Shown here: positions 1 through 64,000 of the stretch, one piece after another
Layout: each line of letters opens with the position of its first letter
Position numbering within the stretch: the stretch's first letter is position 1
DNA from: an uncultured virus (IMG/VR IMGVR_UViG_3300028553_000005)
Lineage: Duplodnaviria; Heunggongvirae; Uroviricota; Caudoviricetes
IMG/VR virus record: IMGVR_UViG_3300028553_000005
Span: 62,001-126,000 of that record
Direction: 5' to 3' (one strand)
Length of the DNA: 64,000 nucleotides
Notes under the pieces: model-generated
What the model saw: only the letters and a program-made list of their open reading frames with translations
What the model was told of the DNA's origin: nothing
Databases searched by the model: none
Made by a program: the position numbers and the translations under genes

Positions 1-229
1 CAGTAACAGTACCACCACTTAACGACAATTTACTGTTGGCAGTATTACGAGCATATTGATCAATGTCTATTTCAATTGCTTCATTCAATAGTGTAAATCC
101 ACCGGGAGTTATACCATCATGAACAGTTAAAGTTTTATTGGTACTATTAATAATTAATTCACCATTGGCACCAGTTGTATTGGCCAATGTTGCTGAACCG
201 TATCGTTTAAATTGTAGTGTGCGTGCCAT
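1..229 (-). CDS. Fibre protein with Mtd N-terminal-like domain (partial, runs off window start)
   Basis: Not in ORF track. Manual translation from ATG at 229: MARTLQFKRYGSATLANTTGANGELIINSTNKTLTVHDGITPGG; resembles the N-terminus of 26163..28055; AGGT upstream. Confidence 0.75.
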   Translation of the reverse strand, partial: MARTLQFKRYGSATLANTTGANGELIINSTNKTLTVHDGITPGGFTLLNEAIEIDIDQYARNTANSKLSLSGGTVT

Positions 230-240
230 TTTAATTACCT

Positions 241-1332
241 TTAATGTAAATCGGTTGTTTTTTCTTGTTCTATATGTAGGTCATCACGACCAACTTGTGT
301 AGTTAAATCACCAGCAAAATTATCTGGTAATATATTTGTTTCTATAATATTTGGTGTTTCGGATATTTGAACTGTTGCAACATAAGGTGTGCTGACATTG
401 GCATCTGTTGGCATTGGTGTCACATCTATCTGAACACGCTTCTGTGATTGAGGAACAAATGATGTGAACGCATAGTTTGCACCAGAGGTAGTGGATTTTA
501 TTGGCAAATCAGAAGTAAAATTACCATTAATATTTTGCAACTGTAATGTATTGTTATTAAAGAACACTACTTTGCCTGTAGCTACAGCCATTGGCGCAGA
601 GTAGCCTTGATAAACAGTTTCACCTACTTGATATGTTCCAATTCCTGAATTAGGATTGATTGTAAATTCTATAATCTCATTTTCAGTTAATTTAGTAAAG
701 ATTGAAGTAATTGAATGTGTAATTACTCCACCAGTATCAGATACTTTACCAAAGATAAATCCTTTAACTGTAAAATTTAATGTCCATATAATTAAGCGAG
801 TTTCATTTTCTTTATTGCCTTCATATTGTATTTCATGTGTGGTTGAATTTAATACAACAGGCACTTCTTTAATTATACCCATTTCAGGTATCAAATTTAA
901 TTTGATTGTATAATCTGGTGCAAAAAATGGAAGTATGTGTTCTATAATTTGTGTACCATCTTCTATGTTACGAACATAGATATAAAGATTAAAATCAAAA
1001 TCATATGGTACGGGATTATATTGAGAAACTATTCCTGCTGGTGTCTTTGCAAATGTTTTTGTATTTGTATTTAATTTTCTGGCTACATCATAATTTAAAC
1101 CAGACATTTCAAAAGACATTCTAGGTAAAGTTACTTGAACCTTTTTATCAAGGTTAGGATCTCCTTCTAACCTTCGAACATAAAATTCTTTAGTTGCATA
1201 AGCTATTGGTACAAGAAATCTTTGTGCCTCTGTTAAATCTGGATTGTAACGAACCAAGGTAATATCTTTAAAAAGATTACCAAAGCCAACAACCAGTTTA
1301 CGAATTACTCTATTGTATGAAATAGCGGACAT
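241..1332 (-). CDS. gp15: T4 gp15-like tail terminator / sheath stabiliser with C-terminal extension
   Basis: IRKLVVGFGNLF, VPIAYA, LPRMSFE, QIIEHILPFF, IIWTLNFTVKG; follows gp13 and gp14. Confidence 0.9.
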   Translation of the reverse strand: MSAISYNRVIRKLVVGFGNLFKDITLVRYNPDLTEAQRFLVPIAYATKEFYVRRLEGDPNLDKKVQVTLPRMSFEMSGLNYDVARKLNTNTKTFAKTPAGIVSQYNPVPYDFDFNLYIYVRNIEDGTQIIEHILPFFAPDYTIKLNLIPEMGIIKEVPVVLNSTTHEIQYEGNKENETRLIIWTLNFTVKGFIFGKVSDTGGVITHSITSIFTKLTENEIIEFTINPNSGIGTYQVGETVYQGYSAPMAVATGKVVFFNNNTLQLQNINGNFTSDLPIKSTTSGANYAFTSFVPQSQKRVQIDVTPMPTDANVSTPYVATVQISETPNIIETNILPDNFAGDLTTQVGRDDLHIEQEKTTDLH

Positions 1333-2216
1333 TATATGTTACCAAAAGGATTAGTTTCTGAAAAATCAATAATTGAATTTGCATTTGTTGCAATCAAATT
1401 ATTATCATATTCTTCACTATAAGTATTATCTTCTAAAGGATTAAATGTTGCAAGTGTATAACGAGCATTACTGCTTGCACCAATAATTGATCTACCAACA
1501 ACAAACTCTCCAGCAATATTAGTTACTGTTAATGTATTAGAAGTTGGAATCCAACTCTGTACTATAGCAACCGCAGTGGCAGTATTTCGTGTACTATTAA
1601 TAGATTGGTATACAGTTTCTTTTATTGTATATCGTCCTGTACCGACACCAGTATGTAGAGATTGTGTGTAAGCATTATTTGTAACCACCAAATCAATATC
1701 AGCAACACCAGTATCAATAATTTCTTGTGAGTATTTAAATTTCTCTAAGTACAGTTCATAGAAATAAGGTTGTTTTCTGCCTAGTGTATAAAAGTCTTTT
1801 GATTGTTCTGTGAATTTAATTTCAAACAATTCACCAGTACCATTTAAAAAAGGCACATAAACCAAATCACCTTCTCGTGGCCGTGTAAATGTATTCTGTG
1901 GAACTCGTTGTGAAAATGACCTACGAGATACCAATACATTCACATCGTCTTTAATTTCTAAACCAAATTTAGAAAAGATATCTTTCTGTCCAATGTAATC
2001 AGTTGGATCAGAAGAAAGATACATTTCTAATGGAAAAGCAGAACTAAACTTTTTAACTGGATCTTCACCATAAAGTAAATCACGTGCAGCATCATTATCA
2101 TTTGGCAAATAATAGGCATCAAAGCCCATAATTTTTATAGACTCTACAATTAAATCTTCAATTACATTTTGTTCTTGCTTAGAATTGTAATTGTTAAAAT
2201 AAGCTGACGTTGGCAT
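1332..2216 (-). CDS. gp14: T4 gp14-like neck protein
   Basis: EQNVIEDLIVESIKIMG, FSKFGLEIKD, RPREGDLVY, C-terminal DFSETNPFG. Confidence 0.92.
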   Translation of the reverse strand: MPTSAYFNNYNSKQEQNVIEDLIVESIKIMGFDAYYLPNDNDAARDLLYGEDPVKKFSSAFPLEMYLSSDPTDYIGQKDIFSKFGLEIKDDVNVLVSRRSFSQRVPQNTFTRPREGDLVYVPFLNGTGELFEIKFTEQSKDFYTLGRKQPYFYELYLEKFKYSQEIIDTGVADIDLVVTNNAYTQSLHTGVGTGRYTIKETVYQSINSTRNTATAVAIVQSWIPTSNTLTVTNIAGEFVVGRSIIGASSNARYTLATFNPLEDNTYSEEYDNNLIATNANSIIDFSETNPFGNI

Positions 2217-2989
2217 TAGTTCATGTACCAGTCCACAGGTAAGGAGTACTTGTCTTGCATTTCAGTTTCAAGGTCCTTTATTTCGTTAACAGCTTCATCA
2301 AATATTTCTTTACCATTTAATGTTACACCACCTGGTAATTGAACACCTGAAAACTTCTTTAAATTATTTCCCCATGTTCTTTTGATAAGTGCTGTGGCAT
2401 ATTCTTTAACCCATCGGTCATTCCACACACGATTGTAAACATCAGGATTAATATTAGCCCAACACTCAGCAACAACAATTGATCCTACTGGTGCAGCTGC
2501 TCGACCCCATGCATGGTCAATAAAAAGTTTTCGCATGTGTCTTTGAAAACGAATTGGTACTTCTCCAGAAAACATAATTTCTAAAGAACGTAAATGTTGT
2601 TGTGTTAAAGTGTAATTAACATATGATGCAGAAGTAAAATCATACAATTCATTTAAACGCAATTGATATCTTAAATCAAACATATTAATTGTTGACTGAG
2701 AATCAGTAATTGGAAATACACGAGTCACACCAACAATTTCAAGTGCATTGTTGGCATCATCTCTTATATTTGAAAAATCCAGGTATTTGTTATTAATATC
2801 TGTTTGAGTTACAGATTTGACGTAGTATACTTTTTGTAAGCCATCAAAATGGTAATCTTGCCAATATTGTAAAGCATCATCAATACGATCTTCTACTTGA
2901 TCTTCATCTACGTTGATTTCAATAACAGGAAAACCTAATCTCCTCAAACAATATTCTTTTAATGTTTGTCTGTTTGTTACGGCCGGCAT
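2216..2989 (-). CDS. gp13: T4 gp13-like neck protein
   Basis: LKEYCLRRLGFPVIEINV, WVKEYATALIKRTWGNNLKKF, QLPGGVTLNG. Confidence 0.93.
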   Translation of the reverse strand: MPAVTNRQTLKEYCLRRLGFPVIEINVDEDQVEDRIDDALQYWQDYHFDGLQKVYYVKSVTQTDINNKYLDFSNIRDDANNALEIVGVTRVFPITDSQSTINMFDLRYQLRLNELYDFTSASYVNYTLTQQHLRSLEIMFSGEVPIRFQRHMRKLFIDHAWGRAAAPVGSIVVAECWANINPDVYNRVWNDRWVKEYATALIKRTWGNNLKKFSGVQLPGGVTLNGKEIFDEAVNEIKDLETEMQDKYSLPVDWYMN

Positions 2990-3009
2990 ATTAATCTCCT
3001 ATATTAAGG

Positions 3010-3017
3010 TATTTATA
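3010..3017 (-). promoter_or_regulatory. T4-type late promoter TATAAATA upstream of gp13
   Basis: Exact TATAAATA on minus strand, followed by AGGAG ribosome-binding site and ATG at 2989. Confidence 0.8.
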
Positions 3018-3077
3018 CCATGAGTTTTTAGTTGATTGTCAAAGTCCCGTTGGCAGTTTTACCTAAATTATTTTCTA

Positions 3078-4058
3078 TCATAATACTGTAAATATTCCAC
3101 TAGTTGTAAACGTGTGTAATGTATAGATTCCACTAGTTGATGTTGTGCCACCAGTTGCAGATAAAGCTCCTGTTGGATAACGAATTACAACAGTACCTGC
3201 AGCCCCACTCTGACCAGCAAAACCTGATCCTCTAAAACCTGCTCCTCCACCTCCAGAATTAGCTCTCGGTCCAATTTCGTCCCAATTTGGTTGTGGTCCT
3301 GTAAAGTATCCTGCTCCAAAAAAGCTTTTTGTGCCTCTCAATTCGGTGCCACCATATCCGGTTGCCGGCATGTTGCTAAATTGGCTTGTGTTTCCTCCTC
3401 CACCATAACCCAATCCTGTTATAACTGACGTGATGCCATCTCCACCAATATAATCGCCTGTTGTAGAACCTCCCCCGCCTGCGCCACCTCCAGCTCCAAC
3501 TGTGGCGCCTGTTGCAGTTGTTCCATATGCTGCAGATCCTCCGTTAGGCGCATTTCTAGCAAATACTTTAGGAAATCCTGCATTAGAACGAAGATAAAAA
3601 GAACCTCCACCTCTTATTCCTACAGGAGGATTATATGATCCACTACCACTTTGAACAGTGCTTGGTGATATTGCGCCAACGCCGCCACCAACAGCTGTTG
3701 TGTTGTTAAAACTTGAGTTGCCACCTGGATTACTAGTTTGTGATGCATAAGGTGCTGTTCCTCCTGGACCTATAGTAACAGGAAACTCTCCTTTTCCAGT
3801 AAGGTATTGAGCAAGTAATTCTTGAACTTGTCCTCCGCCCCCACCTCCAGTTATTGCCAGAAATGAACCGCCAGCATTTTGTCCTGGACCACCTGCACCG
3901 CCACCACCAACAACCAAATAATCTATTGGGCCAAATATAGGAAATGGCCAGAGGCTTTGTTTTACTTGTTGATAGTGCCGAGAGAGTGTGAATACACCAG
4001 AAGCAAAAGTCGTATTGGCGGTAGCGCTTCGGCCTCTAAATTTACCTAGATTGGCCAT
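3078..4058 (-). CDS. Glycine-rich domain virion/fibre-tip protein
   Basis: IDYLVVGGGGAGG ... ANSGGGGAG ... GTVVIRYP ... YTLHTFTTSG; same domain as in 19362..21230. Confidence 0.7.
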   Translation of the reverse strand: MANLGKFRGRSATANTTFASGVFTLSRHYQQVKQSLWPFPIFGPIDYLVVGGGGAGGPGQNAGGSFLAITGGGGGGQVQELLAQYLTGKGEFPVTIGPGGTAPYASQTSNPGGNSSFNNTTAVGGGVGAISPSTVQSGSGSYNPPVGIRGGGSFYLRSNAGFPKVFARNAPNGGSAAYGTTATGATVGAGGGAGGGGSTTGDYIGGDGITSVITGLGYGGGGNTSQFSNMPATGYGGTELRGTKSFFGAGYFTGPQPNWDEIGPRANSGGGGAGFRGSGFAGQSGAAGTVVIRYPTGALSATGGTTSTSGIYTLHTFTTSGIFTVL

Positions 4059-4060
4059 GA

Positions 4061-4435
4061 TTATGCTATATCTTCATAACTCACTAAGAATGAGATACCA
4101 TTACTTGTTCCTGAAGAAACAGTAATCGAAGCGTTTTCTTCCAAATAAAATGAAGTTGTTTTGTCTGATACAACCAAAGTAGAAAGAGCAGGTACACTTG
4201 CAAAAAGAATTAAAGCATTGTTTGCACCGGCACCATTGGCGGCCGTATTATAAAATACGTTTGCGGTAACTGTCGATGCGCCATTCTGATTTGAACATAT
4301 AATTGAATTAATTTTATATACTCGATTACTACTGGCAGCATTAGACAATATACTGTATGTAGCTGTGTTAGCTGGCCGAGAACTCACCGATTTTCCTGTA
4401 ATTGAAGTAACTGATAATATATTTGGTGCTGCCAT
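4061..4435 (-). CDS. Small beta-rich virion adaptor-like protein
   Basis: 124 aa; similar pattern to 21230..21559 and 25817..26158. Confidence 0.55.
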   Translation of the reverse strand: MAAPNILSVTSITGKSVSSRPANTATYSILSNAASSNRVYKINSIICSNQNGASTVTANVFYNTAANGAGANNALILFASVPALSTLVVSDKTTSFYLEENASITVSSGTSNGISFLVSYEDIA

Positions 4436-4440
4436 TTAAA

Positions 4441-5085
4441 TTAACCTCCAAAAATTATTGAAAGAGCAATTGCTTTGCCGGTTGATGCGGCCGCACTTGC
4501 TGTTGTATTTGCTGCACTTGCTGTTGTATTTGCTGCAACACCTATGTTGTATGCAGATTGCGCTAAATTAGTTGCTGTATTGATATCGGTATTCTGTGTT
4601 GAATTAATACCATCAATTAAAGATATATTAGAACTCAACCAAGAAGTTAAATTCGATATATTGGTATTCTGAGTAACATTAACACCTTGAAGTATAACTG
4701 TATTGGATGCAGCCGTATTGGCTACGTTTCTGGCAAATCCGTCTTGTGCGGTACCACCACTTAAATTATTGGCAAAATCATAAGCAGCTTGTGCTAGTGT
4801 TACACCAGTATTTGCTTTTGTAAACGAAGCATTGGCTGTATTATAAGAAGCATTTGCATGGCCACGAACCCAAGAGTCTAATGCTACCGCTGTGGTTTGT
4901 CTTGTACCATCAGAAAAATTTATACCATTGGTGCTAGTAATGTATACAACATCAGCATAAACAATTTCGGTTGAACTTGGTATACCTGTGCCTACAGTCC
5001 AAGAATTATTTGCAGACGTATACACATAGCTGACACCATTGATAATCTTGGTTTGTCCATTAAAAGGAAGCTGAGAGTATGTCAT
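4441..5085 (-). CDS. Fibre segment protein (Ala/Asn coiled coil)
   Basis: AQAAYDFAN and QGVNVTQNT modules; hydrophobic C-terminus GKAIALSIIFGG. Confidence 0.6.
   Translation of the reverse strand: MTYSQLPFNGQTKIINGVSYVYTSANNSWTVGTGIPSSTEIVYADVVYITSTNGINFSDGTRQTTAVALDSWVRGHANASYNTANASFTKANTGVTLAQAAYDFANNLSGGTAQDGFARNVANTAASNTVILQGVNVTQNTNISNLTSWLSSNISLIDGINSTQNTDINTATNLAQSAYNIGVAANTTASAANTTASAAASTGKAIALSIIFGG
4493..4537. repeat. 21-bp coding tandem repeat (2 copies, encodes ANTTASA)
   Basis: gcacttgctgttgtatttgct at 4493-4513 and 4514-4534. Confidence 0.85.
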
Positions 5086-5158
5086 GACAAAAAAGAAATT
5101 GTATTAATTTTTAGTGATAGGTTAAGAGTAGAGTAATTAAAAGTTTTTTCATATTATT

Positions 5159-6886
5159 TTATGGAGCAATTGAAGTAATGGCAAGAACACCTCGTCCTGC
5201 ACTTATAAAACTCCACGTGGTGCTTGCTCCCACTTGCACAGGACTGGATCGGTTGGTTTGATTATTTTGTCCTAACTGCCCGTTACTATTGTCACCCCAG
5301 GCCCACATTGTGCCATCTGTCTTGGTGGCCAATCTATTCTGACTACCGGTTGAAGATGCACTTATTAAATTCCAATTTGTTCCTGTTCCCACCTGTGTTG
5401 GGCTGGACCTATTACTGATGTTACCGAGTCCTAACTGTCCAACATTATTGCGACCCCAGGTCCACAAAGTACCGTCAGTCTTGGTGGCCATAGAACCATA
5501 CTCTCCACCACTAACCAGACTCCAATTAGTTGATGTACCAATTTGTGTAGGACTGAGTTTTGTATAAGTTGAAATTTCGTTGAGTCCTAAAGAACCGTAG
5601 TTGTCATTTCTGCCCCATGCCCACAAGGTACCGTCAGTCTTAATAGCTAAACACTGAGAGGTGCTAATACTTATTCTATTCCACGTGGTATTTGCACCCA
5701 CCTGTACGGGGCTGGATCTATCAACTGTATCGCCAAGTCCTAATTTGCCCATGTAGCCTTGGCCCCAAGCCCACAATGTGCCATCAGTTTTGATAGCAAT
5801 AGAAGATGCTGAAGAAGTGTCAATACGGTACCAATCTGTTCCTGCTCCTACTTGTACTGGACTGGATCTGGCAACTGTATTACCAAGTCCTAACTGTCCT
5901 TGTGTGTTAACGCCCCAGGACCACAAGGTGCCGTCAGTCTTGGTGGCCATAATACTGTAGTTACCAACACTAACAAGGTTCCATGTTGTTGCTGTTCCTA
6001 CCTGTGTTGGGCTGGATCTGGCGTAAACTGTATCATTATGACCTAACTGGCCATTAGTATTGTATCCCCAAGTCCATAGAGTACCATCGTTTCTGATAGC
6101 TGCAGAATTGGTTGCACGGCTACTTACTGACTTCCAAGTTGTTCCTGTTCCTACTTGTGTTGGACTAAGCGTGTATCCCCCACTTGTATTTAAACCTCCA
6201 ACACCAAATCCATTCATACCCCAAGAATATAATCTTGTCAGCGGTGTTAGTGTCACAGTTACTTGGAATGTTTTGCTTGAATCTTGTAACTCAGCATCTG
6301 TAGCTACAACACTAAATGTGTATGTGGTTTGAGCACCAATAGAAACTGTACCAGAGAAATATCCGTTGGCAGCTAATGTTGTACCGGTTGGTAATGTAGA
6401 GCCGGCTGCTAAAGAATAAGATGTTGCACTAGTAGCACTAAGGTTAACACCAAAGGCTGTATTGGCTTCTTGATTTGCCAATGGACTTGCAGTGATCCAA
6501 GAAGGTTCAGAGCTGTATGTGATACCAGCAACTTTAATACCAACGCCACCATCAGGATTAACCACATAAAGATTATAAGATGCCGCTGATTTTGTAGGAA
6601 CTTGAACTTGTAGTGTTGTTGAATTTACATATGTAACGGCTGAAGCAGGAGTTGTGTCGATTAATATGGTGGCACCAGATTGAAATTCGGCACCAGTAAC
6701 AACAATGTAACCACCACCTACGTTAACCGCTGTATCATTTAATACTGTAAAGGTATTACTGGCCACGTTGGCATAGAGAACTTTAGGTGCTAGTGTTTTG
6801 GCAAAGGCTGCCGTGGCTGTATTACTTAATTGTACTGTGTCAATTGTGTAACTGGTGATCTGGTTTCCAAGAATCTTTGTGGTCAT
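5159..6886 (-). CDS. IPT/TIG + Ig-like + RCC1/BLIP-II-like beta-propeller protein (putative adhesin)
   Basis: Repeated blades KTDGTLW(S/A/T)WG.N..GQLG....RSSPVQVG; N-terminal ITGAEFQSGA..VTYVNSTTL-type IPT-like domain. Confidence 0.85.
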   Translation of the reverse strand: MTTKILGNQITSYTIDTVQLSNTATAAFAKTLAPKVLYANVASNTFTVLNDTAVNVGGGYIVVTGAEFQSGATILIDTTPASAVTYVNSTTLQVQVPTKSAASYNLYVVNPDGGVGIKVAGITYSSEPSWITASPLANQEANTAFGVNLSATSATSYSLAAGSTLPTGTTLAANGYFSGTVSIGAQTTYTFSVVATDAELQDSSKTFQVTVTLTPLTRLYSWGMNGFGVGGLNTSGGYTLSPTQVGTGTTWKSVSSRATNSAAIRNDGTLWTWGYNTNGQLGHNDTVYARSSPTQVGTATTWNLVSVGNYSIMATKTDGTLWSWGVNTQGQLGLGNTVARSSPVQVGAGTDWYRIDTSSASSIAIKTDGTLWAWGQGYMGKLGLGDTVDRSSPVQVGANTTWNRISISTSQCLAIKTDGTLWAWGRNDNYGSLGLNEISTYTKLSPTQIGTSTNWSLVSGGEYGSMATKTDGTLWTWGRNNVGQLGLGNISNRSSPTQVGTGTNWNLISASSTGSQNRLATKTDGTMWAWGDNSNGQLGQNNQTNRSSPVQVGASTTWSFISAGRGVLAITSIAP

Positions 6887-6899
6887 TTGAATCTATCCT

Positions 6900-6940
6900 A
6901 AAATATGGGTGATTTATACTATATTTATAAATCATCCACA
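6900..6940 (-). terminator. Probable intrinsic terminator closing the modification cassette
   Basis: Inverted repeat 6904-6918 / 6926-6940 (one A-C mismatch, one G-U pair), 7-nt loop, then UUUU on the minus-strand RNA. Confidence 0.6.
6922..6929 (-). promoter_or_regulatory. T4-type late promoter TATAAATA for RCC1 gene 5159..6886
   Basis: Exact TATAAATA, overlapping the terminator hairpin. Confidence 0.7.
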
Positions 6941-6945
6941 TTTGG

Positions 6946-7776
6946 TTAGACTCCCATTTGCTTACGAATCTTGGTGGCTGAAATGTCGGTGATTGATTTA
7001 TCAAAGGTTTCTTGTTCGATTTTGTATCCTACATCACGACCATAGGTGATATTGACGATATTAGGTACCACTTGAATCTCGTATTGGCCTTGATAGATTG
7101 GATCCAAATCTCTACGGATATACGATTTAACTTGTTCAATGGCAAACGGATTAGAACCTTGCCATCCTTGGCAATCTCGAATTTGAATGACTACCTGACC
7201 AGTTTTGGCAATGGCTCGGTCAAACAATGCTCGGTGACCTTCATGCCATGGTTGCCAGCGACCCAACATTTGAACTGTTTCTTTCTTCCAGTCAAACACA
7301 GGACGCCTACGATTTTCAATAATGTGATTACCAATAAACTCAGCCCATTTCTCCGCATTTTGTTCTGTAACACGGAAGTCATATACATCTGGTGGTACAA
7401 ACATTTTATTAGTATCTTCATAACGACCAGCTTCAATTGTGTCAACCCAAATTGTCCAATCGGCTTTGAAATTGTTTCTCATCTCTGGAATAGGTGCCAC
7501 GAAATCACAAATAACATAATCACCACCAGCTTCAAATGCAAACTGTGCCATTCTTAATGATTGCCGAATACGTCCTTCTTTAGAGAAATCCCAATCATTG
7601 AATTTTTTACGAACATCATCAGCATTGAACCAAGTTACTTGAGCATTAAATCCTGTGATAGGTAACATTTCACCATAATCGGCTCGTTCACCATGTTTTT
7701 CTAGGTATTTTTTCAATGCTTCAGCCAAAAATGTTTTACCGGCACCAGGTAAACCCATAATTAAAATCTTTTTCAT
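6946..7776 (-). CDS. Adenylylsulfate kinase-like domain fused to HIGH-family nucleotidyltransferase (putative compact PAPS synthase)
   Basis: P-loop GLPGAGKT, NADDVR, DWDFSKEGRIRQ, DFVAP; C-terminal GRWQPWHEGH, YGRDVG, ISATKIR. Confidence 0.75.
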   Translation of the reverse strand: MKKILIMGLPGAGKTFLAEALKKYLEKHGERADYGEMLPITGFNAQVTWFNADDVRKKFNDWDFSKEGRIRQSLRMAQFAFEAGGDYVICDFVAPIPEMRNNFKADWTIWVDTIEAGRYEDTNKMFVPPDVYDFRVTEQNAEKWAEFIGNHIIENRRRPVFDWKKETVQMLGRWQPWHEGHRALFDRAIAKTGQVVIQIRDCQGWQGSNPFAIEQVKSYIRRDLDPIYQGQYEIQVVPNIVNITYGRDVGYKIEQETFDKSITDISATKIRKQMGV

Positions 7777-8774
7777 ATTTGTTCCTTAATAAAATTATCA
7801 ACGATTGCCAATGATGAACTGATTGCCATATCCATATCGATATAAACATACAATCCACATCTACCAATAAACTGGACCTTGTCGTTTTTTATGTCCTTAT
7901 ACTTATTATATATTGCTCGATTTAAACCTTCTGAATCTTTTACTGGATAATACCGTTCATAATTATTATCTCGGTAATCACAAGGTTCTTCTAATGTATA
8001 TCTCTCACCAAATCCATGTTCAGGAAACAATTCCCATTTTGTAATGCGTGTATATGGTCCATCATCCGTAAAATTAACTACCGATGTTGGCATATCAAAG
8101 TAAGATTTATCGGTAAAATGAAACTTGATTGACCGATATGGTAATTCACCATGACAGTAATCATAATACTCATCTATTGCCATTGAATTAAAAACAAAAT
8201 CATATTCAGTTTCCATTTCTTTAGAAAACTTGGTGTTTAATTTTATTTTTATATTTGAATGATTTAATATATTTCCAAATAGTTTATTATAACCACCTTT
8301 GGGTAGGCATTGGTATTCATCATTTGGAAAATATAATTCGTTTAAATCATTTCTTAGTTTGATACGATTTAATATACTACTATCAATCTTATCGGTCGGC
8401 AAGCCCCACATCTTTTTAGAATAAGGCACATACAGAGTTTCAAACAATTTATCACCTAATATTTTTTGTGTTTCCAAATTAGGTGGTAAAGTTAGATATT
8501 GGCCTTTGTGATATGCTTTGACTTTATGTTGGTATGGTACCCATTCGGTGTATTGGGACAACCATTCAATTACTCTATTGTTATTTGTGTGTAGGATGTG
8601 CGGTCCGTAGCGGTGTACTAGAACACCATCTATCATCTCATCATAACAGTTGCCACCAATATGGCCTCTTTGGTCAATTATGGTAATATTGTAACCACGA
8701 TTGGCCAGTTCTCTGGTTATAACTGAACCTGAGAATCCTGTTCCAACGACCAGTATGTTTTGTTTTCTTCCCAT
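7773..8774 (-). CDS. glf: UDP-galactopyranose mutase
   Basis: VVGTGFSG (FAD binding), IGGNCYD, HRYGPHILHT, LPYRS, YYPV, GRCGLYVYIDMD. Confidence 0.92.
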   Translation of the reverse strand: MGRKQNILVVGTGFSGSVITRELANRGYNITIIDQRGHIGGNCYDEMIDGVLVHRYGPHILHTNNNRVIEWLSQYTEWVPYQHKVKAYHKGQYLTLPPNLETQKILGDKLFETLYVPYSKKMWGLPTDKIDSSILNRIKLRNDLNELYFPNDEYQCLPKGGYNKLFGNILNHSNIKIKLNTKFSKEMETEYDFVFNSMAIDEYYDYCHGELPYRSIKFHFTDKSYFDMPTSVVNFTDDGPYTRITKWELFPEHGFGERYTLEEPCDYRDNNYERYYPVKDSEGLNRAIYNKYKDIKNDKVQFIGRCGLYVYIDMDMAISSSLAIVDNFIKEQI

Positions 8775-9550
8775 AATTTAATTACGGCATCTTTCGTTAT
8801 ATAAAACGGTATGTCCATTTTGTTTGACATATGTACCACTAGTGAACCCATTGGCATAAACATTTTAAATTCTGGTTTATTCCACACCGTGGATATCGTG
8901 TTACCTTCCCAATGATGTTCTTTTTCACCAATAATTAATAACTTATCAAAGTGTTCTTTATACTTTTTAAATATCTTGGCTTGAATCATAAATGATTCTT
9001 GTGTAAACCATGTGCTTCTATAATATCTATGCTGTGTAGGAACAACAAAACATGGCCTATAATATGTTTCATTATATGGATGACTTGGATGATAATATAG
9101 TTGATTGAAATCTTGTGGAAAAATACCTATTTCTAAACCAGTAACCGATGAAAGATATGTCCACGATTCAATCATTTCACCAATGGCACCTGAAAAATGT
9201 AGATAGTCATCTTCTACAATGTACACCAAATCATCATCAGGTAAATTGTAGATGTATTCGTAGGCTACTTGAACTGAGTGCCTAGATTTTTTCTTAGGTG
9301 ATAATCCTTCTTGATTTCTTGGTGGTAAAAAATTGATTGTGACGAAATCGTGTGGTTGAATCAGTTCTTTAAGTATGTCCTGAAATTCAGCAACAGAGTT
9401 ATCATCAATAATGTGTAATGATTTTTCTGGTATATTTTTGAGATTGGTGATAATTGAATTTAAACACCGAAGAATACATTCAGATTTATTTACTATTCTA
9501 TCGGACTGTAGAGAAGTTCTATTACAAGTCCTTAATACAACATGAATCAT
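8717..9550 (-). CDS. GT-A fold glycosyltransferase (GT2-like)
   Basis: LHIIDDNS and VYIVEDDYLH motifs; cluster context. Confidence 0.7.
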   Translation of the reverse strand: MIHVVLRTCNRTSLQSDRIVNKSECILRCLNSIITNLKNIPEKSLHIIDDNSVAEFQDILKELIQPHDFVTINFLPPRNQEGLSPKKKSRHSVQVAYEYIYNLPDDDLVYIVEDDYLHFSGAIGEMIESWTYLSSVTGLEIGIFPQDFNQLYYHPSHPYNETYYRPCFVVPTQHRYYRSTWFTQESFMIQAKIFKKYKEHFDKLLIIGEKEHHWEGNTISTVWNKPEFKMFMPMGSLVVHMSNKMDIPFYITKDAVIKLWEENKTYWSLEQDSQVQL

Positions 9551-10128
9551 AATTTACGAACAGCAGATTGATAACCACTAGGTAACTCAAAAATTTCTAA
9601 TTTATCCCAATAACATTGCATGAAATTATCTACTGCCATTTTAGGCGAGTTGCATGGGTTGTTATCTTTTCTCCACACCATACTGTCATCAAATAACATT
9701 ACACCACCTTTATTCAACAATTCAAATCCTAAAACACAATCTTGTAATACACCTGGTGCTCGGTGATCTCCATCAACATAGATAAAATCGGCTTTGACAC
9801 CACGATTATATAAGTCAATCAATCCATCAAAAGATTTTTTATTAATAAACTCCACCACACCTTTAGGTTCAAATTCTTCTAAGTTACTTAAAAACATTTC
9901 TTTGGTCTGTGGTATATTTTTTTCAGGCAAGTCATCACTATTGTCGTATGGATCAATTGCGTAATGTTTATAATTTGAATTTTGTTGATGACAAATACCA
10001 GTTATGTTAAATGTGCTGTCACCTTCAAAACATCCTATTTCAATTGATACTTTTGGAAAGCCAATTGAACTTACAATGTGTTGAAAACTTCTAATTGTGT
10101 GGTCGTGGAATCTTACGGTTAATTTCAT
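9547..10128 (-). CDS. Class I SAM-dependent methyltransferase (Methyltransf_24-like)
   Basis: IEIGCFEG, DFIYVDGDH, LNKGGVMLFDD. Confidence 0.85.
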   Translation of the reverse strand: MKLTVRFHDHTIRSFQHIVSSIGFPKVSIEIGCFEGDSTFNITGICHQQNSNYKHYAIDPYDNSDDLPEKNIPQTKEMFLSNLEEFEPKGVVEFINKKSFDGLIDLYNRGVKADFIYVDGDHRAPGVLQDCVLGFELLNKGGVMLFDDSMVWRKDNNPCNSPKMAVDNFMQCYWDKLEIFELPSGYQSAVRKL

Positions 10129-10841
10129 GTTTCTAATCTATCATTACGAATTGTTGAACGGCCTTCTAGAGGTCTGCCAAGTATGGTTGTTTTAAGATTA
10201 CCATCTTCTTCTCTTTCTTTAACATCATAGGCGTAGATACCCATCTGATAAATTGGAAATATATCGGCTCGAAGAATGATATCTAATGGCGCACAGATAC
10301 CAAATTTAATTACATGAGAAATCATATTTTTTGCCACAGCAGGATCAATGGCATATGCATGAGCCCTACAAATAAAATGATAGTTTGGTCCTTCTGATGC
10401 ATGAGTAGGTGTTGGTAGAACTGGCCAACCACCGTTGACCTGTTCATTATTACCTAGATATGCGATTGAATTAAATACGGCATGCTTGAGATATGGTTGA
10501 ACCATAATCGAATCATGTTCTAAAATAACAATTGGTTGGTCTATCTCAACACACTTAGCCCACAAAGAAATATGGGACAATGCACAAGCCACTTCACCTC
10601 TCGTCAAGTAATGATCTGTGATTTTCATCATTTTCATTACTGAACTATTTTTAGAATGTTCCGGCTCTTTGATGCGCCGAGAATAACCATCATACGCATC
10701 CCAATACTCGTAAGGCATTTTTACTTGATTACAAGATTCGGCACATCGTAAGGCCACATCTTCAGATTTTTTATTATCTTTAACCCGAATGATGTAAGCC
10801 TTATCTACATCCATATTATACGAAAAAAACAAAGAATTCAT
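10125..10841 (-). CDS. Glycosyltransferase family 25-like
   Basis: YWDAYDG, LTRGEVACALSHISLW, ILEHD, AHAYAI. Confidence 0.82.
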   Translation of the reverse strand: MNSLFFSYNMDVDKAYIIRVKDNKKSEDVALRCAESCNQVKMPYEYWDAYDGYSRRIKEPEHSKNSSVMKMMKITDHYLTRGEVACALSHISLWAKCVEIDQPIVILEHDSIMVQPYLKHAVFNSIAYLGNNEQVNGGWPVLPTPTHASEGPNYHFICRAHAYAIDPAVAKNMISHVIKFGICAPLDIILRADIFPIYQMGIYAYDVKEREEDGNLKTTILGRPLEGRSTIRNDRLET

Positions 10842-10858
10842 AACAAACTTTCAAAAAA

Positions 10859-11281
10859 TTACATTAGTGCGTCAACATCCTCATGTGTAGCGGCTGCATT
10901 AACTTGAATAACACGAGCATCTCTAGTTGACTTGGCGGCTTCAATTTCAGCTTCAAGTGTGGAGATTTGGTCAGCAAACTCTGGTATATTACGCTTCATT
11001 TGCAATTGGTTTTCTAAACGAATTACTTCAAAATTGGCTTGACCAATTAAAGAACCTTTACGCTCATCAACTGACAACTCACGCTTACCCCAAACAATCT
11101 CAATTGGATTTTTGGTAATATCAAATGTATGTGTTGTAAGAATTTCACGGTTAGGTGTGAGGTCTGGAGTAATCTCTACGGCTGCACTCCAACCGGATTG
11201 ACCTTCTGGTGCTGGTGTATCCCAGCAATCTGTTACCTTACCATTCTGAACTCGAACATTATAACCTGATCTTGTTGGCAT
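10859..11281 (-). CDS. Hypothetical protein (possible fibre assembly chaperone)
   Basis: 140-aa ORF with AGGAG ribosome-binding site; helical C-terminus ending AAATHEDVDALM. Confidence 0.5.
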   Translation of the reverse strand: MPTRSGYNVRVQNGKVTDCWDTPAPEGQSGWSAAVEITPDLTPNREILTTHTFDITKNPIEIVWGKRELSVDERKGSLIGQANFEVIRLENQLQMKRNIPEFADQISTLEAEIEAAKSTRDARVIQVNAAATHEDVDALM

Positions 11282-11293
11282 TACTATCTCCTA

Positions 11294-13054
11294 TTACTTT
11301 TTAAAATTTTGTAAATCGACTTTGATCTGATCAAATGGAGCAGACCATTCTCCAAATACTTCTTGGCGATACAGCTTCACCGAATCATACCAGACTGTTG
11401 TGTTTCCTGGTGGAGCCCACAAATAGTAAGGCAATTTAGGTACTACAATCCATGTTGGTATTCCCATGGCACCACAGAGATGTGCAACAGAGGTACATGA
11501 TGTGATAATTAAATCACATGATGCAGCCGCTATTCGTGTTTCTTCCCAATGACCTAGTGGTACTTCTTTTACCCAATATGGTTTGTATTGAGAACCCTCA
11601 TCTCGTTGCAGTGATATAAATTCTGCATCAACATCTTCTAAGGCATCAAATAGTTTTGTTGGTGGGAATATCCGATGTTGTTCATGTTCGAACTGTGGAT
11701 TACCTTGCCACCGTAGACCGATTCTCAAACCTTTATGTGGTTCTACTAATGGTTTATTTATGTATGGTTTTCCTGATATGTCCTTGTATTCGTAACCAAG
11801 AATGGGTATCGTGGACATGGATGGTGCCCAATAATCATGTACAATACCATATACAGCATCACTCTGGCAGACCGCCACGACTCCTTCTATATCACGGAAT
11901 AGTGTCGCCAACGAACCGGAACACGCCACAATCACTTCTCCAGCAATCTTTGCAATATCCCTTGCGTAACGAACTCCGTGTATCTGGTCACCTAATCCAC
12001 CTTCTAGATTTAATAATACGGTACCTTTTGATTTGCCGTCCCACATTGGCATTGGTGATTTTGGTGGTTCATTACCAAACACTCCTTCGTCACGACCACG
12101 GAACAATAGTTTTTCACCTTCTAAAAGTTTACCATGTTGCATGAGATACCAACCACGATTAAAAGCGGCACGATTATTCCATGGTTCTTCTTTCTCTAAT
12201 TTCTGTGCTATCTTCCAACCTTCTTCAAAGTTACCCATTAGACCAGCAGCCAACTGTAAATCAAGGTCGTGAATAGGTTTATTGGCAACTTTTTCTCCTA
12301 ACCAAAATCTTGGTTGTACGAATTCATAATAACGATGCTTCAATACATCTTTAGAATCTTCTTTGTGTTGATAACCTAATTTTGGTTTAACATCATGAAG
12401 GCCTTTTACTTCCCAAATTTCTTCATCTTTTTCTTGTAGATTGGTACCATCAATGGCATTTAAATCATATTCAAAATCTGGTAATTCTAAAAACTCATGA
12501 ACTCGTTTTAATTCTTTTTGTGGATCATTCATCAGATCATCATAGTCAATAATTAAAAAACATTCAGGTGCAAATGAATATCCTTTTTCAAATGTTTGAT
12601 ATGATTCTTTGAGGTGTTTAATCAGGTCATCTTTGAGTAAAAAATGATCCAAATTTTTTGGTTTAGCCACACGAACAAAAGAAGCGGCACAATCTTCTAC
12701 ATTACGAACTGTGGCAATAATTTTAGGTTTATGTCCAAGAACTTTAGACATGGTACGCATGTTCGTATCATCAGCCCAACCTCTAGCTTTATCAAGAATG
12801 ATGGGTTTATCAATGTCATGATATTGAGTTTTACAGATGTTATTTAAAACATGCTGAATCTTTTCTTCTTCCTTTTTCTGATCCGTTTGAGCTCTAGTGG
12901 TCAAACTATCAGCCCATGCTCTTAGAGTACCTACTAGGGTATCTAAAAGATTAGAAGTGGATGTGGCATGAATGCTTGGATTTTGGCTAAGAATAGCAGC
13001 CAATACTGTTGAACCAGAACGTGGAAGTCCTGAAAGAAAATATATGTTTTTCAC
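11294..13054 (-). CDS. Sulfotransferase + TPR-like + GT-B (GT9-like) glycosyltransferase fusion
   Basis: 5'-PSB loop SGLPRSGST, 3'-PB-like TVRNVEDCAAS; helical AAFNRGWYL segment; EGGLGDQI and DLIITSCTSVAHLCGAMG; GTG start. Confidence 0.82.
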   Translation of the reverse strand: MKNIYFLSGLPRSGSTVLAAILSQNPSIHATSTSNLLDTLVGTLRAWADSLTTRAQTDQKKEEEKIQHVLNNICKTQYHDIDKPIILDKARGWADDTNMRTMSKVLGHKPKIIATVRNVEDCAASFVRVAKPKNLDHFLLKDDLIKHLKESYQTFEKGYSFAPECFLIIDYDDLMNDPQKELKRVHEFLELPDFEYDLNAIDGTNLQEKDEEIWEVKGLHDVKPKLGYQHKEDSKDVLKHRYYEFVQPRFWLGEKVANKPIHDLDLQLAAGLMGNFEEGWKIAQKLEKEEPWNNRAAFNRGWYLMQHGKLLEGEKLLFRGRDEGVFGNEPPKSPMPMWDGKSKGTVLLNLEGGLGDQIHGVRYARDIAKIAGEVIVACSGSLATLFRDIEGVVAVCQSDAVYGIVHDYWAPSMSTIPILGYEYKDISGKPYINKPLVEPHKGLRIGLRWQGNPQFEHEQHRIFPPTKLFDALEDVDAEFISLQRDEGSQYKPYWVKEVPLGHWEETRIAAASCDLIITSCTSVAHLCGAMGIPTWIVVPKLPYYLWAPPGNTTVWYDSVKLYRQEVFGEWSAPFDQIKVDLQNFKK

Positions 13055-13086
13055 TGGTAAAACCTTTCAAATAATTAATTCACACT

Positions 13087-13115
13087 ATTATATATGATAC
13101 TTGGATTGATGGCAA
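13087..13115 (-). promoter_or_regulatory. Sigma70-like promoter TTGCCA-N17-TATAAT upstream of the modification cassette
   Basis: -35 box at 13115-13110, 17-nt spacer, perfect -10 box at 13092-13087, GAAAGG before GTG at 13054. Confidence 0.6.
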
Positions 13116-13148
13116 TGTTGTTAAGGTATTTTACAATATCATGTGGAA

Positions 13149-14957
13149 CTATGATAATTTGGCAAACCCGGCGTAAGGCCCCATACTAACTAAAGTCCAA
13201 TTTGTTGCTGATCCTACTTGTATTGGACTGGATCGGGTAACTTTATCATTTCTTCCTAATTGGCCATAATTATTTTGTCCCCAAGACCACAATGTGCCAT
13301 CTGTTTTGGTGGCCGTAAAACTATACGCACCTCCACTAATTAAACTCCAATTTGTTTCTGTTCCTACTTGTGTTGGACTGGATCTATAAACACCTCGATT
13401 ATTGTGTCCTAATTGGCCAAAATCATTTTTTCCCCATGTCCATAAAGTACCATCAGTTTTAGTAGCTGCTTGTATAGGACCGGGTGCACCGATAACAAAA
13501 TTATTTAAACTCCAATTGGTATTTGCTCCAATTTGTACTGGACTCGACCTACGAACTGTATCATTTCTTCCTAATTGGCCATTGTTATTATATCCCCAAC
13601 TCCATAGTGTGCCATTAGTTTTGGTGGCTATAGTATAATTATCTCCGAGTTTTGCTTGACTCCAAGTTGTATCTGATCCTACTTGTATTGGACTGGATCG
13701 GGTAACTCTATCATTTCTTCCTAATTGGCCTTCTTCGTTAATTCCCCACATCCATAAAGTACCATCAGTTTTGGTGGCCGATACAACTCCCACTCGACCA
13801 ACACCTATTTTACTCCAAGTAGTTCCTGATACTTGAACTGGACTAGATCGGTTAACTCTATCATTGCGGCCATGTTGACCAGAATCATTTTGTCCCCATG
13901 TCCATAAAGTACCATCGGTTTTGATAGCTGCAAAGAAATAGGGGCTGATACTTATCAATGACCAATTGGTATTTGTTCCAATTTGTACAGGACTGGATCT
14001 ATTGACTCGATCATTATGTCCTAATTGACCATTACTATTATTTCCCCATGACCATAGGGTACCATCAGTTTTGGTGGCCAACACAGAATACCTTGCCGTA
14101 CTTATTTGATTCCAATTTGTATCTGTTCCTACTTGTGTTGGACTGGATTTAGAAGAAGAACCAATATTTAATCCATCTTCTCCATTCCCAGAATGAAAAC
14201 CCCACACATATAATCCTGGCGCTGGACCTATCGTTACCGTCAAACTAAATGTACGACTTGCATCTTGATTTTCAACGTCAGTTGCTTTCACATCGAATGT
14301 GTAAGTTGTTTGTGTACCAATTGTTACAATACCAGAAAATAATCCGTTAGCGGCCAATGTAGTACCAGCAGGTAGCGATGTGGTGTTTGCATAAGTTATT
14401 GATGAATCGGAGTTTGCGCTCAGATTAACAGAAAAAGATGTATTGGCATTTTGGTTACTTAATGTTGCACCGGTGCTCCATGCTGGGAATGAACTTGTTG
14501 TCAATCCATTAATTCGAATACCTGTACCTCCATTACTGTTAACGACATATACAGGATATGAAGCCGCTGTGAGTGCTGGAACTTGTGCTCTGAGTGTTGT
14601 TGAATTTACAAAAGATACCGCAGGAGCCGCAGTTGATCCAAATACCACAGTTGAACTATTGGTAAATCCTGATCCAGTAATAACAACATATCCACCAGTA
14701 GTATTGGCTGCCGTATCATCTAAAATATTATAAGATGAATCTGCAATTTGAATTGTAGTAATTAGTGGAGATGCTGAGTTTGCCAGTATGGCTGCATTGG
14801 TATTTGCAGTTGCAAAAGCAGCAGCTGCCACAGCAGTAGCAATAGTTGCAAGAGTGTTTGCATTAGTTGCAGTAGCTAAACCACTTGCAACAGATGAATC
14901 AAGTTTATCTGAAGTAATTGATGATGCGAGGATATTGTTTGCTGTTATTTTTGCCAT
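13149..14957 (-). CDS. IPT/TIG + Ig-like + RCC1-like propeller protein
   Basis: Repeated KTDGTLWSWG..GQLG.ND.V.RSSP.QVG blades. Confidence 0.85.
   Translation of the reverse strand: MAKITANNILASSITSDKLDSSVASGLATATNANTLATIATAVAAAAFATANTNAAILANSASPLITTIQIADSSYNILDDTAANTTGGYVVITGSGFTNSSTVVFGSTAAPAVSFVNSTTLRAQVPALTAASYPVYVVNSNGGTGIRINGLTTSSFPAWSTGATLSNQNANTSFSVNLSANSDSSITYANTTSLPAGTTLAANGLFSGIVTIGTQTTYTFDVKATDVENQDASRTFSLTVTIGPAPGLYVWGFHSGNGEDGLNIGSSSKSSPTQVGTDTNWNQISTARYSVLATKTDGTLWSWGNNSNGQLGHNDRVNRSSPVQIGTNTNWSLISISPYFFAAIKTDGTLWTWGQNDSGQHGRNDRVNRSSPVQVSGTTWSKIGVGRVGVVSATKTDGTLWMWGINEEGQLGRNDRVTRSSPIQVGSDTTWSQAKLGDNYTIATKTNGTLWSWGYNNNGQLGRNDTVRRSSPVQIGANTNWSLNNFVIGAPGPIQAATKTDGTLWTWGKNDFGQLGHNNRGVYRSSPTQVGTETNWSLISGGAYSFTATKTDGTLWSWGQNNYGQLGRNDKVTRSSPIQVGSATNWTLVSMGPYAGFAKLS
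13208..13730. repeat. 58-bp near-identical direct repeat between propeller blades
   Basis: 13208-13265 vs 13673-13730, one mismatch. Confidence 0.85.
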
Positions 14958-14962
14958 GTAAT

Positions 14963-16513
14963 TTATGCATTTCTTTTTGCGATTGATGAGTAGTGTCCAG
15001 CATATACTTCACTCCAATCTGTTGCTGTTCCAATTTGAACAGGACTGGATCTGTTATTTATATCGTTTTGTCCTAATTGACCATTACCGTTATTTCCCCA
15101 AGACCATAGTGTGCCGTTAGATTTTAATGCCGTTACTCCATGATAATCACACACGGCATTTAACCAAGTTGTTTCTACTCCAACTTGAACTGGACTGGAT
15201 CTCTGAATTGAATCATTTAAACCTAATGATCCATATTCGGTATTATTCCATCCCCAAGTCCATAGTGTGCCATCAGTTTTAATACCTACAGAATTTCTTG
15301 ATGTTGAAATTGTATTCCAAGTACCTGTACCTATTTGTACCGGACTGGACCTATTAATTTTGTTATTTAATCCAAGTTCGCCTAAAGAATTTGATCCCCA
15401 TACCCATAGTGTACCATCTGTTTTAATAGCTGCAGGATAGGCCGTATCACAAGGACTTTCGGAGAATTTTAACCAATTTGTTAACGCACCAATTTGGACC
15501 GGAGAGGACCTATCAATTGTCGAATTGTTGCCAATTGCATATCCTGGACCCCAAGCCCATGCCGTGCCATCGGTTTTAATAGCATAAAGATTGTATGCTG
15601 CAGTTTTAATTTGAGCCCAATTTGTCATTGTGCCAACTTGAGTTGGACTGGACCTATCGGTTATACTATTTAATCCTAAAGCGCCATAATTACCATAACC
15701 CCATGTCCACAATGTACCATCAGTTTTAATGCCTGCAGAAAAATAATAACCAATGCTTATGGAAGACCAATTTCCTGTACCAATTTGAGTTGGACTGGAC
15801 CTATTAATTATATCATTTAATCCTAAGTTACCACGAAAATTTCGACCCATCGCCCACAAAGTTTTTGTTGGTGATTTTCCTTTTAAAAGTAATGTATGTG
15901 CAGCTCCACTAGTAGCGTTTGACCACAAATAAGCTTCACCAATTTGAACAGGACTGGACCTAGCAATTGCATCATTTGTGCCTAATTGTCCAAAAAAATT
16001 TTCTCCCCATCCCCATAGATTAGACAATTGACTACCAGGAAAATCACTTGTTATTAAACCTCTTGGTCGAATTGCAGTACCGCCACTACTATTCACCACA
16101 TATACAGGATAAGTTCCTGATGAGATGGCTGGAATCTGTGCTCTAAGTGTGGATGAATTCACCAATGTGGTTGTTAATGCGGTGTTACTGGATCCAACCA
16201 CAACAATTGCGCCGGATTGAAAATTGGAACCTGTAATTTGTAAGTATGCACCGGTGGTATTGGCTTCGGCAATATTTAGAACATTATAAGATGAATCTGT
16301 AACTGATACTACATTAATTGTTGGAGGCAAAGCGGCAAGCTCTTGAGTTTGTAATGTAACAAATGTATTAACTGCTTGTGCGGCCACATTGGCAGCAATT
16401 GCCAAATCATTAGCAATACCTGCGGCATTAAATGTGTTTGCTACACCAGAATCAAATACAAAAGACTTGATTGAGTTGTTTGCAATATTAATCGCACGGA
16501 CATATTGAGTCAT
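14963..16513 (-). CDS. IPT/TIG + RCC1-like propeller protein
   Basis: Same blade consensus; lacks the Ig-like linker domain of its paralogues. Confidence 0.85.
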   Translation of the reverse strand: MTQYVRAINIANNSIKSFVFDSGVANTFNAAGIANDLAIAANVAAQAVNTFVTLQTQELAALPPTINVVSVTDSSYNVLNIAEANTTGAYLQITGSNFQSGAIVVVGSSNTALTTTLVNSSTLRAQIPAISSGTYPVYVVNSSGGTAIRPRGLITSDFPGSQLSNLWGWGENFFGQLGTNDAIARSSPVQIGEAYLWSNATSGAAHTLLLKGKSPTKTLWAMGRNFRGNLGLNDIINRSSPTQIGTGNWSSISIGYYFSAGIKTDGTLWTWGYGNYGALGLNSITDRSSPTQVGTMTNWAQIKTAAYNLYAIKTDGTAWAWGPGYAIGNNSTIDRSSPVQIGALTNWLKFSESPCDTAYPAAIKTDGTLWVWGSNSLGELGLNNKINRSSPVQIGTGTWNTISTSRNSVGIKTDGTLWTWGWNNTEYGSLGLNDSIQRSSPVQVGVETTWLNAVCDYHGVTALKSNGTLWSWGNNGNGQLGQNDINNRSSPVQIGTATDWSEVYAGHYSSIAKRNA

Positions 16514-16519
16514 TTGAAA

Positions 16520-18244
16520 TTAATTTGAGGTAATAGCTATTGTGTGAGAATGTCCACCTACAATTTTACTCCAATTTGTATTTGTTCCTATTTGAACTGG
16601 ACTACTTGATGATATACCTGAATTTAATCCTCGTTTTCCATTACTACCATCTCCCCATGACCAAAGAGTGCCATCAGTTTTAATTGCTATAGCATGTGTT
16701 TGGCCGGTGCTTATTTCACTCCAATTTGTATTTGTTCCTACTTGAACCGGACTGGATCTATAAATTGTATTGTTAATTCCTAATTGACCATAAGCATTCA
16801 TTCCCCATGCCCATAAAGTGCCATCAGTTTTAATTGCAAAACTATGGTTCTGAGCTGCAGCCACTTTACTCCAAGTTGTTCCTGCAACTTGACTTAGATT
16901 AGAAACGTTGGACACGTTATTACGTCCTAGCTGGCCCGTATCATTATTTCCCCATGCGTAAAGAGTATTATCTGTTGATCTAACAGCTAAACAATGAGCA
17001 CCACCAAGAGCTATCGAACTCCATACTGATCCATCTATTAACTGTGGAGTTGTTTGTGTGGTTGTATTAAAGTTTCCTATTTGTCCAGAACCATTATGGC
17101 CCCATGACCAAAGTGTGCCATCAGTTTTTGTGGCCAAACCATTTTTTTCTGAAGCTAATATTAGATTCCATGTAGTACCTGAACCAACTTGAACAGGACT
17201 GGATTTATAACTACCACTACCAATGCCATCACCTAACCGGCCGTCATTGGTAACTCCCCAAGACCACAAGGTGCCATCAGTTTTTGTAGCTAAAGAATGA
17301 AGCGGTCCTACTGCTACTCTGTTCCAATTTGTTCCTGTTCCTACTTGAATTGGACTGGATCTATTAACTGTATTATTTTGTCCTAATTGGCCATAACTAT
17401 TACGACCCCATGACCAAAGTGTGCCATCCGTTTTTGTTGCTAAAGTATGTGTGCTGTCAAAATAATGATTGGCCGCTCCTATATTATTCCATGTAGTACC
17501 TGAACCAACTTGAACAGGACTGGAATAACTTGTTTCACTATTTTGACCTAATTTTCCATAACTACCAGAACCCCATAACCATAATTTTGTTTGTGGTATT
17601 ACTGTGACAGTTAAGCTAAATGTTCTAGAAACATCCTGATTTTCAGCATCGGTGGCTTTCACATCAAATGAATATGTGGTCTGAGCACCAATAGAAACTG
17701 TACCAGAAAAATATCCGTTAGCAGCTAATGTTGTACCAGCTGGTAATGCTGTAGTATTGGAATAAGTTATTGATGAATCGGAGTTTGCACTTAAACTAAC
17801 TGAGAAGGCTACATTTGATGATTGATTACTTAACGATGATCCAGTTGACCATGCTGGAAATGAACTGTATGTTATACCATTTACTTTAATTGCTGTTGCA
17901 CCAGTGACACTATCAACCACATATAAAGGATATGATGCTGCAGCCAAGCCAGGAACTTGAGCTCGTAACTGTTTTGTATTTGCAAATGTGGTACTAGTAG
18001 CATTAGTCGTACCAACAATAACAACAGACTGATTCGTAAAACCCGTTCCGTTAATTACCAAATAACCACCACCTGTATTAGCTGCTGTATCATCTATAAC
18101 ATTATAAGATGAATCGGCAATTTGCACACTACTAATGGCCAAAGAAACAATGTTTGCAACGGCTGCATTGGCTGCTTCGGCTGCCGCTAACTTTGTAGTA
18201 ATTGTATTATCTAAATTTGATGTTGTTATTTGTGTAAACGCCAT
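16520..18244 (-). CDS. IPT/TIG + Ig-like + RCC1-like propeller protein
   Basis: Same blade consensus and N-terminal domains as 5159..6886 and 13149..14957. Confidence 0.85.
   Translation of the reverse strand: MAFTQITTSNLDNTITTKLAAAEAANAAVANIVSLAISSVQIADSSYNVIDDTAANTGGGYLVINGTGFTNQSVVIVGTTNATSTTFANTKQLRAQVPGLAAASYPLYVVDSVTGATAIKVNGITYSSFPAWSTGSSLSNQSSNVAFSVSLSANSDSSITYSNTTALPAGTTLAANGYFSGTVSIGAQTTYSFDVKATDAENQDVSRTFSLTVTVIPQTKLWLWGSGSYGKLGQNSETSYSSPVQVGSGTTWNNIGAANHYFDSTHTLATKTDGTLWSWGRNSYGQLGQNNTVNRSSPIQVGTGTNWNRVAVGPLHSLATKTDGTLWSWGVTNDGRLGDGIGSGSYKSSPVQVGSGTTWNLILASEKNGLATKTDGTLWSWGHNGSGQIGNFNTTTQTTPQLIDGSVWSSIALGGAHCLAVRSTDNTLYAWGNNDTGQLGRNNVSNVSNLSQVAGTTWSKVAAAQNHSFAIKTDGTLWAWGMNAYGQLGINNTIYRSSPVQVGTNTNWSEISTGQTHAIAIKTDGTLWSWGDGSNGKRGLNSGISSSSPVQIGTNTNWSKIVGGHSHTIAITSN
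17165..17524. repeat. 39-bp identical direct repeat between propeller blades
   Basis: attccatgtagtacctgaaccaacttgaacaggactgga at 17165-17203 and 17486-17524. Confidence 0.85.
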
Positions 18245-18253
18245 TTTTTATCC

Positions 18254-19318
18254 TTAGATTGACATCTCTCTAATTTGAACGACCACATTGGCTACTGGTG
18301 CGGTTACAAATGTTAATGTTACTCCACTTACTGTGTAATCTGATACAGGCACTTGACAGATACCGTTTTCATATACAAACATTGAGTTGGCTGTTTGACC
18401 TGCTGTTACAGTAAATAAGGTTTGTGCACCATTTGCTGTGTATCTACGCATTACAGGTTGTGTTAATGGCACCAACTTATTAGTTGGCATCTCACGAATC
18501 TGTATGGTTTCATCTGATTGTGGAGTTAACACATAGGTTAATGTTGTACCACTTACTGTATAATCATCACCAGGGAATTGACACACACCATTGTTAAACA
18601 CCATGACTGTATTTGCGGTGTGTCCAACTGAAATTGTAAATGTGTTGGTTGATCCGTTACCTTGATAAATTCGTGTTGAGTAAGCAGTAGGGCTTACATT
18701 CATAATACTACCAGCAACTGTGGTCACTTCTATTGTATCATTGGCTGTTGCTACGCCTGTAAGAATAACATTTGCAGCAGCGATAGAATATGTGCCTTTT
18801 TCTTGATAGACACCATTTAAAAATACAAATGTGTTATCTTCAGAATCAGGCACAGCAGACAATGTAAATTGTGTTTGACTACCATTACCTGTAAATGTAT
18901 CTACTGTTGCAGTGAATGAAGTTAAACTACCACCACCTGCACCACCTGAACCTGCGGCTGCATTTGCTGTATTGGCTAAAGTGTAAGCATCGTTGGCTTT
19001 ATTAAATGCAGCTTGTGCTTTCGTATCAGCAGCAGTTATATTGGTGTTTTGAGTTGTGTCTACACCTTGTAGTATGGTGATATTTGTATTCTGTGTGGTA
19101 TCAACACCCTCGATGATTGACATACGTGTATTTTGTGCTGTGTTTACACCTTGAATAATTGTAATATTATTGGTTGCAGTATTGGCCAACACAAAAGCTT
19201 CTGCAACGGCTGTACCAAGATCCACACCATTAGCAGTAATCGAAGTGGTAGTAACATTACCAAACACAAAACTTGCTGTGTTACTGATTGCATCTGGTAG
19301 TATTTTTAATATTGGCAT
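18254..19318 (-). CDS. Fibre protein with three C-terminal repeated beta domains
   Basis: Three roughly 65-aa units starting FTGNGSQTQF, YQGNGSTNTF, YTANGAQTLF, each with NG.xQ....Y(S/T). Confidence 0.65.
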   Translation of the reverse strand: MPILKILPDAISNTASFVFGNVTTTSITANGVDLGTAVAEAFVLANTATNNITIIQGVNTAQNTRMSIIEGVDTTQNTNITILQGVDTTQNTNITAADTKAQAAFNKANDAYTLANTANAAAGSGGAGGGSLTSFTATVDTFTGNGSQTQFTLSAVPDSEDNTFVFLNGVYQEKGTYSIAAANVILTGVATANDTIEVTTVAGSIMNVSPTAYSTRIYQGNGSTNTFTISVGHTANTVMVFNNGVCQFPGDDYTVSGTTLTYVLTPQSDETIQIREMPTNKLVPLTQPVMRRYTANGAQTLFTVTAGQTANSMFVYENGICQVPVSDYTVSGVTLTFVTAPVANVVVQIREMSI

Positions 19319-19343
19319 TTACAAACCTTTTATTCTTATTGTT

Positions 19344-19351
19344 TATTTATT
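19344..19351 (-). promoter_or_regulatory. Late promoter variant AATAAATA
   Basis: Intergenic, upstream of AAAGG and ATG at 19318. Confidence 0.5.
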
Positions 19352-19361
19352 TGTTTTGTAA

Positions 19362-21230
19362 TTAAGCTATTGCCCAATTTTGTAGCACTCTTATACCAGC
19401 ATAACTAGGCGGAGTACCACTAATTATTTCTGTAAAATTCAAATTATCATTACTTGCACTAACTGTTATATTACTTACATATCGGGTAGAATCATCTGAA
19501 CTACCTATTCGTAAAAATTTTACATCAGTACCTACATATTTTTCAGATCCCATATCGTAATCAACTACAAATGGCAGAGGATTCATATTAGTATCGTCCA
19601 GCGCTGTAGCATTTTGATTATTCAGATTTGTTAATGATCCAGCACTAGGAGCTACAGGAGAAGATAATGTTTGTGTGATATAATTTCCAGCACTATCTCT
19701 AAATGATAATTCTGTTAATTGAGCTTGCGAGCCGCCACCATTTACTGAATTTAATGTTACTCTAAAATATCTATATGATTGCAAAAACGTAATTGCTCCA
19801 GAAGAAGTAAATTTATAATATCTGTATCCACCAGAAGTTGTTACTGTTGGTGATCCAGTTGTTGAAGTTGCAAGTGCAAATGAATCAGGATACCTGAATA
19901 TACAAACACCAGATCCACCGGCAAACATTCTACCACCACCGCCTCCTCCAGTATTTGTTGAACCAGCACTAGTGCCTCCTGTGCCACCACCACCGGTGCC
20001 ACCAAGACCGTTAACGGCTCCATAGCTGTTAGATCCTGTACCTCCACCACCAGCATAATAAGTTCCATCTAACCATTGTTTTCCAGCACCGCCAGCACCT
20101 CCGCTAGTTCCAGAAACACCTACTGCTCCAGCTCCACCACCACCACCTCCAGTATATGGAGCTCCGGTTTGGTTTGCGCCTCCAGCATTTCCATATCCAG
20201 TTCCGCCATTATTACTTGTTTGTATGGAATTTCCTACATTTGTTACGCCGCTGTGTATTCCTCCGCCACCACCTGAACCTCCATCTTGGCCATTATAAGA
20301 ATAAGGTTGTGATGATCCTGCACCGCCACCCATACCTCCACCATAAGTGAGTCGTGTTATAGAAGAATTAGCTAAAGTCGAATTGTCACCTCTTTGTGAA
20401 CCTGAAGCACCACCAGCACCTATCGTAACAGTATAAGCCAATCCACTTCCTGTTATTGTTCCTTCTAACCAACCGCCAGCGCCACCACCGGCACCATCAA
20501 CTGTACCACCAGTTCCAGAACCTCCGCCTGCACCACCACCTGCTATTAACAAATAGTCAATCGATGTCGGCACAGGTAAAAAAGCACTGACAGTTAAATT
20601 AAATGTTCTGGTAGAATCTTGATTTTCAACATCTGTAGCTTTAACACCAAATGAATAAGTATTAGCTGATGTTATGGTACCATAATAATATCCATTGGAC
20701 AATAAATTAAAGCCTGTTGGTAGTATTGTGGTATTCGAGTATGTAACTGATGAATCTGATGTTGCGGATAATGTATTAGAAAATGCAATATTAGATGTTA
20801 CATTAGCTAAAGTTGTTGATGTTAACCATTGTGGCATGGTTGAAATAACAAATGAACTAGAGTATAAAGCACCTGATGAATTTGAATTGTAAACCGATAC
20901 TGCATAGTTTCCTGTGTTTGAAACAGGTAATTGAGCTCTCAATTCTGATGAATTTACAAATGTAACATTGGCTGTTGGTATCATCGTACCATTAAGAAAC
21001 ACATTCGCTGTTGAAGTGAAATTACTACCAAGAATACGAATATATGAATTGCTGATTGCAGCAGCCGTATCATCTAAAGTATTATAACCACTATCAGTTA
21101 CAACAATAGATGAAATAGAAGGACCTGTAGACGCACCAGAATTTACCAATCTGACAGATGTTGTAACAATCTGACTATTCTTGGCTGTTTCTTGTCCTAT
21201 CTGAGATTGGCTTGCTGTTGTAATTGCCAT
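19362..21230 (-). CDS. IPT/TIG + Ig-like + glycine-rich + discoidin/galactose-binding-like protein
   Basis: N-terminal half like the RCC1 paralogues; IDYLLIAGGGAGG domain; C-terminal SYRYFRV...ITVSASNDN. Confidence 0.65.
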   Translation of the reverse strand: MAITTASQSQIGQETAKNSQIVTTSVRLVNSGASTGPSISSIVVTDSGYNTLDDTAAAISNSYIRILGSNFTSTANVFLNGTMIPTANVTFVNSSELRAQLPVSNTGNYAVSVYNSNSSGALYSSSFVISTMPQWLTSTTLANVTSNIAFSNTLSATSDSSVTYSNTTILPTGFNLLSNGYYYGTITSANTYSFGVKATDVENQDSTRTFNLTVSAFLPVPTSIDYLLIAGGGAGGGSGTGGTVDGAGGGAGGWLEGTITGSGLAYTVTIGAGGASGSQRGDNSTLANSSITRLTYGGGMGGGAGSSQPYSYNGQDGGSGGGGGIHSGVTNVGNSIQTSNNGGTGYGNAGGANQTGAPYTGGGGGGAGAVGVSGTSGGAGGAGKQWLDGTYYAGGGGTGSNSYGAVNGLGGTGGGGTGGTSAGSTNTGGGGGGRMFAGGSGVCIFRYPDSFALATSTTGSPTVTTSGGYRYYKFTSSGAITFLQSYRYFRVTLNSVNGGGSQAQLTELSFRDSAGNYITQTLSSPVAPSAGSLTNLNNQNATALDDTNMNPLPFVVDYDMGSEKYVGTDVKFLRIGSSDDSTRYVSNITVSASNDNLNFTEIISGTPPSYAGIRVLQNWAIA

Positions 21231-21559
21231 TAACTAATCTCACTACCATATGCATTGATGCTTACAAAAGAAGTATTTGCATTGGCAGTAAGAACATCTG
21301 TAGCAGCCAATGTAATACCGAGTGTTAACGAAACAGTATCATTACCTGGAACGGGAGTATCATAGTTAATATAATGTTTAGCTGCAAGTGCTTCACCAGA
21401 TGGCCGAACAGCCAATCTAAATGTAGCACCTGTGTTTGCCTGATTACATACTGTAACAGTACTCAATATGGTACTTGTAAGAGATGGCACAGTATACACA
21501 GTTGTTGCTGTGTGTGCTGTTGGGTTAATTTGTCCTAGAACTTTATATGTTATTGGCAT
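21230..21559 (-). CDS. Small beta-rich virion adaptor-like protein
   Basis: YKVLGQINP...TVYTVPS...VTVCNQ...YGSEIS. Confidence 0.55.
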   Translation of the reverse strand: MPITYKVLGQINPTAHTATTVYTVPSLTSTILSTVTVCNQANTGATFRLAVRPSGEALAAKHYINYDTPVPGNDTVSLTLGITLAATDVLTANANTSFVSINAYGSEIS

Positions 21560-21569
21560 TTTATTTCCT

Positions 21570-22907
21570 TTAAGCGCCCATCAATAAGAATGGACTAATA
21601 ATATTATTAACTGTATATAGTGTGGTATTGGATGTACCAATTGTTGTTACTTCTATAATCTGAGTATTGGCTGGTGCAGAGGTAAATGTAAGTGTTGTTC
21701 CAACAACAGAGTAAGCAGACCTTGGTTGTGTAACACCACCAATCACAGCCGTTGTATAGTTAATAGTTGCTGGTGTTGTTGATAATGTGTATGCAACAGT
21801 TGAACCATCACCTGTGAATGTATCAACAGTAGAAGTTAATACGGCATCAGATGTGTTTGCTTTATTAAAGGCTGCTTGTGCTAATGTTGTTGCTGTATTA
21901 GCTTGAGTGAATGCAGCATTGGCTGTTTGTCTAGCAAATGTATCAGCACCACCAGCAGTGTTAGCTGCATTAAAGGCTGCTTGAACGTATGTTAGTCCAG
22001 CAATCTTTTCGTAAGTTGTTCCGTTGTTGGTAAATTCCCAAGCCGTATTGGCTTCAGACCATAATAGTTTTGTATTGGTAGAAGAACCACGATTGACTTC
22101 AATACCAGCACTTAAAGAAGGTGCACCAGTTACATTTGAATTCAATGTAATGATGTTATCTTTGACAGTTAAGTTTTCTGTGTTTGCATATACGGTGGCA
22201 CCAGTAATTGTTAAGTTTCCTGTTACTACTGTATCACCAGTAATTGTACCACCAGATGATGAGAATTTTGTATTGGCTGTATTGAAAGCTGCCTGTGCCA
22301 GTACATTGGCTGAGTTTGCTTTATCAAAAGCGGCTTGTGTTTGTGTTTCTGCATTACCAATTCTAGTATTTTGTGTTACTTCAATACCAGCAAACAAAGA
22401 ACTAAAGTTTGCTAAATCACTGGCTACAGTATTGGCTTTTGCAAAGGCCGAATTAGCATATTGATTGGCCGCATTAGCTTGTGCAAAGGCTGCGTTTGCT
22501 TGGCCGTAAGCTGAACCAGCTAAAGAGTTGGCTGCATTAGCTTGAGCATAAGCTGAATTAGCATATTGATTGGCCGCATTAGCTTGATCAAAAGCAGCTG
22601 CACCTGTGGCCGCTGAAGCGCCAGCAGATGTTTGTACCGAACCATCTGAGAATGTAATACCATTGGCACCAGTAACATAAATGCCACCTGTATATAAATT
22701 ACCTGTGATGCCTACACCACCAGAAACGATTAACGTGCCTGATACATTTGATGTGGAGATTTGTCCTGAAGATAAAACTAATTGGCCGATAGTAGCGGAG
22801 TTAATTGAACCGTTTCTTTTCCAAGCACCAAGCGCAGCATTCCATTGATAAACAATGCCGTTTACTAGAGCGGTTTGATTATTTGCCGGTGAGGTTGGAA
22901 ATGCCAT
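21570..22907 (-). CDS. Fibre protein (coiled-coil modules, one FTGDGS beta domain)
   Basis: MAFPTSP N-terminus; AQAAF..AN modules; 32-bp direct repeat 22450-22481 / 22555-22586; C-terminal ISPFLLMGA. Confidence 0.65.
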   Translation of the reverse strand: MAFPTSPANNQTALVNGIVYQWNAALGAWKRNGSINSATIGQLVLSSGQISTSNVSGTLIVSGGVGITGNLYTGGIYVTGANGITFSDGSVQTSAGASAATGAAAFDQANAANQYANSAYAQANAANSLAGSAYGQANAAFAQANAANQYANSAFAKANTVASDLANFSSLFAGIEVTQNTRIGNAETQTQAAFDKANSANVLAQAAFNTANTKFSSSGGTITGDTVVTGNLTITGATVYANTENLTVKDNIITLNSNVTGAPSLSAGIEVNRGSSTNTKLLWSEANTAWEFTNNGTTYEKIAGLTYVQAAFNAANTAGGADTFARQTANAAFTQANTATTLAQAAFNKANTSDAVLTSTVDTFTGDGSTVAYTLSTTPATINYTTAVIGGVTQPRSAYSVVGTTLTFTSAPANTQIIEVTTIGTSNTTLYTVNNIISPFLLMGA

Positions 22908-22929
22908 GTAATATTCCTAGGTTATCTTA

Positions 22930-22937
22930 TATTTATT
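22930..22937 (-). promoter_or_regulatory. Late promoter variant AATAAATA
   Basis: Overlaps stop of 22933..23295, upstream of ATG at 22907. Confidence 0.45.
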
Positions 22938-23295
22938 CTGTTGGTGGAACAAATTCTACCCAAGATGTTGTATCTTCATCCCAAACAAACATTTTACCTT
23001 CTTCTACAGGCATTGGTGTTGGTGCATCCCACAGACAAGTATCTTCATTCAATACCCATGAATTGAATGGCTTTGGCGGAATAAATGCATCACGACCAGC
23101 ATCGTATGCGTAACCAATACCAGCAAAGTTCTTTCTTAATGGAGTTCCACCATTAGCGTGAACACCACCGTGTGTGTTGTATGATGTTTGCACCCAAGAT
23201 GCTGGGTCACCCCAATGTCCGGTGTTTAAAACATCTTGCTCAATAACAATAACTTGCGTTACTGTTCCATCTTCTACTTTTGCAAAATGACTCAT
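22933..23295 (-). CDS. Conserved-type phage hypothetical protein (possible fibre chaperone)
   Basis: MSHFAKV...WVQTSYN...LRKNFAGIGY.YD...DAFIPPKP; strong AAGGAG ribosome-binding site. Confidence 0.6.
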   Translation of the reverse strand: MSHFAKVEDGTVTQVIVIEQDVLNTGHWGDPASWVQTSYNTHGGVHANGGTPLRKNFAGIGYAYDAGRDAFIPPKPFNSWVLNEDTCLWDAPTPMPVEEGKMFVWDEDTTSWVEFVPPTE

Positions 23296-23315
23296 TTTTT
23301 ACTTCTCCTTTTTAT

Positions 23316-24719
23316 TTAACCTAATATAGCCAGGCCAGCATATAGAGTGGATGTGGCTCGCAACCAAGTTGTTCCTGTTCCGACTTGAACGGGACTTGAT
23401 CTACTAGTGGTTGAACCCAATCCTAACGGACTGGTGCCGCCACCTGCATTGCCCAATCCCCAAGACCATAATGTACCATTTGTTTTAGTTGCTAGTGTAA
23501 ATTCATTATTTTTACCACAAAAAACTTCACGCCAAGTTGTATCGGTTCCTATCTGAACAGGACTGGAATAATTATTTGTGTTATTTGTACCTAATTGGCC
23601 TCGATTATTATTTCCCCATGCCCATAGTGTTCCATCGGTTTTGATTGCTAGAGCTCTATCACCACTCATAGAAACGTTTGACCAATTTGTTCCTGTTCCG
23701 ACTTGTGTTGGACTGGACCTATGAGATGTAGTGTTATGACCAAGAGATAGTCCTGGAGCTCCCCAAGTCCACAATGTTCCATCAGTTTTAATTGCTGCAC
23801 TATTTCGAGTTCCAGCGGAAACTTTTGACCAATTTGTTGATGATCCATTTTGCACAGGACTATCTGTTATTACATATGGGCTAGATTCATTTAATCCTAA
23901 AGCACCAGTATTACTTGGATTTCCATTTGTACCCCAAACCCACAAGGTACCATCGTTTTTAACTGCTAATGTGTGAGTATATCCACCGACAACCTCTGCC
24001 CAAGTTGTTAATGATCCTACTTGTGTTGGTACATAGGTAAAATAACCAGGTCCTCCATATCCTATACCTGATTGTCTATATGAATTATCACCCCAAGCCC
24101 ATAATGTGCCGTTGTCTTTGATTGCAAATGAAGTATTGTATCCGGCTGAAACTTTATTCCAATTCGTAGCGCTTCCAATTTGTATAGGACTACCTACTGA
24201 AGTTATACTATTGTTACCCAATTGTCCGTTACCGTTAAATCCCCAAGCCCACAAAGTATAATCAGATTTTTTTGATATAGTATGATTGTGACCAGCAGAA
24301 ATATTCATCCAAGTTGTTAGAGATCCAACTTGAACTGGACTTAAAACACCCCCACCTCCGGTACCTAAAACTCCGTATGTGTTATTACCCCATGTATACA
24401 AATAACCATAGTCTGGTGTTTGAGAGGTATCAGTAATTACAATTGGGCTTGCGGTATTTACTACTGGTGTACCATCTAATGAGCCAGTAAGAATTTGAAT
24501 ACCTAAAGTTTTAGTTCCATCTGTAGCATCATCCGCTGAAATTGTTACATTCCATACAGCACGATTATTTGTAACTGTAATAGAACCCGTATTACCGCCA
24601 ACAATATCCGAATTGGTGGTGTTACCCGTGGTCTTCCAATACAATGTGGTACCATCGGCTGTGTTGGTTGTAGTTACTGTAAATTGTACCGTAGTGTTCG
24701 AGGTTTCATTTAATGGCAT
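23316..24719 (-). CDS. RCC1-like propeller protein with a different (Calx-beta/Ig-like) N-terminal domain
   Basis: VQFTVTTTNTADGTTLYW N-terminus; same blade consensus. Confidence 0.8.
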   Translation of the reverse strand: MPLNETSNTTVQFTVTTTNTADGTTLYWKTTGNTTNSDIVGGNTGSITVTNNRAVWNVTISADDATDGTKTLGIQILTGSLDGTPVVNTASPIVITDTSQTPDYGYLYTWGNNTYGVLGTGGGGVLSPVQVGSLTTWMNISAGHNHTISKKSDYTLWAWGFNGNGQLGNNSITSVGSPIQIGSATNWNKVSAGYNTSFAIKDNGTLWAWGDNSYRQSGIGYGGPGYFTYVPTQVGSLTTWAEVVGGYTHTLAVKNDGTLWVWGTNGNPSNTGALGLNESSPYVITDSPVQNGSSTNWSKVSAGTRNSAAIKTDGTLWTWGAPGLSLGHNTTSHRSSPTQVGTGTNWSNVSMSGDRALAIKTDGTLWAWGNNNRGQLGTNNTNNYSSPVQIGTDTTWREVFCGKNNEFTLATKTNGTLWSWGLGNAGGGTSPLGLGSTTSRSSPVQVGTGTTWLRATSTLYAGLAILG

Positions 24720-24728
24720 TTCTAATCC

Positions 24729-25808
24729 TTAACTTACATTAGATGTGATGGTGTATTGAACAAGAATATTGGACGATATCAGTATTGGTCCAGAAATATC
24801 AATCCAATTATTACTTACACCATCATATGAATACATATACAATGTTTCATCTGTTAAACTTAACCATAAATCACCAACAGTATTACCTGTAGGTGCTGTG
24901 TTACTTGATGTTGCTCGAGCACCAGAGTTTGCTCTGTTGAAAGCAGCTTGTGCTAAAGAATTTATGTTGGTAATATTTGTATTCTGTGTAACATCAACAC
25001 CTTGAGTATAAATGGTGTTTGCAGAAACGGTGTTTGCTGTTGTTCTAGCATACGAATCTATGCCTGTTGCAGCTGTTGTTTGTGTGGTACCATCCGGGAA
25101 TGCTACATTACCTTTAAAGTAGTCTGCATTAACATTAGCTTTAGCAAATGAAGCATGGTTAATATTAACATTGTTATTTGCAGTAATTTCAGGAGTATAA
25201 CCTTTAAATACATACCATTCTTTTGTGTCAGGATCTCTTATGAATCCTGTGTGTGCATTGGTGCCATCATTGTAGTGACCACTAATACCAATGTCTAATA
25301 AATCGGATGTATAATTTCCTGTTCCTAATGTTATTAAAGAATCGATAACAGTAAATGAAGTTGTATTGATTGTTGTTGTTGTACCTAGTACAGTCAAGTT
25401 TCCTGTAACGGCTAAATCTTGTGATACATTTAATGATCCAGTGATTGTACCACCTGAAGATGACAACTTTGTATTGGCAGCATTAAAGGCTGCTTGTGCA
25501 TTAGTTTCTACGGCTGTAAGTCTGGTGTTCTGTGCAACATCAACACCAGAGAGATATAATGTATTTGCTGAAGCAGTGTTTGCCTCTGAGTATGCAGCTT
25601 CACCAATTGATCCACGAATTTCAGCTTGAGCAGTCCACTTACGACCACCTGGAAATGTACTATCATAAATTAATACATCACCAGTATTACCTGTACCAAG
25701 ATTTGGCTCAGCAGAACTTAGGTCTAAGTATTGATATCTATTAGCTGCAACGTTAGCTGCACTAGTTACAGGTACACGGCCACTAATTAATCTGGATTTG
25801 GTCGACAT
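24729..25808 (-). CDS. Fibre segment protein
   Basis: AEPNLG N-terminal motif; DIGISGHY..HTGFIRD domain shared with 29221..31029; C-terminal APTGNTVGDLW. Confidence 0.6.
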   Translation of the reverse strand: MSTKSRLISGRVPVTSAANVAANRYQYLDLSSAEPNLGTGNTGDVLIYDSTFPGGRKWTAQAEIRGSIGEAAYSEANTASANTLYLSGVDVAQNTRLTAVETNAQAAFNAANTKLSSSGGTITGSLNVSQDLAVTGNLTVLGTTTTINTTSFTVIDSLITLGTGNYTSDLLDIGISGHYNDGTNAHTGFIRDPDTKEWYVFKGYTPEITANNNVNINHASFAKANVNADYFKGNVAFPDGTTQTTAATGIDSYARTTANTVSANTIYTQGVDVTQNTNITNINSLAQAAFNRANSGARATSSNTAPTGNTVGDLWLSLTDETLYMYSYDGVSNNWIDISGPILISSNILVQYTITSNVS

Positions 25809-25816
25809 GTTTTATA

Positions 25817-26158
25817 TTAAGCGTTAGCAGTTTCGAGATAAGATAATACCAATTGTGCTCTGTCGTTTGCACTAGCACTAATTGAGAATGAATCTCCAGT
25901 TTGTAATATTAATTTACCAGTTAACAGACTTGCAGCATCACTAACAGGTATGGTTGTATTTTTAATAAGTGATACTGAATTACCACTACGAACATGGTTA
26001 GCCGAAACAGTTACAGAATTAGTAGGATCAATATTTGAAACTTGTGTCAACAGAACAACAGTTGTTACACCAGCAGGTGTGGTATATACGGTTGTCGTTG
26101 ACGTTGTAACGTTGGCTGTTGTTGTTTTAAATGTATTTAATGGAATTTGTGTTGCCAT
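25817..26158 (-). CDS. Small beta-rich virion adaptor-like protein
   Basis: TVYTTPAGVTTVVLLTQVSN...KLILQTGD...SYLETAN. Confidence 0.55.
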   Translation of the reverse strand: MATQIPLNTFKTTTANVTTSTTTVYTTPAGVTTVVLLTQVSNIDPTNSVTVSANHVRSGNSVSLIKNTTIPVSDAASLLTGKLILQTGDSFSISASANDRAQLVLSYLETANA

Positions 26159-26162
26159 TTTA

Positions 26163-28055
26163 TTAACCTTCTAGAGCGAGTATATAAGGAGTCATTTCAG
26201 CAAAAAGACTTTTCGAAAAGGTTCTTCCTGAAATCGTAGATGTTGACTGATTAATCGTTAAATCAGATACAACAAAATTACCACTTTGGTCTGTTGAAGT
26301 AGCAAACACAGCACCTTCATCAATTCCAATTATCTGTGCAGCCGAGTTAGCAATACCACCTAACTTAGGTAAAGCATTAATTGATGTACCAGCACCAACA
26401 TATTCAAAAGTCTGGCCGGATGCTCTCAATTGACTTTGCTGATAAAATTTAACACCTGTTCCACTTGAGAATGAATTTGCAATTGAGTTTTGGAATGTTA
26501 CTGTTGTATTACCACCACTTAATGTTGTTGCTTCAGTAACAGGATAATAACTTTCAGCTGCATCTCCATCTATTTTCATAATCAAACCTGTGTATGGAAT
26601 AGTTGCTGTGATTCCCAAAGCACTATTCGCTACGACATTATTTAGGTCGATTGTAAAAGTTGCTTCAGCACTAGTCATTGACAAATTAGCTGTCATCGCC
26701 AACTTACCTTTACCGTTGGCAACTAAACCTTTGTTACCAAAGTTTACGTTACAGTTACCCATTGAAGCAGTACCACCTGATTCGGCTAAGAATGCCGTAT
26801 CACAGAAAATACCATAAATGGAAACCAACTGTGTGTAACCATCATTCAATACATGTATCCCCGTACCACCAGAATTGACCTGAGTGAATTGTGCAGAGAT
26901 AATACTCTTGTTGCCTGTCGCCAAATCTCCATCGATTTTGATGCCTGTTCCTGTCGTTGTGATTGACGAGCAATTATAAATGTATGGACTACCAGTAATG
27001 TATGTGGTATACCTAGAACTTGCAGCTGCAGGTGAATTTCTAAGTGGTATGCCTAAAGAATATACAGAAGTATTATTTGGTTGTGTTGACCAGTTTGCAT
27101 CTACTGTGGCAACTTTTGTTGTGCCGTTGTAAGAAGAAACATTGGCTGATTGTCCTGATCCTGTTCCACCAGTAATAGTAACTTTCATACTCTTATAATG
27201 ATCGGTGTAAGTCGATGCGCCAGAATTTAAAGTAATTGTATTTGCACCACCGGCTTGTGCTGTACCTGTTTCTAATGTAGTTGTTGGAAAAGAAACAGCG
27301 GCACCAGTATATTCTATAAATTTAAAACCAGTTACATAACTGTTATTGTTTACATAGAAAACATTATTAGAAGTTGTTGTTGGTTTAATAATACAAGTTC
27401 TTTCACCAGAACCTTGTACTTGAACATTCTGTGGAATAATAATTGGTGTAATTTCTGTATATGTTCCTGAATGAACTACAACAGAATCACCAGGTTGTGC
27501 CAGAGCTACAGCTGCACGAATGGTTGCCTTAGCGGCACTTGGTGTATCACCTTTAAAGTTATCGTTACCATTCATTGCCACATGCCAAGTGTTACCTGTT
27601 GGTGCAGAAGATATATCAATAATTTGACCATTGTTTAATTGAATAAACATTCTACCATCAATTAGATTGATAGATGGTTCACCTGGTTTTAAACTGTTAA
27701 CTGCTGGTATTGTACCAGAAGCAGTATTAGAAAATGTTAATGATACATTAGAAATAGCACCAGCAGCAATTGTGTTTGCAAAATTATATGATGCCTGTGC
27801 TAACACATTGGCTGAATTGGCTTTATCAAATGCTAATTGACCAACTGTACCTGTGGCAGTATTGGCTGCATTAAAAGCCGCTTGAGCAAATGATTTAGTT
27901 GCAAGTGTTGTACCACCTAGAGTTACACCATCATGAACAACAACTGTTTTTTGGTCTGTATCAACCGTGAGTTCGGCCAAAGCACCAGTAAAAGATGCTG
28001 TCTGTGCCGTAGTACCTCTACGGATTTGAACTATAGTAGAATTGTTAGCTGCCAT
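26163..28055 (-). CDS. Mtd N-terminal-like domain + pectate-lyase-like beta-helix tailspike-type protein
   Basis: VQIRRGTTAQTASFTGALAELTVDTD..VVVHDG; WHVAMNGND...TIRAAV..A.PGDSVVVHSGTYTE beta-helix cap. Confidence 0.7.
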   Translation of the reverse strand: MAANNSTIVQIRRGTTAQTASFTGALAELTVDTDQKTVVVHDGVTLGGTTLATKSFAQAAFNAANTATGTVGQLAFDKANSANVLAQASYNFANTIAAGAISNVSLTFSNTASGTIPAVNSLKPGEPSINLIDGRMFIQLNNGQIIDISSAPTGNTWHVAMNGNDNFKGDTPSAAKATIRAAVALAQPGDSVVVHSGTYTEITPIIIPQNVQVQGSGERTCIIKPTTTSNNVFYVNNNSYVTGFKFIEYTGAAVSFPTTTLETGTAQAGGANTITLNSGASTYTDHYKSMKVTITGGTGSGQSANVSSYNGTTKVATVDANWSTQPNNTSVYSLGIPLRNSPAAASSRYTTYITGSPYIYNCSSITTTGTGIKIDGDLATGNKSIISAQFTQVNSGGTGIHVLNDGYTQLVSIYGIFCDTAFLAESGGTASMGNCNVNFGNKGLVANGKGKLAMTANLSMTSAEATFTIDLNNVVANSALGITATIPYTGLIMKIDGDAAESYYPVTEATTLSGGNTTVTFQNSIANSFSSGTGVKFYQQSQLRASGQTFEYVGAGTSINALPKLGGIANSAAQIIGIDEGAVFATSTDQSGNFVVSDLTINQSTSTISGRTFSKSLFAEMTPYILALEG

Positions 28056-28076
28056 ATTTTTTCCAACTTATATGTA

Positions 28077-28084
28077 TATTTATA
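28077..28084 (-). promoter_or_regulatory. T4-type late promoter TATAAATA
   Basis: Exact match overlapping stop of 28080..28571, upstream of ATG at 28055. Confidence 0.7.
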
Positions 28085-28571
28085 GTGTTCCGTAATCGAA
28101 TAATATTGGACCCGGTGTTTGGGGTATCCAACCGTGGTCTATATATTGACCACCGGTTATCGTATAAGTTCCTGCTCCCGTGTTTGCTTGATCAAAAGCC
28201 GCTTGAGCCAAAACATTGGCTGAATTGGCTTTATCTCTGGCAAATTGATCGGTTGAATCGCCACCGCCGCTTGCTGTAGAATTAATTGTGATTCTTTTAT
28301 TAAATGTGTCCGTAGATATGGTAATATTATTACCAGGAAGAATTGATAGTGTATCATACGGAGAAGTTGCTAATATCAGAGAAGAATTAGCATTGATTGT
28401 AGCAAAAGAATCGGTTGCTGGGCTAGTAGAAATACTAGCGATTGAACCATTTGAGGCTTTATAGAACAGTTTTCCATCAGCGTAGTTTAACGCCAACTCA
28501 CCATACGATAGTGAAGGTGGTACGTTACCTGTTACACCTGATTTCTTTAACTGTACTGTTGTGTTTGCCAT
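28080..28571 (-). CDS. Short fibre connector protein
   Basis: VQLKKS...PPSLSYGELALNYADGKLFYK; C-terminal IDHGWI...FDYGTL. Confidence 0.6.
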   Translation of the reverse strand: MANTTVQLKKSGVTGNVPPSLSYGELALNYADGKLFYKASNGSIASISTSPATDSFATINANSSLILATSPYDTLSILPGNNITISTDTFNKRITINSTASGGGDSTDQFARDKANSANVLAQAAFDQANTGAGTYTITGGQYIDHGWIPQTPGPILFDYGTL

Positions 28572-28576
28572 TTACC

Positions 28577-29182
28577 TTAAAAACTTCCGCCATCTTTGAG
28601 TGTATCTTCCGAATTACTAAAAACATCCAATGTTGGTGTTTCAGTAACTTCTTTTTTTACTTCCTCAACTTTTTTTCTTTTAGCAGGAGTTAATTGTAAA
28701 TAGTCAATCTTATCATTTAGTTCTTTAATTTTTAATTCATACGAACTAGTTAAATCAGCAATAATTTTTTCATTATCAACACGAACATTATTTAATTCTT
28801 CCCGTGTTTTGTTTAACTCGGTTCTGAAAGTGTCTACATGTTGTACTTGATGTTTAACATTTTCATATTCAGCTTTCATTGTTTTTAACTGAGAAATCTC
28901 CTGATTCAATGTGTTGATTGTGTTTACATGGTCTTTGATACTATTTTCTAAATTTTGATAACGTTGATTATCAGAATCATTTTGCTGTTTTTTAGCAGAT
29001 TCTAAATCTACTTTAAGAGCATTAATAGTACCATCTAAACCTTCAACCTTCTTAGTGTGTTCCTCAATTATTTCTTTGCTGATTCTGTCATTTGCTTGTA
29101 ATGAAATGTTTCTTATCAAACAATCATTTAATGTAGTAATCAATCCCTCAATATAATAATTAACAAACTTTTCATTACCCAT
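28577..29182 (-). CDS. Coiled-coil protein (possible fibre chaperone)
   Basis: Long charged heptad pattern; ends KDGGSF. Confidence 0.55.
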   Translation of the reverse strand: MGNEKFVNYYIEGLITTLNDCLIRNISLQANDRISKEIIEEHTKKVEGLDGTINALKVDLESAKKQQNDSDNQRYQNLENSIKDHVNTINTLNQEISQLKTMKAEYENVKHQVQHVDTFRTELNKTREELNNVRVDNEKIIADLTSSYELKIKELNDKIDYLQLTPAKRKKVEEVKKEVTETPTLDVFSNSEDTLKDGGSF

Positions 29183-29220
29183 TTCAAACTCCCTATTATA
29201 AAAAAATTATATAGTATTAC

Positions 29221-31029
29221 TTAGAATGTGCCTCCATCAAGAGCACTTGTCCAAACCGGAACACCAGCATTAGTAACAGTAAGAAGTTGATTACTAAATG
29301 TTTGATCAGAAGTACCAGCAGCTGCAGTTACTAATAGTCCGTCAGTAGAGTTACCATATACTAGACCGTTAGTAGTAAATGTTGAACGACCTGTACCGCC
29401 TTGGCCAATTGTTAGACCAGAGATTGCAGAGAACGTTGCAGCTGTTACACGACCATAAGCATCAACACTTAACGAAGATACTGTATTGTTAGCGGCACCA
29501 GAACCTGTTGCTGTGTATGTTGAGTTAGCAAGAGTTTGTAAAGCGCCTGAGCCATTACCAACAAGAATTGCACCATTTGTAAATGAACCTTGGCCTGTAC
29601 CGCCTCTTTCAACACCCAATGTGCCAGCAGTAATCTGTGATGCATTAATTGCAATATCAGCACCAGTAGCAGCAGTTACACGACCATAATTGTCAACTGA
29701 AAGTGATGTGATTGTTTTAGCAGCAGCTAAAGAACCAGTTAATGTATAAGAAGCATTGGCAAGACTCTTTAACGAATCTGTACCATCTGCAACAACCATC
29801 TGACCAAACGTAAAGTCAGTTGATGCTACTACAGCATTATTTGCCTTATCGAAAGCAGCTTGTGCCTTGGTATCAGCATGAGTAATGTTGGTATTTTGTG
29901 TTGCATCTACGCCTTGTGTGTAGATAGTATTAGCATTTGCATTACTTGCTGTTGTTGATGTTGTATTGGCAAGGTTGTATAGACCTTGAATATGAGTATC
30001 TAAATTGATACCATTGTTAATAATGCCAGTAGATTTAACATATCCAACATTAACGTTTGCTGTGTTAAAGCTGGCGTTGGCTACATCGATACTATTACCA
30101 ATTAATTCTGGAGTGTATCCATCAAATACATAGTATTCTTTTGTACCAGCATCACGGAAGAAACCAGTATGTCTTGCAACACTACTACCATCCGTGTAAT
30201 GTCCAGCAAAACCAATGTCAACCGCATCAGAACTATTGTTCGAAGCTAAAATAATTAATGGGTCAACAACATTCAATGTAGCTGTATTAACTGTTGTATG
30301 CATACCTTGAACTGTTAAATTGCCAGCAATTGTTACAGAACCATCAATTGTTTGACTTGTGATTGCTGTATTGGAACGAACAACAGTTGTGTCAACATCT
30401 AATGTAATTGTGTTGGCTGTAATTGCCGATGTGATGCCAGCACCACCAACCACATATAGTGTTTCACCACCATCAATTTGAGTTGTACCGGAATCACCAG
30501 AAAGACCAAATGATGTGGAAATGGACTGCGTTGAAATGGCTGTAACACGTCCGTTAGCGGCAACAGTAACAACTGGAATGGCAGTAGAAGAACCGTATGA
30601 ACCAGCACTTAGACCTGGAATGGCATTAAGTGAGGCATTTAATGTAACTGCACCTGTACCATCAAAGTTAACGCCGGTAGCAGAGATGTCGCCACCAGAA
30701 ATAGAGAAACTTCTTGGTGTCTGTAGACGGACAGCAGCATTGGCAACACCGTCAATTGTACCAGAAATGAATCCTGTTACTGTGATGTTTGTAAAGGTTG
30801 AATTACCTGAAGCATCACGTTTAACGATTGTGTCTGGAGTTGCAGCCGAAGTTGCATTGTCGATTGCTTGAGTATAATAGACACCACCAACGTTGATGGC
30901 ACCGTTACCAGCGGCAGTACCTAAGAAAAGAGTATTCGATAGATACGAATAACCTAACTCACCAGCTGCCAGGGAACTTGGTCTGGTTGTGCTTGACGAG
31001 CGTTTGATTAAAATATTTGTATTTGCCAT
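29221..31029 (-). CDS. Long fibre protein
   Basis: ILIKRS...GELGYS N-terminus; repeated V(D/A)..GRVTA units; ends LDGGTF. Confidence 0.65.
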   Translation of the reverse strand: MANTNILIKRSSSTTRPSSLAAGELGYSYLSNTLFLGTAAGNGAINVGGVYYTQAIDNATSAATPDTIVKRDASGNSTFTNITVTGFISGTIDGVANAAVRLQTPRSFSISGGDISATGVNFDGTGAVTLNASLNAIPGLSAGSYGSSTAIPVVTVAANGRVTAISTQSISTSFGLSGDSGTTQIDGGETLYVVGGAGITSAITANTITLDVDTTVVRSNTAITSQTIDGSVTIAGNLTVQGMHTTVNTATLNVVDPLIILASNNSSDAVDIGFAGHYTDGSSVARHTGFFRDAGTKEYYVFDGYTPELIGNSIDVANASFNTANVNVGYVKSTGIINNGINLDTHIQGLYNLANTTSTTASNANANTIYTQGVDATQNTNITHADTKAQAAFDKANNAVVASTDFTFGQMVVADGTDSLKSLANASYTLTGSLAAAKTITSLSVDNYGRVTAATGADIAINASQITAGTLGVERGGTGQGSFTNGAILVGNGSGALQTLANSTYTATGSGAANNTVSSLSVDAYGRVTAATFSAISGLTIGQGGTGRSTFTTNGLVYGNSTDGLLVTAAAGTSDQTFSNQLLTVTNAGVPVWTSALDGGTF

Positions 31030-31065
31030 TTGTTTTCCTTATTATTAGGCGTTAACCACTATTAC

Positions 31066-31073
31066 TATTTAGA
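31066..31073 (-). promoter_or_regulatory. Late promoter variant TCTAAATA
   Basis: Overlaps stop of 31069..31305; AAGGA precedes ATG at 31029. Confidence 0.45.
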
Positions 31074-31305
31074 AATTTCCACCGTCTACGGTAGCTACAT
31101 TTATATTACCTGCTGAATCTCTTAGAACTATTGTATTTGCTGCATTTTCGGTGGTTGTGAGACCACCAATTCTAATAATTTGACCAGTCCTATCACCAAT
31201 ATAAAGTGTATTGGCTATAAAAGAATAAGCCAACTCACCATCATTGAGAGTTGTTGGTCTCGTATTTGCATACGACCGAAGTATTTGTATTGATGTATTG
31301 GACAC
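31069..31305 (-). CDS. Minimal fibre connector protein
   Basis: IQILRS...PTTLNDGELAYS; ends VDGGNF; GTG start. Confidence 0.6.
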   Translation of the reverse strand: MSNTSIQILRSYANTRPTTLNDGELAYSFIANTLYIGDRTGQIIRIGGLTTTENAANTIVLRDSAGNINVATVDGGNF

Positions 31306-31533
31306 TTAGAATGTTCCTGCGTCTAGTCCAGCCACAGCGGCCGATACTGGTGCAACAATAAACGAATCGGTTGCAGCTCTATATACCAGAACTTCTCCGT
31401 CTGCAGCACCTCTAACATCAACATCAGTAGCACCTTTAATTGTACCTGAACCGCCATAATTAATCGAGCTAACTCTTGGATTAACTGTTGTACCTACTTG
31501 TACTCTTACTGTTCCTATGGTTTGATCTGGCAT
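31306..31533 (-). CDS. Small fibre connector protein
   Basis: TDVDVRGAADGEVLVY; ends LDAGTF. Confidence 0.55.
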   Translation of the reverse strand: MPDQTIGTVRVQVGTTVNPRVSSINYGGSGTIKGATDVDVRGAADGEVLVYRAATDSFIVAPVSAAVAGLDAGTF

Positions 31534-31536
31534 TTT

Positions 31537-31875
31537 TTACCTCGTAACTGATGGAGAAACATCTACAGAACCTTCCAATATTCTTGTAATTTGGCCATTA
31601 TTTGTTCCAATAATTTTGGTATCATAAACATAACGACCTGGGGCAATATTTGCCGTTACTGCTGAAGATAAACTAAGAGTAATTGAACCTTGACCAGAAT
31701 TGACACTCGTAGTAAACGTAGCCGTGGTGTTAGCGGAATAATGTGACTTACGAATTTGGCTCTGAGCCGTATAGTTTGTCAAATCAAAGACATCTCCATA
31801 GACATCATCAACGGTGATTGTCGTAGTGAAAGAAGTACCTTGTTCGATGTATAGATTTGAATAGGCTGCCGGCAT
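31537..31875 (-). CDS. Small virion attachment protein (BppU N-terminal-like Ig fold, tentative)
   Basis: NLYIEQGTSF...DLTNYTAQSQIRK...GRYVYD...RILEG.V.VSP.VTR. Confidence 0.6.
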   Translation of the reverse strand: MPAAYSNLYIEQGTSFTTTITVDDVYGDVFDLTNYTAQSQIRKSHYSANTTATFTTSVNSGQGSITLSLSSAVTANIAPGRYVYDTKIIGTNNGQITRILEGSVDVSPSVTR

Positions 31876-31901
31876 CTTATTTTACTTATAGTTAACTATT
31901 A

Positions 31902-31909
31902 TATTTAGG
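31902..31909 (-). promoter_or_regulatory. Late promoter variant CCTAAATA
   Basis: Intergenic, upstream of ATG at 31875. Confidence 0.45.
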
Positions 31910-32506
31910 TTATACAAACGCTGGACCAGTAGCCCAAACTACTAAACTTTTTCTAATTCCTGAAGTAACTGGTGTTACTCTGTGTGTTTTAAAAGAAGGA
32001 AACATTGCTAAAAATCCTTTCTTTTTATCTACAGTCAATACTTCTCCTTGACTAGACAATATTTCTAAATTACCGCCCTCATATTCACTTGGGTCACTCA
32101 ACTGTAATACCATTGATAACTTTCTTGGTGCATCTTGTCCGTGATCTGCGTGCCACCGATAATGACCACCTTCTTCTTGTTTACCATAATATGTTGTATA
32201 TTGTATAGATTCATTGAATCCAGTAATATTAAATCGATAAAATTGTCCGTTCAACTGCCTTAATATCCAAGATAATTTATTAAATATCCATACATTCTTT
32301 TCACTGGGGTGTATCCAAGATATGTCACTTATTCGCACATCTTTTGGAGAAACCTCACCAGCATCTATCTTAGAATCTTCTTTCTCTAAAGAATCTCCTA
32401 GTTCTATTATCTTAGATATTTCTTCATCAGTAAACCCACCATTCCAAGTTACGAAATCTTGTTCTGTTATGCCAAAATTTGGTGACGGTGCAATCGCATA
32501 TAACAT
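31910..32506 (-). CDS. 2OG-Fe(II) oxygenase, prolyl-hydroxylase (PKHD/P4Hc)-like
   Basis: HYRWHAD (HxD), RKLSMVLQL, YEGG.L, FPS..THRVTPVTSG.RKSLV.W. Confidence 0.88.
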   Translation of the reverse strand: MLYAIAPSPNFGITEQDFVTWNGGFTDEEISKIIELGDSLEKEDSKIDAGEVSPKDVRISDISWIHPSEKNVWIFNKLSWILRQLNGQFYRFNITGFNESIQYTTYYGKQEEGGHYRWHADHGQDAPRKLSMVLQLSDPSEYEGGNLEILSSQGEVLTVDKKKGFLAMFPSFKTHRVTPVTSGIRKSLVVWATGPAFV

Positions 32507-32528
32507 AATAATCCACTTTCAAAAAAAA

Positions 32529-34286
32529 TTAATTAACTGTTCTGTTCCAAGATACTGTAACTGATCCTGAATTTGTTCCTGTGCCTATTCCAATAGGATA
32601 TATTCCTCTACGATTTACTGATACTGAATTATAAGACTTAGTTTCACCTGCATCACCTGTAGAACCTAACACTCCAAGTCCTGGATCTTTTCCGTCCCAA
32701 GTTGTTGGTGCTGGCGAAGCAGAACCCCCTAAAGTTGCACCTGTTCCTATATTTCCAGTAACACCGGTAGTTCCTGGATTGCCGGCCGAACCAGCATTTC
32801 CGTTACCACCAGCACCACCAGATGTTGCATTTCCATTTGCACCAGCATTTCCTACTGAACCGGCACCACCCGTTGCACCTGGACTTCCTACAGGTGACAT
32901 GCCTGTATAATCATTAGTGAGATATGGTGTGAAAGAAAAGTTTGCTGTTCCTGAAGCGCCACCTAATCCAAAACCAGAATTGTTAGAATTACCAGCACGA
33001 CCAGCAGTAGCATTTCCTGTTCCTGAATTATATCTTGCATTATTAAACCAAGAAACATGATTCATCTGACTTGATGCTGGATTAAAAAATCCAGGATTAT
33101 TTCCTAAAGGCGAACAAAATTGAGAATTTTCTGCGCCCCAATATAGAGCGGCTGCACCACCACCGCCACCACCGCCTCCACCACCTTGACTTCCAGCCGT
33201 TCCTGGATTTCCTACGCCAGCGTTGCCAGCTAAACCTCCATTGCCATTAGCTCCTGGATTTCCAGAATTTCCTGTTGCACCTTGATTTCCTGGATTTCCA
33301 ATTAATCCAGCAGCACCGCCAGCTGTTCCTGGTCCTGCTAATCCTCCAGGACTTCCTGCGCCACCTAATCCTCCAGCGCCACCATTCCATGTATAATTAT
33401 TTACTGTGTCAAAATATGTTAAATTTCCTGGTGTACCAGTTGCGCCAGTATTTCCTGGTGTTCCTGATGAACCAAAGTTACCTGCATTACCTGGATTTCC
33501 TGCTGTACCGTCTTTACCAACCCATGTTGATGGCGCTGCACCGCCAGAACCTGCGGTAACAATTGCACTTCCTGGTGTACCTGCTGTGCCGGTACTTCCT
33601 GGAGTTCCTGGATTTCCTGGTGATCCTGACCCTCCAGTTGATCCACCATCACCACCATAACCACCCATAATAGGGGTGTAAATAGTGTTGCTGACCAAAT
33701 TTGTAGTTCCAATTGCTGATTGAGGATATACAACATTTCCACTTCCTGATCCAATAGCCGTCATACCATAAGACCTTGGACTAAGGCTGCTGTGTACTGC
33801 TCCAAGTCCTCCAGTGCCTCCTCTACCACTTGCTGCATTACCACTAGGTCCCCTAGGAGCATTTACAGGTTGAACAACAAATCCACTAGTATTTGACCAA
33901 GAAACTCCACGATTTGTAAGTGAGGTAACTCCTCTTGAACCTCCAGGACCTCCAGCACCACCGTTACCACCAGCACCTGCAGTGCCAGCTGTACCTGGAT
34001 TTCCTGCTGTACCAGCTGTTCCCGGATTACCTAATGCACCTGCATTACCGCCAACACCACCTGGACCACCAACGCCATTTGAACCTGGATTCCCAGCATT
34101 TCCTGGATTTCCAATAGTACCCGGTGTTCCTGTATTACCTCTTGCACCTTGAATACCTTGCGCACCAAATCCCGATAGGTTAACTTGTGTTATGCCTAAA
34201 GGGATTTGAAAATTTCCAGGACTATTGAAAGTTCTTGAACCAGAACTTACTACACCTTGTTTAAGTGTGCGAAAGGCAACAGGCAT
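32529..34286 (-). CDS. Collagen-like (Gly-X-Y) fibre protein
   Basis: Several interrupted G-X-Y runs, e.g. GTPGTIGNPGNAGNPGSNG and GSPGNPGTPGSTGTAGTPG. Confidence 0.8.
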   Translation of the reverse strand: MPVAFRTLKQGVVSSGSRTFNSPGNFQIPLGITQVNLSGFGAQGIQGARGNTGTPGTIGNPGNAGNPGSNGVGGPGGVGGNAGALGNPGTAGTAGNPGTAGTAGAGGNGGAGGPGGSRGVTSLTNRGVSWSNTSGFVVQPVNAPRGPSGNAASGRGGTGGLGAVHSSLSPRSYGMTAIGSGSGNVVYPQSAIGTTNLVSNTIYTPIMGGYGGDGGSTGGSGSPGNPGTPGSTGTAGTPGSAIVTAGSGGAAPSTWVGKDGTAGNPGNAGNFGSSGTPGNTGATGTPGNLTYFDTVNNYTWNGGAGGLGGAGSPGGLAGPGTAGGAAGLIGNPGNQGATGNSGNPGANGNGGLAGNAGVGNPGTAGSQGGGGGGGGGGAAALYWGAENSQFCSPLGNNPGFFNPASSQMNHVSWFNNARYNSGTGNATAGRAGNSNNSGFGLGGASGTANFSFTPYLTNDYTGMSPVGSPGATGGAGSVGNAGANGNATSGGAGGNGNAGSAGNPGTTGVTGNIGTGATLGGSASPAPTTWDGKDPGLGVLGSTGDAGETKSYNSVSVNRRGIYPIGIGTGTNSGSVTVSWNRTVN

Positions 34287-34287
34287 C

Positions 34288-34620
34288 TTACCTGCCTATT
34301 GCGTAAAGGTCTTTTAACTTGCTAGTAATTTCATCATATCCAACTAAAACTTTTCTTGGGTAATGTGAAATTGGCAAATCTTCAACAACTTCACAATAAA
34401 CAATAAAGGGAAGCTTAGTGATAGCAGCTGGTTGGTCTGGAGTTACAAACCAAAGATTTACTGTATCAATAACTTCTTGACATTGGTTCTCATCGGTATA
34501 AAAGAGATGAACAAAGTTGATGTTGTTGTCATCCATCCACTTTTTAACCCGATAACAATCAGCTGCGTCAGCTGTTAAGCCAGCATACAAATGAATATCA
34601 TCAATTTTGACAAAAGACAT
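34288..34620 (-). CDS. Glutaredoxin/thioredoxin-fold-like small protein lacking CxxC
   Basis: ADCYRVKKWMDDNNINF...KLPFIV pattern; AAGGAG ribosome-binding site. Confidence 0.4.
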   Translation of the reverse strand: MSFVKIDDIHLYAGLTADAADCYRVKKWMDDNNINFVHLFYTDENQCQEVIDTVNLWFVTPDQPAAITKLPFIVYCEVVEDLPISHYPRKVLVGYDEITSKLKDLYAIGR

Positions 34621-34737
34621 TTTTTTATTACTCCTTTTAATTAATTAAAAAACTACTAAAACTAAAATTGCTTTTTGGAATCTTGGAATCACGAAAAATT
34701 AATTTTGGGGCTCCGAGCGTCCAGACCTTTTTGTATT

Positions 34738-36741
34738 TTAGTAGGCGTTAGCCATAGCAAAAGCACCAAAATACGTTGATCCACCATTAAATGTAAAATA
34801 GGTCAAAACATCTGTTGCATTTGGACCTACAGATAATGCCGGAGCAATACCATCCGAGTATTTAGCCGTTGGCAAGGTTACAACTCTGCCACCCGTAACA
34901 TCTTGTGTCAATATCAATGTAACAGAGAACAAGTTTCCTGAAGTCGGTGCACCAGTGAACGAAAGTGTTGTATTGGTACCCAAAGTTAAATTGAAAATGT
35001 TGGAATCTGCTAGATTTATTGCATATGTTGATGTGGTAACTGTTGCAGTATTTACATATTCTTTGTATGCTCGTAATTGAACACTTTGTAGAGCAGCCGC
35101 TGATGAATTAGCTGAATTAAAAGCAGCCTGTGCAAGAGTGGTAGCAACGTTAGCTTGTCCGTAACCAGATGTGGAAAATGTTTCAACTACGGTCAATCTT
35201 GTGTTCTGTGTAGCATTTGTCGTAACGGAAAGATTTGCTGTTTCAAAAGCAGCTTGAGCTAATATTGTAGCCGCATTGGCCTGAGCAAATGCCGGTTGAA
35301 CTTGTGGAAATACGTTGTTAGCAGCTGCAAATGAGGCATTAGCATGAACAAAAGCTGCATTGGCATGTGTGTATGCCGAGAACGTAATATTATTAGTTGC
35401 GTTAGCCTGTGAGTATGCTGAGTGTGCATACTGATTAGCTGCATTGGCTTGTGAGTAACCAGAAGCAGCATAGGTATCTACAGCTGTAATTCTAGTGTTT
35501 TGCCATGTATCAACACCTTGAATAATAATGGTATTGGATTGTGCTGAATTGGCAGTAAGATATGCTGCATTGGCATGATTAAAGCCAGAATTTGCGTGCT
35601 GATAGGCACTTTGAGCATATCTTTCTGTATTTGCTACATACAATGTTAAAGTTACATTTGTTGTATTTGCAAACGCATATGCTCCATGAGCATAGTTATT
35701 AACAGTATTGGCATAATCATAAGAAGCATTTGCATGTACAAAGGCTGCATTTGTGGCATTGTAATTTGCTTGAGCATATCTTAATATGGTATTCGCAGCA
35801 AACGATGTTGCTACGTTAAATGTGTTGGTTGATAAAACAGAATTATCTACATGCTTTGTTGTAATAATCTGGTTATATGTTGTTGTATTAGAACTATTGA
35901 CATCTCGTAAGTCCCAATACGAATTTGCATCATTCCAACGAATTTCAGCATTCATTGACGCTGGGCTCATACCAGAACGTCTATTAATCACCAAATAAGA
36001 CGATTGACCGTCATTTGTTCCTGTATTTGCTCTGAGTGTAAATGTGTTGGAATCAGTAATTGTTACACCGTTAATTGTGAAGTTACCACCAACAGTTAAA
36101 CCACCAGTAATCGATACAGTACCATCAACTGTACCACCACCAGCTGCAAATTTTGTATTTGCTAAATCAAAAGCTGCATTGGCGTGAGTGTAACTTCCGT
36201 TAGCATGATTGAAAGCAGCTTGTGCTAATACGTTGGCTGCGTTAGCTTTACTAAATCCTGTGTTTGCATGTAAGAATGCAGCATTTACATAAGCACTATT
36301 TAAAGTGTTAACATTAATTACAGAAGATGTTACTGTATTGGCAATAACACTATTGATGTTTGCAAAACCATTGATTGTTGCATTATTTGAAACTAATAAT
36401 CCAGTACCAGTGCTATTTGCTGTTATTAAACCACTAAAAATTGATGGACCAGCATTTGTTAGTCCTAGTGTTGTGTTTGTAAAATATACTTGTTGGTCTA
36501 CACGAAGGTTGTTTTGTATATAAGCAGAAGAACCTGTTCCTTGAACTTGTAATTGGCCAGCAATCACAGCCACATTGGCAACCTGTAAACCTAAACTTGG
36601 ATCATTTAAATAAAGTGTTCCAGTAGGTTTAACATAATTGTTTGCTGCCAAATCATTATTTTCTTTTGCAAGATTATTGGTTACAGATACCCAATCTTCA
36701 AAAGTATTATTTAAATTTAATAAAAAAACTGTGTTAGCCAT
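34738..36741 (-). CDS. Baseplate-attached long fibre protein
   Basis: NTFEDWVSVTN N-terminus; long A(Y/F).HAN coiled coil; C-terminal INLADSNIFNLTL..TQDVTGGR domain. Confidence 0.65.
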   Translation of the reverse strand: MANTVFLLNLNNTFEDWVSVTNNLAKENNDLAANNYVKPTGTLYLNDPSLGLQVANVAVIAGQLQVQGTGSSAYIQNNLRVDQQVYFTNTTLGLTNAGPSIFSGLITANSTGTGLLVSNNATINGFANINSVIANTVTSSVINVNTLNSAYVNAAFLHANTGFSKANAANVLAQAAFNHANGSYTHANAAFDLANTKFAAGGGTVDGTVSITGGLTVGGNFTINGVTITDSNTFTLRANTGTNDGQSSYLVINRRSGMSPASMNAEIRWNDANSYWDLRDVNSSNTTTYNQIITTKHVDNSVLSTNTFNVATSFAANTILRYAQANYNATNAAFVHANASYDYANTVNNYAHGAYAFANTTNVTLTLYVANTERYAQSAYQHANSGFNHANAAYLTANSAQSNTIIIQGVDTWQNTRITAVDTYAASGYSQANAANQYAHSAYSQANATNNITFSAYTHANAAFVHANASFAAANNVFPQVQPAFAQANAATILAQAAFETANLSVTTNATQNTRLTVVETFSTSGYGQANVATTLAQAAFNSANSSAAALQSVQLRAYKEYVNTATVTTSTYAINLADSNIFNLTLGTNTTLSFTGAPTSGNLFSVTLILTQDVTGGRVVTLPTAKYSDGIAPALSVGPNATDVLTYFTFNGGSTYFGAFAMANAY

Positions 36742-36756
36742 TTAAATTCCTATGTA

Positions 36757-36954
36757 TTATTTTTCTAACATTGAAAATATTTTATTTAACATCTGTTTCA
36801 TCTCACCAATGTCAGATTTTAAAGAATCAATATCTTTTTTCATTTCTTGTTTCTTTTTGTAATCCAATAGTGCAGCAGCATTAGTATTTAATATAGCTTT
36901 ACTATCCATGTCTTTTACCAAATTGGCGTGTTCTTGAACTTTATATAATCTCAT
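36757..36954 (-). CDS. Small hypothetical protein
   Basis: NLVKDMDSKAILN followed by a coiled coil; directly after the large structural gene. Confidence 0.6.
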   Translation of the reverse strand: MRLYKVQEHANLVKDMDSKAILNTNAAALLDYKKKQEMKKDIDSLKSDIGEMKQMLNKIFSMLEK

Positions 36955-36956
36955 AG

Positions 36957-39900
36957 TTATGCCGTTGCGATTGCTCTAAAATTCTTAATTCTAGGAACTA
37001 TTGCTGGATTGTCAGAATACATCACAATCTTAATAGCAAACACTTTAAAGTTTGTATATACTGAACCAGTAGAAACATCACTATATGTAATGTTTAGTGC
37101 CTGATAGGTATCTGTTGTATAATCACTTACTCCAGTAGACTCTAAACTTCCACCAACAGTAAATTTAGGATTCATCAATACATATGGTTGACTATCAAAA
37201 CTGTTTTGGTCATTTGAGTTCAAAACTTTATAGTACACTTCAATCTTTGTTCCAGGTCTACGATTTACATCTAAAAATACTGTTAAACCAGATGAATCAA
37301 AGTTATTATTAAGTGTTACTCGTTTTGTTATATATTTAGCAATACTTCCATTGTTGCCAAAGCCAGGTAAAAGTTCTAATGCAGTATTTGATGATTCATT
37401 GACATAATTAGTAATATTATTTTTTACCAATATTGCATTGAGTCGTTCTAGATCAACAACAGGAGATGTCCATTTATCAACGTTTTCAATTGTTGAACGA
37501 ATGATAATATTACCATTTGCTGAGTGAATTTGTCTTGTATTGAAAACGTTATTCTCATTTGCAAACACATTTACTTCACCAGATTGAACTGAAGTGCCTT
37601 TGTCAACAGTCAACATTTTATAACCAACAGAACCATAATTACTAAATGTTAAATCTTGAGTCATTAGATTTAATAAATCATATTCAATTGCTGGGTTTGA
37701 AGCTATTGAAGTTGTATCAAATGTTCCTCGACCTCCAGCAAAATCACATATATTTAATTTAAATGCTAATTGTTCATTTGGTGCGGCAACCCAAGTTGAA
37801 GCATTCTGTGACCTGAATAAAGATCCACTATATGTTACTTGTGAAACAATTCTATCGGTGCCAAATTGAGTTTCACCAACTTTAGAAGCATACACATTAT
37901 AAAGTTTTGAATCGGTTGCCAACATTAATGAATATTGACCAGGTTTCAAATAGATTGGATTACTAAATGTAAATGTTGTTGGTAATCCAAGAGCTTGTTC
38001 TATCAAAGTTTGATCTGGTACAACAATATCGTTTGGATTCAAATAAACGACTGAATCAGGAATATCCGTTTCAGCATCAGGATATCCATTAACAGTTGGT
38101 CGAATACGAACACTAACAGGAGAAACAGGATCCTTTGTAGCAAAGTGTATATCTACAGATGAAATAAACACACCTCTTGGGAATTGAATTGGATTAACAA
38201 AGAAGTTTTGTGATAACGGATCAATTCCATCCAATGCACAATTACCAACTGAACCTTTTGCTGTAGAGTATTGTGATGAATTACTTGGGTCAGTAGCAAA
38301 CTGGCCAGCTAAAGTTACTAATTCTTCTGGACCATATTGTGCAACAATATCTCGTATCTTTGCAACAGTATTTGTTTCCCAAGTCGCATCACCAGCTAAA
38401 GCCAACTGATATGCGTGCAAATAAACGGCTGCCATTTGCGTTCCTGTTGGTATAGATCCTGTAGCCGCATACAAAGCACCATATAAACCATCGTTTGCAG
38501 AACTGGTGCCTGTACCAAAACTGTCAGTAATACCGATTAATAAATCAGAATTTGCAGCCGTCACACCACTTGTTAACATTAGATTTTGTATTTGTGATGT
38601 TATTAATGCTTTACCTTCTACAAAACTTAATGAAGTATTGTTATAGGCATCAGCAACAAAAGCAGCAGCTGCAGTAACAGTTGATGATGTAGTTGCTTGA
38701 TTATACATTGTGAAACTTGATTGAGTTCCAGTAAATGTATAACCATTTTGAGTTGTTGATGTTCCGGATAATGTGCCTCCAGTACCACCAGATGCACCTG
38801 TTAAATTCAGAACAGTTTGACCTGTTGTGCTGCCGGTTCGAACTGTTATACTTGCAGTGAAATCAGAAACACCAGGAATTGTGCTAACAATAGGAACAGT
38901 AAATGTTGTGTTCGAACCGGCAGCAGAATTCAAATATGCATAAATCGATGCACTACCACCATATATCTGTGTTGATGGTCTAATAGCAATACCATAAGTT
39001 CCTGGACCTGGTGTTGGTGCAGGAGGAGGTGGTGGTAACACCACAGCTGGCGGTGCCGGTGGAGTTGGCGGTGGCACCGGCTTAATTGGAGGCGGTGGTG
39101 GAGGTGGAATCTGTGGAGTTGTTACTGGAGGTCTTGTGCTAACAACATCTTCATTTGTATCCAATAATCCTTTTGCTGTGAATATTGCTTTAGCATATGT
39201 TTGTGATCTAGAAGGATTTAAGAAGTTGTCTGTAAATTCAACAGATAAAGCACCCGTTGGGAAATGAACCAATCGATCATTTGGTATCAATATTGTACCA
39301 GATGCTTCACCATGAATATTTGTTACAAGTTCTGCACCAGTAAACGAAGATTGTCTAATTCTCAAAACTGGAGCCACAGCATAAGATGATGTTGTTAAAG
39401 ATACGTTTGCAGTAGTTAAATCATAACCACGGCCGTTTTGTAACATTCTAACATTCGTAATTGCACCGCCAGAAACGTTAGCTCGAGCAATTGCAGGAAT
39501 TGTGTTAGCACCAGTAATCGATACAATAGAAAGGTCATTTCCATTAGTTAATCCTGATCCACCATTTACAATATCAATAAATGGAACACTTGATGTTGAA
39601 GTGTAAGTTGGAGTAACATATGCATCAATACAAACACCATTCATAAACACATGTAATAAAGTGTTTGGTGCCATACCATAAACAGTAAATTCAAATGGTT
39701 TACTTCTTGCGTAAGGAACAACTGCATTAGAAACTACTTTAGTTGTTCTGATTGATGAACGCACACCAGGCACAGACATCCAAGACATTGTTTGTCTAAA
39801 TTTTACAGTACTAGGTGTTGTATAAGATGGTCGACCTGATTGAGCATCTCTTGCTGTAGTGATTACACTTTCTCTTTCTGCTAGTCTTGATAAAGTGGCT

Positions 39901-42900
39901 GATGATGTGCCAGACCAGTGTATGTCCCAATCTTCCCATGTCTGAGATTTTAATCCTACAATATCAACAAAATTTTCCCAGGCAGAAGTTTGTTGTGTTT
40001 TATATGTAACAATTGGTTGAGTTTTTGTATCATACCAAACATCACTTGAGGGGGTTAATTGAGCGTAACCAATAAAACGACTGAGCTCAAATGGATTAAT
40101 ATTAATAATTTGTGTTGCAACATTTTGAAATACCATAGGTACTTCATTATAAGAAAATGTTACAATATTATTTTTAAGGAACAAATAATTGTTTTGTTTT
40201 CCTGGTGTTAATTTAAAAGCACCTTGAGTGGAAACAGTAAAATAATCAGCCACATTTGATGTAAATGTAGGTCTTAAACATTTTTCGAATGTATCAATGG
40301 CACAAGCATAATCTGGATTTGCAGTATCACCAACAGTATGGCTAGTAAAACTATCAACTAAAAATCCATTTTTAAATAATATGTTTTCATTATTTTCATC
40401 CGTAATATCTGATCCCGTTACTTCTTTTTCCAATAATGATAATGAAGTGTAATATTCTAAATTACCAATTCTTTTATCCAAAACACCAATATCACGCATT
40501 GTATACCTTCTTAGATCGGAAGGTGTGATAATGACTGTATTGCTACTAAACGTATATGGAGGATATTCTAAAGTAAACAATGTCATTGTTCCTGGAATAT
40601 CAGCTGGCACAACTGGATTAATGTAAGAGCTTACACCACGAATAGTTTTAAACACTCCTGTTGGATATAATACAATTTTATCTTTACGACCCAAATAATA
40701 ATTATAATCGGTGTAAATATTCTCGTATGGTGCAGGTATTTGATATGTACTAAATGTTGAAACACCAACACCATCATCTCTGCGAGGTCTAAAATCAATT
40801 ATATCTCGTAAATTATAATTTGATCCATACTGTGGAGATGTAAATGATGGAGTATCAGAATAATCAACAGGATAAGAATCTACTGTGAAGAAACCTGTAC
40901 CACCAGAGTGTGTGAAATGATCAAATACAACAACAACGTTACCTTGAGCAGATCCAGTTAAATTTGTAATTGTACCGTGGTCGTAGAAAGCATCTTTTTG
41001 TCCATCGTTTAAGTAGTATTCATCGATGCTATTTGTGATTTGTGTCCAATATGCTGTTTGTGTTTCTGGATTTCGATTAATATTACTGGTAGTTAACGAT
41101 ACATAAACGTTACTATCATATACAACTGCACTATCGGAGTTGTAAGTGGTATATTCAGACCAGTTACCGAGATAAGTTGCTGTGTTACCTAATTCATATA
41201 CACCTTTGAAATTATAAATGTCTGCCACACCTAAACTAACTGGTGTACCAATTGTATTTGCCGAAGCTAAAACTGCGGTATCGTACTGAATAACTTTATT
41301 CTTAATGGAATCACCCACCACGCTGATGGTAGCATAGATTGTAGCAGAACCATTAAATCCTCCACCAATGTTGATGGTCGCCTGTCCTGCTGAAACCCCA
41401 GAGTTGGAGATACTAATACTAACATTCGCCTGATCCATTGGTATAAATGTACCAGTCGCATAACTACCACTAGCAGAAGTGGTAACTACAGCAAAATTTA
41501 ATTGACGTTGAGCTGCAGGAATTGAACCAGAACCACCAACAAAATCTTCATTGCTACCATTTGTGTTAATGGTATACGAACCATTTACAAACGTTGGAGC
41601 ACTAAAGAATCTACGAGTTTCATAATTAATATTATTTACGTTTGCAATATTATTTTGCGGTAAAGCAAATATTAATGAATTGTAATTACTATCAACTAAT
41701 GTATATGGTGAAATTGTGTTTGCTGAGAATGTGACGGATGTATAACTATTCGCTGCACCAGGAATAATCATTGAACGAACATTGGAAAATGGATTGCTGT
41801 TCAAACCAACATTAAACAAAAATGCTTTGTATTGTGAATTTTGTCCGGTATCACTAGAATAATCAAAGTTACGAATTCGAGCGGTACCAATTTTTGTTGC
41901 TGAAGTTGCTGCACCAAATGCGGCATTGTGTAGTTCAACTTGAACACCTTGTTGAAAGTTTATAATTGAACCATTTAAATTTTTAATCAAAGTATAATTT
42001 CCATAATAAGTGGAAATATTTTGATCGGTCAAACTTTCTGTATCTCTTGCCTTTTCTAATTCATATTGTGTTGGAGCAATTTTTTCAACACGAAATCCAT
42101 TAATGTATGCTTTACCCGTTGAAATAGCTGCAGGCATCACATTGGCTTCATTAAAATAATCTTGTATTGATAGTGAAAATGGATTTACAAAGAAATCACC
42201 AGATTGATCGTAAATACCACGAGCAATCGATTTTTGTACTTCTGAAAATATTGGAGTGTCATTGATTGATTCAATAACTCCAGCATTAATTCGAACTAAC
42301 TCAATAAACTTATTTGTTGTTAAATTAGTAACCTCTTGTGTGCTAGTGTATGGTTTGTAAACCAAAGTTAATGATATTTTATATCGATCAGCACCAGGAG
42401 CTTGATAATTGGAAGCACCAATCGCAGGATCTAATAGAGAAGAATCTGTAAACGTATCTACAATTTCATCTTCAACTTCAAAACCAACAACAACAGATGG
42501 AAAAGCATTTAATTGGTCAGGAATAATACTTGATGCCACATGGCGAACAAAATATCCACTAGTAAACCAAACACCATCATCAACAGAAACTTCCAATGCA
42601 CGAACTGATGCTTTTTTGTATACTGTAACGGTAGCGTCAGTTAAATCTTGTGTTAATGGTGTATTGATGGTAATCGAATTGACACCGGTAATGGCTGTAA
42701 CATAAGCGTTCAAATTAATTGATGTCATAACAATGTTGTCACCAACACTAATGCTAGCAGAAGAAACACTTAATGATTTAGATAAAAAAGTACCAGTTAC
42801 AAAACGTGAAAAATTTGTTTCTGTAATTGCTGTGGCTGTATATGTTGGAGCAATGTCATAACCCATAACAGAGTTTAGAGCATCATTCTTTGAATCAAAA

Positions 42901-43307
42901 AATTTAATTGTTTCACCAGATGAAAATGCTTTATTGTTATTTGTGTTGATCGATTTAGTTCTGATATAAAGATTTATATCATCAACTGAAATAACTCTAG
43001 TTACAAATTTTGACGTAACACCAACAGCATAATAACCAACATAATTTAAAATATCTTCTGAAGTTGTGCCTGTTGTTAACTTACAGGTAATAATGTTTGT
43101 ATCAACAAAAATGTTTCCGCCAGTAACTTTTGATCCATCAACATAGATGCCAGCACCAAACTTAGAAATTTGGTCTTGTAGTATTGTTTGAGCTTGAGTT
43201 AATTCTCTGGCTTGAACCGCAAATCCAGGTTTAAAAAGAATCCGATGGAAATTTTTAGTGTCATCGAAATCATCATAGTAAGGGTCAACGTTGAAATTTA
43301 AAGCCAT
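36957..43307 (-). CDS. Large virion structural protein (DUF4815 / VrlC-like)
   Basis: NFNVDPYYDDFD..KNFHRILFKPG.AVQARELTQ.Q, APGADRYKI, RRYTMRDIG.L..RI.NLEYYTSLSLLE, DPLSQNF. Confidence 0.8.
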   Translation of the reverse strand: MALNFNVDPYYDDFDDTKNFHRILFKPGFAVQARELTQAQTILQDQISKFGAGIYVDGSKVTGGNIFVDTNIITCKLTTGTTSEDILNYVGYYAVGVTSKFVTRVISVDDINLYIRTKSINTNNNKAFSSGETIKFFDSKNDALNSVMGYDIAPTYTATAITETNFSRFVTGTFLSKSLSVSSASISVGDNIVMTSINLNAYVTAITGVNSITINTPLTQDLTDATVTVYKKASVRALEVSVDDGVWFTSGYFVRHVASSIIPDQLNAFPSVVVGFEVEDEIVDTFTDSSLLDPAIGASNYQAPGADRYKISLTLVYKPYTSTQEVTNLTTNKFIELVRINAGVIESINDTPIFSEVQKSIARGIYDQSGDFFVNPFSLSIQDYFNEANVMPAAISTGKAYINGFRVEKIAPTQYELEKARDTESLTDQNISTYYGNYTLIKNLNGSIINFQQGVQVELHNAAFGAATSATKIGTARIRNFDYSSDTGQNSQYKAFLFNVGLNSNPFSNVRSMIIPGAANSYTSVTFSANTISPYTLVDSNYNSLIFALPQNNIANVNNINYETRRFFSAPTFVNGSYTINTNGSNEDFVGGSGSIPAAQRQLNFAVVTTSASGSYATGTFIPMDQANVSISISNSGVSAGQATINIGGGFNGSATIYATISVVGDSIKNKVIQYDTAVLASANTIGTPVSLGVADIYNFKGVYELGNTATYLGNWSEYTTYNSDSAVVYDSNVYVSLTTSNINRNPETQTAYWTQITNSIDEYYLNDGQKDAFYDHGTITNLTGSAQGNVVVVFDHFTHSGGTGFFTVDSYPVDYSDTPSFTSPQYGSNYNLRDIIDFRPRRDDGVGVSTFSTYQIPAPYENIYTDYNYYLGRKDKIVLYPTGVFKTIRGVSSYINPVVPADIPGTMTLFTLEYPPYTFSSNTVIITPSDLRRYTMRDIGVLDKRIGNLEYYTSLSLLEKEVTGSDITDENNENILFKNGFLVDSFTSHTVGDTANPDYACAIDTFEKCLRPTFTSNVADYFTVSTQGAFKLTPGKQNNYLFLKNNIVTFSYNEVPMVFQNVATQIININPFELSRFIGYAQLTPSSDVWYDTKTQPIVTYKTQQTSAWENFVDIVGLKSQTWEDWDIHWSGTSSATLSRLAERESVITTARDAQSGRPSYTTPSTVKFRQTMSWMSVPGVRSSIRTTKVVSNAVVPYARSKPFEFTVYGMAPNTLLHVFMNGVCIDAYVTPTYTSTSSVPFIDIVNGGSGLTNGNDLSIVSITGANTIPAIARANVSGGAITNVRMLQNGRGYDLTTANVSLTTSSYAVAPVLRIRQSSFTGAELVTNIHGEASGTILIPNDRLVHFPTGALSVEFTDNFLNPSRSQTYAKAIFTAKGLLDTNEDVVSTRPPVTTPQIPPPPPPPIKPVPPPTPPAPPAVVLPPPPPAPTPGPGTYGIAIRPSTQIYGGSASIYAYLNSAAGSNTTFTVPIVSTIPGVSDFTASITVRTGSTTGQTVLNLTGASGGTGGTLSGTSTTQNGYTFTGTQSSFTMYNQATTSSTVTAAAAFVADAYNNTSLSFVEGKALITSQIQNLMLTSGVTAANSDLLIGITDSFGTGTSSANDGLYGALYAATGSIPTGTQMAAVYLHAYQLALAGDATWETNTVAKIRDIVAQYGPEELVTLAGQFATDPSNSSQYSTAKGSVGNCALDGIDPLSQNFFVNPIQFPRGVFISSVDIHFATKDPVSPVSVRIRPTVNGYPDAETDIPDSVVYLNPNDIVVPDQTLIEQALGLPTTFTFSNPIYLKPGQYSLMLATDSKLYNVYASKVGETQFGTDRIVSQVTYSGSLFRSQNASTWVAAPNEQLAFKLNICDFAGGRGTFDTTSIASNPAIEYDLLNLMTQDLTFSNYGSVGYKMLTVDKGTSVQSGEVNVFANENNVFNTRQIHSANGNIIIRSTIENVDKWTSPVVDLERLNAILVKNNITNYVNESSNTALELLPGFGNNGSIAKYITKRVTLNNNFDSSGLTVFLDVNRRPGTKIEVYYKVLNSNDQNSFDSQPYVLMNPKFTVGGSLESTGVSDYTTDTYQALNITYSDVSTGSVYTNFKVFAIKIVMYSDNPAIVPRIKNFRAIATA

Positions 43308-43316
43308 TTTTTTCCT

Positions 43317-44684
43317 TTAGTAGCCTAATACAATCTTAAATTGTTCTATACCATCTTCACTTCTTGTTATTCCTGTTCTGTTCTCAATAAAAGTCATATA
43401 TCCAGACTGTGGTACAAAGTTTGGTGTACTATATGTTAACAGAGTTCTAACGGTGCCTGATACTGATCCATGAACTGAATCATTATATGCTAATGTTCCT
43501 TCTGTATTTATTAGCTTTAATGTATTGGTTCCAGAGTCAAAACTCAAAACTGTTCCAATAAAATATGCGTCAGCCAGTGAAGTTCCTTGATAAACAATTT
43601 CATCATTAGTATATGCACCTTGGCCAGAGGCAACAACCAAGTCAGTAGTTGTTTTGTATATTTGACCATTTGCTGGATTTGGTGACAATTCTCGTGTCGT
43701 GGGGTTCACAATAATGCCCAATTGATGATAGTCAATATCAATGGGTATGTTGCCATTCTCACTAGCATTGAATTCCACAGCAACCATTACTTTAGTACAA
43801 CCAAGTTCAGAAATAGGATCATAAGCATGGCCAGAAATTGGTGAAACTGGACAAATAGCTGTTGCATTTGAACCGATAGCCGAAACGATAGCCACATTGG
43901 CGTAAGTGTAGTTTGTACCCGGATTGGTAACAATAACATCAGCAATTTCATCACCATCAATCTCAGCAGTTGCAACCGCACCAGTTCCGTCACCAGTTAT
44001 TACAACAGTAATGGCTGCATTTGACGGATCGTATCCCGAACCACGATTAGTAATATTGATGACTGGAATATCACCTGTTCCTGAATCACTATTTAAAGGA
44101 TTTGGAATGGTTGTACCAACAGGTACAGGAATCCAGTTACTATCTAAGAATTTAACTCGCAGACCATCATCAATGGTATACATGTACTTCCATTTGTAAT
44201 CATCCGAACCTCTAAAAATATTATCCGTACCATATGTTCCCGGTTCAAAGTAAGGTTCTACTGTTGATGGAGAATCGTTATTGTTCCATAAACATTTAAA
44301 AATCTGGTCATATCTATTTTTAACATAGAACTTATAATTAGCAAATCCATTTTCATCAACATCGAAAATATCAACGTCATCTTGATAGTAATCGTAGGTA
44401 ATTCCTGAAGTCCAATCAACTCGTGGTATAACAGGACTAATATCGTTTGATGTTATCTTTTTGGCCACAAACATATTTTTAAATGTTCGTTTAATATATT
44501 TTACATCTTGTTGTGGTATTGGTGGATTATCTTCATCGTCCCAAGGATCAACTTTAGAAAGAAAACAATACATTGAGGTTAATACTGAAGATATATTAGG
44601 AGGAACAACAGCCACCGGTGAAAAGTAAAACTGCTCAACCGTAGTCTGTTTTGAAAAAGTTGTTAATAGTGTTTTATTGGCCAT
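43317..44684 (-). CDS. gp8: T4 gp8-like baseplate wedge subunit
   Basis: VIPRVDWTSG..YD.Y, IFKCLWN, DYKWKYMYTI, IENRTGITRSEDGIEQFKIVL. Confidence 0.88.
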   Translation of the reverse strand: MANKTLLTTFSKQTTVEQFYFSPVAVVPPNISSVLTSMYCFLSKVDPWDDEDNPPIPQQDVKYIKRTFKNMFVAKKITSNDISPVIPRVDWTSGITYDYYQDDVDIFDVDENGFANYKFYVKNRYDQIFKCLWNNNDSPSTVEPYFEPGTYGTDNIFRGSDDYKWKYMYTIDDGLRVKFLDSNWIPVPVGTTIPNPLNSDSGTGDIPVINITNRGSGYDPSNAAITVVITGDGTGAVATAEIDGDEIADVIVTNPGTNYTYANVAIVSAIGSNATAICPVSPISGHAYDPISELGCTKVMVAVEFNASENGNIPIDIDYHQLGIIVNPTTRELSPNPANGQIYKTTTDLVVASGQGAYTNDEIVYQGTSLADAYFIGTVLSFDSGTNTLKLINTEGTLAYNDSVHGSVSGTVRTLLTYSTPNFVPQSGYMTFIENRTGITRSEDGIEQFKIVLGY

Positions 44685-44688
44685 GATT

Positions 44689-44696
44689 TATTTATT
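44689..44696 (-). promoter_or_regulatory. Late promoter variant AATAAATA 4 nt before gp8 ATG
   Basis: AATAAATA-aatc-ATG; no room for a ribosome-binding site. Confidence 0.5.
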
Positions 44697-46767
44697 AAGC
44701 GTGTTGGACTGTTACAAATGTATTTGCTAAATCACCATCAATACTGAAATATCTTAGGTATGCAGAACTTGTTGATGGCATTGTAAATGTTGTTGCATTT
44801 TCTGATGAATTAATTGATGAACAACCGTGTGTAATAGTTCTAGTTAATCCACTCGTATTGGTTAACCAAACTTCAACCACTTTACCAAACACAAAATTTG
44901 AAAGTGTAAATGTCAAGTCAGCTGCTAAGTTGGCTTTAATAATCACATCACTCGAAAAATCAATTGTAATGGCCGTTTGATTACCAACAGGTAATCTTGG
45001 TGTAAAGATAAATCCTTTTTCTGGTTCCACGACACCAGTAAAATAAACAGAATCGGCATTAAATGAAGCAATCTCATTAACAACATTTGAACCTGTTGGT
45101 GTATTCCAAAATCTTATTCTGGAACCACGATTTGTGTCTGAATGATTTTCGGTGGCCACAAAATCGATTCTTGCATCACCAAAGGGTGCATATCCTGTAT
45201 CGCCATAAGAGTTACCAGCAATACGCAACAGAATATCATTGTTCTGTGTTGGTGCTGGTGTGTCTACTGTACCTCTGGCATTTCTACCAGCAATGATAGG
45301 GTATGCTGTATTTGAAGTGCCAAAAGAATCAATCAACACTCTAGCTGGTACATTTGCTTTATTGGTCAATTGCATTAGTGTGCCGGCTTGTGTTGGAGTT
45401 TGTGAACTTCCTGCGGCCGTGATTCTAAAGGCAGCTTCTGATGCTGAGAAATTTGAATTAGCTAAAACCAGTGTGCCGTTGGCAGTTAAATCACCAGATA
45501 TGTTGAAATCACCAGCAGTAAACACACCAACAGTATTTGCAATTGCATTATTAGCAATATAATATGCACTATTAGCTAAAGCATAAGCCACATTGCCTTC
45601 ATCAAAAGCCACATTAGCATGTTCGTAAGCATTGTTTGCGTGAATAAATGCTACATTTGCTTTCTCGTGCGCAGCATTTGCATGACCATAACTTGCTGTT
45701 GAATAAGAGAACGGAGCGGCCGCAGTAATTTGTGTGGTATTATCTGGGAATTTTATACTGCCATTCGTGTTGAATGTCCAAAGATTACTTGCAACATTGA
45801 TATTAACTTTTCCGTAACCAGAATTACCGGTACCTGGAACTATATTAACGTCACCGCCATAACCACTAACTGCACCACCTGAACCTGTTGTAATATTGAT
45901 AGAACCACTATTACCTGTACTGACTTCATCACCAGTTAAAAGTGAAAGGTTTTTAAAGTTGCCTGTACCTGTTTCAGTTCTAATTAATCCGTTTGCAGAA
46001 AAACTCAATCGATGAACAGCAGTAAGAATATTGGCTGTAATTGTTTGTGGGCTTGTTAAACTAAATCCAAACGTAGCATTGGCCACATTCGCCAAAGCAT
46101 TATTGGCTTTTAAGAATGCTGCATCAAGGCGAGTTGTGAGTGATGTTTCTTGTATTGAGTTATCACCAAAAATAATATTATCAACATAAACGTTACCAGT
46201 AACAACAAGGTCATCATTAATATCTACTTGATTAAAGAAATTAAACTTGTTGGCATTAAAACGACCAACAATATTATTTGATTGTGTACCACCAGCAATT
46301 AAAACAACGTTTGCATTAGATGAAGCGGTACCAATAACTAAATTACCACGATAGTCGTTGTGTGATGGACCATGTGAGTAAACATAACCATCATAAGGTA
46401 ACATAGAAGAATAAACTGGATCATTGAAACCTGGTCCATTAATACCCATATCAATATAGTTATTTGAACCACTACTATTGTTGGCTGATGCTACAAAATC
46501 ACTGGAACCCACACCATCAAAGTTTTGTAGGTTAATTTGAATAAATTTACTACTAGTGTTGGTAAACTGTGCAACAACATTTTCTAATATAATTGGATTA
46601 GTACCAACGTTTAGTACATCTCTGGAATATAAACCACTTGCCAAAGTCCGAACTGAAATTTTACCAGTTAATCCTGAAACCAAATCTACACCAGCTATCA
46701 GAGTTTTCTCTGTGTTAGCATTCAACTGTGTTATAAAAGGTAGTTGTGATATTTTTACTGTTGACAT
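44695..46767 (-). CDS. Baseplate-associated fibre protein
   Basis: MSTVKISQLP N-terminus; HAN coiled-coil modules. Confidence 0.6.
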   Translation of the reverse strand: MSTVKISQLPFITQLNANTEKTLIAGVDLVSGLTGKISVRTLASGLYSRDVLNVGTNPIILENVVAQFTNTSSKFIQINLQNFDGVGSSDFVASANNSSGSNNYIDMGINGPGFNDPVYSSMLPYDGYVYSHGPSHNDYRGNLVIGTASSNANVVLIAGGTQSNNIVGRFNANKFNFFNQVDINDDLVVTGNVYVDNIIFGDNSIQETSLTTRLDAAFLKANNALANVANATFGFSLTSPQTITANILTAVHRLSFSANGLIRTETGTGNFKNLSLLTGDEVSTGNSGSINITTGSGGAVSGYGGDVNIVPGTGNSGYGKVNINVASNLWTFNTNGSIKFPDNTTQITAAAPFSYSTASYGHANAAHEKANVAFIHANNAYEHANVAFDEGNVAYALANSAYYIANNAIANTVGVFTAGDFNISGDLTANGTLVLANSNFSASEAAFRITAAGSSQTPTQAGTLMQLTNKANVPARVLIDSFGTSNTAYPIIAGRNARGTVDTPAPTQNNDILLRIAGNSYGDTGYAPFGDARIDFVATENHSDTNRGSRIRFWNTPTGSNVVNEIASFNADSVYFTGVVEPEKGFIFTPRLPVGNQTAITIDFSSDVIIKANLAADLTFTLSNFVFGKVVEVWLTNTSGLTRTITHGCSSINSSENATTFTMPSTSSAYLRYFSIDGDLANTFVTVQHA

Positions 46768-46772
46768 TTATA

Positions 46773-49601
46773 TTACCCTAATATGATTAATCGATCATCT
46801 TCCGTTATTAAAGATTGTCCATCTTCTGTTGTGAGTTCTGGATAGAACTGAATTCCAACAGGTCCAAATATTCGAATTGCTCTGGTTGATAAAGTTCTTT
46901 TGACAGACAATAAGACATTACTTGCATTTCCAGTCAAAGTACCAGACAATGTGATTACACCGGTTCCATAATTAACATTGGAAACTTGAATCGTATCATT
47001 GTTGGCATTGTTAATTCTTATGGTATCACCTGAGAATACGATATCTTCTAGTTTGTTTCTAGTATTACTATAATTTCCATTATTAACTATATCGTAAGAA
47101 CCAGTCAAGGTTCGTATATTTATCGTGTTTGAATTGACATTTCCAGAAACATAGGCGACATTTGCATAAGTTAATAAAACATTATCTTTAAGGTAAACGG
47201 TATTTGATGTATAATCTACATGAATTACCTCGGAACGTACATTTGGACCATTTGATGGTGTCAATTCGACCACAGAATTTGACTTAACCGATAAATTATC
47301 ACCGGTCGAGAATATGAATTCTGCAATGTTTGCACCAACCAAATCTGAGAACGTTATGATATTATTGCTTCGGTTATTAAAATCAGTAACTATAGTGGCT
47401 AAAGATGGTTCTCCAGTATAATTAGCAATTGGTCTACCTGTAAAGAGTAATGTTTCTTCTGTAACGGTAAAATTAGAATTTGCTCTTAGAGCATACCTAC
47501 CCAAAACTTTCATTCCGGCTGGATGTAGAAGTCCTAATAGTGTTTCTCTGTATTTTGCTATCTCTTTTTCTACAGTAATTTGGTAGGTGTAATTGTTGAA
47601 GTTTTCACTTTGTAATACGTCAAAAGAACTTAACTGACCTTTTTTATCAAGATATTGTCCTTGACTAAAAACGAGACCATTTAAAAATCTTGTGTTTGCT
47701 CTTGCACGACCATTACCATATGTTTTAATACCACTTGAATTATAACCCGAATTATAAGCTACGTTAGCCATTCTCAAATTAATATTTTGATCTTCTGTGC
47801 CAACTTTAATATTTTGTTTTGTGTTTGCTGAACCAGAATAATTGAAGACTCTCAAATTATACAAAGTATTAGCAGGATTTGCATCTGGTGCTAAAAGTGA
47901 AATAGATTCAACTAATGCAGAATAAAAAGCAGTTGCAACGTTGCTTCCTTGATAAGCTACATCACCTTTTTGTGGAATATTTAAAATACTTACATTTGAT
48001 ACAGCAATGTCTTGGACTTTTAACGAAATGATTGGTGTTGAAACATAATCTTCACCATTACTGTTTAGTTTAATTTTAGACACAGCACCAATACTGGTTG
48101 TGTTAGCCTCAAATACTGCACCATCACCTAAAATACCAGAAACAGTTATCAAAGCATTGGCTGCATTTGCATTTGCTGATACAACACTTAAAGTTGGTAA
48201 TGCAGTTAATCTATACCCAAGACCACCTTTTGGATAAAGTTGTTCACCATAAACATAAGCAACATTAGTGATGGCACCATTAGCAGCAACAGTAATCACA
48301 TTGGCATATGCACCATAACCAGAACCACCCGAAAATACGATTCTGTCATTTGCTTGATAACCTCTACCAGCATTTTGAATTGTCATTGAAGCAAGAATAC
48401 CTAAAAATTTTAAATCACTATAATTATTTGATGTAACAGGATCACTATTGTTTGTAAGATACAATGCTTTTGTCGTGATGTCTGGTGGTGAAGAAAAACC
48501 TCCGCCACCATTAGTAACTAAAACAGAAGAAATGGGGCTAACTGTAACTGTTTGAAAATCTAAAGAGTTGTATATTGTTGACTGTATATTTGTGGTATAA
48601 CTTTTGAATCCATAATTTGGTACACCAATTTGAATTCCTGATTTGGTTGCAATAGCATTGTTTGCAATTAAAACTTGTGAAGCTTTAGTTGGATCTAAAG
48701 AAGCCACCGCAGCAGATGCACCACCAGTAGGTGTAATAGTAATAGGAGATTCTAAAGTGTAACCAAAACCACCATCAATAACATTGATTGATTGTATTGA
48801 TCCTGTTGTTACAGTTTCTACTTCTGCATTGGCACCAACTGGAAATAAAACATCTTCATTCAGACCACCATAAACAACTACTGGATCACCTGGTTCATAA
48901 AATAAACCACGAGCATTTGGATTAATTATTATACTACTAATTTGACCAACAATCTTAGCTCTTAATGGTTGACCACCAAATAAAACATCTTGATTGTTTG
49001 CATCAACTACACGAACAAATTCTCCAGATTCAAATAATCTTTGAATGTTGGAAAGAAACACTTCAGTTTTGTTTCCTGCCACGACAGAATTTTCTATTGT
49101 GGCAATTGCTCTAGAAATTTCACCTAATAATCTATATTGTTTAATATTCAATAAATTATCATTAAGTGATGCAAGTTTAAGACTTTTTGCAACGTACCAA
49201 CTACCAGCAGAAGCTCTTAATACAGATTCTTTTGTGTAATATACATCAAAATCAGAATTGTATAAAATCTTAAACAAGAATTTATAAGAAGCTGGAGTGC
49301 CTTTTGCTTGATAAAACTGTTTAGCATATTTTACTGCTCGAGCTTTATCAATTAATAAATCTTTTGGAAAGAAAGGTAAAAAATCATTGACAAAGTAATC
49401 AATGAATTCTGATGTTGTATTATCAATATCTGTGTAGTTTAATATATTTTTTGAACGATTTGTAACACCACCTTCTTGTTCCATCCATTCATAATATGCT
49501 TGTAGGAACAATACAAAATTAGCATATGCGGGATCGTCCCGAATATATGCAGGAAGTTGATACGGTATTAATAAAGAAGTTTTTGTGTTATCTGGAATCA
49601 T
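46773..49601 (-). CDS. gp7-like baseplate wedge initiator
   Basis: FVLFLQAYYEWME, FYQAKGTPASYKFLFKILY, LLHPAGMKVLG; lies between gp6 and gp8. Confidence 0.75.
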   Translation of the reverse strand: MIPDNTKTSLLIPYQLPAYIRDDPAYANFVLFLQAYYEWMEQEGGVTNRSKNILNYTDIDNTTSEFIDYFVNDFLPFFPKDLLIDKARAVKYAKQFYQAKGTPASYKFLFKILYNSDFDVYYTKESVLRASAGSWYVAKSLKLASLNDNLLNIKQYRLLGEISRAIATIENSVVAGNKTEVFLSNIQRLFESGEFVRVVDANNQDVLFGGQPLRAKIVGQISSIIINPNARGLFYEPGDPVVVYGGLNEDVLFPVGANAEVETVTTGSIQSINVIDGGFGYTLESPITITPTGGASAAVASLDPTKASQVLIANNAIATKSGIQIGVPNYGFKSYTTNIQSTIYNSLDFQTVTVSPISSVLVTNGGGGFSSPPDITTKALYLTNNSDPVTSNNYSDLKFLGILASMTIQNAGRGYQANDRIVFSGGSGYGAYANVITVAANGAITNVAYVYGEQLYPKGGLGYRLTALPTLSVVSANANAANALITVSGILGDGAVFEANTTSIGAVSKIKLNSNGEDYVSTPIISLKVQDIAVSNVSILNIPQKGDVAYQGSNVATAFYSALVESISLLAPDANPANTLYNLRVFNYSGSANTKQNIKVGTEDQNINLRMANVAYNSGYNSSGIKTYGNGRARANTRFLNGLVFSQGQYLDKKGQLSSFDVLQSENFNNYTYQITVEKEIAKYRETLLGLLHPAGMKVLGRYALRANSNFTVTEETLLFTGRPIANYTGEPSLATIVTDFNNRSNNIITFSDLVGANIAEFIFSTGDNLSVKSNSVVELTPSNGPNVRSEVIHVDYTSNTVYLKDNVLLTYANVAYVSGNVNSNTINIRTLTGSYDIVNNGNYSNTRNKLEDIVFSGDTIRINNANNDTIQVSNVNYGTGVITLSGTLTGNASNVLLSVKRTLSTRAIRIFGPVGIQFYPELTTEDGQSLITEDDRLIILG

Positions 49602-51682
49602 TAAAAGTTTGTTCTAGGTATAACATTGACGGTGATAGCGTTTGCATCATATTCATCAATTGTAATAATTCTATTGTAAGATGAAGATATTGTTGAAACT
49701 GTTGGTGTTGCTGTGACTGTCAATAAACCAAATTCATTGTTTACACTAACGGGACTAAAAGCATCCAGAGTGATGACACCATTATCATATTCAATATTTC
49801 CAATGTTATCACTTAAAACAGTTTTAGCGTTGTTATTGTTGTTATAATATGTTCTTAGTGTACCATATTTGCCTTCCAAATTAACAACTAATGCCGCTAA
49901 TTGGCCCGTAGTATCGCCTGGTTGAGGAGTTACTGCTGCAATTGCACTTGTGTAATTGTTACCGGTATTTGTAATTACAACATTCTTAATACTTCCACTA
50001 GCTAACACAGCGGTTGCTGTTGCACCAGATCCATCACCTAGAATATCAATTTTTGGTGCATACTGATAACCATAACCAGGATTAATAACAGAAATCGATT
50101 CGACACCATATGTGGCCACAGGAACTTCATCAATGTACACATTATTGATTGTTCTTTGTGGATTTGCTGGGTCAATATATTGTAACGTTGGTGAACTGCT
50201 TGTACCGGATTGAAACAAACCTCTTTGTAAAGGAACATTATAATATAATTTATATGTTGTTGGTGTTGAAAGGCTTGGATAAAATTTCTTTTGTAGTTTT
50301 ATTTTATAATCACTGGTAATTACTGCATTATTAAAAGATTGAATGGTTGTCAATAATTCATAACTACTAAAAGTTGAGTTAAATGTGTTAAGTGTCCTTC
50401 TACCAAATGCCGCTATGGCATTTCTTACACCATTTTGCATCTCTGAAGCAGACAATGATGTTTTTGTTGGATCATAATAAACATTGACATCCAATTTGAT
50501 GTATGTGTAATCAGGATCAACAATTGTAGGCGTAACAGTCAACACACTAATAGGTTTAATAACATCGTCTGCAATCTTTTGTTTTTGAACTTGAGTTAAA
50601 CTGTAACCACCTGTTGGTTTCAAAGAAATAAACACTTGGCCGTAAACTGGTGGATCGTTTTCTTCTCCGCCCCAAACATTGACCGCATCAAAAGAAAAAC
50701 CTAAACTATTTTGTTGAATTGCTGAAATATAATCATTCTTAGAAACCGCTCTGTTTTGTGCAGAATACGATTTAACAGATTGATATTTGATTGATTCTAT
50801 AGTTTCTTTAGATGATCCTTGAGAAGCTTTTACTCTCGGTTGAATTGAAACTGATGTGTAACCAAGAACACGATCCATTAATAAGAAGTTGTTTGCACCT
50901 GTGGCTCTGTTACCATCTGTAGCAATATAAGATACTGTAACAATGTTACCATCACTCAGCTCTTTTCCTAAAATGTCATCACCAAAAGAAATTTCATAGT
51001 TTCCATTGTTTAACTCTTGTAAAAAATAAACTTTAGATTCTTTATCGAGTGTCAAATAATTTTCAGCTGATTGATAAACATCATAAGAAGTATTACCACT
51101 ACTCTGTTGAACCATAACTTTTAATGTTGTAGTGTCAATCAAAGTGTTTGTTAATTCAAATTTTTTCTTTGGATTGGTAGTTCTGTTGACTGTATATCGG
51201 TGTGTAATAGGCGTACCTTGTTTCAATTCAACATTTGTAAAAGACGCAGTGTTGCTTGATACCGCCACAGTAGATGCATCGGTCGTTACAAAATTATAGT
51301 TTACACCATTAATTGCCTCAGACAAAAAGTTGGTAAATTTTGGTAAAGTAAAAGAACTATTTGCAACACCATTAAAATTTATATTAACAAATGCTGCGGG
51401 TGCTACGGAAGACCTTGGCACATAGTTTAACAGTTTGGCGTGAGAAACAACGGAACCTCTCTGTAGTGCACTATCCAAGAACATTTCATTGGCCACCATA
51501 TTCAAATAGAATGAATTGTAGTGTGTATTATAGGCTAATATGTCCAACAAGACGGACATTGTTGAACCCTCAAAATTATAGTCTTTGAGTGTATCTTGTG
51601 ATTGAAGAAACTGTATAAAGTTTCTTTTAATATTACTGAAATCTAAATCAGCAATTTGTATATTAGAATTGGCTGTTGCCAT
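49601..51682 (-). CDS. gp6: T4 gp6-like baseplate wedge subunit
   Basis: LDFSNIK, DYNFEGS.MSVLLDILAYNTHY, SAQNRAVS..DY, WGGEENDPPVYG. Confidence 0.93.
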   Translation of the reverse strand: MATANSNIQIADLDFSNIKRNFIQFLQSQDTLKDYNFEGSTMSVLLDILAYNTHYNSFYLNMVANEMFLDSALQRGSVVSHAKLLNYVPRSSVAPAAFVNINFNGVANSSFTLPKFTNFLSEAINGVNYNFVTTDASTVAVSSNTASFTNVELKQGTPITHRYTVNRTTNPKKKFELTNTLIDTTTLKVMVQQSSGNTSYDVYQSAENYLTLDKESKVYFLQELNNGNYEISFGDDILGKELSDGNIVTVSYIATDGNRATGANNFLLMDRVLGYTSVSIQPRVKASQGSSKETIESIKYQSVKSYSAQNRAVSKNDYISAIQQNSLGFSFDAVNVWGGEENDPPVYGQVFISLKPTGGYSLTQVQKQKIADDVIKPISVLTVTPTIVDPDYTYIKLDVNVYYDPTKTSLSASEMQNGVRNAIAAFGRRTLNTFNSTFSSYELLTTIQSFNNAVITSDYKIKLQKKFYPSLSTPTTYKLYYNVPLQRGLFQSGTSSSPTLQYIDPANPQRTINNVYIDEVPVATYGVESISVINPGYGYQYAPKIDILGDGSGATATAVLASGSIKNVVITNTGNNYTSAIAAVTPQPGDTTGQLAALVVNLEGKYGTLRTYYNNNNNAKTVLSDNIGNIEYDNGVITLDAFSPVSVNNEFGLLTVTATPTVSTISSSYNRIITIDEYDANAITVNVIPRTNF

Positions 51683-52074
51683 TATCTTGACCTTTCAAGA
51701 AGTAGATTAACTGCAGTCGGCAAAGTATTGTTTCCTATAAGAAAAGTTAAAGTAACTTTAAAAGCATTTCTATCCGGTGAAGGATCCACAACAATGTCTT
51801 GTATAGTAACCCTCGGTTCAAAATTATTAATCACGTTTCTAATTTCTGCTTTGATTAATCCAGCAGTTAAAACTGTGATTGGTTCAAATAATAATGTATC
51901 GATGTTTGAACCTAAAGTAGGTTGAAACAATCTTTCATAAAAATTAGTCAATAACAAATTTCTAACCGAACGAATGACTGCTTGCTCATCAAAACTTAAA
52001 GCTACGTCATTGGACACGGGTAGCCTTCTGAAAGTCAGATCCAAGTCAGAATATAGTTTTTTAATTGTTGCCAT
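51682..52074 (-). CDS. gp25: T4 gp25-like baseplate wedge subunit
   Basis: YSDLDL.F, SVRNLLLTNFYERLFQPTLGS, NFEPRV. Confidence 0.92.
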   Translation of the reverse strand: MATIKKLYSDLDLTFRRLPVSNDVALSFDEQAVIRSVRNLLLTNFYERLFQPTLGSNIDTLLFEPITVLTAGLIKAEIRNVINNFEPRVTIQDIVVDPSPDRNAFKVTLTFLIGNNTLPTAVNLLLERSR

Positions 52075-52078
52075 TTAA

Positions 52079-52086
52079 TATTTATG
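52079..52086 (-). promoter_or_regulatory. Late promoter variant CATAAATA 4 nt before gp25 ATG
   Basis: CATAAATA-ttaa-ATG. Confidence 0.5.
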
Positions 52087-52089
52087 TCG

Positions 52090-52968
52090 TTAAAATTGAT
52101 TAAAATATTCAAAATATGAAGGTGGAGGAACAACTACAGGAGGTTCTGTGACAGGTATTACAACATTATTATTTGCAATATCGGTTTTAATCGTTTCTGT
52201 GCCTATGTAATTGTCAATTAAATATGACTGAGTTGAGCCTATATTGTTTAAATTGTCTATTTTAAAGTAATCATTTAAAAGGCTTACTGAGTTTCCATAA
52301 AAAGTCCAATCATGTGACCATCTGGTATAAAGAAAACCATTTAAATTATCAACCACATTTTTAATAGATGTGATTGCCGAAGATGATAAGTTTGTGGTGT
52401 TGCTGCTTACAGAATTAATATAAATCTGGCAATTACTGCCTAACGATACATTATTTGCATTTAGTTCTGGTTCTATAAAAATACTTGTAAATGATCCCAT
52501 AGCAGGTAAACTATTGGCCATACCATCAGTTTTATTTAATATTGTTAATAACATTTGACCGGTGTCTATGGCTGTTGAATAACAAGGAATAGTATTAGAA
52601 GCAGTTGTTTCAGCAACACCAGAAACGTTATCTGTATGAGATTTAAATCTATCAATTTGAATCATACAATTAAATGAAGAATTTAATAAAGCTAAAGAAT
52701 CACTATCAATTACAGATAATGTTGATATGGATGTTATTAAATTTGAAAGATTGGCACCAAAATTATCACAAACATTGGCGACAGGATTAATAAAATATTT
52801 TGTTGTGATTACATTGTTATTCGCCAAATCATTAAGTTGCCAATCTGATAACTCAATATCTGTTGCTGCGTCTGAAATAGTATTTACAGATTCTTCAGAC
52901 AAAGTTGTGCCGGCACCAAATTTGGTTTGATCAAAATTAAATTGTAATCTATCAAATAGTGATGTCAT
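52090..52968 (-). CDS. Hypothetical helical protein
   Basis: 292-aa ORF in the baseplate operon; no motif recognised. Confidence 0.6.
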   Translation of the reverse strand: MTSLFDRLQFNFDQTKFGAGTTLSEESVNTISDAATDIELSDWQLNDLANNNVITTKYFINPVANVCDNFGANLSNLITSISTLSVIDSDSLALLNSSFNCMIQIDRFKSHTDNVSGVAETTASNTIPCYSTAIDTGQMLLTILNKTDGMANSLPAMGSFTSIFIEPELNANNVSLGSNCQIYINSVSSNTTNLSSSAITSIKNVVDNLNGFLYTRWSHDWTFYGNSVSLLNDYFKIDNLNNIGSTQSYLIDNYIGTETIKTDIANNNVVIPVTEPPVVVPPPSYFEYFNQF

Positions 52969-52971
52969 TTA

Positions 52972-53784
52972 TTATGGCATTCTTTGATTAGGTGGAGAAG
53001 TTGCGCCTTTTGGTGCACTGTGGTTATGGCCATTGAATTTTGCTCGAGTTGTTTGCATTGATCCTTGAGAATCTTTTACTACACCACCTTGAACAGTATT
53101 TGTTCCTGTTACCATTGGTGATAATACTGAATCGTTGGCAACAACTTTACCTGCAGGATTTTCATAGCCAGGTACTGTGAATCCAACATTCACACCGCCA
53201 ATTGAATCTATTCCGCCTTGTGAGAATACTTTGTAACCACAAGTCAAGTTTGTTGTTGCATTAACAGAACCACCACTGGTTATACTACCTGATACAGCCA
53301 AATCTCCTTTGATTGTCAGAGCATTTTCACAAGAGAATGTTATATCTCCATTTTCACCCCCAGCGTCTATATTAATTTCTTTTGCAGCAACTATATCAAT
53401 GTTACCATCCGAATTAATTTTAACATCACCAGCAACCTGTGAATATAATTTACCATCAATTTGTGAATAACAATCACCAACAACATGAAGTTTAGAATCA
53501 CCATAAATTTCTATGTTACAAGTACCTTTGACAACAATATTTCTGTCCCTCATATAAACAGAGAAACCATCTCCCAAAACAATGTGTTCTGTGGAACCGT
53601 CAGGTAACATTTCATAAAATGTTCCTGTTCTATGTTGAGTTCGAATTCTCTCGTTCTCTGGTGTATCGTCCATCATTTGTATGTGACCAGATTCCGTTTG
53701 TGTCATATTCACATACGGATATTTTCCTGGTCTTACATCATGCTGTGTATACCAAATACTAGTGTTATTCGCTTGTTCTGCCAT
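52972..53784 (-). CDS. gp5 C-terminal part: central spike beta-helix with HxH apex
   Basis: YPYV..TQTESGHIQMMDDTPENERI...HRTGTFYE; VxG repeats; ends FNGHNH. Confidence 0.85.
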   Translation of the reverse strand: MAEQANNTSIWYTQHDVRPGKYPYVNMTQTESGHIQMMDDTPENERIRTQHRTGTFYEMLPDGSTEHIVLGDGFSVYMRDRNIVVKGTCNIEIYGDSKLHVVGDCYSQIDGKLYSQVAGDVKINSDGNIDIVAAKEINIDAGGENGDITFSCENALTIKGDLAVSGSITSGGSVNATTNLTCGYKVFSQGGIDSIGGVNVGFTVPGYENPAGKVVANDSVLSPMVTGTNTVQGGVVKDSQGSMQTTRAKFNGHNHSAPKGATSPPNQRMP

Positions 53785-53792
53785 GACTTACC

Positions 53793-54536
53793 TTATAGTA
53801 TTTTTTTAGCTTTTTTCTTACTCGTTGGTCCCGAGCCAGAAAATGTAGAGGCTAATAAAGCAACACTTGTTCCTAATAATAAAGCACTACTAGCTACTGA
53901 AGCAGCACTAGTTAATGTTTGTTTTGTTTGTTTCAATAAACCACCAAGTTCAGAACCAGAACTTTTGTTTGAACCACTACCACCAATTTTACTAACAGAA
54001 GCTGAAGCGGCTGCTTTGCCTGCTGAAATCAGTTTAGCTAATATTTTGGCCATCAAAAGAACAATAGTAACAGGTAACGCTTTAATAAAAGCTATGATTT
54101 GATTAATTTTCATGGCAACTGTTGCCAACATTTTAAAGAAGTTATCAATCGTTTTTAACAGTTTATTTATTAGTTTTAATTTGGCTCGAACCCATTTAAT
54201 TGCTTCACTTAATTGTGTGTTGATGGCACCGCTTTTTGATTCATTTAACTGTTTACTTTCGGTGCTGTCCCTTTTAGTTCGAACTGTGTTTCTTACCGCT
54301 GTGTGTTGAGTTCTTACATATTGTGGTAATGTAACTTTAGGATCATCAATAGACATCGTATGATAGTTTGTAAAAGAAACTACTGTGCCGTTTCTATGAC
54401 CTCTGGACAATTCCGGTGTTGTCGGCCGACCAGGAACATCCAAACGATCACCAACCCATAAAGGCTTTGGTGGATTAGTTTCCACAACACTATTGTATTT
54501 ACTCTCATCATATTCAATTTCTGCTAATACTGGCAT
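53793..54536 (-). CDS. Hypothetical basic helical protein between the two gp5 parts
   Basis: 247-aa ORF with AAGGAG ribosome-binding site; amphipathic/hydrophobic helices. Confidence 0.55.
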   Translation of the reverse strand: MPVLAEIEYDESKYNSVVETNPPKPLWVGDRLDVPGRPTTPELSRGHRNGTVVSFTNYHTMSIDDPKVTLPQYVRTQHTAVRNTVRTKRDSTESKQLNESKSGAINTQLSEAIKWVRAKLKLINKLLKTIDNFFKMLATVAMKINQIIAFIKALPVTIVLLMAKILAKLISAGKAAASASVSKIGGSGSNKSSGSELGGLLKQTKQTLTSAASVASSALLLGTSVALLASTFSGSGPTSKKKAKKIL

Positions 54537-54547
54537 TTTATCTCCTT

Positions 54548-55006
54548 TTATTCTTCTGGTTCTTCAGGTGTATCTGTTGGCTCTGCATTATAAGAATCTG
54601 TAACTTCATTTGGATCTGAACCTTCTAATTCTTCTGGATCACTATATTGGTCTTTTTCTGTATCAGTCATATCTGGATCTTCTGACTGTTCAAACTTGTA
54701 ACTATCTGGATCTTGCCAAGTTCCAGGCATAACACCTAACATACAAGGAAATTGGCCACTTTCTCCGTCCATAAAGAATCCTAATATCCAATCGCCTAAC
54801 ATTGGTGCCGAAAAATGTTTTGAGTGATTGATTGGATATACAGCTTGAGCCCAAGGCAATTCTTTTGTTGGTATTTCTTTACCATACCAACCAAATATTC
54901 TAACTTGACAACGACCCAAACCCAATGGATCTACTCGGTTTTCTACTGCACCAACCCACCAAACAAAACCATTTAATCCAGCAAAGTTATTAACCGCTTT
55001 TGTCAT
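54548..55006 (-). CDS. gp5 N-terminal OB-fold domain as a stand-alone protein
   Basis: WWVGAVENRVDPLGLGRCQVRIFG, LPWA, GFFMDGESGQFP; start moved to ATG at 55006 (GAGGA upstream); acidic tail. Confidence 0.85.
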   Translation of the reverse strand: MTKAVNNFAGLNGFVWWVGAVENRVDPLGLGRCQVRIFGWYGKEIPTKELPWAQAVYPINHSKHFSAPMLGDWILGFFMDGESGQFPCMLGVMPGTWQDPDSYKFEQSEDPDMTDTEKDQYSDPEELEGSDPNEVTDSYNAEPTDTPEEPEE

Positions 55007-55013
55007 TTCATCC

Positions 55014-56357
55014 TCATTCCAAAGTACCTGTAGCAGAAGCATACTTTGTAGGTACACTATCTTTTGCCAATTCTAATACAGTTTTATATTCATTCATTGT
55101 AATCATATGTCTTACTGCTGTAATTAAGTATTTGCCAGAATAATATGCATCAGGTGTTTTTGATTCTGGTGTCAAAGATAATAAAGAAAAATTCAAAGTT
55201 TGACCAACAGTCAATGCAGGATCTCCAGGCACAGATATTTTTATTCTGATATAGTTTGTTAATGATAGTTGTGCTGTTCTATATGGTATAAAAGTTTCAG
55301 CAAAAATATCAGCACCAACAGCTGGCGAATCTACTGTGCCACCTTCAACTTCTTCATCTTCAGGATCACGTCCTTCTTTTTCTATATATTCTACAATTTT
55401 TTGATTAAAATTAGAAAATGCTAATTTATATACAGCTTTTGAAGTATCTGTTAATTTGTCACCATATATGTTTGAATAATCATTTATAATTGGTGATCTA
55501 TTTAAAGATTTTGATTTTTTTTCATAAGCCATATAATCAAACTCTGTAGTTTTTAATCGTCTAGTTAAAACATCAATAGACAACAAATGATTTGCAAACA
55601 CACCAGAGTTTATACCATGTAATGTATCAAACGAATTTAATATTTCATATGTTGTAACGTTGTAAACATTACTGTGCATGTTCTTTTCATCAGTATTTTT
55701 TGGATTGTAACTATAATTATAATATGGTGGTTGAGTCATTAACTTTTGTAATGACTTAAAGTTGAATCCATGTTTGTTTTCAAAAAATACCATGTCAGCA
55801 CCAGGAACACCTGCAGATGGTCGAGCATAATTTGACATCCAATTGATTGCATCAAATGGTTTTAAAGTAGGCACAACAAAATCATACACACCATACGTTT
55901 CATCTATCTCCATTTTATCATCAGATATGCCTAATTCATAACTAAGTATATCATACACATTATCTGATATGGTAGATTGTGGATAAGATTTACATATTTT
56001 ATACTGTTCAGACATTAACATTTCTTCAGAACAAAAATACAAACAATATGACTCGGTGTACATATTGTTTTCTAATTTTCTCTTATCAACTTTATATACT
56101 CTAAATGTTTTATCAACCTCAGATTGGCCATTAACTTTAGCAAAAGTCATTTTTAAAAATTCAGTACCATTCATACTGAGTAATTCAATGTATCCCATAG
56201 AATCAGCAACCATTACATAACCTGATGCCGTGTTGTTGAATATATCTTCATGGTATGACAGTTCAACCATGATGTTTTTCAAATCCATATTTTGTACGGA
56301 ATTGACCAACAATAAATTGACTAGAGCATAGTCCTTAGGATATAGAATACCTGCCAT
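55014..56357 (-). CDS. Baseplate hub protein (gp27-like)
   Basis: Between gp53 and gp5; VPGDPALTVG, YSGKYLITAVRH. Confidence 0.75.
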   Translation of the reverse strand: MAGILYPKDYALVNLLLVNSVQNMDLKNIMVELSYHEDIFNNTASGYVMVADSMGYIELLSMNGTEFLKMTFAKVNGQSEVDKTFRVYKVDKRKLENNMYTESYCLYFCSEEMLMSEQYKICKSYPQSTISDNVYDILSYELGISDDKMEIDETYGVYDFVVPTLKPFDAINWMSNYARPSAGVPGADMVFFENKHGFNFKSLQKLMTQPPYYNYSYNPKNTDEKNMHSNVYNVTTYEILNSFDTLHGINSGVFANHLLSIDVLTRRLKTTEFDYMAYEKKSKSLNRSPIINDYSNIYGDKLTDTSKAVYKLAFSNFNQKIVEYIEKEGRDPEDEEVEGGTVDSPAVGADIFAETFIPYRTAQLSLTNYIRIKISVPGDPALTVGQTLNFSLLSLTPESKTPDAYYSGKYLITAVRHMITMNEYKTVLELAKDSVPTKYASATGTLE

Positions 56358-56360
56358 GGT

Positions 56361-56993
56361 TTACCGACTCATCAATTGTTTAAATTGGTTTTCTATTTGT
56401 GGTGCGTAGATGTTATTAATTAAATATATGTTTCTTTTTCTTTCATTCAATTCTACTTCATAATCATAGATACTCAAAGCTTTTATAGCAATACTTCTTT
56501 GTACAACTGCACCGTTTGGAAAGTTCTGTGTTATTGTTTCTGGTATAGTTGAATTGTATTCTGATTCATCAATAATCATAGTTCGTTGACTCTTACCACC
56601 CTCACTATTGTTCGTACCAAATATTTTTTGATGATACTTTACAGTTTGTTGTGCATATGATATAACACTTGATACATTGGCTGTGTTGGCTGCATCTGCA
56701 TACTTATCTTGAATGTATATTTTTAATTGTTGTGAGGTCAAAGGCCATTGCCATTGTGGATCTATTATCTGATTAGCATATAATACTAACCAATGTCTAT
56801 TAACATCACCATAATATTTGCTTGCAACAATTTCTGGTGTATCACCTTCTTGTATATCATATGAATAAAACAATAAAGGATTAGTCAACAAAGATGGAAT
56901 AATTGCTGTTCTTGCCATCAAGTTGGTTGCCAATACAGCATTGTTTTTATAATCTGTGGTGGCTATTTTAGGAAAGTTTTGAAAATATAACAT
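56361..56993 (-). CDS. gp53: T4 gp53-like baseplate wedge protein (LysM-like)
   Basis: YFQNFP, YDIQEGDTPEIVASKYYG, WLVLYAN.I.DP..QWP, YE.ELNE.KR.I. Confidence 0.9.
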   Translation of the reverse strand: MLYFQNFPKIATTDYKNNAVLATNLMARTAIIPSLLTNPLLFYSYDIQEGDTPEIVASKYYGDVNRHWLVLYANQIIDPQWQWPLTSQQLKIYIQDKYADAANTANVSSVISYAQQTVKYHQKIFGTNNSEGGKSQRTMIIDESEYNSTIPETITQNFPNGAVVQRSIAIKALSIYDYEVELNERKRNIYLINNIYAPQIENQFKQLMSR

Positions 56994-58201
56994 TATCTTA
57001 AACCTCCTTCAACACCATAATAACCTTTTTGTATTTTGCCTTTATCTAATATCTCTGTTTCTTTGAATGTCATTGTGAGTGTCGATTGAACTGGTGCACC
57101 ATCATCATACGAAGCCCAACCATTTGGTGCAAAATTAACATCGATGTCGGATAAAACACAACTACCATATTTTGGTAAAAATGGATTTTCTTTACCATCA
57201 ATCATGAATTCAACATTAAAGATTGAAGGTGGTACCAAATACATTGAGTCGGAAGAAACTTCTTTAGCAGATATTAATGTTGGTGCAAAATGATATTTGA
57301 ATAAATTTATAATATAGTTTACTTCATTTGCTTCACCTTGAGAGTTTGGTGTGAACACAAATGATAACTGAAAATTTCTTAAACCAATACCACGATAAAT
57401 CATTTGTAACTGTGGATTAATGGCATAACCTTGACCTTTTAACAACACATCTTCTAATGCTCCTCCATTTACACCAAAGCCTGCTTTATTAGCTAAAGCA
57501 GCGCCACCCCGTGTAATTAAAGATATGGCGGCTGGATCTGTGCCTGCTATATTACCGGCTTGTTTTAGTGCTGATCCAACACCACCAAGACCTCCGCCAC
57601 CAGATTTATACGATTCTACAATGGACTTTGCTGGCCCAGCCAACTGGTCAATTGTTCTGAGTGTGTTTATTCCCGAACCCAAATCTGTGAGTTTTAATTC
57701 ATCATACGAAGCATTGTATTGTGCATTGAGTGTATCTGGCATATACAATGAAACAAAAGCCTTTGGCTGAGTTCTTGTTGGTGATATTTTTAAACCTTTC
57801 GATATTGTGGCACCAAAATCACCTAAAAATCCACCCGAACCAGAATCTTCAGATAACTCAAACAATCCTGTGCTCGATTCTGTCCAGGAGCTTTCATCAC
57901 CAGACATAGAACCAGCTTCTTGAGCTATACCACCAAATCCAGGTAAACCAACAGAATCACCCTCAATTAAATTTTCATTAAGTGGTACTTGGCCACCACC
58001 ACTATAACTTGCAGGTATAATTTCTGATATCGAAAATTGAACGTAGTGGGATTTTGATGGACTGGTTGCTAAATCTGAAGGATATTTGTATGTTTTAACT
58101 CCAAGACCGCCGTATAATAAAGCTAGTGGACTATTTGGGTTAAATAGACCTGATGGTATCGATACACCAGCTACGGATGTTGGAATGGATAAGATAGCCA
58201 T
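56993..58201 (-). CDS. gp48: T4 gp48-like baseplate tail-tube cap
   Basis: YKYPSDL, SLYMPD, INPQLQMIYRG..LRNFQLSFVF.P, LTMTFKETEIL. Confidence 0.85.
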   Translation of the reverse strand: MAILSIPTSVAGVSIPSGLFNPNSPLALLYGGLGVKTYKYPSDLATSPSKSHYVQFSISEIIPASYSGGGQVPLNENLIEGDSVGLPGFGGIAQEAGSMSGDESSWTESSTGLFELSEDSGSGGFLGDFGATISKGLKISPTRTQPKAFVSLYMPDTLNAQYNASYDELKLTDLGSGINTLRTIDQLAGPAKSIVESYKSGGGGLGGVGSALKQAGNIAGTDPAAISLITRGGAALANKAGFGVNGGALEDVLLKGQGYAINPQLQMIYRGIGLRNFQLSFVFTPNSQGEANEVNYIINLFKYHFAPTLISAKEVSSDSMYLVPPSIFNVEFMIDGKENPFLPKYGSCVLSDIDVNFAPNGWASYDDGAPVQSTLTMTFKETEILDKGKIQKGYYGVEGGLR

Positions 58202-58219
58202 TGATTCCTCTAAAAAAGT

Positions 58220-58236
58220 TATACATAGTATTTATG
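58220..58236. promoter_or_regulatory. Adjacent oppositely oriented late promoters between gp48 and gp4
   Basis: TATACATA (+, 58220-58227) and CATAAATA (-, 58236-58229). Confidence 0.5.
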
Positions 58237-58671
58237 GCATATTCTGGACGATTTACACCTAAAAACCCTCAAAAGTATGTTGGGGATGCAAATAACATCA
58301 TTTACCGGTCCTCATGGGAATGTAAGGTAATGTCTTGGCTCGACAGAAACGATAACATTGTTTCTTGGGCTTCTGAAGAATTGATTATTCCTTATATATC
58401 TCCCGTAGACGGAAAAAGGCACCGATACTTTCCTGATTTTTTGGTTAAAATCAAAACGAGAGATGGTCTCTTAAAAACTATGATACTAGAAGTTAAACCT
58501 AAAAAACAAACTCAACGACCAGAACATAGAAAAAGAGTCACGAAACAGTATATCAACGAGGTGACCACTTGGGGGGTCAATCAAGCTAAATGGAAGGCGG
58601 CTACCGAGTTTTGTTTGGATCGTGGTTGGGAGTTCAAATTACTGACTGAAGATCATCTGGGAATCAACTAA
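58234..58671 (+). CDS. gp4: T4 gp4-like head completion protein (TnsA-like endonuclease fold)
   Basis: MAYSGRF.PKNPQKY.GD, YRSSWE, WASEE..IPY.SP.D...HRYFPDF, EVKPKKQT, NQAKW.AA; start taken at ATG 58234. Confidence 0.92.
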   Translation: MAYSGRFTPKNPQKYVGDANNIIYRSSWECKVMSWLDRNDNIVSWASEELIIPYISPVDGKRHRYFPDFLVKIKTRDGLLKTMILEVKPKKQTQRPEHRKRVTKQYINEVTTWGVNQAKWKAATEFCLDRGWEFKLLTEDHLGIN

Positions 58672-58674
58672 ATA
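58667..58674 (+). promoter_or_regulatory. Late promoter variant ACTAAATA 5 nt before gp2 ATG
   Basis: Overlaps gp4 stop. Confidence 0.5.
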
Positions 58675-58679
58675 ATCAA

Positions 58680-59273
58680 ATGGTATCTAAACTTACAACA
58701 CTAGCAAATCAAAAGTCATCTGCTGAAATTCAAACGATGTCGAAAGACTCTTTGAAATGGATGAAATCAAAGATTTCGGATTTAGTAAATCCAGCAAATG
58801 TTCGAGCAGCTATTAACCGTGAAGAATTTAGACAAAAGAATACCTTTGGTTTAGGTGGATTATATTGTTTTTATTATAATCCAATTGGTAAAAAAGATTT
58901 ACCTTATTATGATAAATTTCCTTTGGTATTGGTATTGGAGAAATATTCTGATGGTATTTTGGGACTTAACTTACATTATTTACCATTACAGTACAGACTG
59001 GCATTTTTAGGGAAACTCATGGATTTCGCTGTCCTTGACAGAAAAGATGATATTAAGAAGATGAGAGTCACCTATGAAATTCTTGGCGCCTCCAAGCGGT
59101 TTAAAGAGTTTCGGCCATGTCTTAAAAAGTATTTGTATGGTCAAATTCAGTCTAAATTACTTGCCATACAGCCAAATGAATGGGACATTGCGGCATATTT
59201 ACCTATTCATATGTTTGCCAAAGCACAGCCAGCCACAGTCTGGCAAGAATCATTAGATCAAATAAGGAAATAG
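58680..59273 (+). CDS. gp2: T4 gp2-like DNA end protector
   Basis: LPYYDKFPLV, GLNLHYLP, PCLKKYL, VWQES. Confidence 0.9.
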   Translation: MVSKLTTLANQKSSAEIQTMSKDSLKWMKSKISDLVNPANVRAAINREEFRQKNTFGLGGLYCFYYNPIGKKDLPYYDKFPLVLVLEKYSDGILGLNLHYLPLQYRLAFLGKLMDFAVLDRKDDIKKMRVTYEILGASKRFKEFRPCLKKYLYGQIQSKLLAIQPNEWDIAAYLPIHMFAKAQPATVWQESLDQIRK

Positions 59274-59277
59274 TTAA

Positions 59278-60162
59278 ATGGCCATTTTCGATAACCTATT
59301 TGGTAATATCGGCCTTTTTGGTAACGAACCAGGTACCAGCGGTAGCATCAGTGACTTTAAATCGAGCTTTGTCACCGATGTGGCAAGACCTAATAAATTT
59401 GATGTAGAAATACCTGTACCCATTACATTGATACCTTTTAGAGGTATGTCAAGAATATTAAAGATGCGTTGTGAGAATGCAGAACTGCCTAGCAGAACAT
59501 TTGCTACAGCAGACAGAAAAATAGGATCAAATCCTGTTGAAAAGTTTCCGTATCAGCCAACATACAATGATACAACATTAACTTTTATTGTTAGTGATGA
59601 TATGAATGAAAGAATATTCTTTGATACATGGCAAGAATTTATAAATCCAACGTATTCTTTTAATTTTACATATAAAACAGATTATGTTTCAAATATTACA
59701 ATAAATCAATATGATGTAGAAAATGATAAAAGTTATTCTGTAACATTGATTGATGCTTATCCAATTTCTGTCAATCAATTAGACTTAGATTGGTCTGCTG
59801 ATGGTCACCACAAATTAACAGTAGTATTTGCCTATTCTTACTGGATGAATAATTCAGTACAAGCACTAGGCACTTCTTTATTGTTAAGTGTTATATCAAG
59901 AATCACTGCTGCTTTGGGTGGCATTGGTTCACTTGGCACATTTGGTGATGAAGCAGATTTAAGTAATCCATTTACAACAATTGGAAATGACAACACCGGT
60001 CGAAGCGGTTATGATGGTTATGATGATTCAGGATCATCATGGTTTGGTGGAACGGACGATTATGTATCGGAAGAAGCACCATATCCTTTAGAATATGAAT
60101 CTGGCCAAGATTATTATGAAGAAACTGGACCATTTCAATATTCTGAATGGGATGGTTATTAA
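59278..60162 (+). CDS. gp54/gp19-family tail tube initiator with acidic C-terminal tail
   Basis: ARPNKFDV, CENAELPSRT, DAYPISVNQLDLDW, HKLTVVFAY. Confidence 0.82.
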   Translation: MAIFDNLFGNIGLFGNEPGTSGSISDFKSSFVTDVARPNKFDVEIPVPITLIPFRGMSRILKMRCENAELPSRTFATADRKIGSNPVEKFPYQPTYNDTTLTFIVSDDMNERIFFDTWQEFINPTYSFNFTYKTDYVSNITINQYDVENDKSYSVTLIDAYPISVNQLDLDWSADGHHKLTVVFAYSYWMNNSVQALGTSLLLSVISRITAALGGIGSLGTFGDEADLSNPFTTIGNDNTGRSGYDGYDDSGSSWFGGTDDYVSEEAPYPLEYESGQDYYEETGPFQYSEWDGY

Positions 60163-60188
60163 TATTTTTTTAGAGGAGTGATAATAAA

Positions 60189-60914
60189 ATGGCTTTACCA
60201 AAAATTGATGCACCAGTATATGAAATAGATTTACCTTTATCGAAGAAACATATTCGATTTAGGCCGTTTCTTGTAAAAGAACAAAGAAACTTAATGATGG
60301 CAATGGAGTCAGATGATAAAGAAACAATTGAAAAAAACATCAGGCAAGTTTTACACAATTGTACTTTGACACCCAATGTTGACATTGATTCATTACCTAT
60401 TATTGATGTTGAATTTTACTTTATTAATTTGAGAGCACGTTCGGTTGGTGAAGTAATTGAAACCAAATATCGTTGTGAAAATGAAGTTAATGACAAACCT
60501 TGTGGTAATTTGATGGACACATCTGTTAATCTTCTTGACATCAAAGTTGAATTTAAAGAAGATGCTAAAGATATTGTTCAATTAACCGACATAATTGCCA
60601 TTAAGTTAAAGTATCCAGAATTTTCTATGTTAGAAAGAGCAACAAAGTTTAGTAGTGCCACAGACATGGCATTTCAAATGATTGTTGAGAGTATAGAATA
60701 TATTTTTGATGGTGAACAATATTATTATTCAAAAGAAACTGATCCAGCAGAATTGATAGAATTTGTTGAGTCTTTAAATCAAGATCAATTTGCAAAGATT
60801 GAAAACTTTTTTAATAACCTACCAACAATGAATAAGGTTATTAATACTACTTGTGGTAAGTGTGGATACAACCACACGATAGAGGTGGAAGGGTTAGACA
60901 ATTTTTTCGGTTAA
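60189..60914 (+). CDS. gp26: T4 gp26-like baseplate hub assembly protein
   Basis: MALPKI..P.Y, FRPFLVKE, FINLRARSVGE, C-terminal CGKC...EGLDNFF. Confidence 0.9.
   Translation: MALPKIDAPVYEIDLPLSKKHIRFRPFLVKEQRNLMMAMESDDKETIEKNIRQVLHNCTLTPNVDIDSLPIIDVEFYFINLRARSVGEVIETKYRCENEVNDKPCGNLMDTSVNLLDIKVEFKEDAKDIVQLTDIIAIKLKYPEFSMLERATKFSSATDMAFQMIVESIEYIFDGEQYYYSKETDPAELIEFVESLNQDQFAKIENFFNNLPTMNKVINTTCGKCGYNHTIEVEGLDNFFG
60902..60908 (+). other. Candidate -1 ribosomal frameshift heptamer T-TTT-TTC
   Basis: In-frame XXXYYYZ just before the gp26 stop; -1 frame is open to 61096. Confidence 0.6.
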
Positions 60915-61096
60915 CATTTCGTCATGACAATTTAAGAAATTATTATAAAACAAACTTTTCCTTGATGCAACATCACAAGTATAGTTTGACTGAACTTGAA
61001 AATATGATACCTTGGGAACGTGATATTTACGTTAATATGCTTATACAATTCATTGAAGAAGAAAACGAAAAGATAAAGCAAAGACAAGGTAAATGA
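60902..61096 (+). CDS. gp51: gp51-like baseplate hub assembly catalyst (probably made as a frameshift extension of gp26)
   Basis: YYKTNFSLMQHHKYSLTELENMIPWERDIYV; start uncertain. Confidence 0.8.
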   Translation, partial: FFRLTFRHDNLRNYYKTNFSLMQHHKYSLTELENMIPWERDIYVNMLIQFIEEENEKIKQRQGK

Positions 61097-62796
61097 TAAG
61101 CAAATACGAACAAGCAGCGACAACCAGAAAACGAGGAGTCTTAGGTACTATTACCGATAGATTAGTCGCTGGCCAAGGATTTGGTCAATCCATTGGTGGA
61201 GGCGTATCTGAATCATTCAAAGCAAAAACTACAGGTTTAAAAGAAAAATTTGATCCGTTAAACATTGCAAAGATATTAACGGGTAATCTTGGTATGGCTT
61301 TCTTAGGTAAGATAACAGGTAGAAAACCTGAAGATATGCAATACTTCTTCAATAAAAATAGAAAAAAAGGTGAGAAACCTTATTCTTTTACACAACCACA
61401 AGAAACTAAAGTTGGCAATGTAGAAACTGCCTTTTATAGTAAAATTAGAGAAGGTCAAAGAGGTTCATTACAAAAAGGTGATAATGTGGCTACTGTAGCC
61501 GCTCGTTTGGTTAATGTCATGAAAACCTTTTATGAAAAAGAAAATTTAAATCGTGAGTTAGACTATAATTTTGAAGAAGAAGTTCAAGCAGAAGATGCCA
61601 AACGGCATGAAAATTTAATTAATGAAATTAAAAAATTAAAAGATAAAAAACCAGCAAAAACGGATATTGAAAAAGTCAAAAAAGATTTAAAAATTGAAGA
61701 GCCGCCTACAAAAAAACCTGAAGAATCAAAGAAACCAGAAACACCTGCATCCACAGTTACATCACCTACTGTTGCAACCACCTCTGCAGCCGCACCAGTA
61801 GTAACTACTGTTGTTAGTAAAGCCGTTACTAAAGCCAAAGATATTCCAGGTGTGGCCACGGTTGTTAGTAAAGCAGAAAAAATTATACAACCAACAAAGA
61901 CTGTACCAAAAATAACAAAAGAAATAGATAAGCCAGTCGCTGGTGTGGTTGAAGCTGCCAAAGCAACTAAAATTCCAACACCTTCTGTAGGAGGTGCGGC
62001 GGCCATTGGTGGTACTGCCGCAGTGGTCGCTGGTATAGGATCGGCTTTGGCTGAAGTTGGTATAACAAATGAGTATGCACAAAAAGCTATTTTAGGTAAT
62101 GTTGGTAAAGAATCAGGATTTACTGCAAAATATGAAACTGGTTATGCCAATACTTCAAACGATAGAATCCGTAAAATATTTGGCAGTAGAGTTGCAGGTC
62201 TTACAGATGACCAACTAAATGAAATTAAAAAAGATGATTCTAAATTTTTTGAAACAGTTTACGGTTATCAGACTGCCAAAGGTCAAGAGTTAGGTAATAA
62301 AGAACCAGGTGATGGATTTAAATATCGTGGCCGTGGTCTGATTCAATTGACAGGAAAAGATAACTATAACAGAATTGGTAAACAAATTGGTGCCGATTTA
62401 GTTTCCAATCCAGACTTAGTAAATGATTCAGTATTGGCACCAAAAATTGTTGCAGCTTTTGTTAAAAATAAATTAGGTAGTAGAGTAAATTCATTTAAGA
62501 GCCAATCAGAAGCGAATAACGAAATAACTAAAGCAATCGTTGGTGCCAGTGTAGATTTAACAAGAGGGTTTGGTGCTGAACAAATGGCCAAAGTTGAAGC
62601 CTTCACCAGTTCACCTTCTGGTGAGGCTGTATATGCTATGTCGAAACAAAATCAAGAATTAAAAGAACAAGTACCTGTAACAAATATAGCAGTAAACAAT
62701 ACCAAAACAATCATTAATGCTGGTGGTGGTCAATCCAGACAAATTATAAGTACAGCACAGATTGACGATTATCCAGTTTTAGAAACAACAATATAA
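61093..62796 (+). CDS. Tape-measure/ejection-like protein with GH19 (lysozyme-superfamily) domain
   Basis: GNVGKESGF...LGNKEPGDGFKYRGRGLIQLTGKDNY; follows gp26/gp51. Confidence 0.75.
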   Translation: MISKYEQAATTRKRGVLGTITDRLVAGQGFGQSIGGGVSESFKAKTTGLKEKFDPLNIAKILTGNLGMAFLGKITGRKPEDMQYFFNKNRKKGEKPYSFTQPQETKVGNVETAFYSKIREGQRGSLQKGDNVATVAARLVNVMKTFYEKENLNRELDYNFEEEVQAEDAKRHENLINEIKKLKDKKPAKTDIEKVKKDLKIEEPPTKKPEESKKPETPASTVTSPTVATTSAAAPVVTTVVSKAVTKAKDIPGVATVVSKAEKIIQPTKTVPKITKEIDKPVAGVVEAAKATKIPTPSVGGAAAIGGTAAVVAGIGSALAEVGITNEYAQKAILGNVGKESGFTAKYETGYANTSNDRIRKIFGSRVAGLTDDQLNEIKKDDSKFFETVYGYQTAKGQELGNKEPGDGFKYRGRGLIQLTGKDNYNRIGKQIGADLVSNPDLVNDSVLAPKIVAAFVKNKLGSRVNSFKSQSEANNEITKAIVGASVDLTRGFGAEQMAKVEAFTSSPSGEAVYAMSKQNQELKEQVPVTNIAVNNTKTIINAGGGQSRQIISTAQIDDYPVLETTI

Positions 62797-63173
62797 AAAA
62801 TGGTTATAATAAAAACATTAGGTCAAGATACTTTCTCATGGAACCCTAACGCCTTTAATAAGAAAGGCCATTGGTTTCTTTTAGCTGAAACCGGCAGTTA
62901 TATTCGTGCGGCTACAAAAGAAGAAATGGGTAAATTAGGTAAACCAAAAAAACAAGATGAAGCTTCTATTACGGACACAACAGAAAAGAAAATGTCGTAT
63001 AAACAGGCATCACAGATTAGAAAGAAATCATTAAAAGATTTGATTACAGAAAAATTGGTAGAAGATAAAGGTGTATTAACTTCCATCAAATCAGGCATTT
63101 CAGAAAAAATGCAAGCACGTTCAACCGGTCTAAAAGAAAAATTTGATCCGTTAAACATTGCAAAGATATTAAC
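61238..63173 (+). repeat. 43-bp identical repeat shared by the two paralogous tape-measure-like genes
   Basis: taaaagaaaaatttgatccgttaaacattgcaaagatattaac at 61238-61280 and 63131-63173. Confidence 0.9.
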
Positions 63174-64000
63174 TGGAAAATTAGGCTCTGCTTTATTAGG
63201 TCGAATGACTGGAAGAAGTAAAGAAGATATTAGTTATTTTGCTGGCGACAAGAAAGCAAAAGAAACCAAACCAAAGCCAGCATATATCAATGAAAAATTA
63301 AACAAATCCGATGTAGGTTTGTATTCTGCCATTTCAGAAGGCAATACACAATCTATGAAAAAAGGTGACGGTATTGCTACTATATTAGCAAGAATGTATA
63401 ATTTAATTAAAGCCGAACAAATTAATTCTTTAAAAAGATATCAAATAGAAAAAAGTTTTAAGAAAATACGTGAAAAAGAAAAAGAAAAACGTAACAAAGA
63501 ATTGATTAATGCGATAAAATCTTTAGGATCTTTTGCTGTAGTAAAAACTGAAGCAAAAAAAGAAGAAAGTGGTGGCCTATTCGATTTCATCAAAGGGTTA
63601 ATTGAAACTGCAAAAAATATGTTGCTTGGAGTTATATCCAGCATATGGAGTGGATTGTGGAGTGTAATTGGACCTTTAATGACCTTAATTGGTGAAATTG
63701 GAGGAGTATTAGGATTAAAAAGCCTTTTAGATAGATTAAGAGGCATTAAAACTCCAACTATTCCGTCAGAACCAAAACCAGGAACTGCTGAGCCTAAACC
63801 AGCAGAACCTAAGCCAGCTGAACCAAAGCCAGCAGAACAAAAACCTGGAGAAAAACCAGCAGAAGGTGAAAAGAAAACAGGAGAAAAACCCAATAAGACT
63901 GCTGAGAAGGCAACCAAAAAAGGTAAAGAGAAATACGAAGAAGAAAAGAAAGCTACGAAAGTAGAAAAGGTTGAAGAAAAACCTAAAGCAACAAAGATGT
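62800..64000 (+). CDS. Second tape-measure-like protein, paralogue of 61093..62796 (partial, runs off window end)
   Basis: Not in ORF track. Manual translation MVIIKTLGQDTFSWNP...TGLKEKFDPLNIAKILTG...MLLGVISSIWSGLWSVIGPLM...AEPKP repeats. Confidence 0.75.
   Translation, partial: MVIIKTLGQDTFSWNPNAFNKKGHWFLLAETGSYIRAATKEEMGKLGKPKKQDEASITDTTEKKMSYKQASQIRKKSLKDLITEKLVEDKGVLTSIKSGISEKMQARSTGLKEKFDPLNIAKILTGKLGSALLGRMTGRSKEDISYFAGDKKAKETKPKPAYINEKLNKSDVGLYSAISEGNTQSMKKGDGIATILARMYNLIKAEQINSLKRYQIEKSFKKIREKEKEKRNKELINAIKSLGSFAVVKTEAKKEESGGLFDFIKGLIETAKNMLLGVISSIWSGLWSVIGPLMTLIGEIGGVLGLKSLLDRLRGIKTPTIPSEPKPGTAEPKPAEPKPAEPKPAEQKPGEKPAEGEKKTGEKPNKTAEKATKKGKEKYEEEKKATKVEKVEEKPKATKM
63787..63846 (+). 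repeat. Degenerate 15-bp coding tandem repeat (AEPKP x3 + AEQKP)
   Basis: gctgagcctaaacca gcagaacctaagcca gctgaaccaaagcca gcagaacaaaaacct. Confidence 0.8.

Follow-up and report, generated by a model that had tools for sequence, protein, structure and literature searches.

The window analysed here, a stretch of 64,000 nucleotides from the genome of an uncultured T4-like phage, encodes on its minus strand a protein of 276 residues (6946..7776, stop codon included) in which an APS-kinase-like P-loop domain is followed by a small adenylyltransferase domain of the HIGH superfamily. This candidate is probably a compact, self-contained PAPS synthase that feeds the phage's own sulfotransferase. The reading is supported by the fusion of the small domain to CysC, by neighbouring sulfotransferase genes, by copies of the small domain upstream of aprA, and by the co-occurrence of the family with AprA in genomes without Sat. 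An earlier sequence-only reading had suggested that the protein could be a compact PAPS synthase feeding this sulfotransferase; of the readings considered here this one fits best, by way of gene context and not through Sat motifs. We describe the architecture, homologies, conserved residues and gene contexts of the fusion; its two substrates, which we infer from gene context, are proposed, as are the sulfated target and the direction in which flux runs. To our knowledge, PAPS synthesis is known from two types of ATP sulfurylase, Sat and CysDN, and no description of the small domain as an ATP sulfurylase was found in the main texts of the literature outside subscription journals.

The fusion gene and its phage locus

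The ORF had been picked out before from the letters alone, and it proved to be a genuine gene on the minus strand. It has matches to more than 8000 database proteins, and the residues K14, R56, F64, G246, R247, G250 and R271 are invariant across 46 diverse aligned relatives; therefore, it is not a chance frame. Its start codon overlaps the stop codon of the upstream gene for UDP-galactopyranose mutase (ATGA), and the sequence AAGGA lies 9 nt upstream. The AlphaFold2 model of the whole protein has a mean pLDDT of 92.9.

The upstream region (7773..11281) is occupied by co-oriented glycan genes, all on the minus strand, that encode the UDP-galactopyranose mutase (7773-8774), a GT2 glycosyltransferase (8717-9550), a methyltransferase (9547-10128) and a GT25 glycosyltransferase (10125-10841), followed by an unknown ORF of 140 residues (10859-11281). 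Beyond them, five genes upstream of the fusion and on the same strand, a gene at 11294..13054 encodes a protein of 586 residues with an N-terminal PAPS-type sulfotransferase domain (PF13469, E 3.4e-19; PF00685, E 2.4e-13), the presumed consumer of the product of the fusion enzyme. A megablast search of 50,697 phage records found no DNA nearly identical to positions 5000-12000. By capsid protein, Methylophilales phage Melnitz and Pelagibacter phage Mosig come closest among the isolates (65%).

The kinase half and the small domain

The first 158 residues (7303..7776, minus strand) form the APS-kinase-like P-loop domain, an assignment of the sequence-only reading that is borne out by profile searches, the predicted structure and the conservation of APS-contacting residues. 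The Pfam family APS_kinase (PF01583) matches residues 4-105 with an E-value of 1.1e-7 and 32.4 bits, above its cut-off of 21.1; the match spans only positions 5-94 of the 152 in the profile, and the NCBIfam equivalog TIGR00455 gives 22.7 bits, below its cut-off of 138.7. When the whole model was compared with the PDB using Foldseek, the matches listed, to rank 33, were all APS kinases or their domains, or APS-kinase-like domains of larger enzymes, the best being 7yq1_C (E 2e-6, TM score normalized to the target 0.66); in addition, a profile of the family gave E-values of 1e-15 to 1e-12 against APS kinases of known structure. The P-loop reads GLPGAGKT (residues 8-15, 7732..7755), and it is followed by the motif D53-x-x-R56 ... 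F64 ... R69 (7570..7620), whose four named residues are, by alignment to solved APS kinases, the counterparts of Asp480, Arg483, Phe492 and Arg497 of CysC from Mycobacterium tuberculosis. According to the account of that enzyme in PMC4373884, these residues contact APS, the aspartate together with the Arg/Phe/Arg set holding its ribose, adenine and phosphosulfate. In the 46 relatives, K14 and these four residues are each either invariant or show conservation of at least 90%. Thus the phage kinase shares with CysC the P-loop, the aspartate of the LDGD motif, and the APS-holding phenylalanine and pair of arginines; it departs from CysC in matching only the first ~94 profile positions and in its shortened lid. 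The lid segment, which in APS kinases carries a second stacking phenylalanine and the lysine that binds ribose, lies outside the profile match, and the alignments to APS kinases end before it; the relatives also conserve D121-T-N...F126 in this half of the protein. An insertion at about residues 27-46 is poorly modelled.

The C-terminal domain (residues 160-276; 6949..7299, minus strand), the proposed ATP sulfurylase, was modelled on its own given that the whole model had returned kinase-domain matches only. The model has a pLDDT of 95.3. In the VIA search it matched NMN and phosphopantetheine adenylyltransferases (NMNAT and PPAT) with a Z-score of 10.4, the Sat of Thermus (1v47_B) at rank 6 with a Z-score of 9.1 (rmsd 2.9 over 113 aligned residues), the remaining Sat structures with Z-scores of 5.7-6.6, and the cytidylyltransferase-type folds of Fom1, GCT and HldC with Z-scores of 7.0-8.5; among the best 50 ranks of a Foldseek search PPAT and NMNAT were present and Sat was absent. 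A HIGH-family domain of about 110 residues had been claimed: the HIGH fold stands, over 117 residues, whereas the likeness to Sat is a generic one and NMNAT and PPAT score higher. Since NMNAT, PPAT and Sat all match, the comparison of the predicted structure with Sat and NMNAT upholds the fold and does not separate the specificities. The substrate is set neither by sequence nor by fold; it is the gene context that points to APS.

The motifs read earlier from the letters are all in the translation, at GRWQPWHEGH (residues 172-181, 7234..7263), which includes the HxGH nucleotidyl-transfer motif, at YGRDVGY (residues 245-251, 7024..7044) and at ISATKIR (residues 265-271, 6964..6984), a C-terminal S-x-T-x-x-R motif. 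In an alignment of 31 sequences of the domain, the G, R, Q, P, H, G and H of the first motif are invariant. In the second, which the sequence-only reading had set beside the GRD motif of Sat, G246, R247 and G250 are invariant, D248 varies, and the SAR11 members have GRG. The third aligns with SGTEIR of the NMNAT 1f9a and, in a weak sub-alignment, with ISGTEIR of the Aquifex Sat. The argument from Sat motifs fails: a Pfam scan found no PF01747 in the fusion protein at E <= 0.01, and hhalign of the 31-sequence alignment against one of 13 Sat sequences covered 24 columns around HxxH alone, with a probability of 14.6%, and left the GRD regions unaligned. The phage protein reads RWQPWHEGH and YGRDVGY, and the Sat alignment has QTRNPxHRxH and GRDHAG as invariant motifs.

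In contrast, the resemblance of GRWQPWH to NMN adenylyltransferases, also remarked on before, was strengthened by profile comparison, which places the domain with the NadM-type NMNATs (2qjt_B, E 2.9e-11; 1f9a_A, E 1.5e-10). The likeness extends over strands 1-3 (E 3e-11 to 1e-10), and GRxQPxHxGH, NPF and S-x-T-x-x-R are common to the domain and the NadM-type enzymes (1f9a, 2qjt, 1ej2), whereas the IGS of NadM is replaced by V-R-D, and R200 and Y-G-R247-x-V-G-Y are invariants specific to the family. Matches of the protein to curated models are faint: Pfam CTP_transf_like gives an E-value of 0.0098, and the NCBIfam NadM/NMNAT models match residues 170-238 weakly (E 3e-6). Positions 72-88 of the domain correspond to residues 68-109 of 1f9a, so that ~25 residues are absent between strand 3 and the C-terminal motif; moreover, no match continues past residue 134 of the 168 in 1f9a, and the C-terminal helices of NadM are absent. 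The missing segment presumably holds the NMN-binding residues of NadM, and its loss, as judged from the alignment, fits an acceptor much smaller than NMN. Judging from these comparisons, the 117-residue domain is a shortened offshoot of the NadM-type NMN adenylyltransferases and not a homologue of Sat.

This ancestry raises the question of whether the domain could be a true NMN or NaMN adenylyltransferase, with the fusion supplying NAD, for instance to counter a defence that depletes it, or coupling NAD metabolism to a nucleotide kinase. The NadM-type enzymes are its best sequence matches, and the homologue in Sano-like phages has its start overlapped by a NADAR-domain gene; nonetheless, we regard this as very unlikely, given the missing NadM residues and helices, NCBIfam scores of 24-27 bits that fall far under cut-offs of 127-181 (TIGR01527, 24.3 against 181.2), and a partner domain that is APS-kinase-like or, in one form described below, canonical CysC. 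The neighbours of the family are sulfotransferases and aprBA instead of NAD genes, and SAR11 has a separate CTP_transf_like gene of 176/192 residues, the size expected of NadD.

Family contexts in phages, marine metagenomes and SAR11

The small domain is joined to, or lies beside, APS-kinase-like domains in either order, and the two also occur as separate overlapping genes. In the protein P0242 its partner is a canonical, full-length CysC (PF01583, E 6e-63), and this fusion of small domain and canonical CysC recurs at 36 out of 37 loci from marine metagenomes, with identities of 62-99%; these CysC-fused loci lack sugar genes. A scan of viral contigs with P0242 found no canonical-CysC fusion, the forms present being those of kinase-like and small domains only. 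When 401 alphaproteobacterial genomes were searched with the same query, ordinary CysNC was recovered, and an apparent full-length match in one genome (G474) turned out to be CysD plus CysNC. A second APS-kinase match, in genome G003, is an unrelated APS-kinase-like protein of 364 residues in a PEP-utilising cluster.

Sulfotransferase genes around family members were counted with an HMM built here from 8 sequences, and Pfam agreed with the call at every locus so scanned. They lie near 57 of 80 close viral loci (55 within 5 kb) and near 24 of 77 divergent ones (23 within 5 kb), always in the orientation of the family gene, which several of them directly adjoin; as a background, this sulfotransferase domain occurs in only 9 of 50,697 phage records. 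The counts were 9 of 44 for non-core cellular loci and 7 of 37 for loci of small domain plus CysC, and the HMM found none near 36 SAR11 core-context loci; PAPS-type sulfotransferases also adjoin family genes in soil Alphaproteobacteria. A PF13469 search revealed no clear sulfotransferase in the phages of Xylella, Xanthomonas and Stenotrophomonas that carry a homologue (Sano, Bacata, DLP_6), and gp33 of Sano gives sub-threshold signals only; a NADAR gene neighbours the homologue in these phages. Across 81 Pelagibacteraceae genomes the family shows a weak enrichment with PF13469 (28 of 34 genomes that have it and 29 of 47 that do not; p 0.05).

In these 81 genomes the family is present in 57, AprA in 53, CysD-CysNC in 4 and Sat in 3. 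Family and AprA occur together in 52 genomes, the family alone in 5, AprA alone in 1 and neither in 23, a pattern that is partly phylogenetic, its events not being independent. The family is found in 49 of the 50 genomes that have AprA and lack Sat and in none of the 4 with CysD-CysNC; Sat and the family coincide in 3 genomes. A standalone small domain is present ~1.4 kb upstream of aprA, and in the same orientation, in 9 SAR11 genomes; the gene order of the single region that was read (G049) is small domain, a membrane protein of 263 residues, AprB, AprA, an ORF of 116 residues and TauE, with no sugar gene in the run. SAR11 bacteria have been described as devoid of sat (PMC5069961; bioRxiv 10.1101/2022.09.23.509140) and their aprBA genes as being under strong purifying selection (PMC12636525; PMC5069961; bioRxiv 10.1101/2022.09.23.509140). 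In Allochromatium vinosum, sat is reported to be co-transcribed with aprMBA (PMC3779200), and it is the position of that sat that the standalone small domain takes in G049; the SAR11 domain is unlike it in not being a Sat homologue.

The SAR11 neighbours of the family also include an enoyl-CoA hydratase and a CoA-binding protein. Readings of the small domain as part of a CoA-synthase-like system or as a NadD replacement were set aside, given that SAR11 genomes G001 and G002 have a CoaE gene and separate CTP_transf_like genes of 167 and 176/192 residues, whose lengths are those expected of CoaD and NadD; the small domain is thus an extra enzyme and not the NAD or CoA adenylyltransferase of these genomes.

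The phage locus itself could suggest another function, in which the kinase alone would use APS made by the host and the small domain would be a nucleotidyltransferase for phospho-sugars or phospho-alcohols, forming donors, such as those of the CDP-glycerol or ADP-heptose type, for the adjacent glycan genes. The fusion gene does lie inside a cluster of glycosyltransferase, mutase and methyltransferase genes, the Fom1, GCT and HldC folds match the small domain, and the ESM Atlas gives the family automatic names of the type 'cytidyltransferase'. We consider this function unlikely, however, in view of the standalone copies upstream of aprA, the G049 run and the CysC fusions, none of the latter two with sugar genes. 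Over the 81 genomes the family follows AprA and not glycan clusters, and GRxQPxHxGH is of the adenylyl-specific NadM type.

The same contexts mark APS, or an adenylate, as the metabolite shared by the two domains and leave the reaction less narrowly defined. The pair could handle APS or an APS-like adenylate by a different chemistry, for example phosphorolysis of APS to ADP and sulfate, adenylylation of another small oxyanion (selenate, phosphite or a phosphonate), or formation of a 3'-phospho-adenylyl donor other than PAPS. The atypical kinase lid is compatible with such a chemistry, and so is the account in PMC12636525 by which APS consumption is the physiological direction in SAR11 with aprBA. 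This seems rather unlikely to us: enzymes of the HIGH superfamily take an NTP and release pyrophosphate, the CysC fusion and the PAPS-type sulfotransferase neighbours most simply mean that sulfate is the acceptor, and among the 50 AprA genomes devoid of Sat, 49 hold no other ATP sulfurylase candidate.

Proposed mechanism and relation to known enzymes

In the PAPS synthase reading, the C-terminal domain would convert ATP and sulfate to APS and pyrophosphate through its HxGH and S-x-T-x-x-R motifs, and the N-terminal kinase would phosphorylate APS at its 3'-OH, yielding PAPS and pulling the unfavourable sulfurylase step forward; the sulfotransferase encoded in the same co-oriented glycan-modification cluster would then use up the PAPS. 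A transferase and an APS kinase are likewise carried on one chain in the Sat-CysC enzymes and animal PAPS synthases (Aquifex aeolicus 2gks, human PAPSS1 1x6v), whose kinase folds match the phage kinase half. The animal enzymes have the same kinase-then-transferase order, and 2gks shares HxxH and S-x-T-x-x-R with the phage protein in weak sub-alignments. In contrast, these enzymes comprise 546-630 residues and the phage fusion 276. A Sat-type transferase has roughly 350-400 residues and includes a PUA-like domain, whereas that of the phage has 117, belongs to the NadM branch and has no PF01747 match; its contexts concern APS and not, as expected of a NadM enzyme, NAD.

In SAR11, the most abundant bacteria of the ocean, an ATP sulfurylase has long seemed to be missing, and relatives of the fusion may be this enzyme. 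Taken jointly, we lean slightly towards the view that the 117-residue domain is a third, NadM-derived type of ATP sulfurylase, that it is the missing sat of SAR11 and that phages use it in a sulfation module. If this is the case, sulfate would be activated by an enzyme with its ancestry in NadM adenylyltransferases and neither in Sat nor in CysD, one family having taken over the role of another, and the domain would be the smallest sulfate-activating enzyme known. In SAR11 the domain, alone or paired with a kinase, would close the AprBA route from sulfite to sulfate and supply PAPS to sulfotransferases, which would answer the question of why aprBA is kept without sat. In T4-like phages that infect streamlined aquatic bacteria, the fused form and a sulfotransferase would together make up a portable sulfation module, independent of the sulfate pathway of the host, and many viral 'cysC' genes, a widely annotated auxiliary type, would serve phage-encoded glycan sulfation rather than sulfur assimilation by the host. 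Surveys of aquatic viromes count cysC among viral sulfur genes that are unvalidated and read it as part of assimilatory sulfate reduction (PMC12713726, PMC8066274, bioRxiv 10.1101/2020.08.24.253096); the passages of these surveys considered here mention neither a fused adenylyltransferase nor a sulfotransferase neighbour. Members of the fusion family are annotated by their sources as adenylylsulfate kinase.

The candidate gene and its neighbourhood in the phage

The window is part of one viral contig of 136,428 bp, a T4-like myovirus with gp23, gp20, gp32, gp59, UvsW/X/Y, RegA, tail sheath and terminase genes, whose major capsid protein is nearest to those of Methylophilales phage Melnitz and Pelagibacter phage Mosig (65% identity). 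The 276-aa ORF at 6946-7776, on the minus strand, is genuine; its start codon (ATG) shares bases with the stop of the UDP-galactopyranose mutase gene upstream, and the sequence AAGGA is located 9 nt upstream of the ATG. It belongs to a co-oriented block with the order sulfotransferase (11294-13054), an unknown 140-aa ORF, GT25, methyltransferase, GT2, UDP-galactopyranose mutase and the candidate gene. Sulfotransferase profiles match only residues 6-194 of the 586-aa sulfotransferase protein, and its C-terminal ~330 aa gave no Pfam match at E <= 0.01. These glycan and sulfation genes are bracketed on both flanks by three large proteins (5159-6886, 13149-14957 and 14963-16513) in which TIG/He_PIG Ig-like domains are followed by RCC1-repeat propellers; neck and tail genes adjoin. 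These may be fibre or decoration proteins, which the glycan modification possibly targets.

A second glycan-type cluster of the same phage lies outside the window (G000:C1:9668-16406, locus L361; G000 is the phage record itself) and includes HtrL/YibB, two methyltransferases, an NAD-dependent epimerase and GT2. Among the replication genes (locus L363) there are a 262-aa protein in which a cytidylyltransferase-like domain is joined to a mannose-6-phosphate-isomerase-type cupin (G000:C1:45321-46109), and a 421-aa DruA-like protein (G000:C1:40170-41435).

The two halves of the protein

The sequence-only reading had proposed a compact PAPS synthase, in which an APS-kinase-like half is followed by a sulfurylase, and all the motifs that it quoted were found in the ORF translation. 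Its assignment of the first half was borne out by three lines of evidence: Pfam APS_kinase matches residues 4-105 above the cut-off; the Foldseek PDB matches listed for the AlphaFold2 model of the whole protein (46 diverse relatives as input, mean pLDDT 92.9) are, down to rank 33, all APS kinases, APS-kinase domains or APS-kinase-like domains of larger enzymes; and the family profile matches solved APS kinases with E-values of 1e-15 to 1e-12. In alignments to the latter, D53, R56, F64 and R69 coincide with residues whose roles in M. tuberculosis CysC have been described (PMC4373884): the Asp that ends LDGD, a pair of arginines holding the phosphosulfate, and the first of the Phe residues stacked on the adenine. 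Each of the four is invariant among the 46 relatives or conserved in at least 90% of them. The lid region is shorter and falls outside the profile matches, therefore the profiles support membership of the CysC family only in part. This half can be considered with fair confidence an APS 3'-kinase.

The C-terminal small domain (residues 160-276), modelled separately, showed a minimal HIGH-type nucleotidyltransferase fold (pLDDT 95.3). Its profile groups with NadM-type NMN adenylyltransferases (2qjt, E 2.9e-11; 1f9a, E 1.5e-10, over strands 1-3), a resemblance already suspected in the sequence-only reading; in the wide fold search NMNAT, NadM-Nudix and PPAT reached Z 10.4, Thermus ATP sulfurylase (Sat) Z 9.1 with 113/117 residues aligned, and the remaining Sat structures Z 5.7-6.6. 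The kinship with Sat that had also been proposed did not hold, given that Pfam ATP-sulfurylase has no match in the domain, and profile-profile comparison with an alignment of 13 Sat sequences from sampled genomes aligned nothing beyond the HxxH stretch (probability 14.6%). As for the 'GRD' motif, G and R are conserved but the D is variable; SAR11 members read GRG, so the motif is really G-R-x. On the basis of the profile and the fold search, the domain appears to be a small adenylyltransferase of NadM descent; the structural comparison with Sat and NMNAT supported the HIGH-type fold and left acceptor specificity undecided, as did the sequence. A true NMNAT, for which these nearest sequence relatives speak, seems very improbable: ~25 residues that 1f9a has after strand 3 and ahead of the C-terminal S-x-T-x-x-R motif are missing from the domain, as is everything past 1f9a residue 134; the lost NadM segment presumably binds NMN.

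In ATP sulfurylase an oxyanion attacks the alpha-phosphate of ATP and PPi is released, and HIGH-type adenylyltransferases perform the same type of chemistry. This chemistry fits a small domain in which a large part of the NadM acceptor side has been lost.

Gene context of the family

More than 8000 proteins match the candidate protein in a word-indexed search (at least 8000), and 2079 representatives do so at E <= 1e-3 in a 50%-identity representative library. They are annotated as 'adenylylsulfate kinase', 'NMP kinase' or 'hypothetical', and standalone small domains as 'cytidyltransferase'. Viral cysC is listed by virome surveys as an unvalidated assimilatory gene (PMC12713726, PMC8066274, bioRxiv 10.1101/2020.08.24.253096); no account of the small domain as a sulfate-activating enzyme was found in the literature outside subscription journals and supplements.

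The small domain follows the APS-kinase-like domain in the phage protein, precedes it in protein P0205, is a separate gene overlapping the kinase-like gene in SAR11 and some viral contigs, and in protein P0242 forms a fusion with a canonical full-length CysC (PF01583 E 6e-63). The last fusion is no assembly accident, since the 90% cluster of P0242 has 7 members from several sources and the same form occurs in 36/37 marine metagenome loci (62-99% identity). In 13 of the 37 (L242-L275; an example is L254 4540-6582) the gene is followed by one for a conserved protein of ~660-680 aa, which Pfam does not match; TPR-2OG-oxygenase proteins and a POT transporter also recur nearby. In 36 SAR11 loci (L115-L164; match ~8001-8758) kinase and small domain occupy two ORFs in different frames with an overlap of ~30 nt, which may be two genes or a programmed frameshift; a Rieske oxygenase lies on one side of them and an enoyl-CoA hydratase on the other.

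An HMM built from eight sulfotransferase domains was run over all fetched loci. Sulfotransferases were found in 57/80 close viral loci (57 on the same strand, 55 within 5 kb), 24/77 divergent viral loci (24 and 23), 9/44 non-core cellular loci, mostly from soil Alphaproteobacteria (7 and 9), 7/37 metagenome loci with the CysC fusion (2 and 7), and 0/36 SAR11 core-context loci. The ORF abuts the family gene in several viral contigs; Pfam confirmed PF13469 or PF00685 in the submitted neighbours and added locus L125. As a baseline, the sulfotransferase domain of the window matches only 9/50,697 phage records by tblastn (Synechococcus phages and marine single-cell viruses); the 15 records with a homologue of the candidate gene include none of these.

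Among 81 Pelagibacteraceae genomes, strong family matches occur in 57, AprA in 53, PF13469 sulfotransferases in 34, Sat in 3, and CysD beside a 614-617-aa CysNC-like frame in 4. The family goes with AprA ([[52,5],[1,23]], Fisher p 2e-14), is present in 49/50 AprA+ Sat- genomes and in 0/4 CysD genomes, all counts being phylogenetically non-independent; its enrichment with sulfotransferases is weak (28/34 vs 29/47, p 0.05). The most telling detail is the position of the standalone copy: in nine SAR11 genomes, where the small domain alone is found, it shares the strand of aprA and precedes that gene by ~1.4 kb. For instance, the same-strand order in SAR11 genome G049 is MFS transporter, TenA-like, small domain, a 263-aa multi-pass membrane protein, AprB, AprA, a 116-aa ORF and TauE/SafE. 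The membrane protein directly upstream of aprB (263-273 aa; L366 4012-4803, L369 3908-4729) has no Pfam match and by its position looks like AprM. A sat-aprMBA operon has been described in Allochromatium vinosum (PMC3779200); in G049 the small domain occupies the place that sat has there.

ATP sulfurylase, which connects sulfate with APS, is the enzyme that these genomes otherwise lack. Published work concurs with this gap: 'Ca. P. ubique' is described without cysDNCHIJ and sat, 'cysC' is tabulated in exactly those strains having aprA (PMC5069961), most SAR11 are reported without ATP sulfurylase (bioRxiv 10.1101/2022.09.23.509140), and aprAB belong to the core gene set and are subject to strong purifying selection (PMC12636525). 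In both SAR11 genomes checked CoaE has a gene of its own, and two further small CTP_transf_like genes, distinct from the family, have the sizes that CoaD and NadD would be expected to have, hence the small domain as a stand-in for CoaD, NadD or CoaE was rejected.

A putative PAPS synthase and the evidence against it

It is gene context, not sequence or fold, that decides how the small domain is read. Its contexts are the kinase partner, canonical CysC, PAPS-dependent sulfotransferases and APS reductase, and thus APS is the shared metabolite. On this basis the phage protein is probably a self-contained PAPS synthase: the small domain would convert sulfate and ATP to APS and PPi, the kinase half would phosphorylate APS at the 3' position, and the PAPS would be supplied to the sulfotransferase of the phage. 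It seems distinctly improbable that the kinase half uses host-made APS while the small domain is a sugar or glycerol-phosphate nucleotidyltransferase; the fold would allow it, and the copies upstream of aprA speak for APS.

Several observations count against a PAPS synthase: NMNATs as nearest sequence relatives, the atypical kinase lid, and the co-occurrence of Sat and the family in three SAR11 genomes. In addition, Sano-like Xylella/Xanthomonas phages and Stenotrophomonas phage DLP_6, whose homologues show 35-40% identity, have no sulfotransferase recognisable by PF13469, and a NADAR-domain gene overlaps the homologue upstream in Sano (L001 5963-7732) and Bacata (L003 6559-7735). We consider a kinase/small-domain pair devoted to other APS or oxyanion chemistry unlikely, given the sulfotransferases beside the viral genes.

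In the Sano-like phages a 195-aa protein, two genes upstream of the homologue, shows sub-threshold sulfotransferase similarity only; the sub-threshold signals for Sano gp33 are Pfam Sulfotransfer_4 (E 4e-4) and, as sole PDB match, TPST1 (E 1.3). A calcineurin-like phosphoesterase gene, which conceivably removes PAP, adjoins the homologue in one MAG contig (L094 806-1879) and in DLP_6 (L002 6025-6822). A 364-aa SAR11 protein (L322 3956-5050, G003:C2) combines an APS-kinase-like N-terminal domain (PF01583 E 4e-35) with an unknown C-terminal half, and adjoins a 775-aa ORF and two smaller ORFs.

Follow-up and report, generated by a model that had tools for sequence, protein, structure and literature searches.

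Branching of phage receptor-binding proteins through XD domains is already established, including hubs that carry several such domains in one protein. In gp10 and in TSP4 of phage CBA120, each of the tandem domains XD2 and XD3 forms trimers that bind a trimeric partner, and the TSP4-N250 construct ends with XD2 (PMC8825819). Multi-XD hubs have been described as gp528 of RaK2 (PMC10253068) and in φKp24 (PMC9700779). In KP32 a branching domain and a conserved peptide are each required, deletion of either abolishing assembly of RBP2 (PMC13352976), while KP34 uses the heptapeptide MALxxLV (PMC6872550) and gp48 and gp49 of B2 co-purify (PMC11654681). The hooks of F-ENA spore fibres are seven residues long and fit into the clefts that DUF4183 protomers form between them, while in F-Anchor a DUF4183 domain is displayed at the end of a stalk (PMC12357932); the word ‘phage’ appears nowhere in the available text of that paper.

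Here we describe a fibre block from an uncultured T4-like myophage, in which a protein ending in three XD domains (the hub) is followed by genes that join a short N-terminal peptide (the plug) to RCC1 β-propellers (the heads). It shares with CBA120 TSP4/TSP2 and G7C gp66 a β-jelly-roll fold of ~65 aa, tandem copies and, as predicted here, nested tiers of branching, but the XD array lies at the C-terminal end of a stalk that has no enzyme of its own, the putative partners are short-plug RCC1 or glycine-rich heads rather than β-helical tailspikes docking by head domains, and heads can outnumber sockets. With KP34 group A, KP32 and K1-5 it has in common a primary protein that is truncated and closes with a gp10-like domain, a secondary protein that begins with a short hydrophobic peptide, and sequence matches to podophage adaptors (7y22, 8es4); it differs from them in belonging to a myophage, in its three tandem putative sockets and four to five plug genes, and in its peptide consensus and non-depolymerase tips. 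RaK2, ΦK64-1 and φKp24 likewise combine several XD per protein with multi-layer trees, and sequence likeness extends to the depolymerase 9k4a, but these phages carry 7-14 capsule depolymerases where our block has none, and our system probably also uses other junction types. The likeness to F-ENA and F-Anchor lies in fold, in a DUF4183 match on the first hub domain and in a C-terminal socket on a long stalk, and the start of the hub itself, MPILKILP, is similar to the N-terminal F-ENA hook (~7 residues, M-P-Ψ-Ψ-K-P). F-ENA, however, is a bacterial, self-polymerising linear filament of small single-domain subunits on endospores, whereas the hub is a 354-aa, three-domain phage protein with tandem XD copies, and head plugs and sockets sit on separate proteins. 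Among the 14-25 top-ranked papers of each literature search, judged by titles and abstract openings and covering few subscription journals, none reports RCC1-tipped XD branching or XD branching in aquatic T4-like phages, and none of those listed brings DUF4183 together with phage and tail fiber; the available part of the P-SCSP1u paper leaves that fibre’s internal XD-like domain unresolved.

The phage and its fibre block

The window, a stretch of 64,000 nucleotides, covers bases 62001-126000 of a genome that forms a single contig of 136,428 bases. Its source is a T4-like myophage without a close cultured relative, the best match of its baseplate gp6 reaching 29.6%. Genes with PHROG or Pfam matches to the baseplate-wedge proteins gp6, gp8 and gp25 lie at 43317-52074; downstream of them on the minus strand a long run of fibre-like genes extends towards genes near 241-2989, which we take to be T4-type neck genes, and the hub and head genes are placed in between. 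The fibre block is transcribed on the minus strand in the order 22907>21570, 21559>21230, 21230>19362, 19318>18254, 18244>16520, 16513>14963 and 14957>13149:

21570..22907, minus strand: stem, a fibre protein of 445 aa with helical repeats, a single XD and a C-terminal tail that is hydrophobic
21633..21839, minus strand: XD d4 of the stem, subtype A; putative socket for the hub plug MPILKI (from co-occurrence)
21230..21559, minus strand: 109-aa phrog_1276 protein (PHROG match), probable connector
19362..21230, minus strand: 622-aa protein with Ig-like stem and glycine-rich PF21722 tip, without a plug
18254..19318, minus strand: hub, a 354-aa fibre protein with a weak N-terminal plug (MPILKILP), a helical-type stalk of ~130 aa and three tandem C-terminal XD
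18713..18916, minus strand: XD d1 of the hub, subtype A, ending IEVTT (HMM, domain tree)
18476..18682, minus strand: XD d2, subtype B, ending QIREM; putative socket for a head of the M[AP]FT[QK]I class
18257..18457, minus strand: XD d3, subtype B, C-terminal; putative socket for a head of the MAKI class
16520..18244, minus strand: head 1, with plug MAFTQITTSNL, short helix, Ig-like stem and RCC1 β-propeller
14963..16513, minus strand: head 2, with plug MTQYVRAINI, TIG domain and RCC1 propeller
13149..14957, minus strand: head 3, with plug MAKITANNI, helix, TIG and He_PIG domains and RCC1 propeller
5159..6886, minus strand: remote head 4, with plug MTTKILGNQI, TIG and He_PIG domains and RCC1 propeller

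Fold and relatives of the repeated domain

The original prediction, made from the sequence alone, had read three C-terminal copies of a β-domain in the hub and one in the stem. A hidden Markov model (HMM) of this domain (~65-68 aa) recovers them at aa 135-206, 214-280 and 289-354 of the hub, the last reaching the stop, and at aa 357-428 of the stem; as the model was built from these same four copies, only its failure to find others is informative: the 136-kb genome has no further copy in its 299 ORFs, the next match standing at E 0.12. Pairwise identities among the four range from 23 to 48%, with d2 and d3, which are of one subtype, at 48%.

The fold was predicted for d3 with AF2 and a 125-row single-domain alignment (pLDDT 95.7), and d1, d2 and d4 were assigned to it by alignment; a single-sequence AF2 model of the three-domain fragment was discarded at pLDDT 30.7. 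Compared with 48,161 PDB representatives, the d3 model is closest to XD2 of CBA120 TSP4 (7rfv residues 188-250; Z 9.6, rmsd 1.7 Å, 63 aligned) and then to a second TSP4 structure (7rej residues 187-251; Z 9.2). It also matches residues 162-249 of 5iv5_AC, a 602-aa chain of the T4 baseplate (Z 6.7, rmsd 2.0, 66 aligned), which we take to be T4 gp10, an identity that agrees with PMC8825819. A 69-residue chain of the B2 gp48/gp49 complex (9d84_B) scores Z 9.0, and F-ENA fibres Z 6.0-6.3 (9hze: Z 6.3, rmsd 2.3, 64 aligned). Podophage fibre N-termini (T7 gp17, Z 9.0; LME-1) fall within one Z unit of the top match and neck chains of T5/DT57C reach Z 8.8-9.0; because tail-anchor and neck proteins thus tie in Z score, fold alone does not prove docking.

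Sequence profiles point the same way, with matches to the N-terminus of a K1 depolymerase (9k4a, E 9e-11), a podophage tail adaptor (7y22, E 4e-10), a cyanophage fibre (8i4m, E 7e-8) and the podophage adaptor Gp44 (8es4, E 2.5e-5), TSP4 itself being absent from the 60 matches listed of 621. Matches to antibody chains were set aside as chance similarity to an ‘F[ST]G[SN]G’ strand. At E<=0.01, Pfam DUF4183 matches 77 of the 125 family members and Phage_T7_tail 44; d1 matches DUF4183 at E 8e-6 (26.0 bits against a cut-off of 25.1). The domain profile matches 19,297 clusters at 50% identity (E<=0.001), and the hub fragment 124 phage records, mostly of Synechococcus phages. Since TSP4 XD2 is the top fold match and the sequence matches fall on adaptors, a depolymerase and DUF4183, model and sequence comparison identify the domain as a gp10-like XD2/XD3 module, and the original proposal that the branching differs from the gp10-like kind is not supported.

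N-terminal plugs and their coupling to the domain

As had been read from the sequence, three RCC1-propeller genes directly follow the hub. In these and in the remote gene 5159..6886 RCC1 repeats (Pfam RCC1, E 1e-49 to 1e-57) are preceded by Ig-like TIG and/or He_PIG domains, and each of the four opens with a T[KQ]IxxxN[IL]-like peptide. The N-termini on which the idea of a shared pattern was founded were quoted exactly, and the pattern exceeds chance: a 9-column motif, trained without filtering on 27 N-termini that follow C-terminal XD copies in distant phages only, ranks the genes at 5159, 13149, 14963 and 16520 first, second, fifth and sixth among 135 ORFs of the genome (hypergeometric 1.1e-6, the top-6 cut having been chosen afterwards). 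The best-scoring plug in the genome is MTTKILGNQI of 5159..6886, and two non-fibre ORFs hold ranks 3 and 4. The hub’s own N-terminus is weaker (rank 9), a fifth RCC1 gene without a plug (23316..24719) ranks 26th, and the N-terminus of 19362..21230 ranks 43rd. An alignment of the plugs found no match among PDB sequences (best E 1.6).

Socket and plug are also genomically coupled. For every ORF of the fetched loci, the start of the next gene was compared, with identical 10-residue starts collapsed, to a strict plug pattern, a regular expression written after the N-termini of the window and some from distant phages had been inspected. Over 177 loci the strict plug follows 23 of 43 genes with a C-terminal XD, 1 of 75 in which XD is internal and 18 of 895 without XD, where the plug mostly belongs to a head other than the first of its run. 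The coupling recurs in distant phages (201 loci, with the 46 of the window’s clade set aside), where the plug is found after 9 of 27 C-terminal XD genes, against 7 of 1179 genes without XD and 1 of 82 with an internal XD (Fisher p 3e-12, for loci that are not independent). The next gene lacks the strict plug after the remaining 18 of those 27. Among 62 non-clade loci fetched through the stalk, none has a strict plug gene; 51 are without XD, and in the other 11 XD is present and the strict plug gene absent from view. Starts of the type S[KR][AS]K[DN]L follow many distant XD genes, and this second class implies that the XD family has more than one plug.

Predicted architecture of the fibre

We hold with some confidence that the block encodes a branched receptor-binding fibre of the T4-gp10/TSP4 type, in which, by analogy with the systems above, XD sockets take N-terminal plugs. 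The hub would trimerise via its stalk, and each XD would form a trimer with clefts into which a downstream protein inserts its short plugs. The d4 socket of a stem trimer would hold the hub’s own plug, giving a two-tier tree, while d2 and d3 (perhaps also d1) would hold the plug-bearing heads; the two B-type domains go with the FT and AKI classes, which form the core of the head set, and the docked heads, each an Ig-like stem with an exchangeable tip (RCC1 here, glycine-rich in some relatives), would sample host surfaces. That the domains dock N-terminal peptides, as originally proposed, is probably right, given a fold of the XD docking type and the genomic coupling; the further proposal of one peptide per domain fares worse, as the related loci show.

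The hub is modular: three domains are present in 89 of the 120 listed homologues, with interchangeable N-termini that are swapped among at least three types while d1-d3 remain 68-97% identical. The phage Melnitz-3, which is in culture, also has a gene with three XD, though its plug is of another class. A single-XD stem gene lies three genes upstream of the MPILKI-type gene in the window and in four relatives (L003, L097, L102, L183), in two others (L196, L197) XD and a plug of the second class occupy the stem and MPILKI-gene positions, and two (L190, L228) have the stem cassette with neither XD nor MPILKI gene. This distribution favours the link between stem and hub that had been suggested, by which the stem would carry the hub, d4 pairing with its MPILKI plug, but the cassette is co-inherited. 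A second type of junction may lie at the hydrophobic C-terminal tail of the stem, where the 109-aa protein is the probable connector; its phrog_1276 gene comes after FLLMGA-ending genes in related loci too. Two of three connector-like proteins of ~110 aa match phrog_1276, and the three resemble one another weakly, their scores being reached by 1, 39 and 191 of 300 shuffles. Through the 109-aa protein the 622-aa product of 19362..21230 is probably attached as a further head.

Sockets and heads in related loci

Numbers of sockets and heads were compared in 18 loci of the clade (L001 being this phage), chosen by hand for a hub with downstream genes, duplicates and short contigs excluded; head counts cover the adjacent gene run and exclude remote heads. 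Hubs are either A-B-B (10 loci and the 5'-cut L105) or carry several A and end with a single B (7 loci). Heads of the FT and AKI classes accompany the two-B hubs in 11 of 11 loci, with none to three extra heads, whereas one-B loci have an AKI head in 0 of 7 and an FT head in 6 of 7; the d3 clade and MAKI heads occur together in 11 of 11 loci, and the other 7 of 7 lack both. Head 2 is an accessory, found at 6 of the 11 two-B loci, and a remote gene resembling head 4 occurs also in L102, L106, L110, L115 and L130. In the domain tree, built on 72 columns and with bootstrap values that had not fully settled, d2 clusters with the lone B of one-B hubs (97/87), which suggests that FT heads dock at d2 and AKI heads at d3; these pairings and that of d4 draw essentially on one lineage split and one co-inherited cassette.

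A rather improbable alternative is that only the terminal d3 is a socket, d1 and d2 being spacer beads, with the other heads placed elsewhere or alternating at d3. It would explain why plugs follow C-terminal XD genes and hardly ever internal-XD genes (1 of 82 in distant phages), and why hubs with 4-9 XD, mostly A-type copies, have few adjacent heads; the first XD of RaK2 gp528 has been proposed to be non-binding (PMC10253068). Yet d2 shares the subtype of d3 and is orthologous to the domain that ends one-B hubs, the second B domain was gained together with the MAKI class in all 11 loci, and in gp10 and TSP4 neither of the tandem domains XD2 and XD3 is without a binding partner.

That the hub instead has three sockets for three dedicated heads, each domain with its own peptide, is quite improbable. 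The window, L004, L095 and the truncated L105 do show a 3:3 arrangement, with one and the same trio of head classes, and d1-d3 form distinct conserved clades, but hubs with the same three domains are followed by two heads in L003, L098, L100 and L102, four in L002 and five in L005, four-domain hubs by one, and the window has its fourth plug-bearing head at 5159..6886. The original prediction of one domain per adhesin had named a correlation of domain and adhesin counts as its check: over 14 complete, related loci (L130, whose first downstream ORF is a plug-less fragment, and the truncated L094, L105 and L112 were left out), total XD and adjacent heads are correlated negatively (rho -0.73), so that for total domain count the check goes against the prediction, and B-type domains and adjacent heads positively (rho +0.79). 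Neither p-value is meaningful, as a number of hubs are truncated at the 5' end and a single event in the lineage accounts for the split.

There is no one-to-one match between sockets and heads. Because extra heads are gained or lost at a constant number of sockets, the branched fibre that we favour would have some heads share sockets or dock elsewhere, and the surplus of heads over sockets is its point of interest. One tentative and, on the whole, unlikely extension is that the surplus heads of aquatic T4-like phages (up to five adjacent genes per two B sockets) are interchangeable and possibly monomeric and would, since each of the three clefts of an XD trimer takes a single hook, compete for sockets, so that each genotype yields virions with mixed tips; the socket-hook module would then be common to phage and DUF4183 spore fibres and among the commonest junctions of aquatic phages.

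The tips

Branch ends carry no polysaccharide-processing tailspike: the tips are RCC1 or PF21722. In 4 of 17 FT-class heads the propeller has been replaced (18-22% identity) behind the same plug and Ig stem, the glycine-rich PF21722 domain being the tip in three of these four. Propellers are only moderately more variable than stems, identities in 13 FT heads being 44-76% for RCC1 tips and 51-90% for Ig stems, with the order reversed in L110. RCC1 genes of S-SRM01 and BUCT-ZZ01 lie in tail regions, with no plug or XD neighbour among the 16 ORFs checked. One paper (PMC12906663) was rejected as evidence on RCC1, the term there being strain numbering.

That the shared N-terminus is a duplicated trimerisation or folding stub, and the RCC1 proteins decoration or intracellular proteins rather than tips, is highly improbable: the heads are paralogous (heads 3 and 1 share 56% identity over 540 aa), so common N-termini could reflect ancestry, and PHROGs labels their family ‘regulator of chromosome condensation’, but distant phages carry the motif after C-terminal XD genes on unrelated downstream proteins, the genes sit in a tail-fibre block between baseplate and neck genes, and tips are exchanged behind the motif. 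On the branched-fibre reading the heads would be part of the virion, and their tips, as predicted adhesins, probably bind host surface receptors.

Significance

These observations extend XD-type branching beyond the enterobacterial tailspike phages, to an uncultured T4-like group with non-enzymatic propeller tips. They offer a rule for annotation, by which a fibre branch point would be recognised from a C-terminal XD/DUF4183-like domain and, next to it downstream, a gene of the T[KQR]IxxxN[IL] type, and in such a context phage genes labelled ‘regulator of chromosome condensation’ become candidate receptor-binding tips. The putative socket-plug pairs are small (68 aa and ~12 aa) and testable without phage culture, and the mismatch between numbers of sockets and heads raises the question of mixed display.

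Probable junctions other than domain and plug

Besides the proposed docking of short N-terminal peptides (plugs) into XD, the ~68-aa gp10-like β-domain inferred to be a socket, the window probably holds a second type of junction, in which a short hydrophobic C-terminal tail on a fibre protein is paired with the product of the 109-124-aa gene that comes next. Three fibre genes carry such a tail:

26163-28055, fibre gene, tail YILALEG; followed by short gene 25817-26158
21570-22907, fibre gene (the stem, inferred carrier of the three-XD hub), tail FLLMGA; followed by short gene 21230-21559
4441-5085, fibre gene, tail LSIIFGG; followed by short gene 4061-4435

Two of the three short genes belong to phrog_1276, and the pairing recurs in many loci, marine and other. 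The last two fibre genes also share an N-terminal module of ~30 aa (FPxSPxNxQ...NGIxYxW-type), which in most hub homologs stands in place of the plug MPILKI. At a further junction, of which a single locus can hold as many as three (L002, L003, L006, L115), a stalk gene (24729-25808) whose product ends in VQYTITSNVS precedes an RCC1 gene (23316-24719) that begins MPLNE..VQFTV and has no plug.

Candidate proximal parts and other genes nearby

Four genes could encode the fibre tree's proximal part and its anchor: 26163-28055, which starts with an Mtd_N domain, 28080-28571 and 29221-31029, whose starts look similar to it, and 31537-31875, which resembles LtfC, the T5 L-fibre assembly protein. The glycine-rich, collagen-like protein of 585 aa at 32529-34286 is possibly a hydroxylated collagen fibre; adjoining it, 31910-32506 is, by sequence motif, 2OG-Fe(II) oxygenase-like.

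Between the head genes (the putative RCC1 adhesins) sits a cassette, 6946-13054, which includes:

11294-13054, sulfotransferase

It also encodes an APS-kinase-like protein and, probably, sugar-modifying enzymes. Its position is kept across the clade, and in phage S-SRM01 a sulfotransferase and a glycosyltransferase likewise adjoin RCC1 genes; the cassette may modify virion proteins or the host surface.

XD proteins in relatives

Longer XD arrays also occur (L112:3-3929, L129:6842-10888, P0131, P0226): some relatives encode six to nine XD copies per protein, and the profile search matches listed include proteins in which 20-22 stretches match. In such proteins many of the copies may be spacers rather than sockets. 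Small three-XD proteins occur in marine phages (L116-L119, L083, L088, L250), followed by genes with a second class of N-terminus (MASNSKNL, MATSKAKDLA, MASKSKII). L250 is the cultured phage Melnitz-3 (7605-9805), whose three-XD protein and second-class gene would allow XD docking to be tested in a phage that is in culture.
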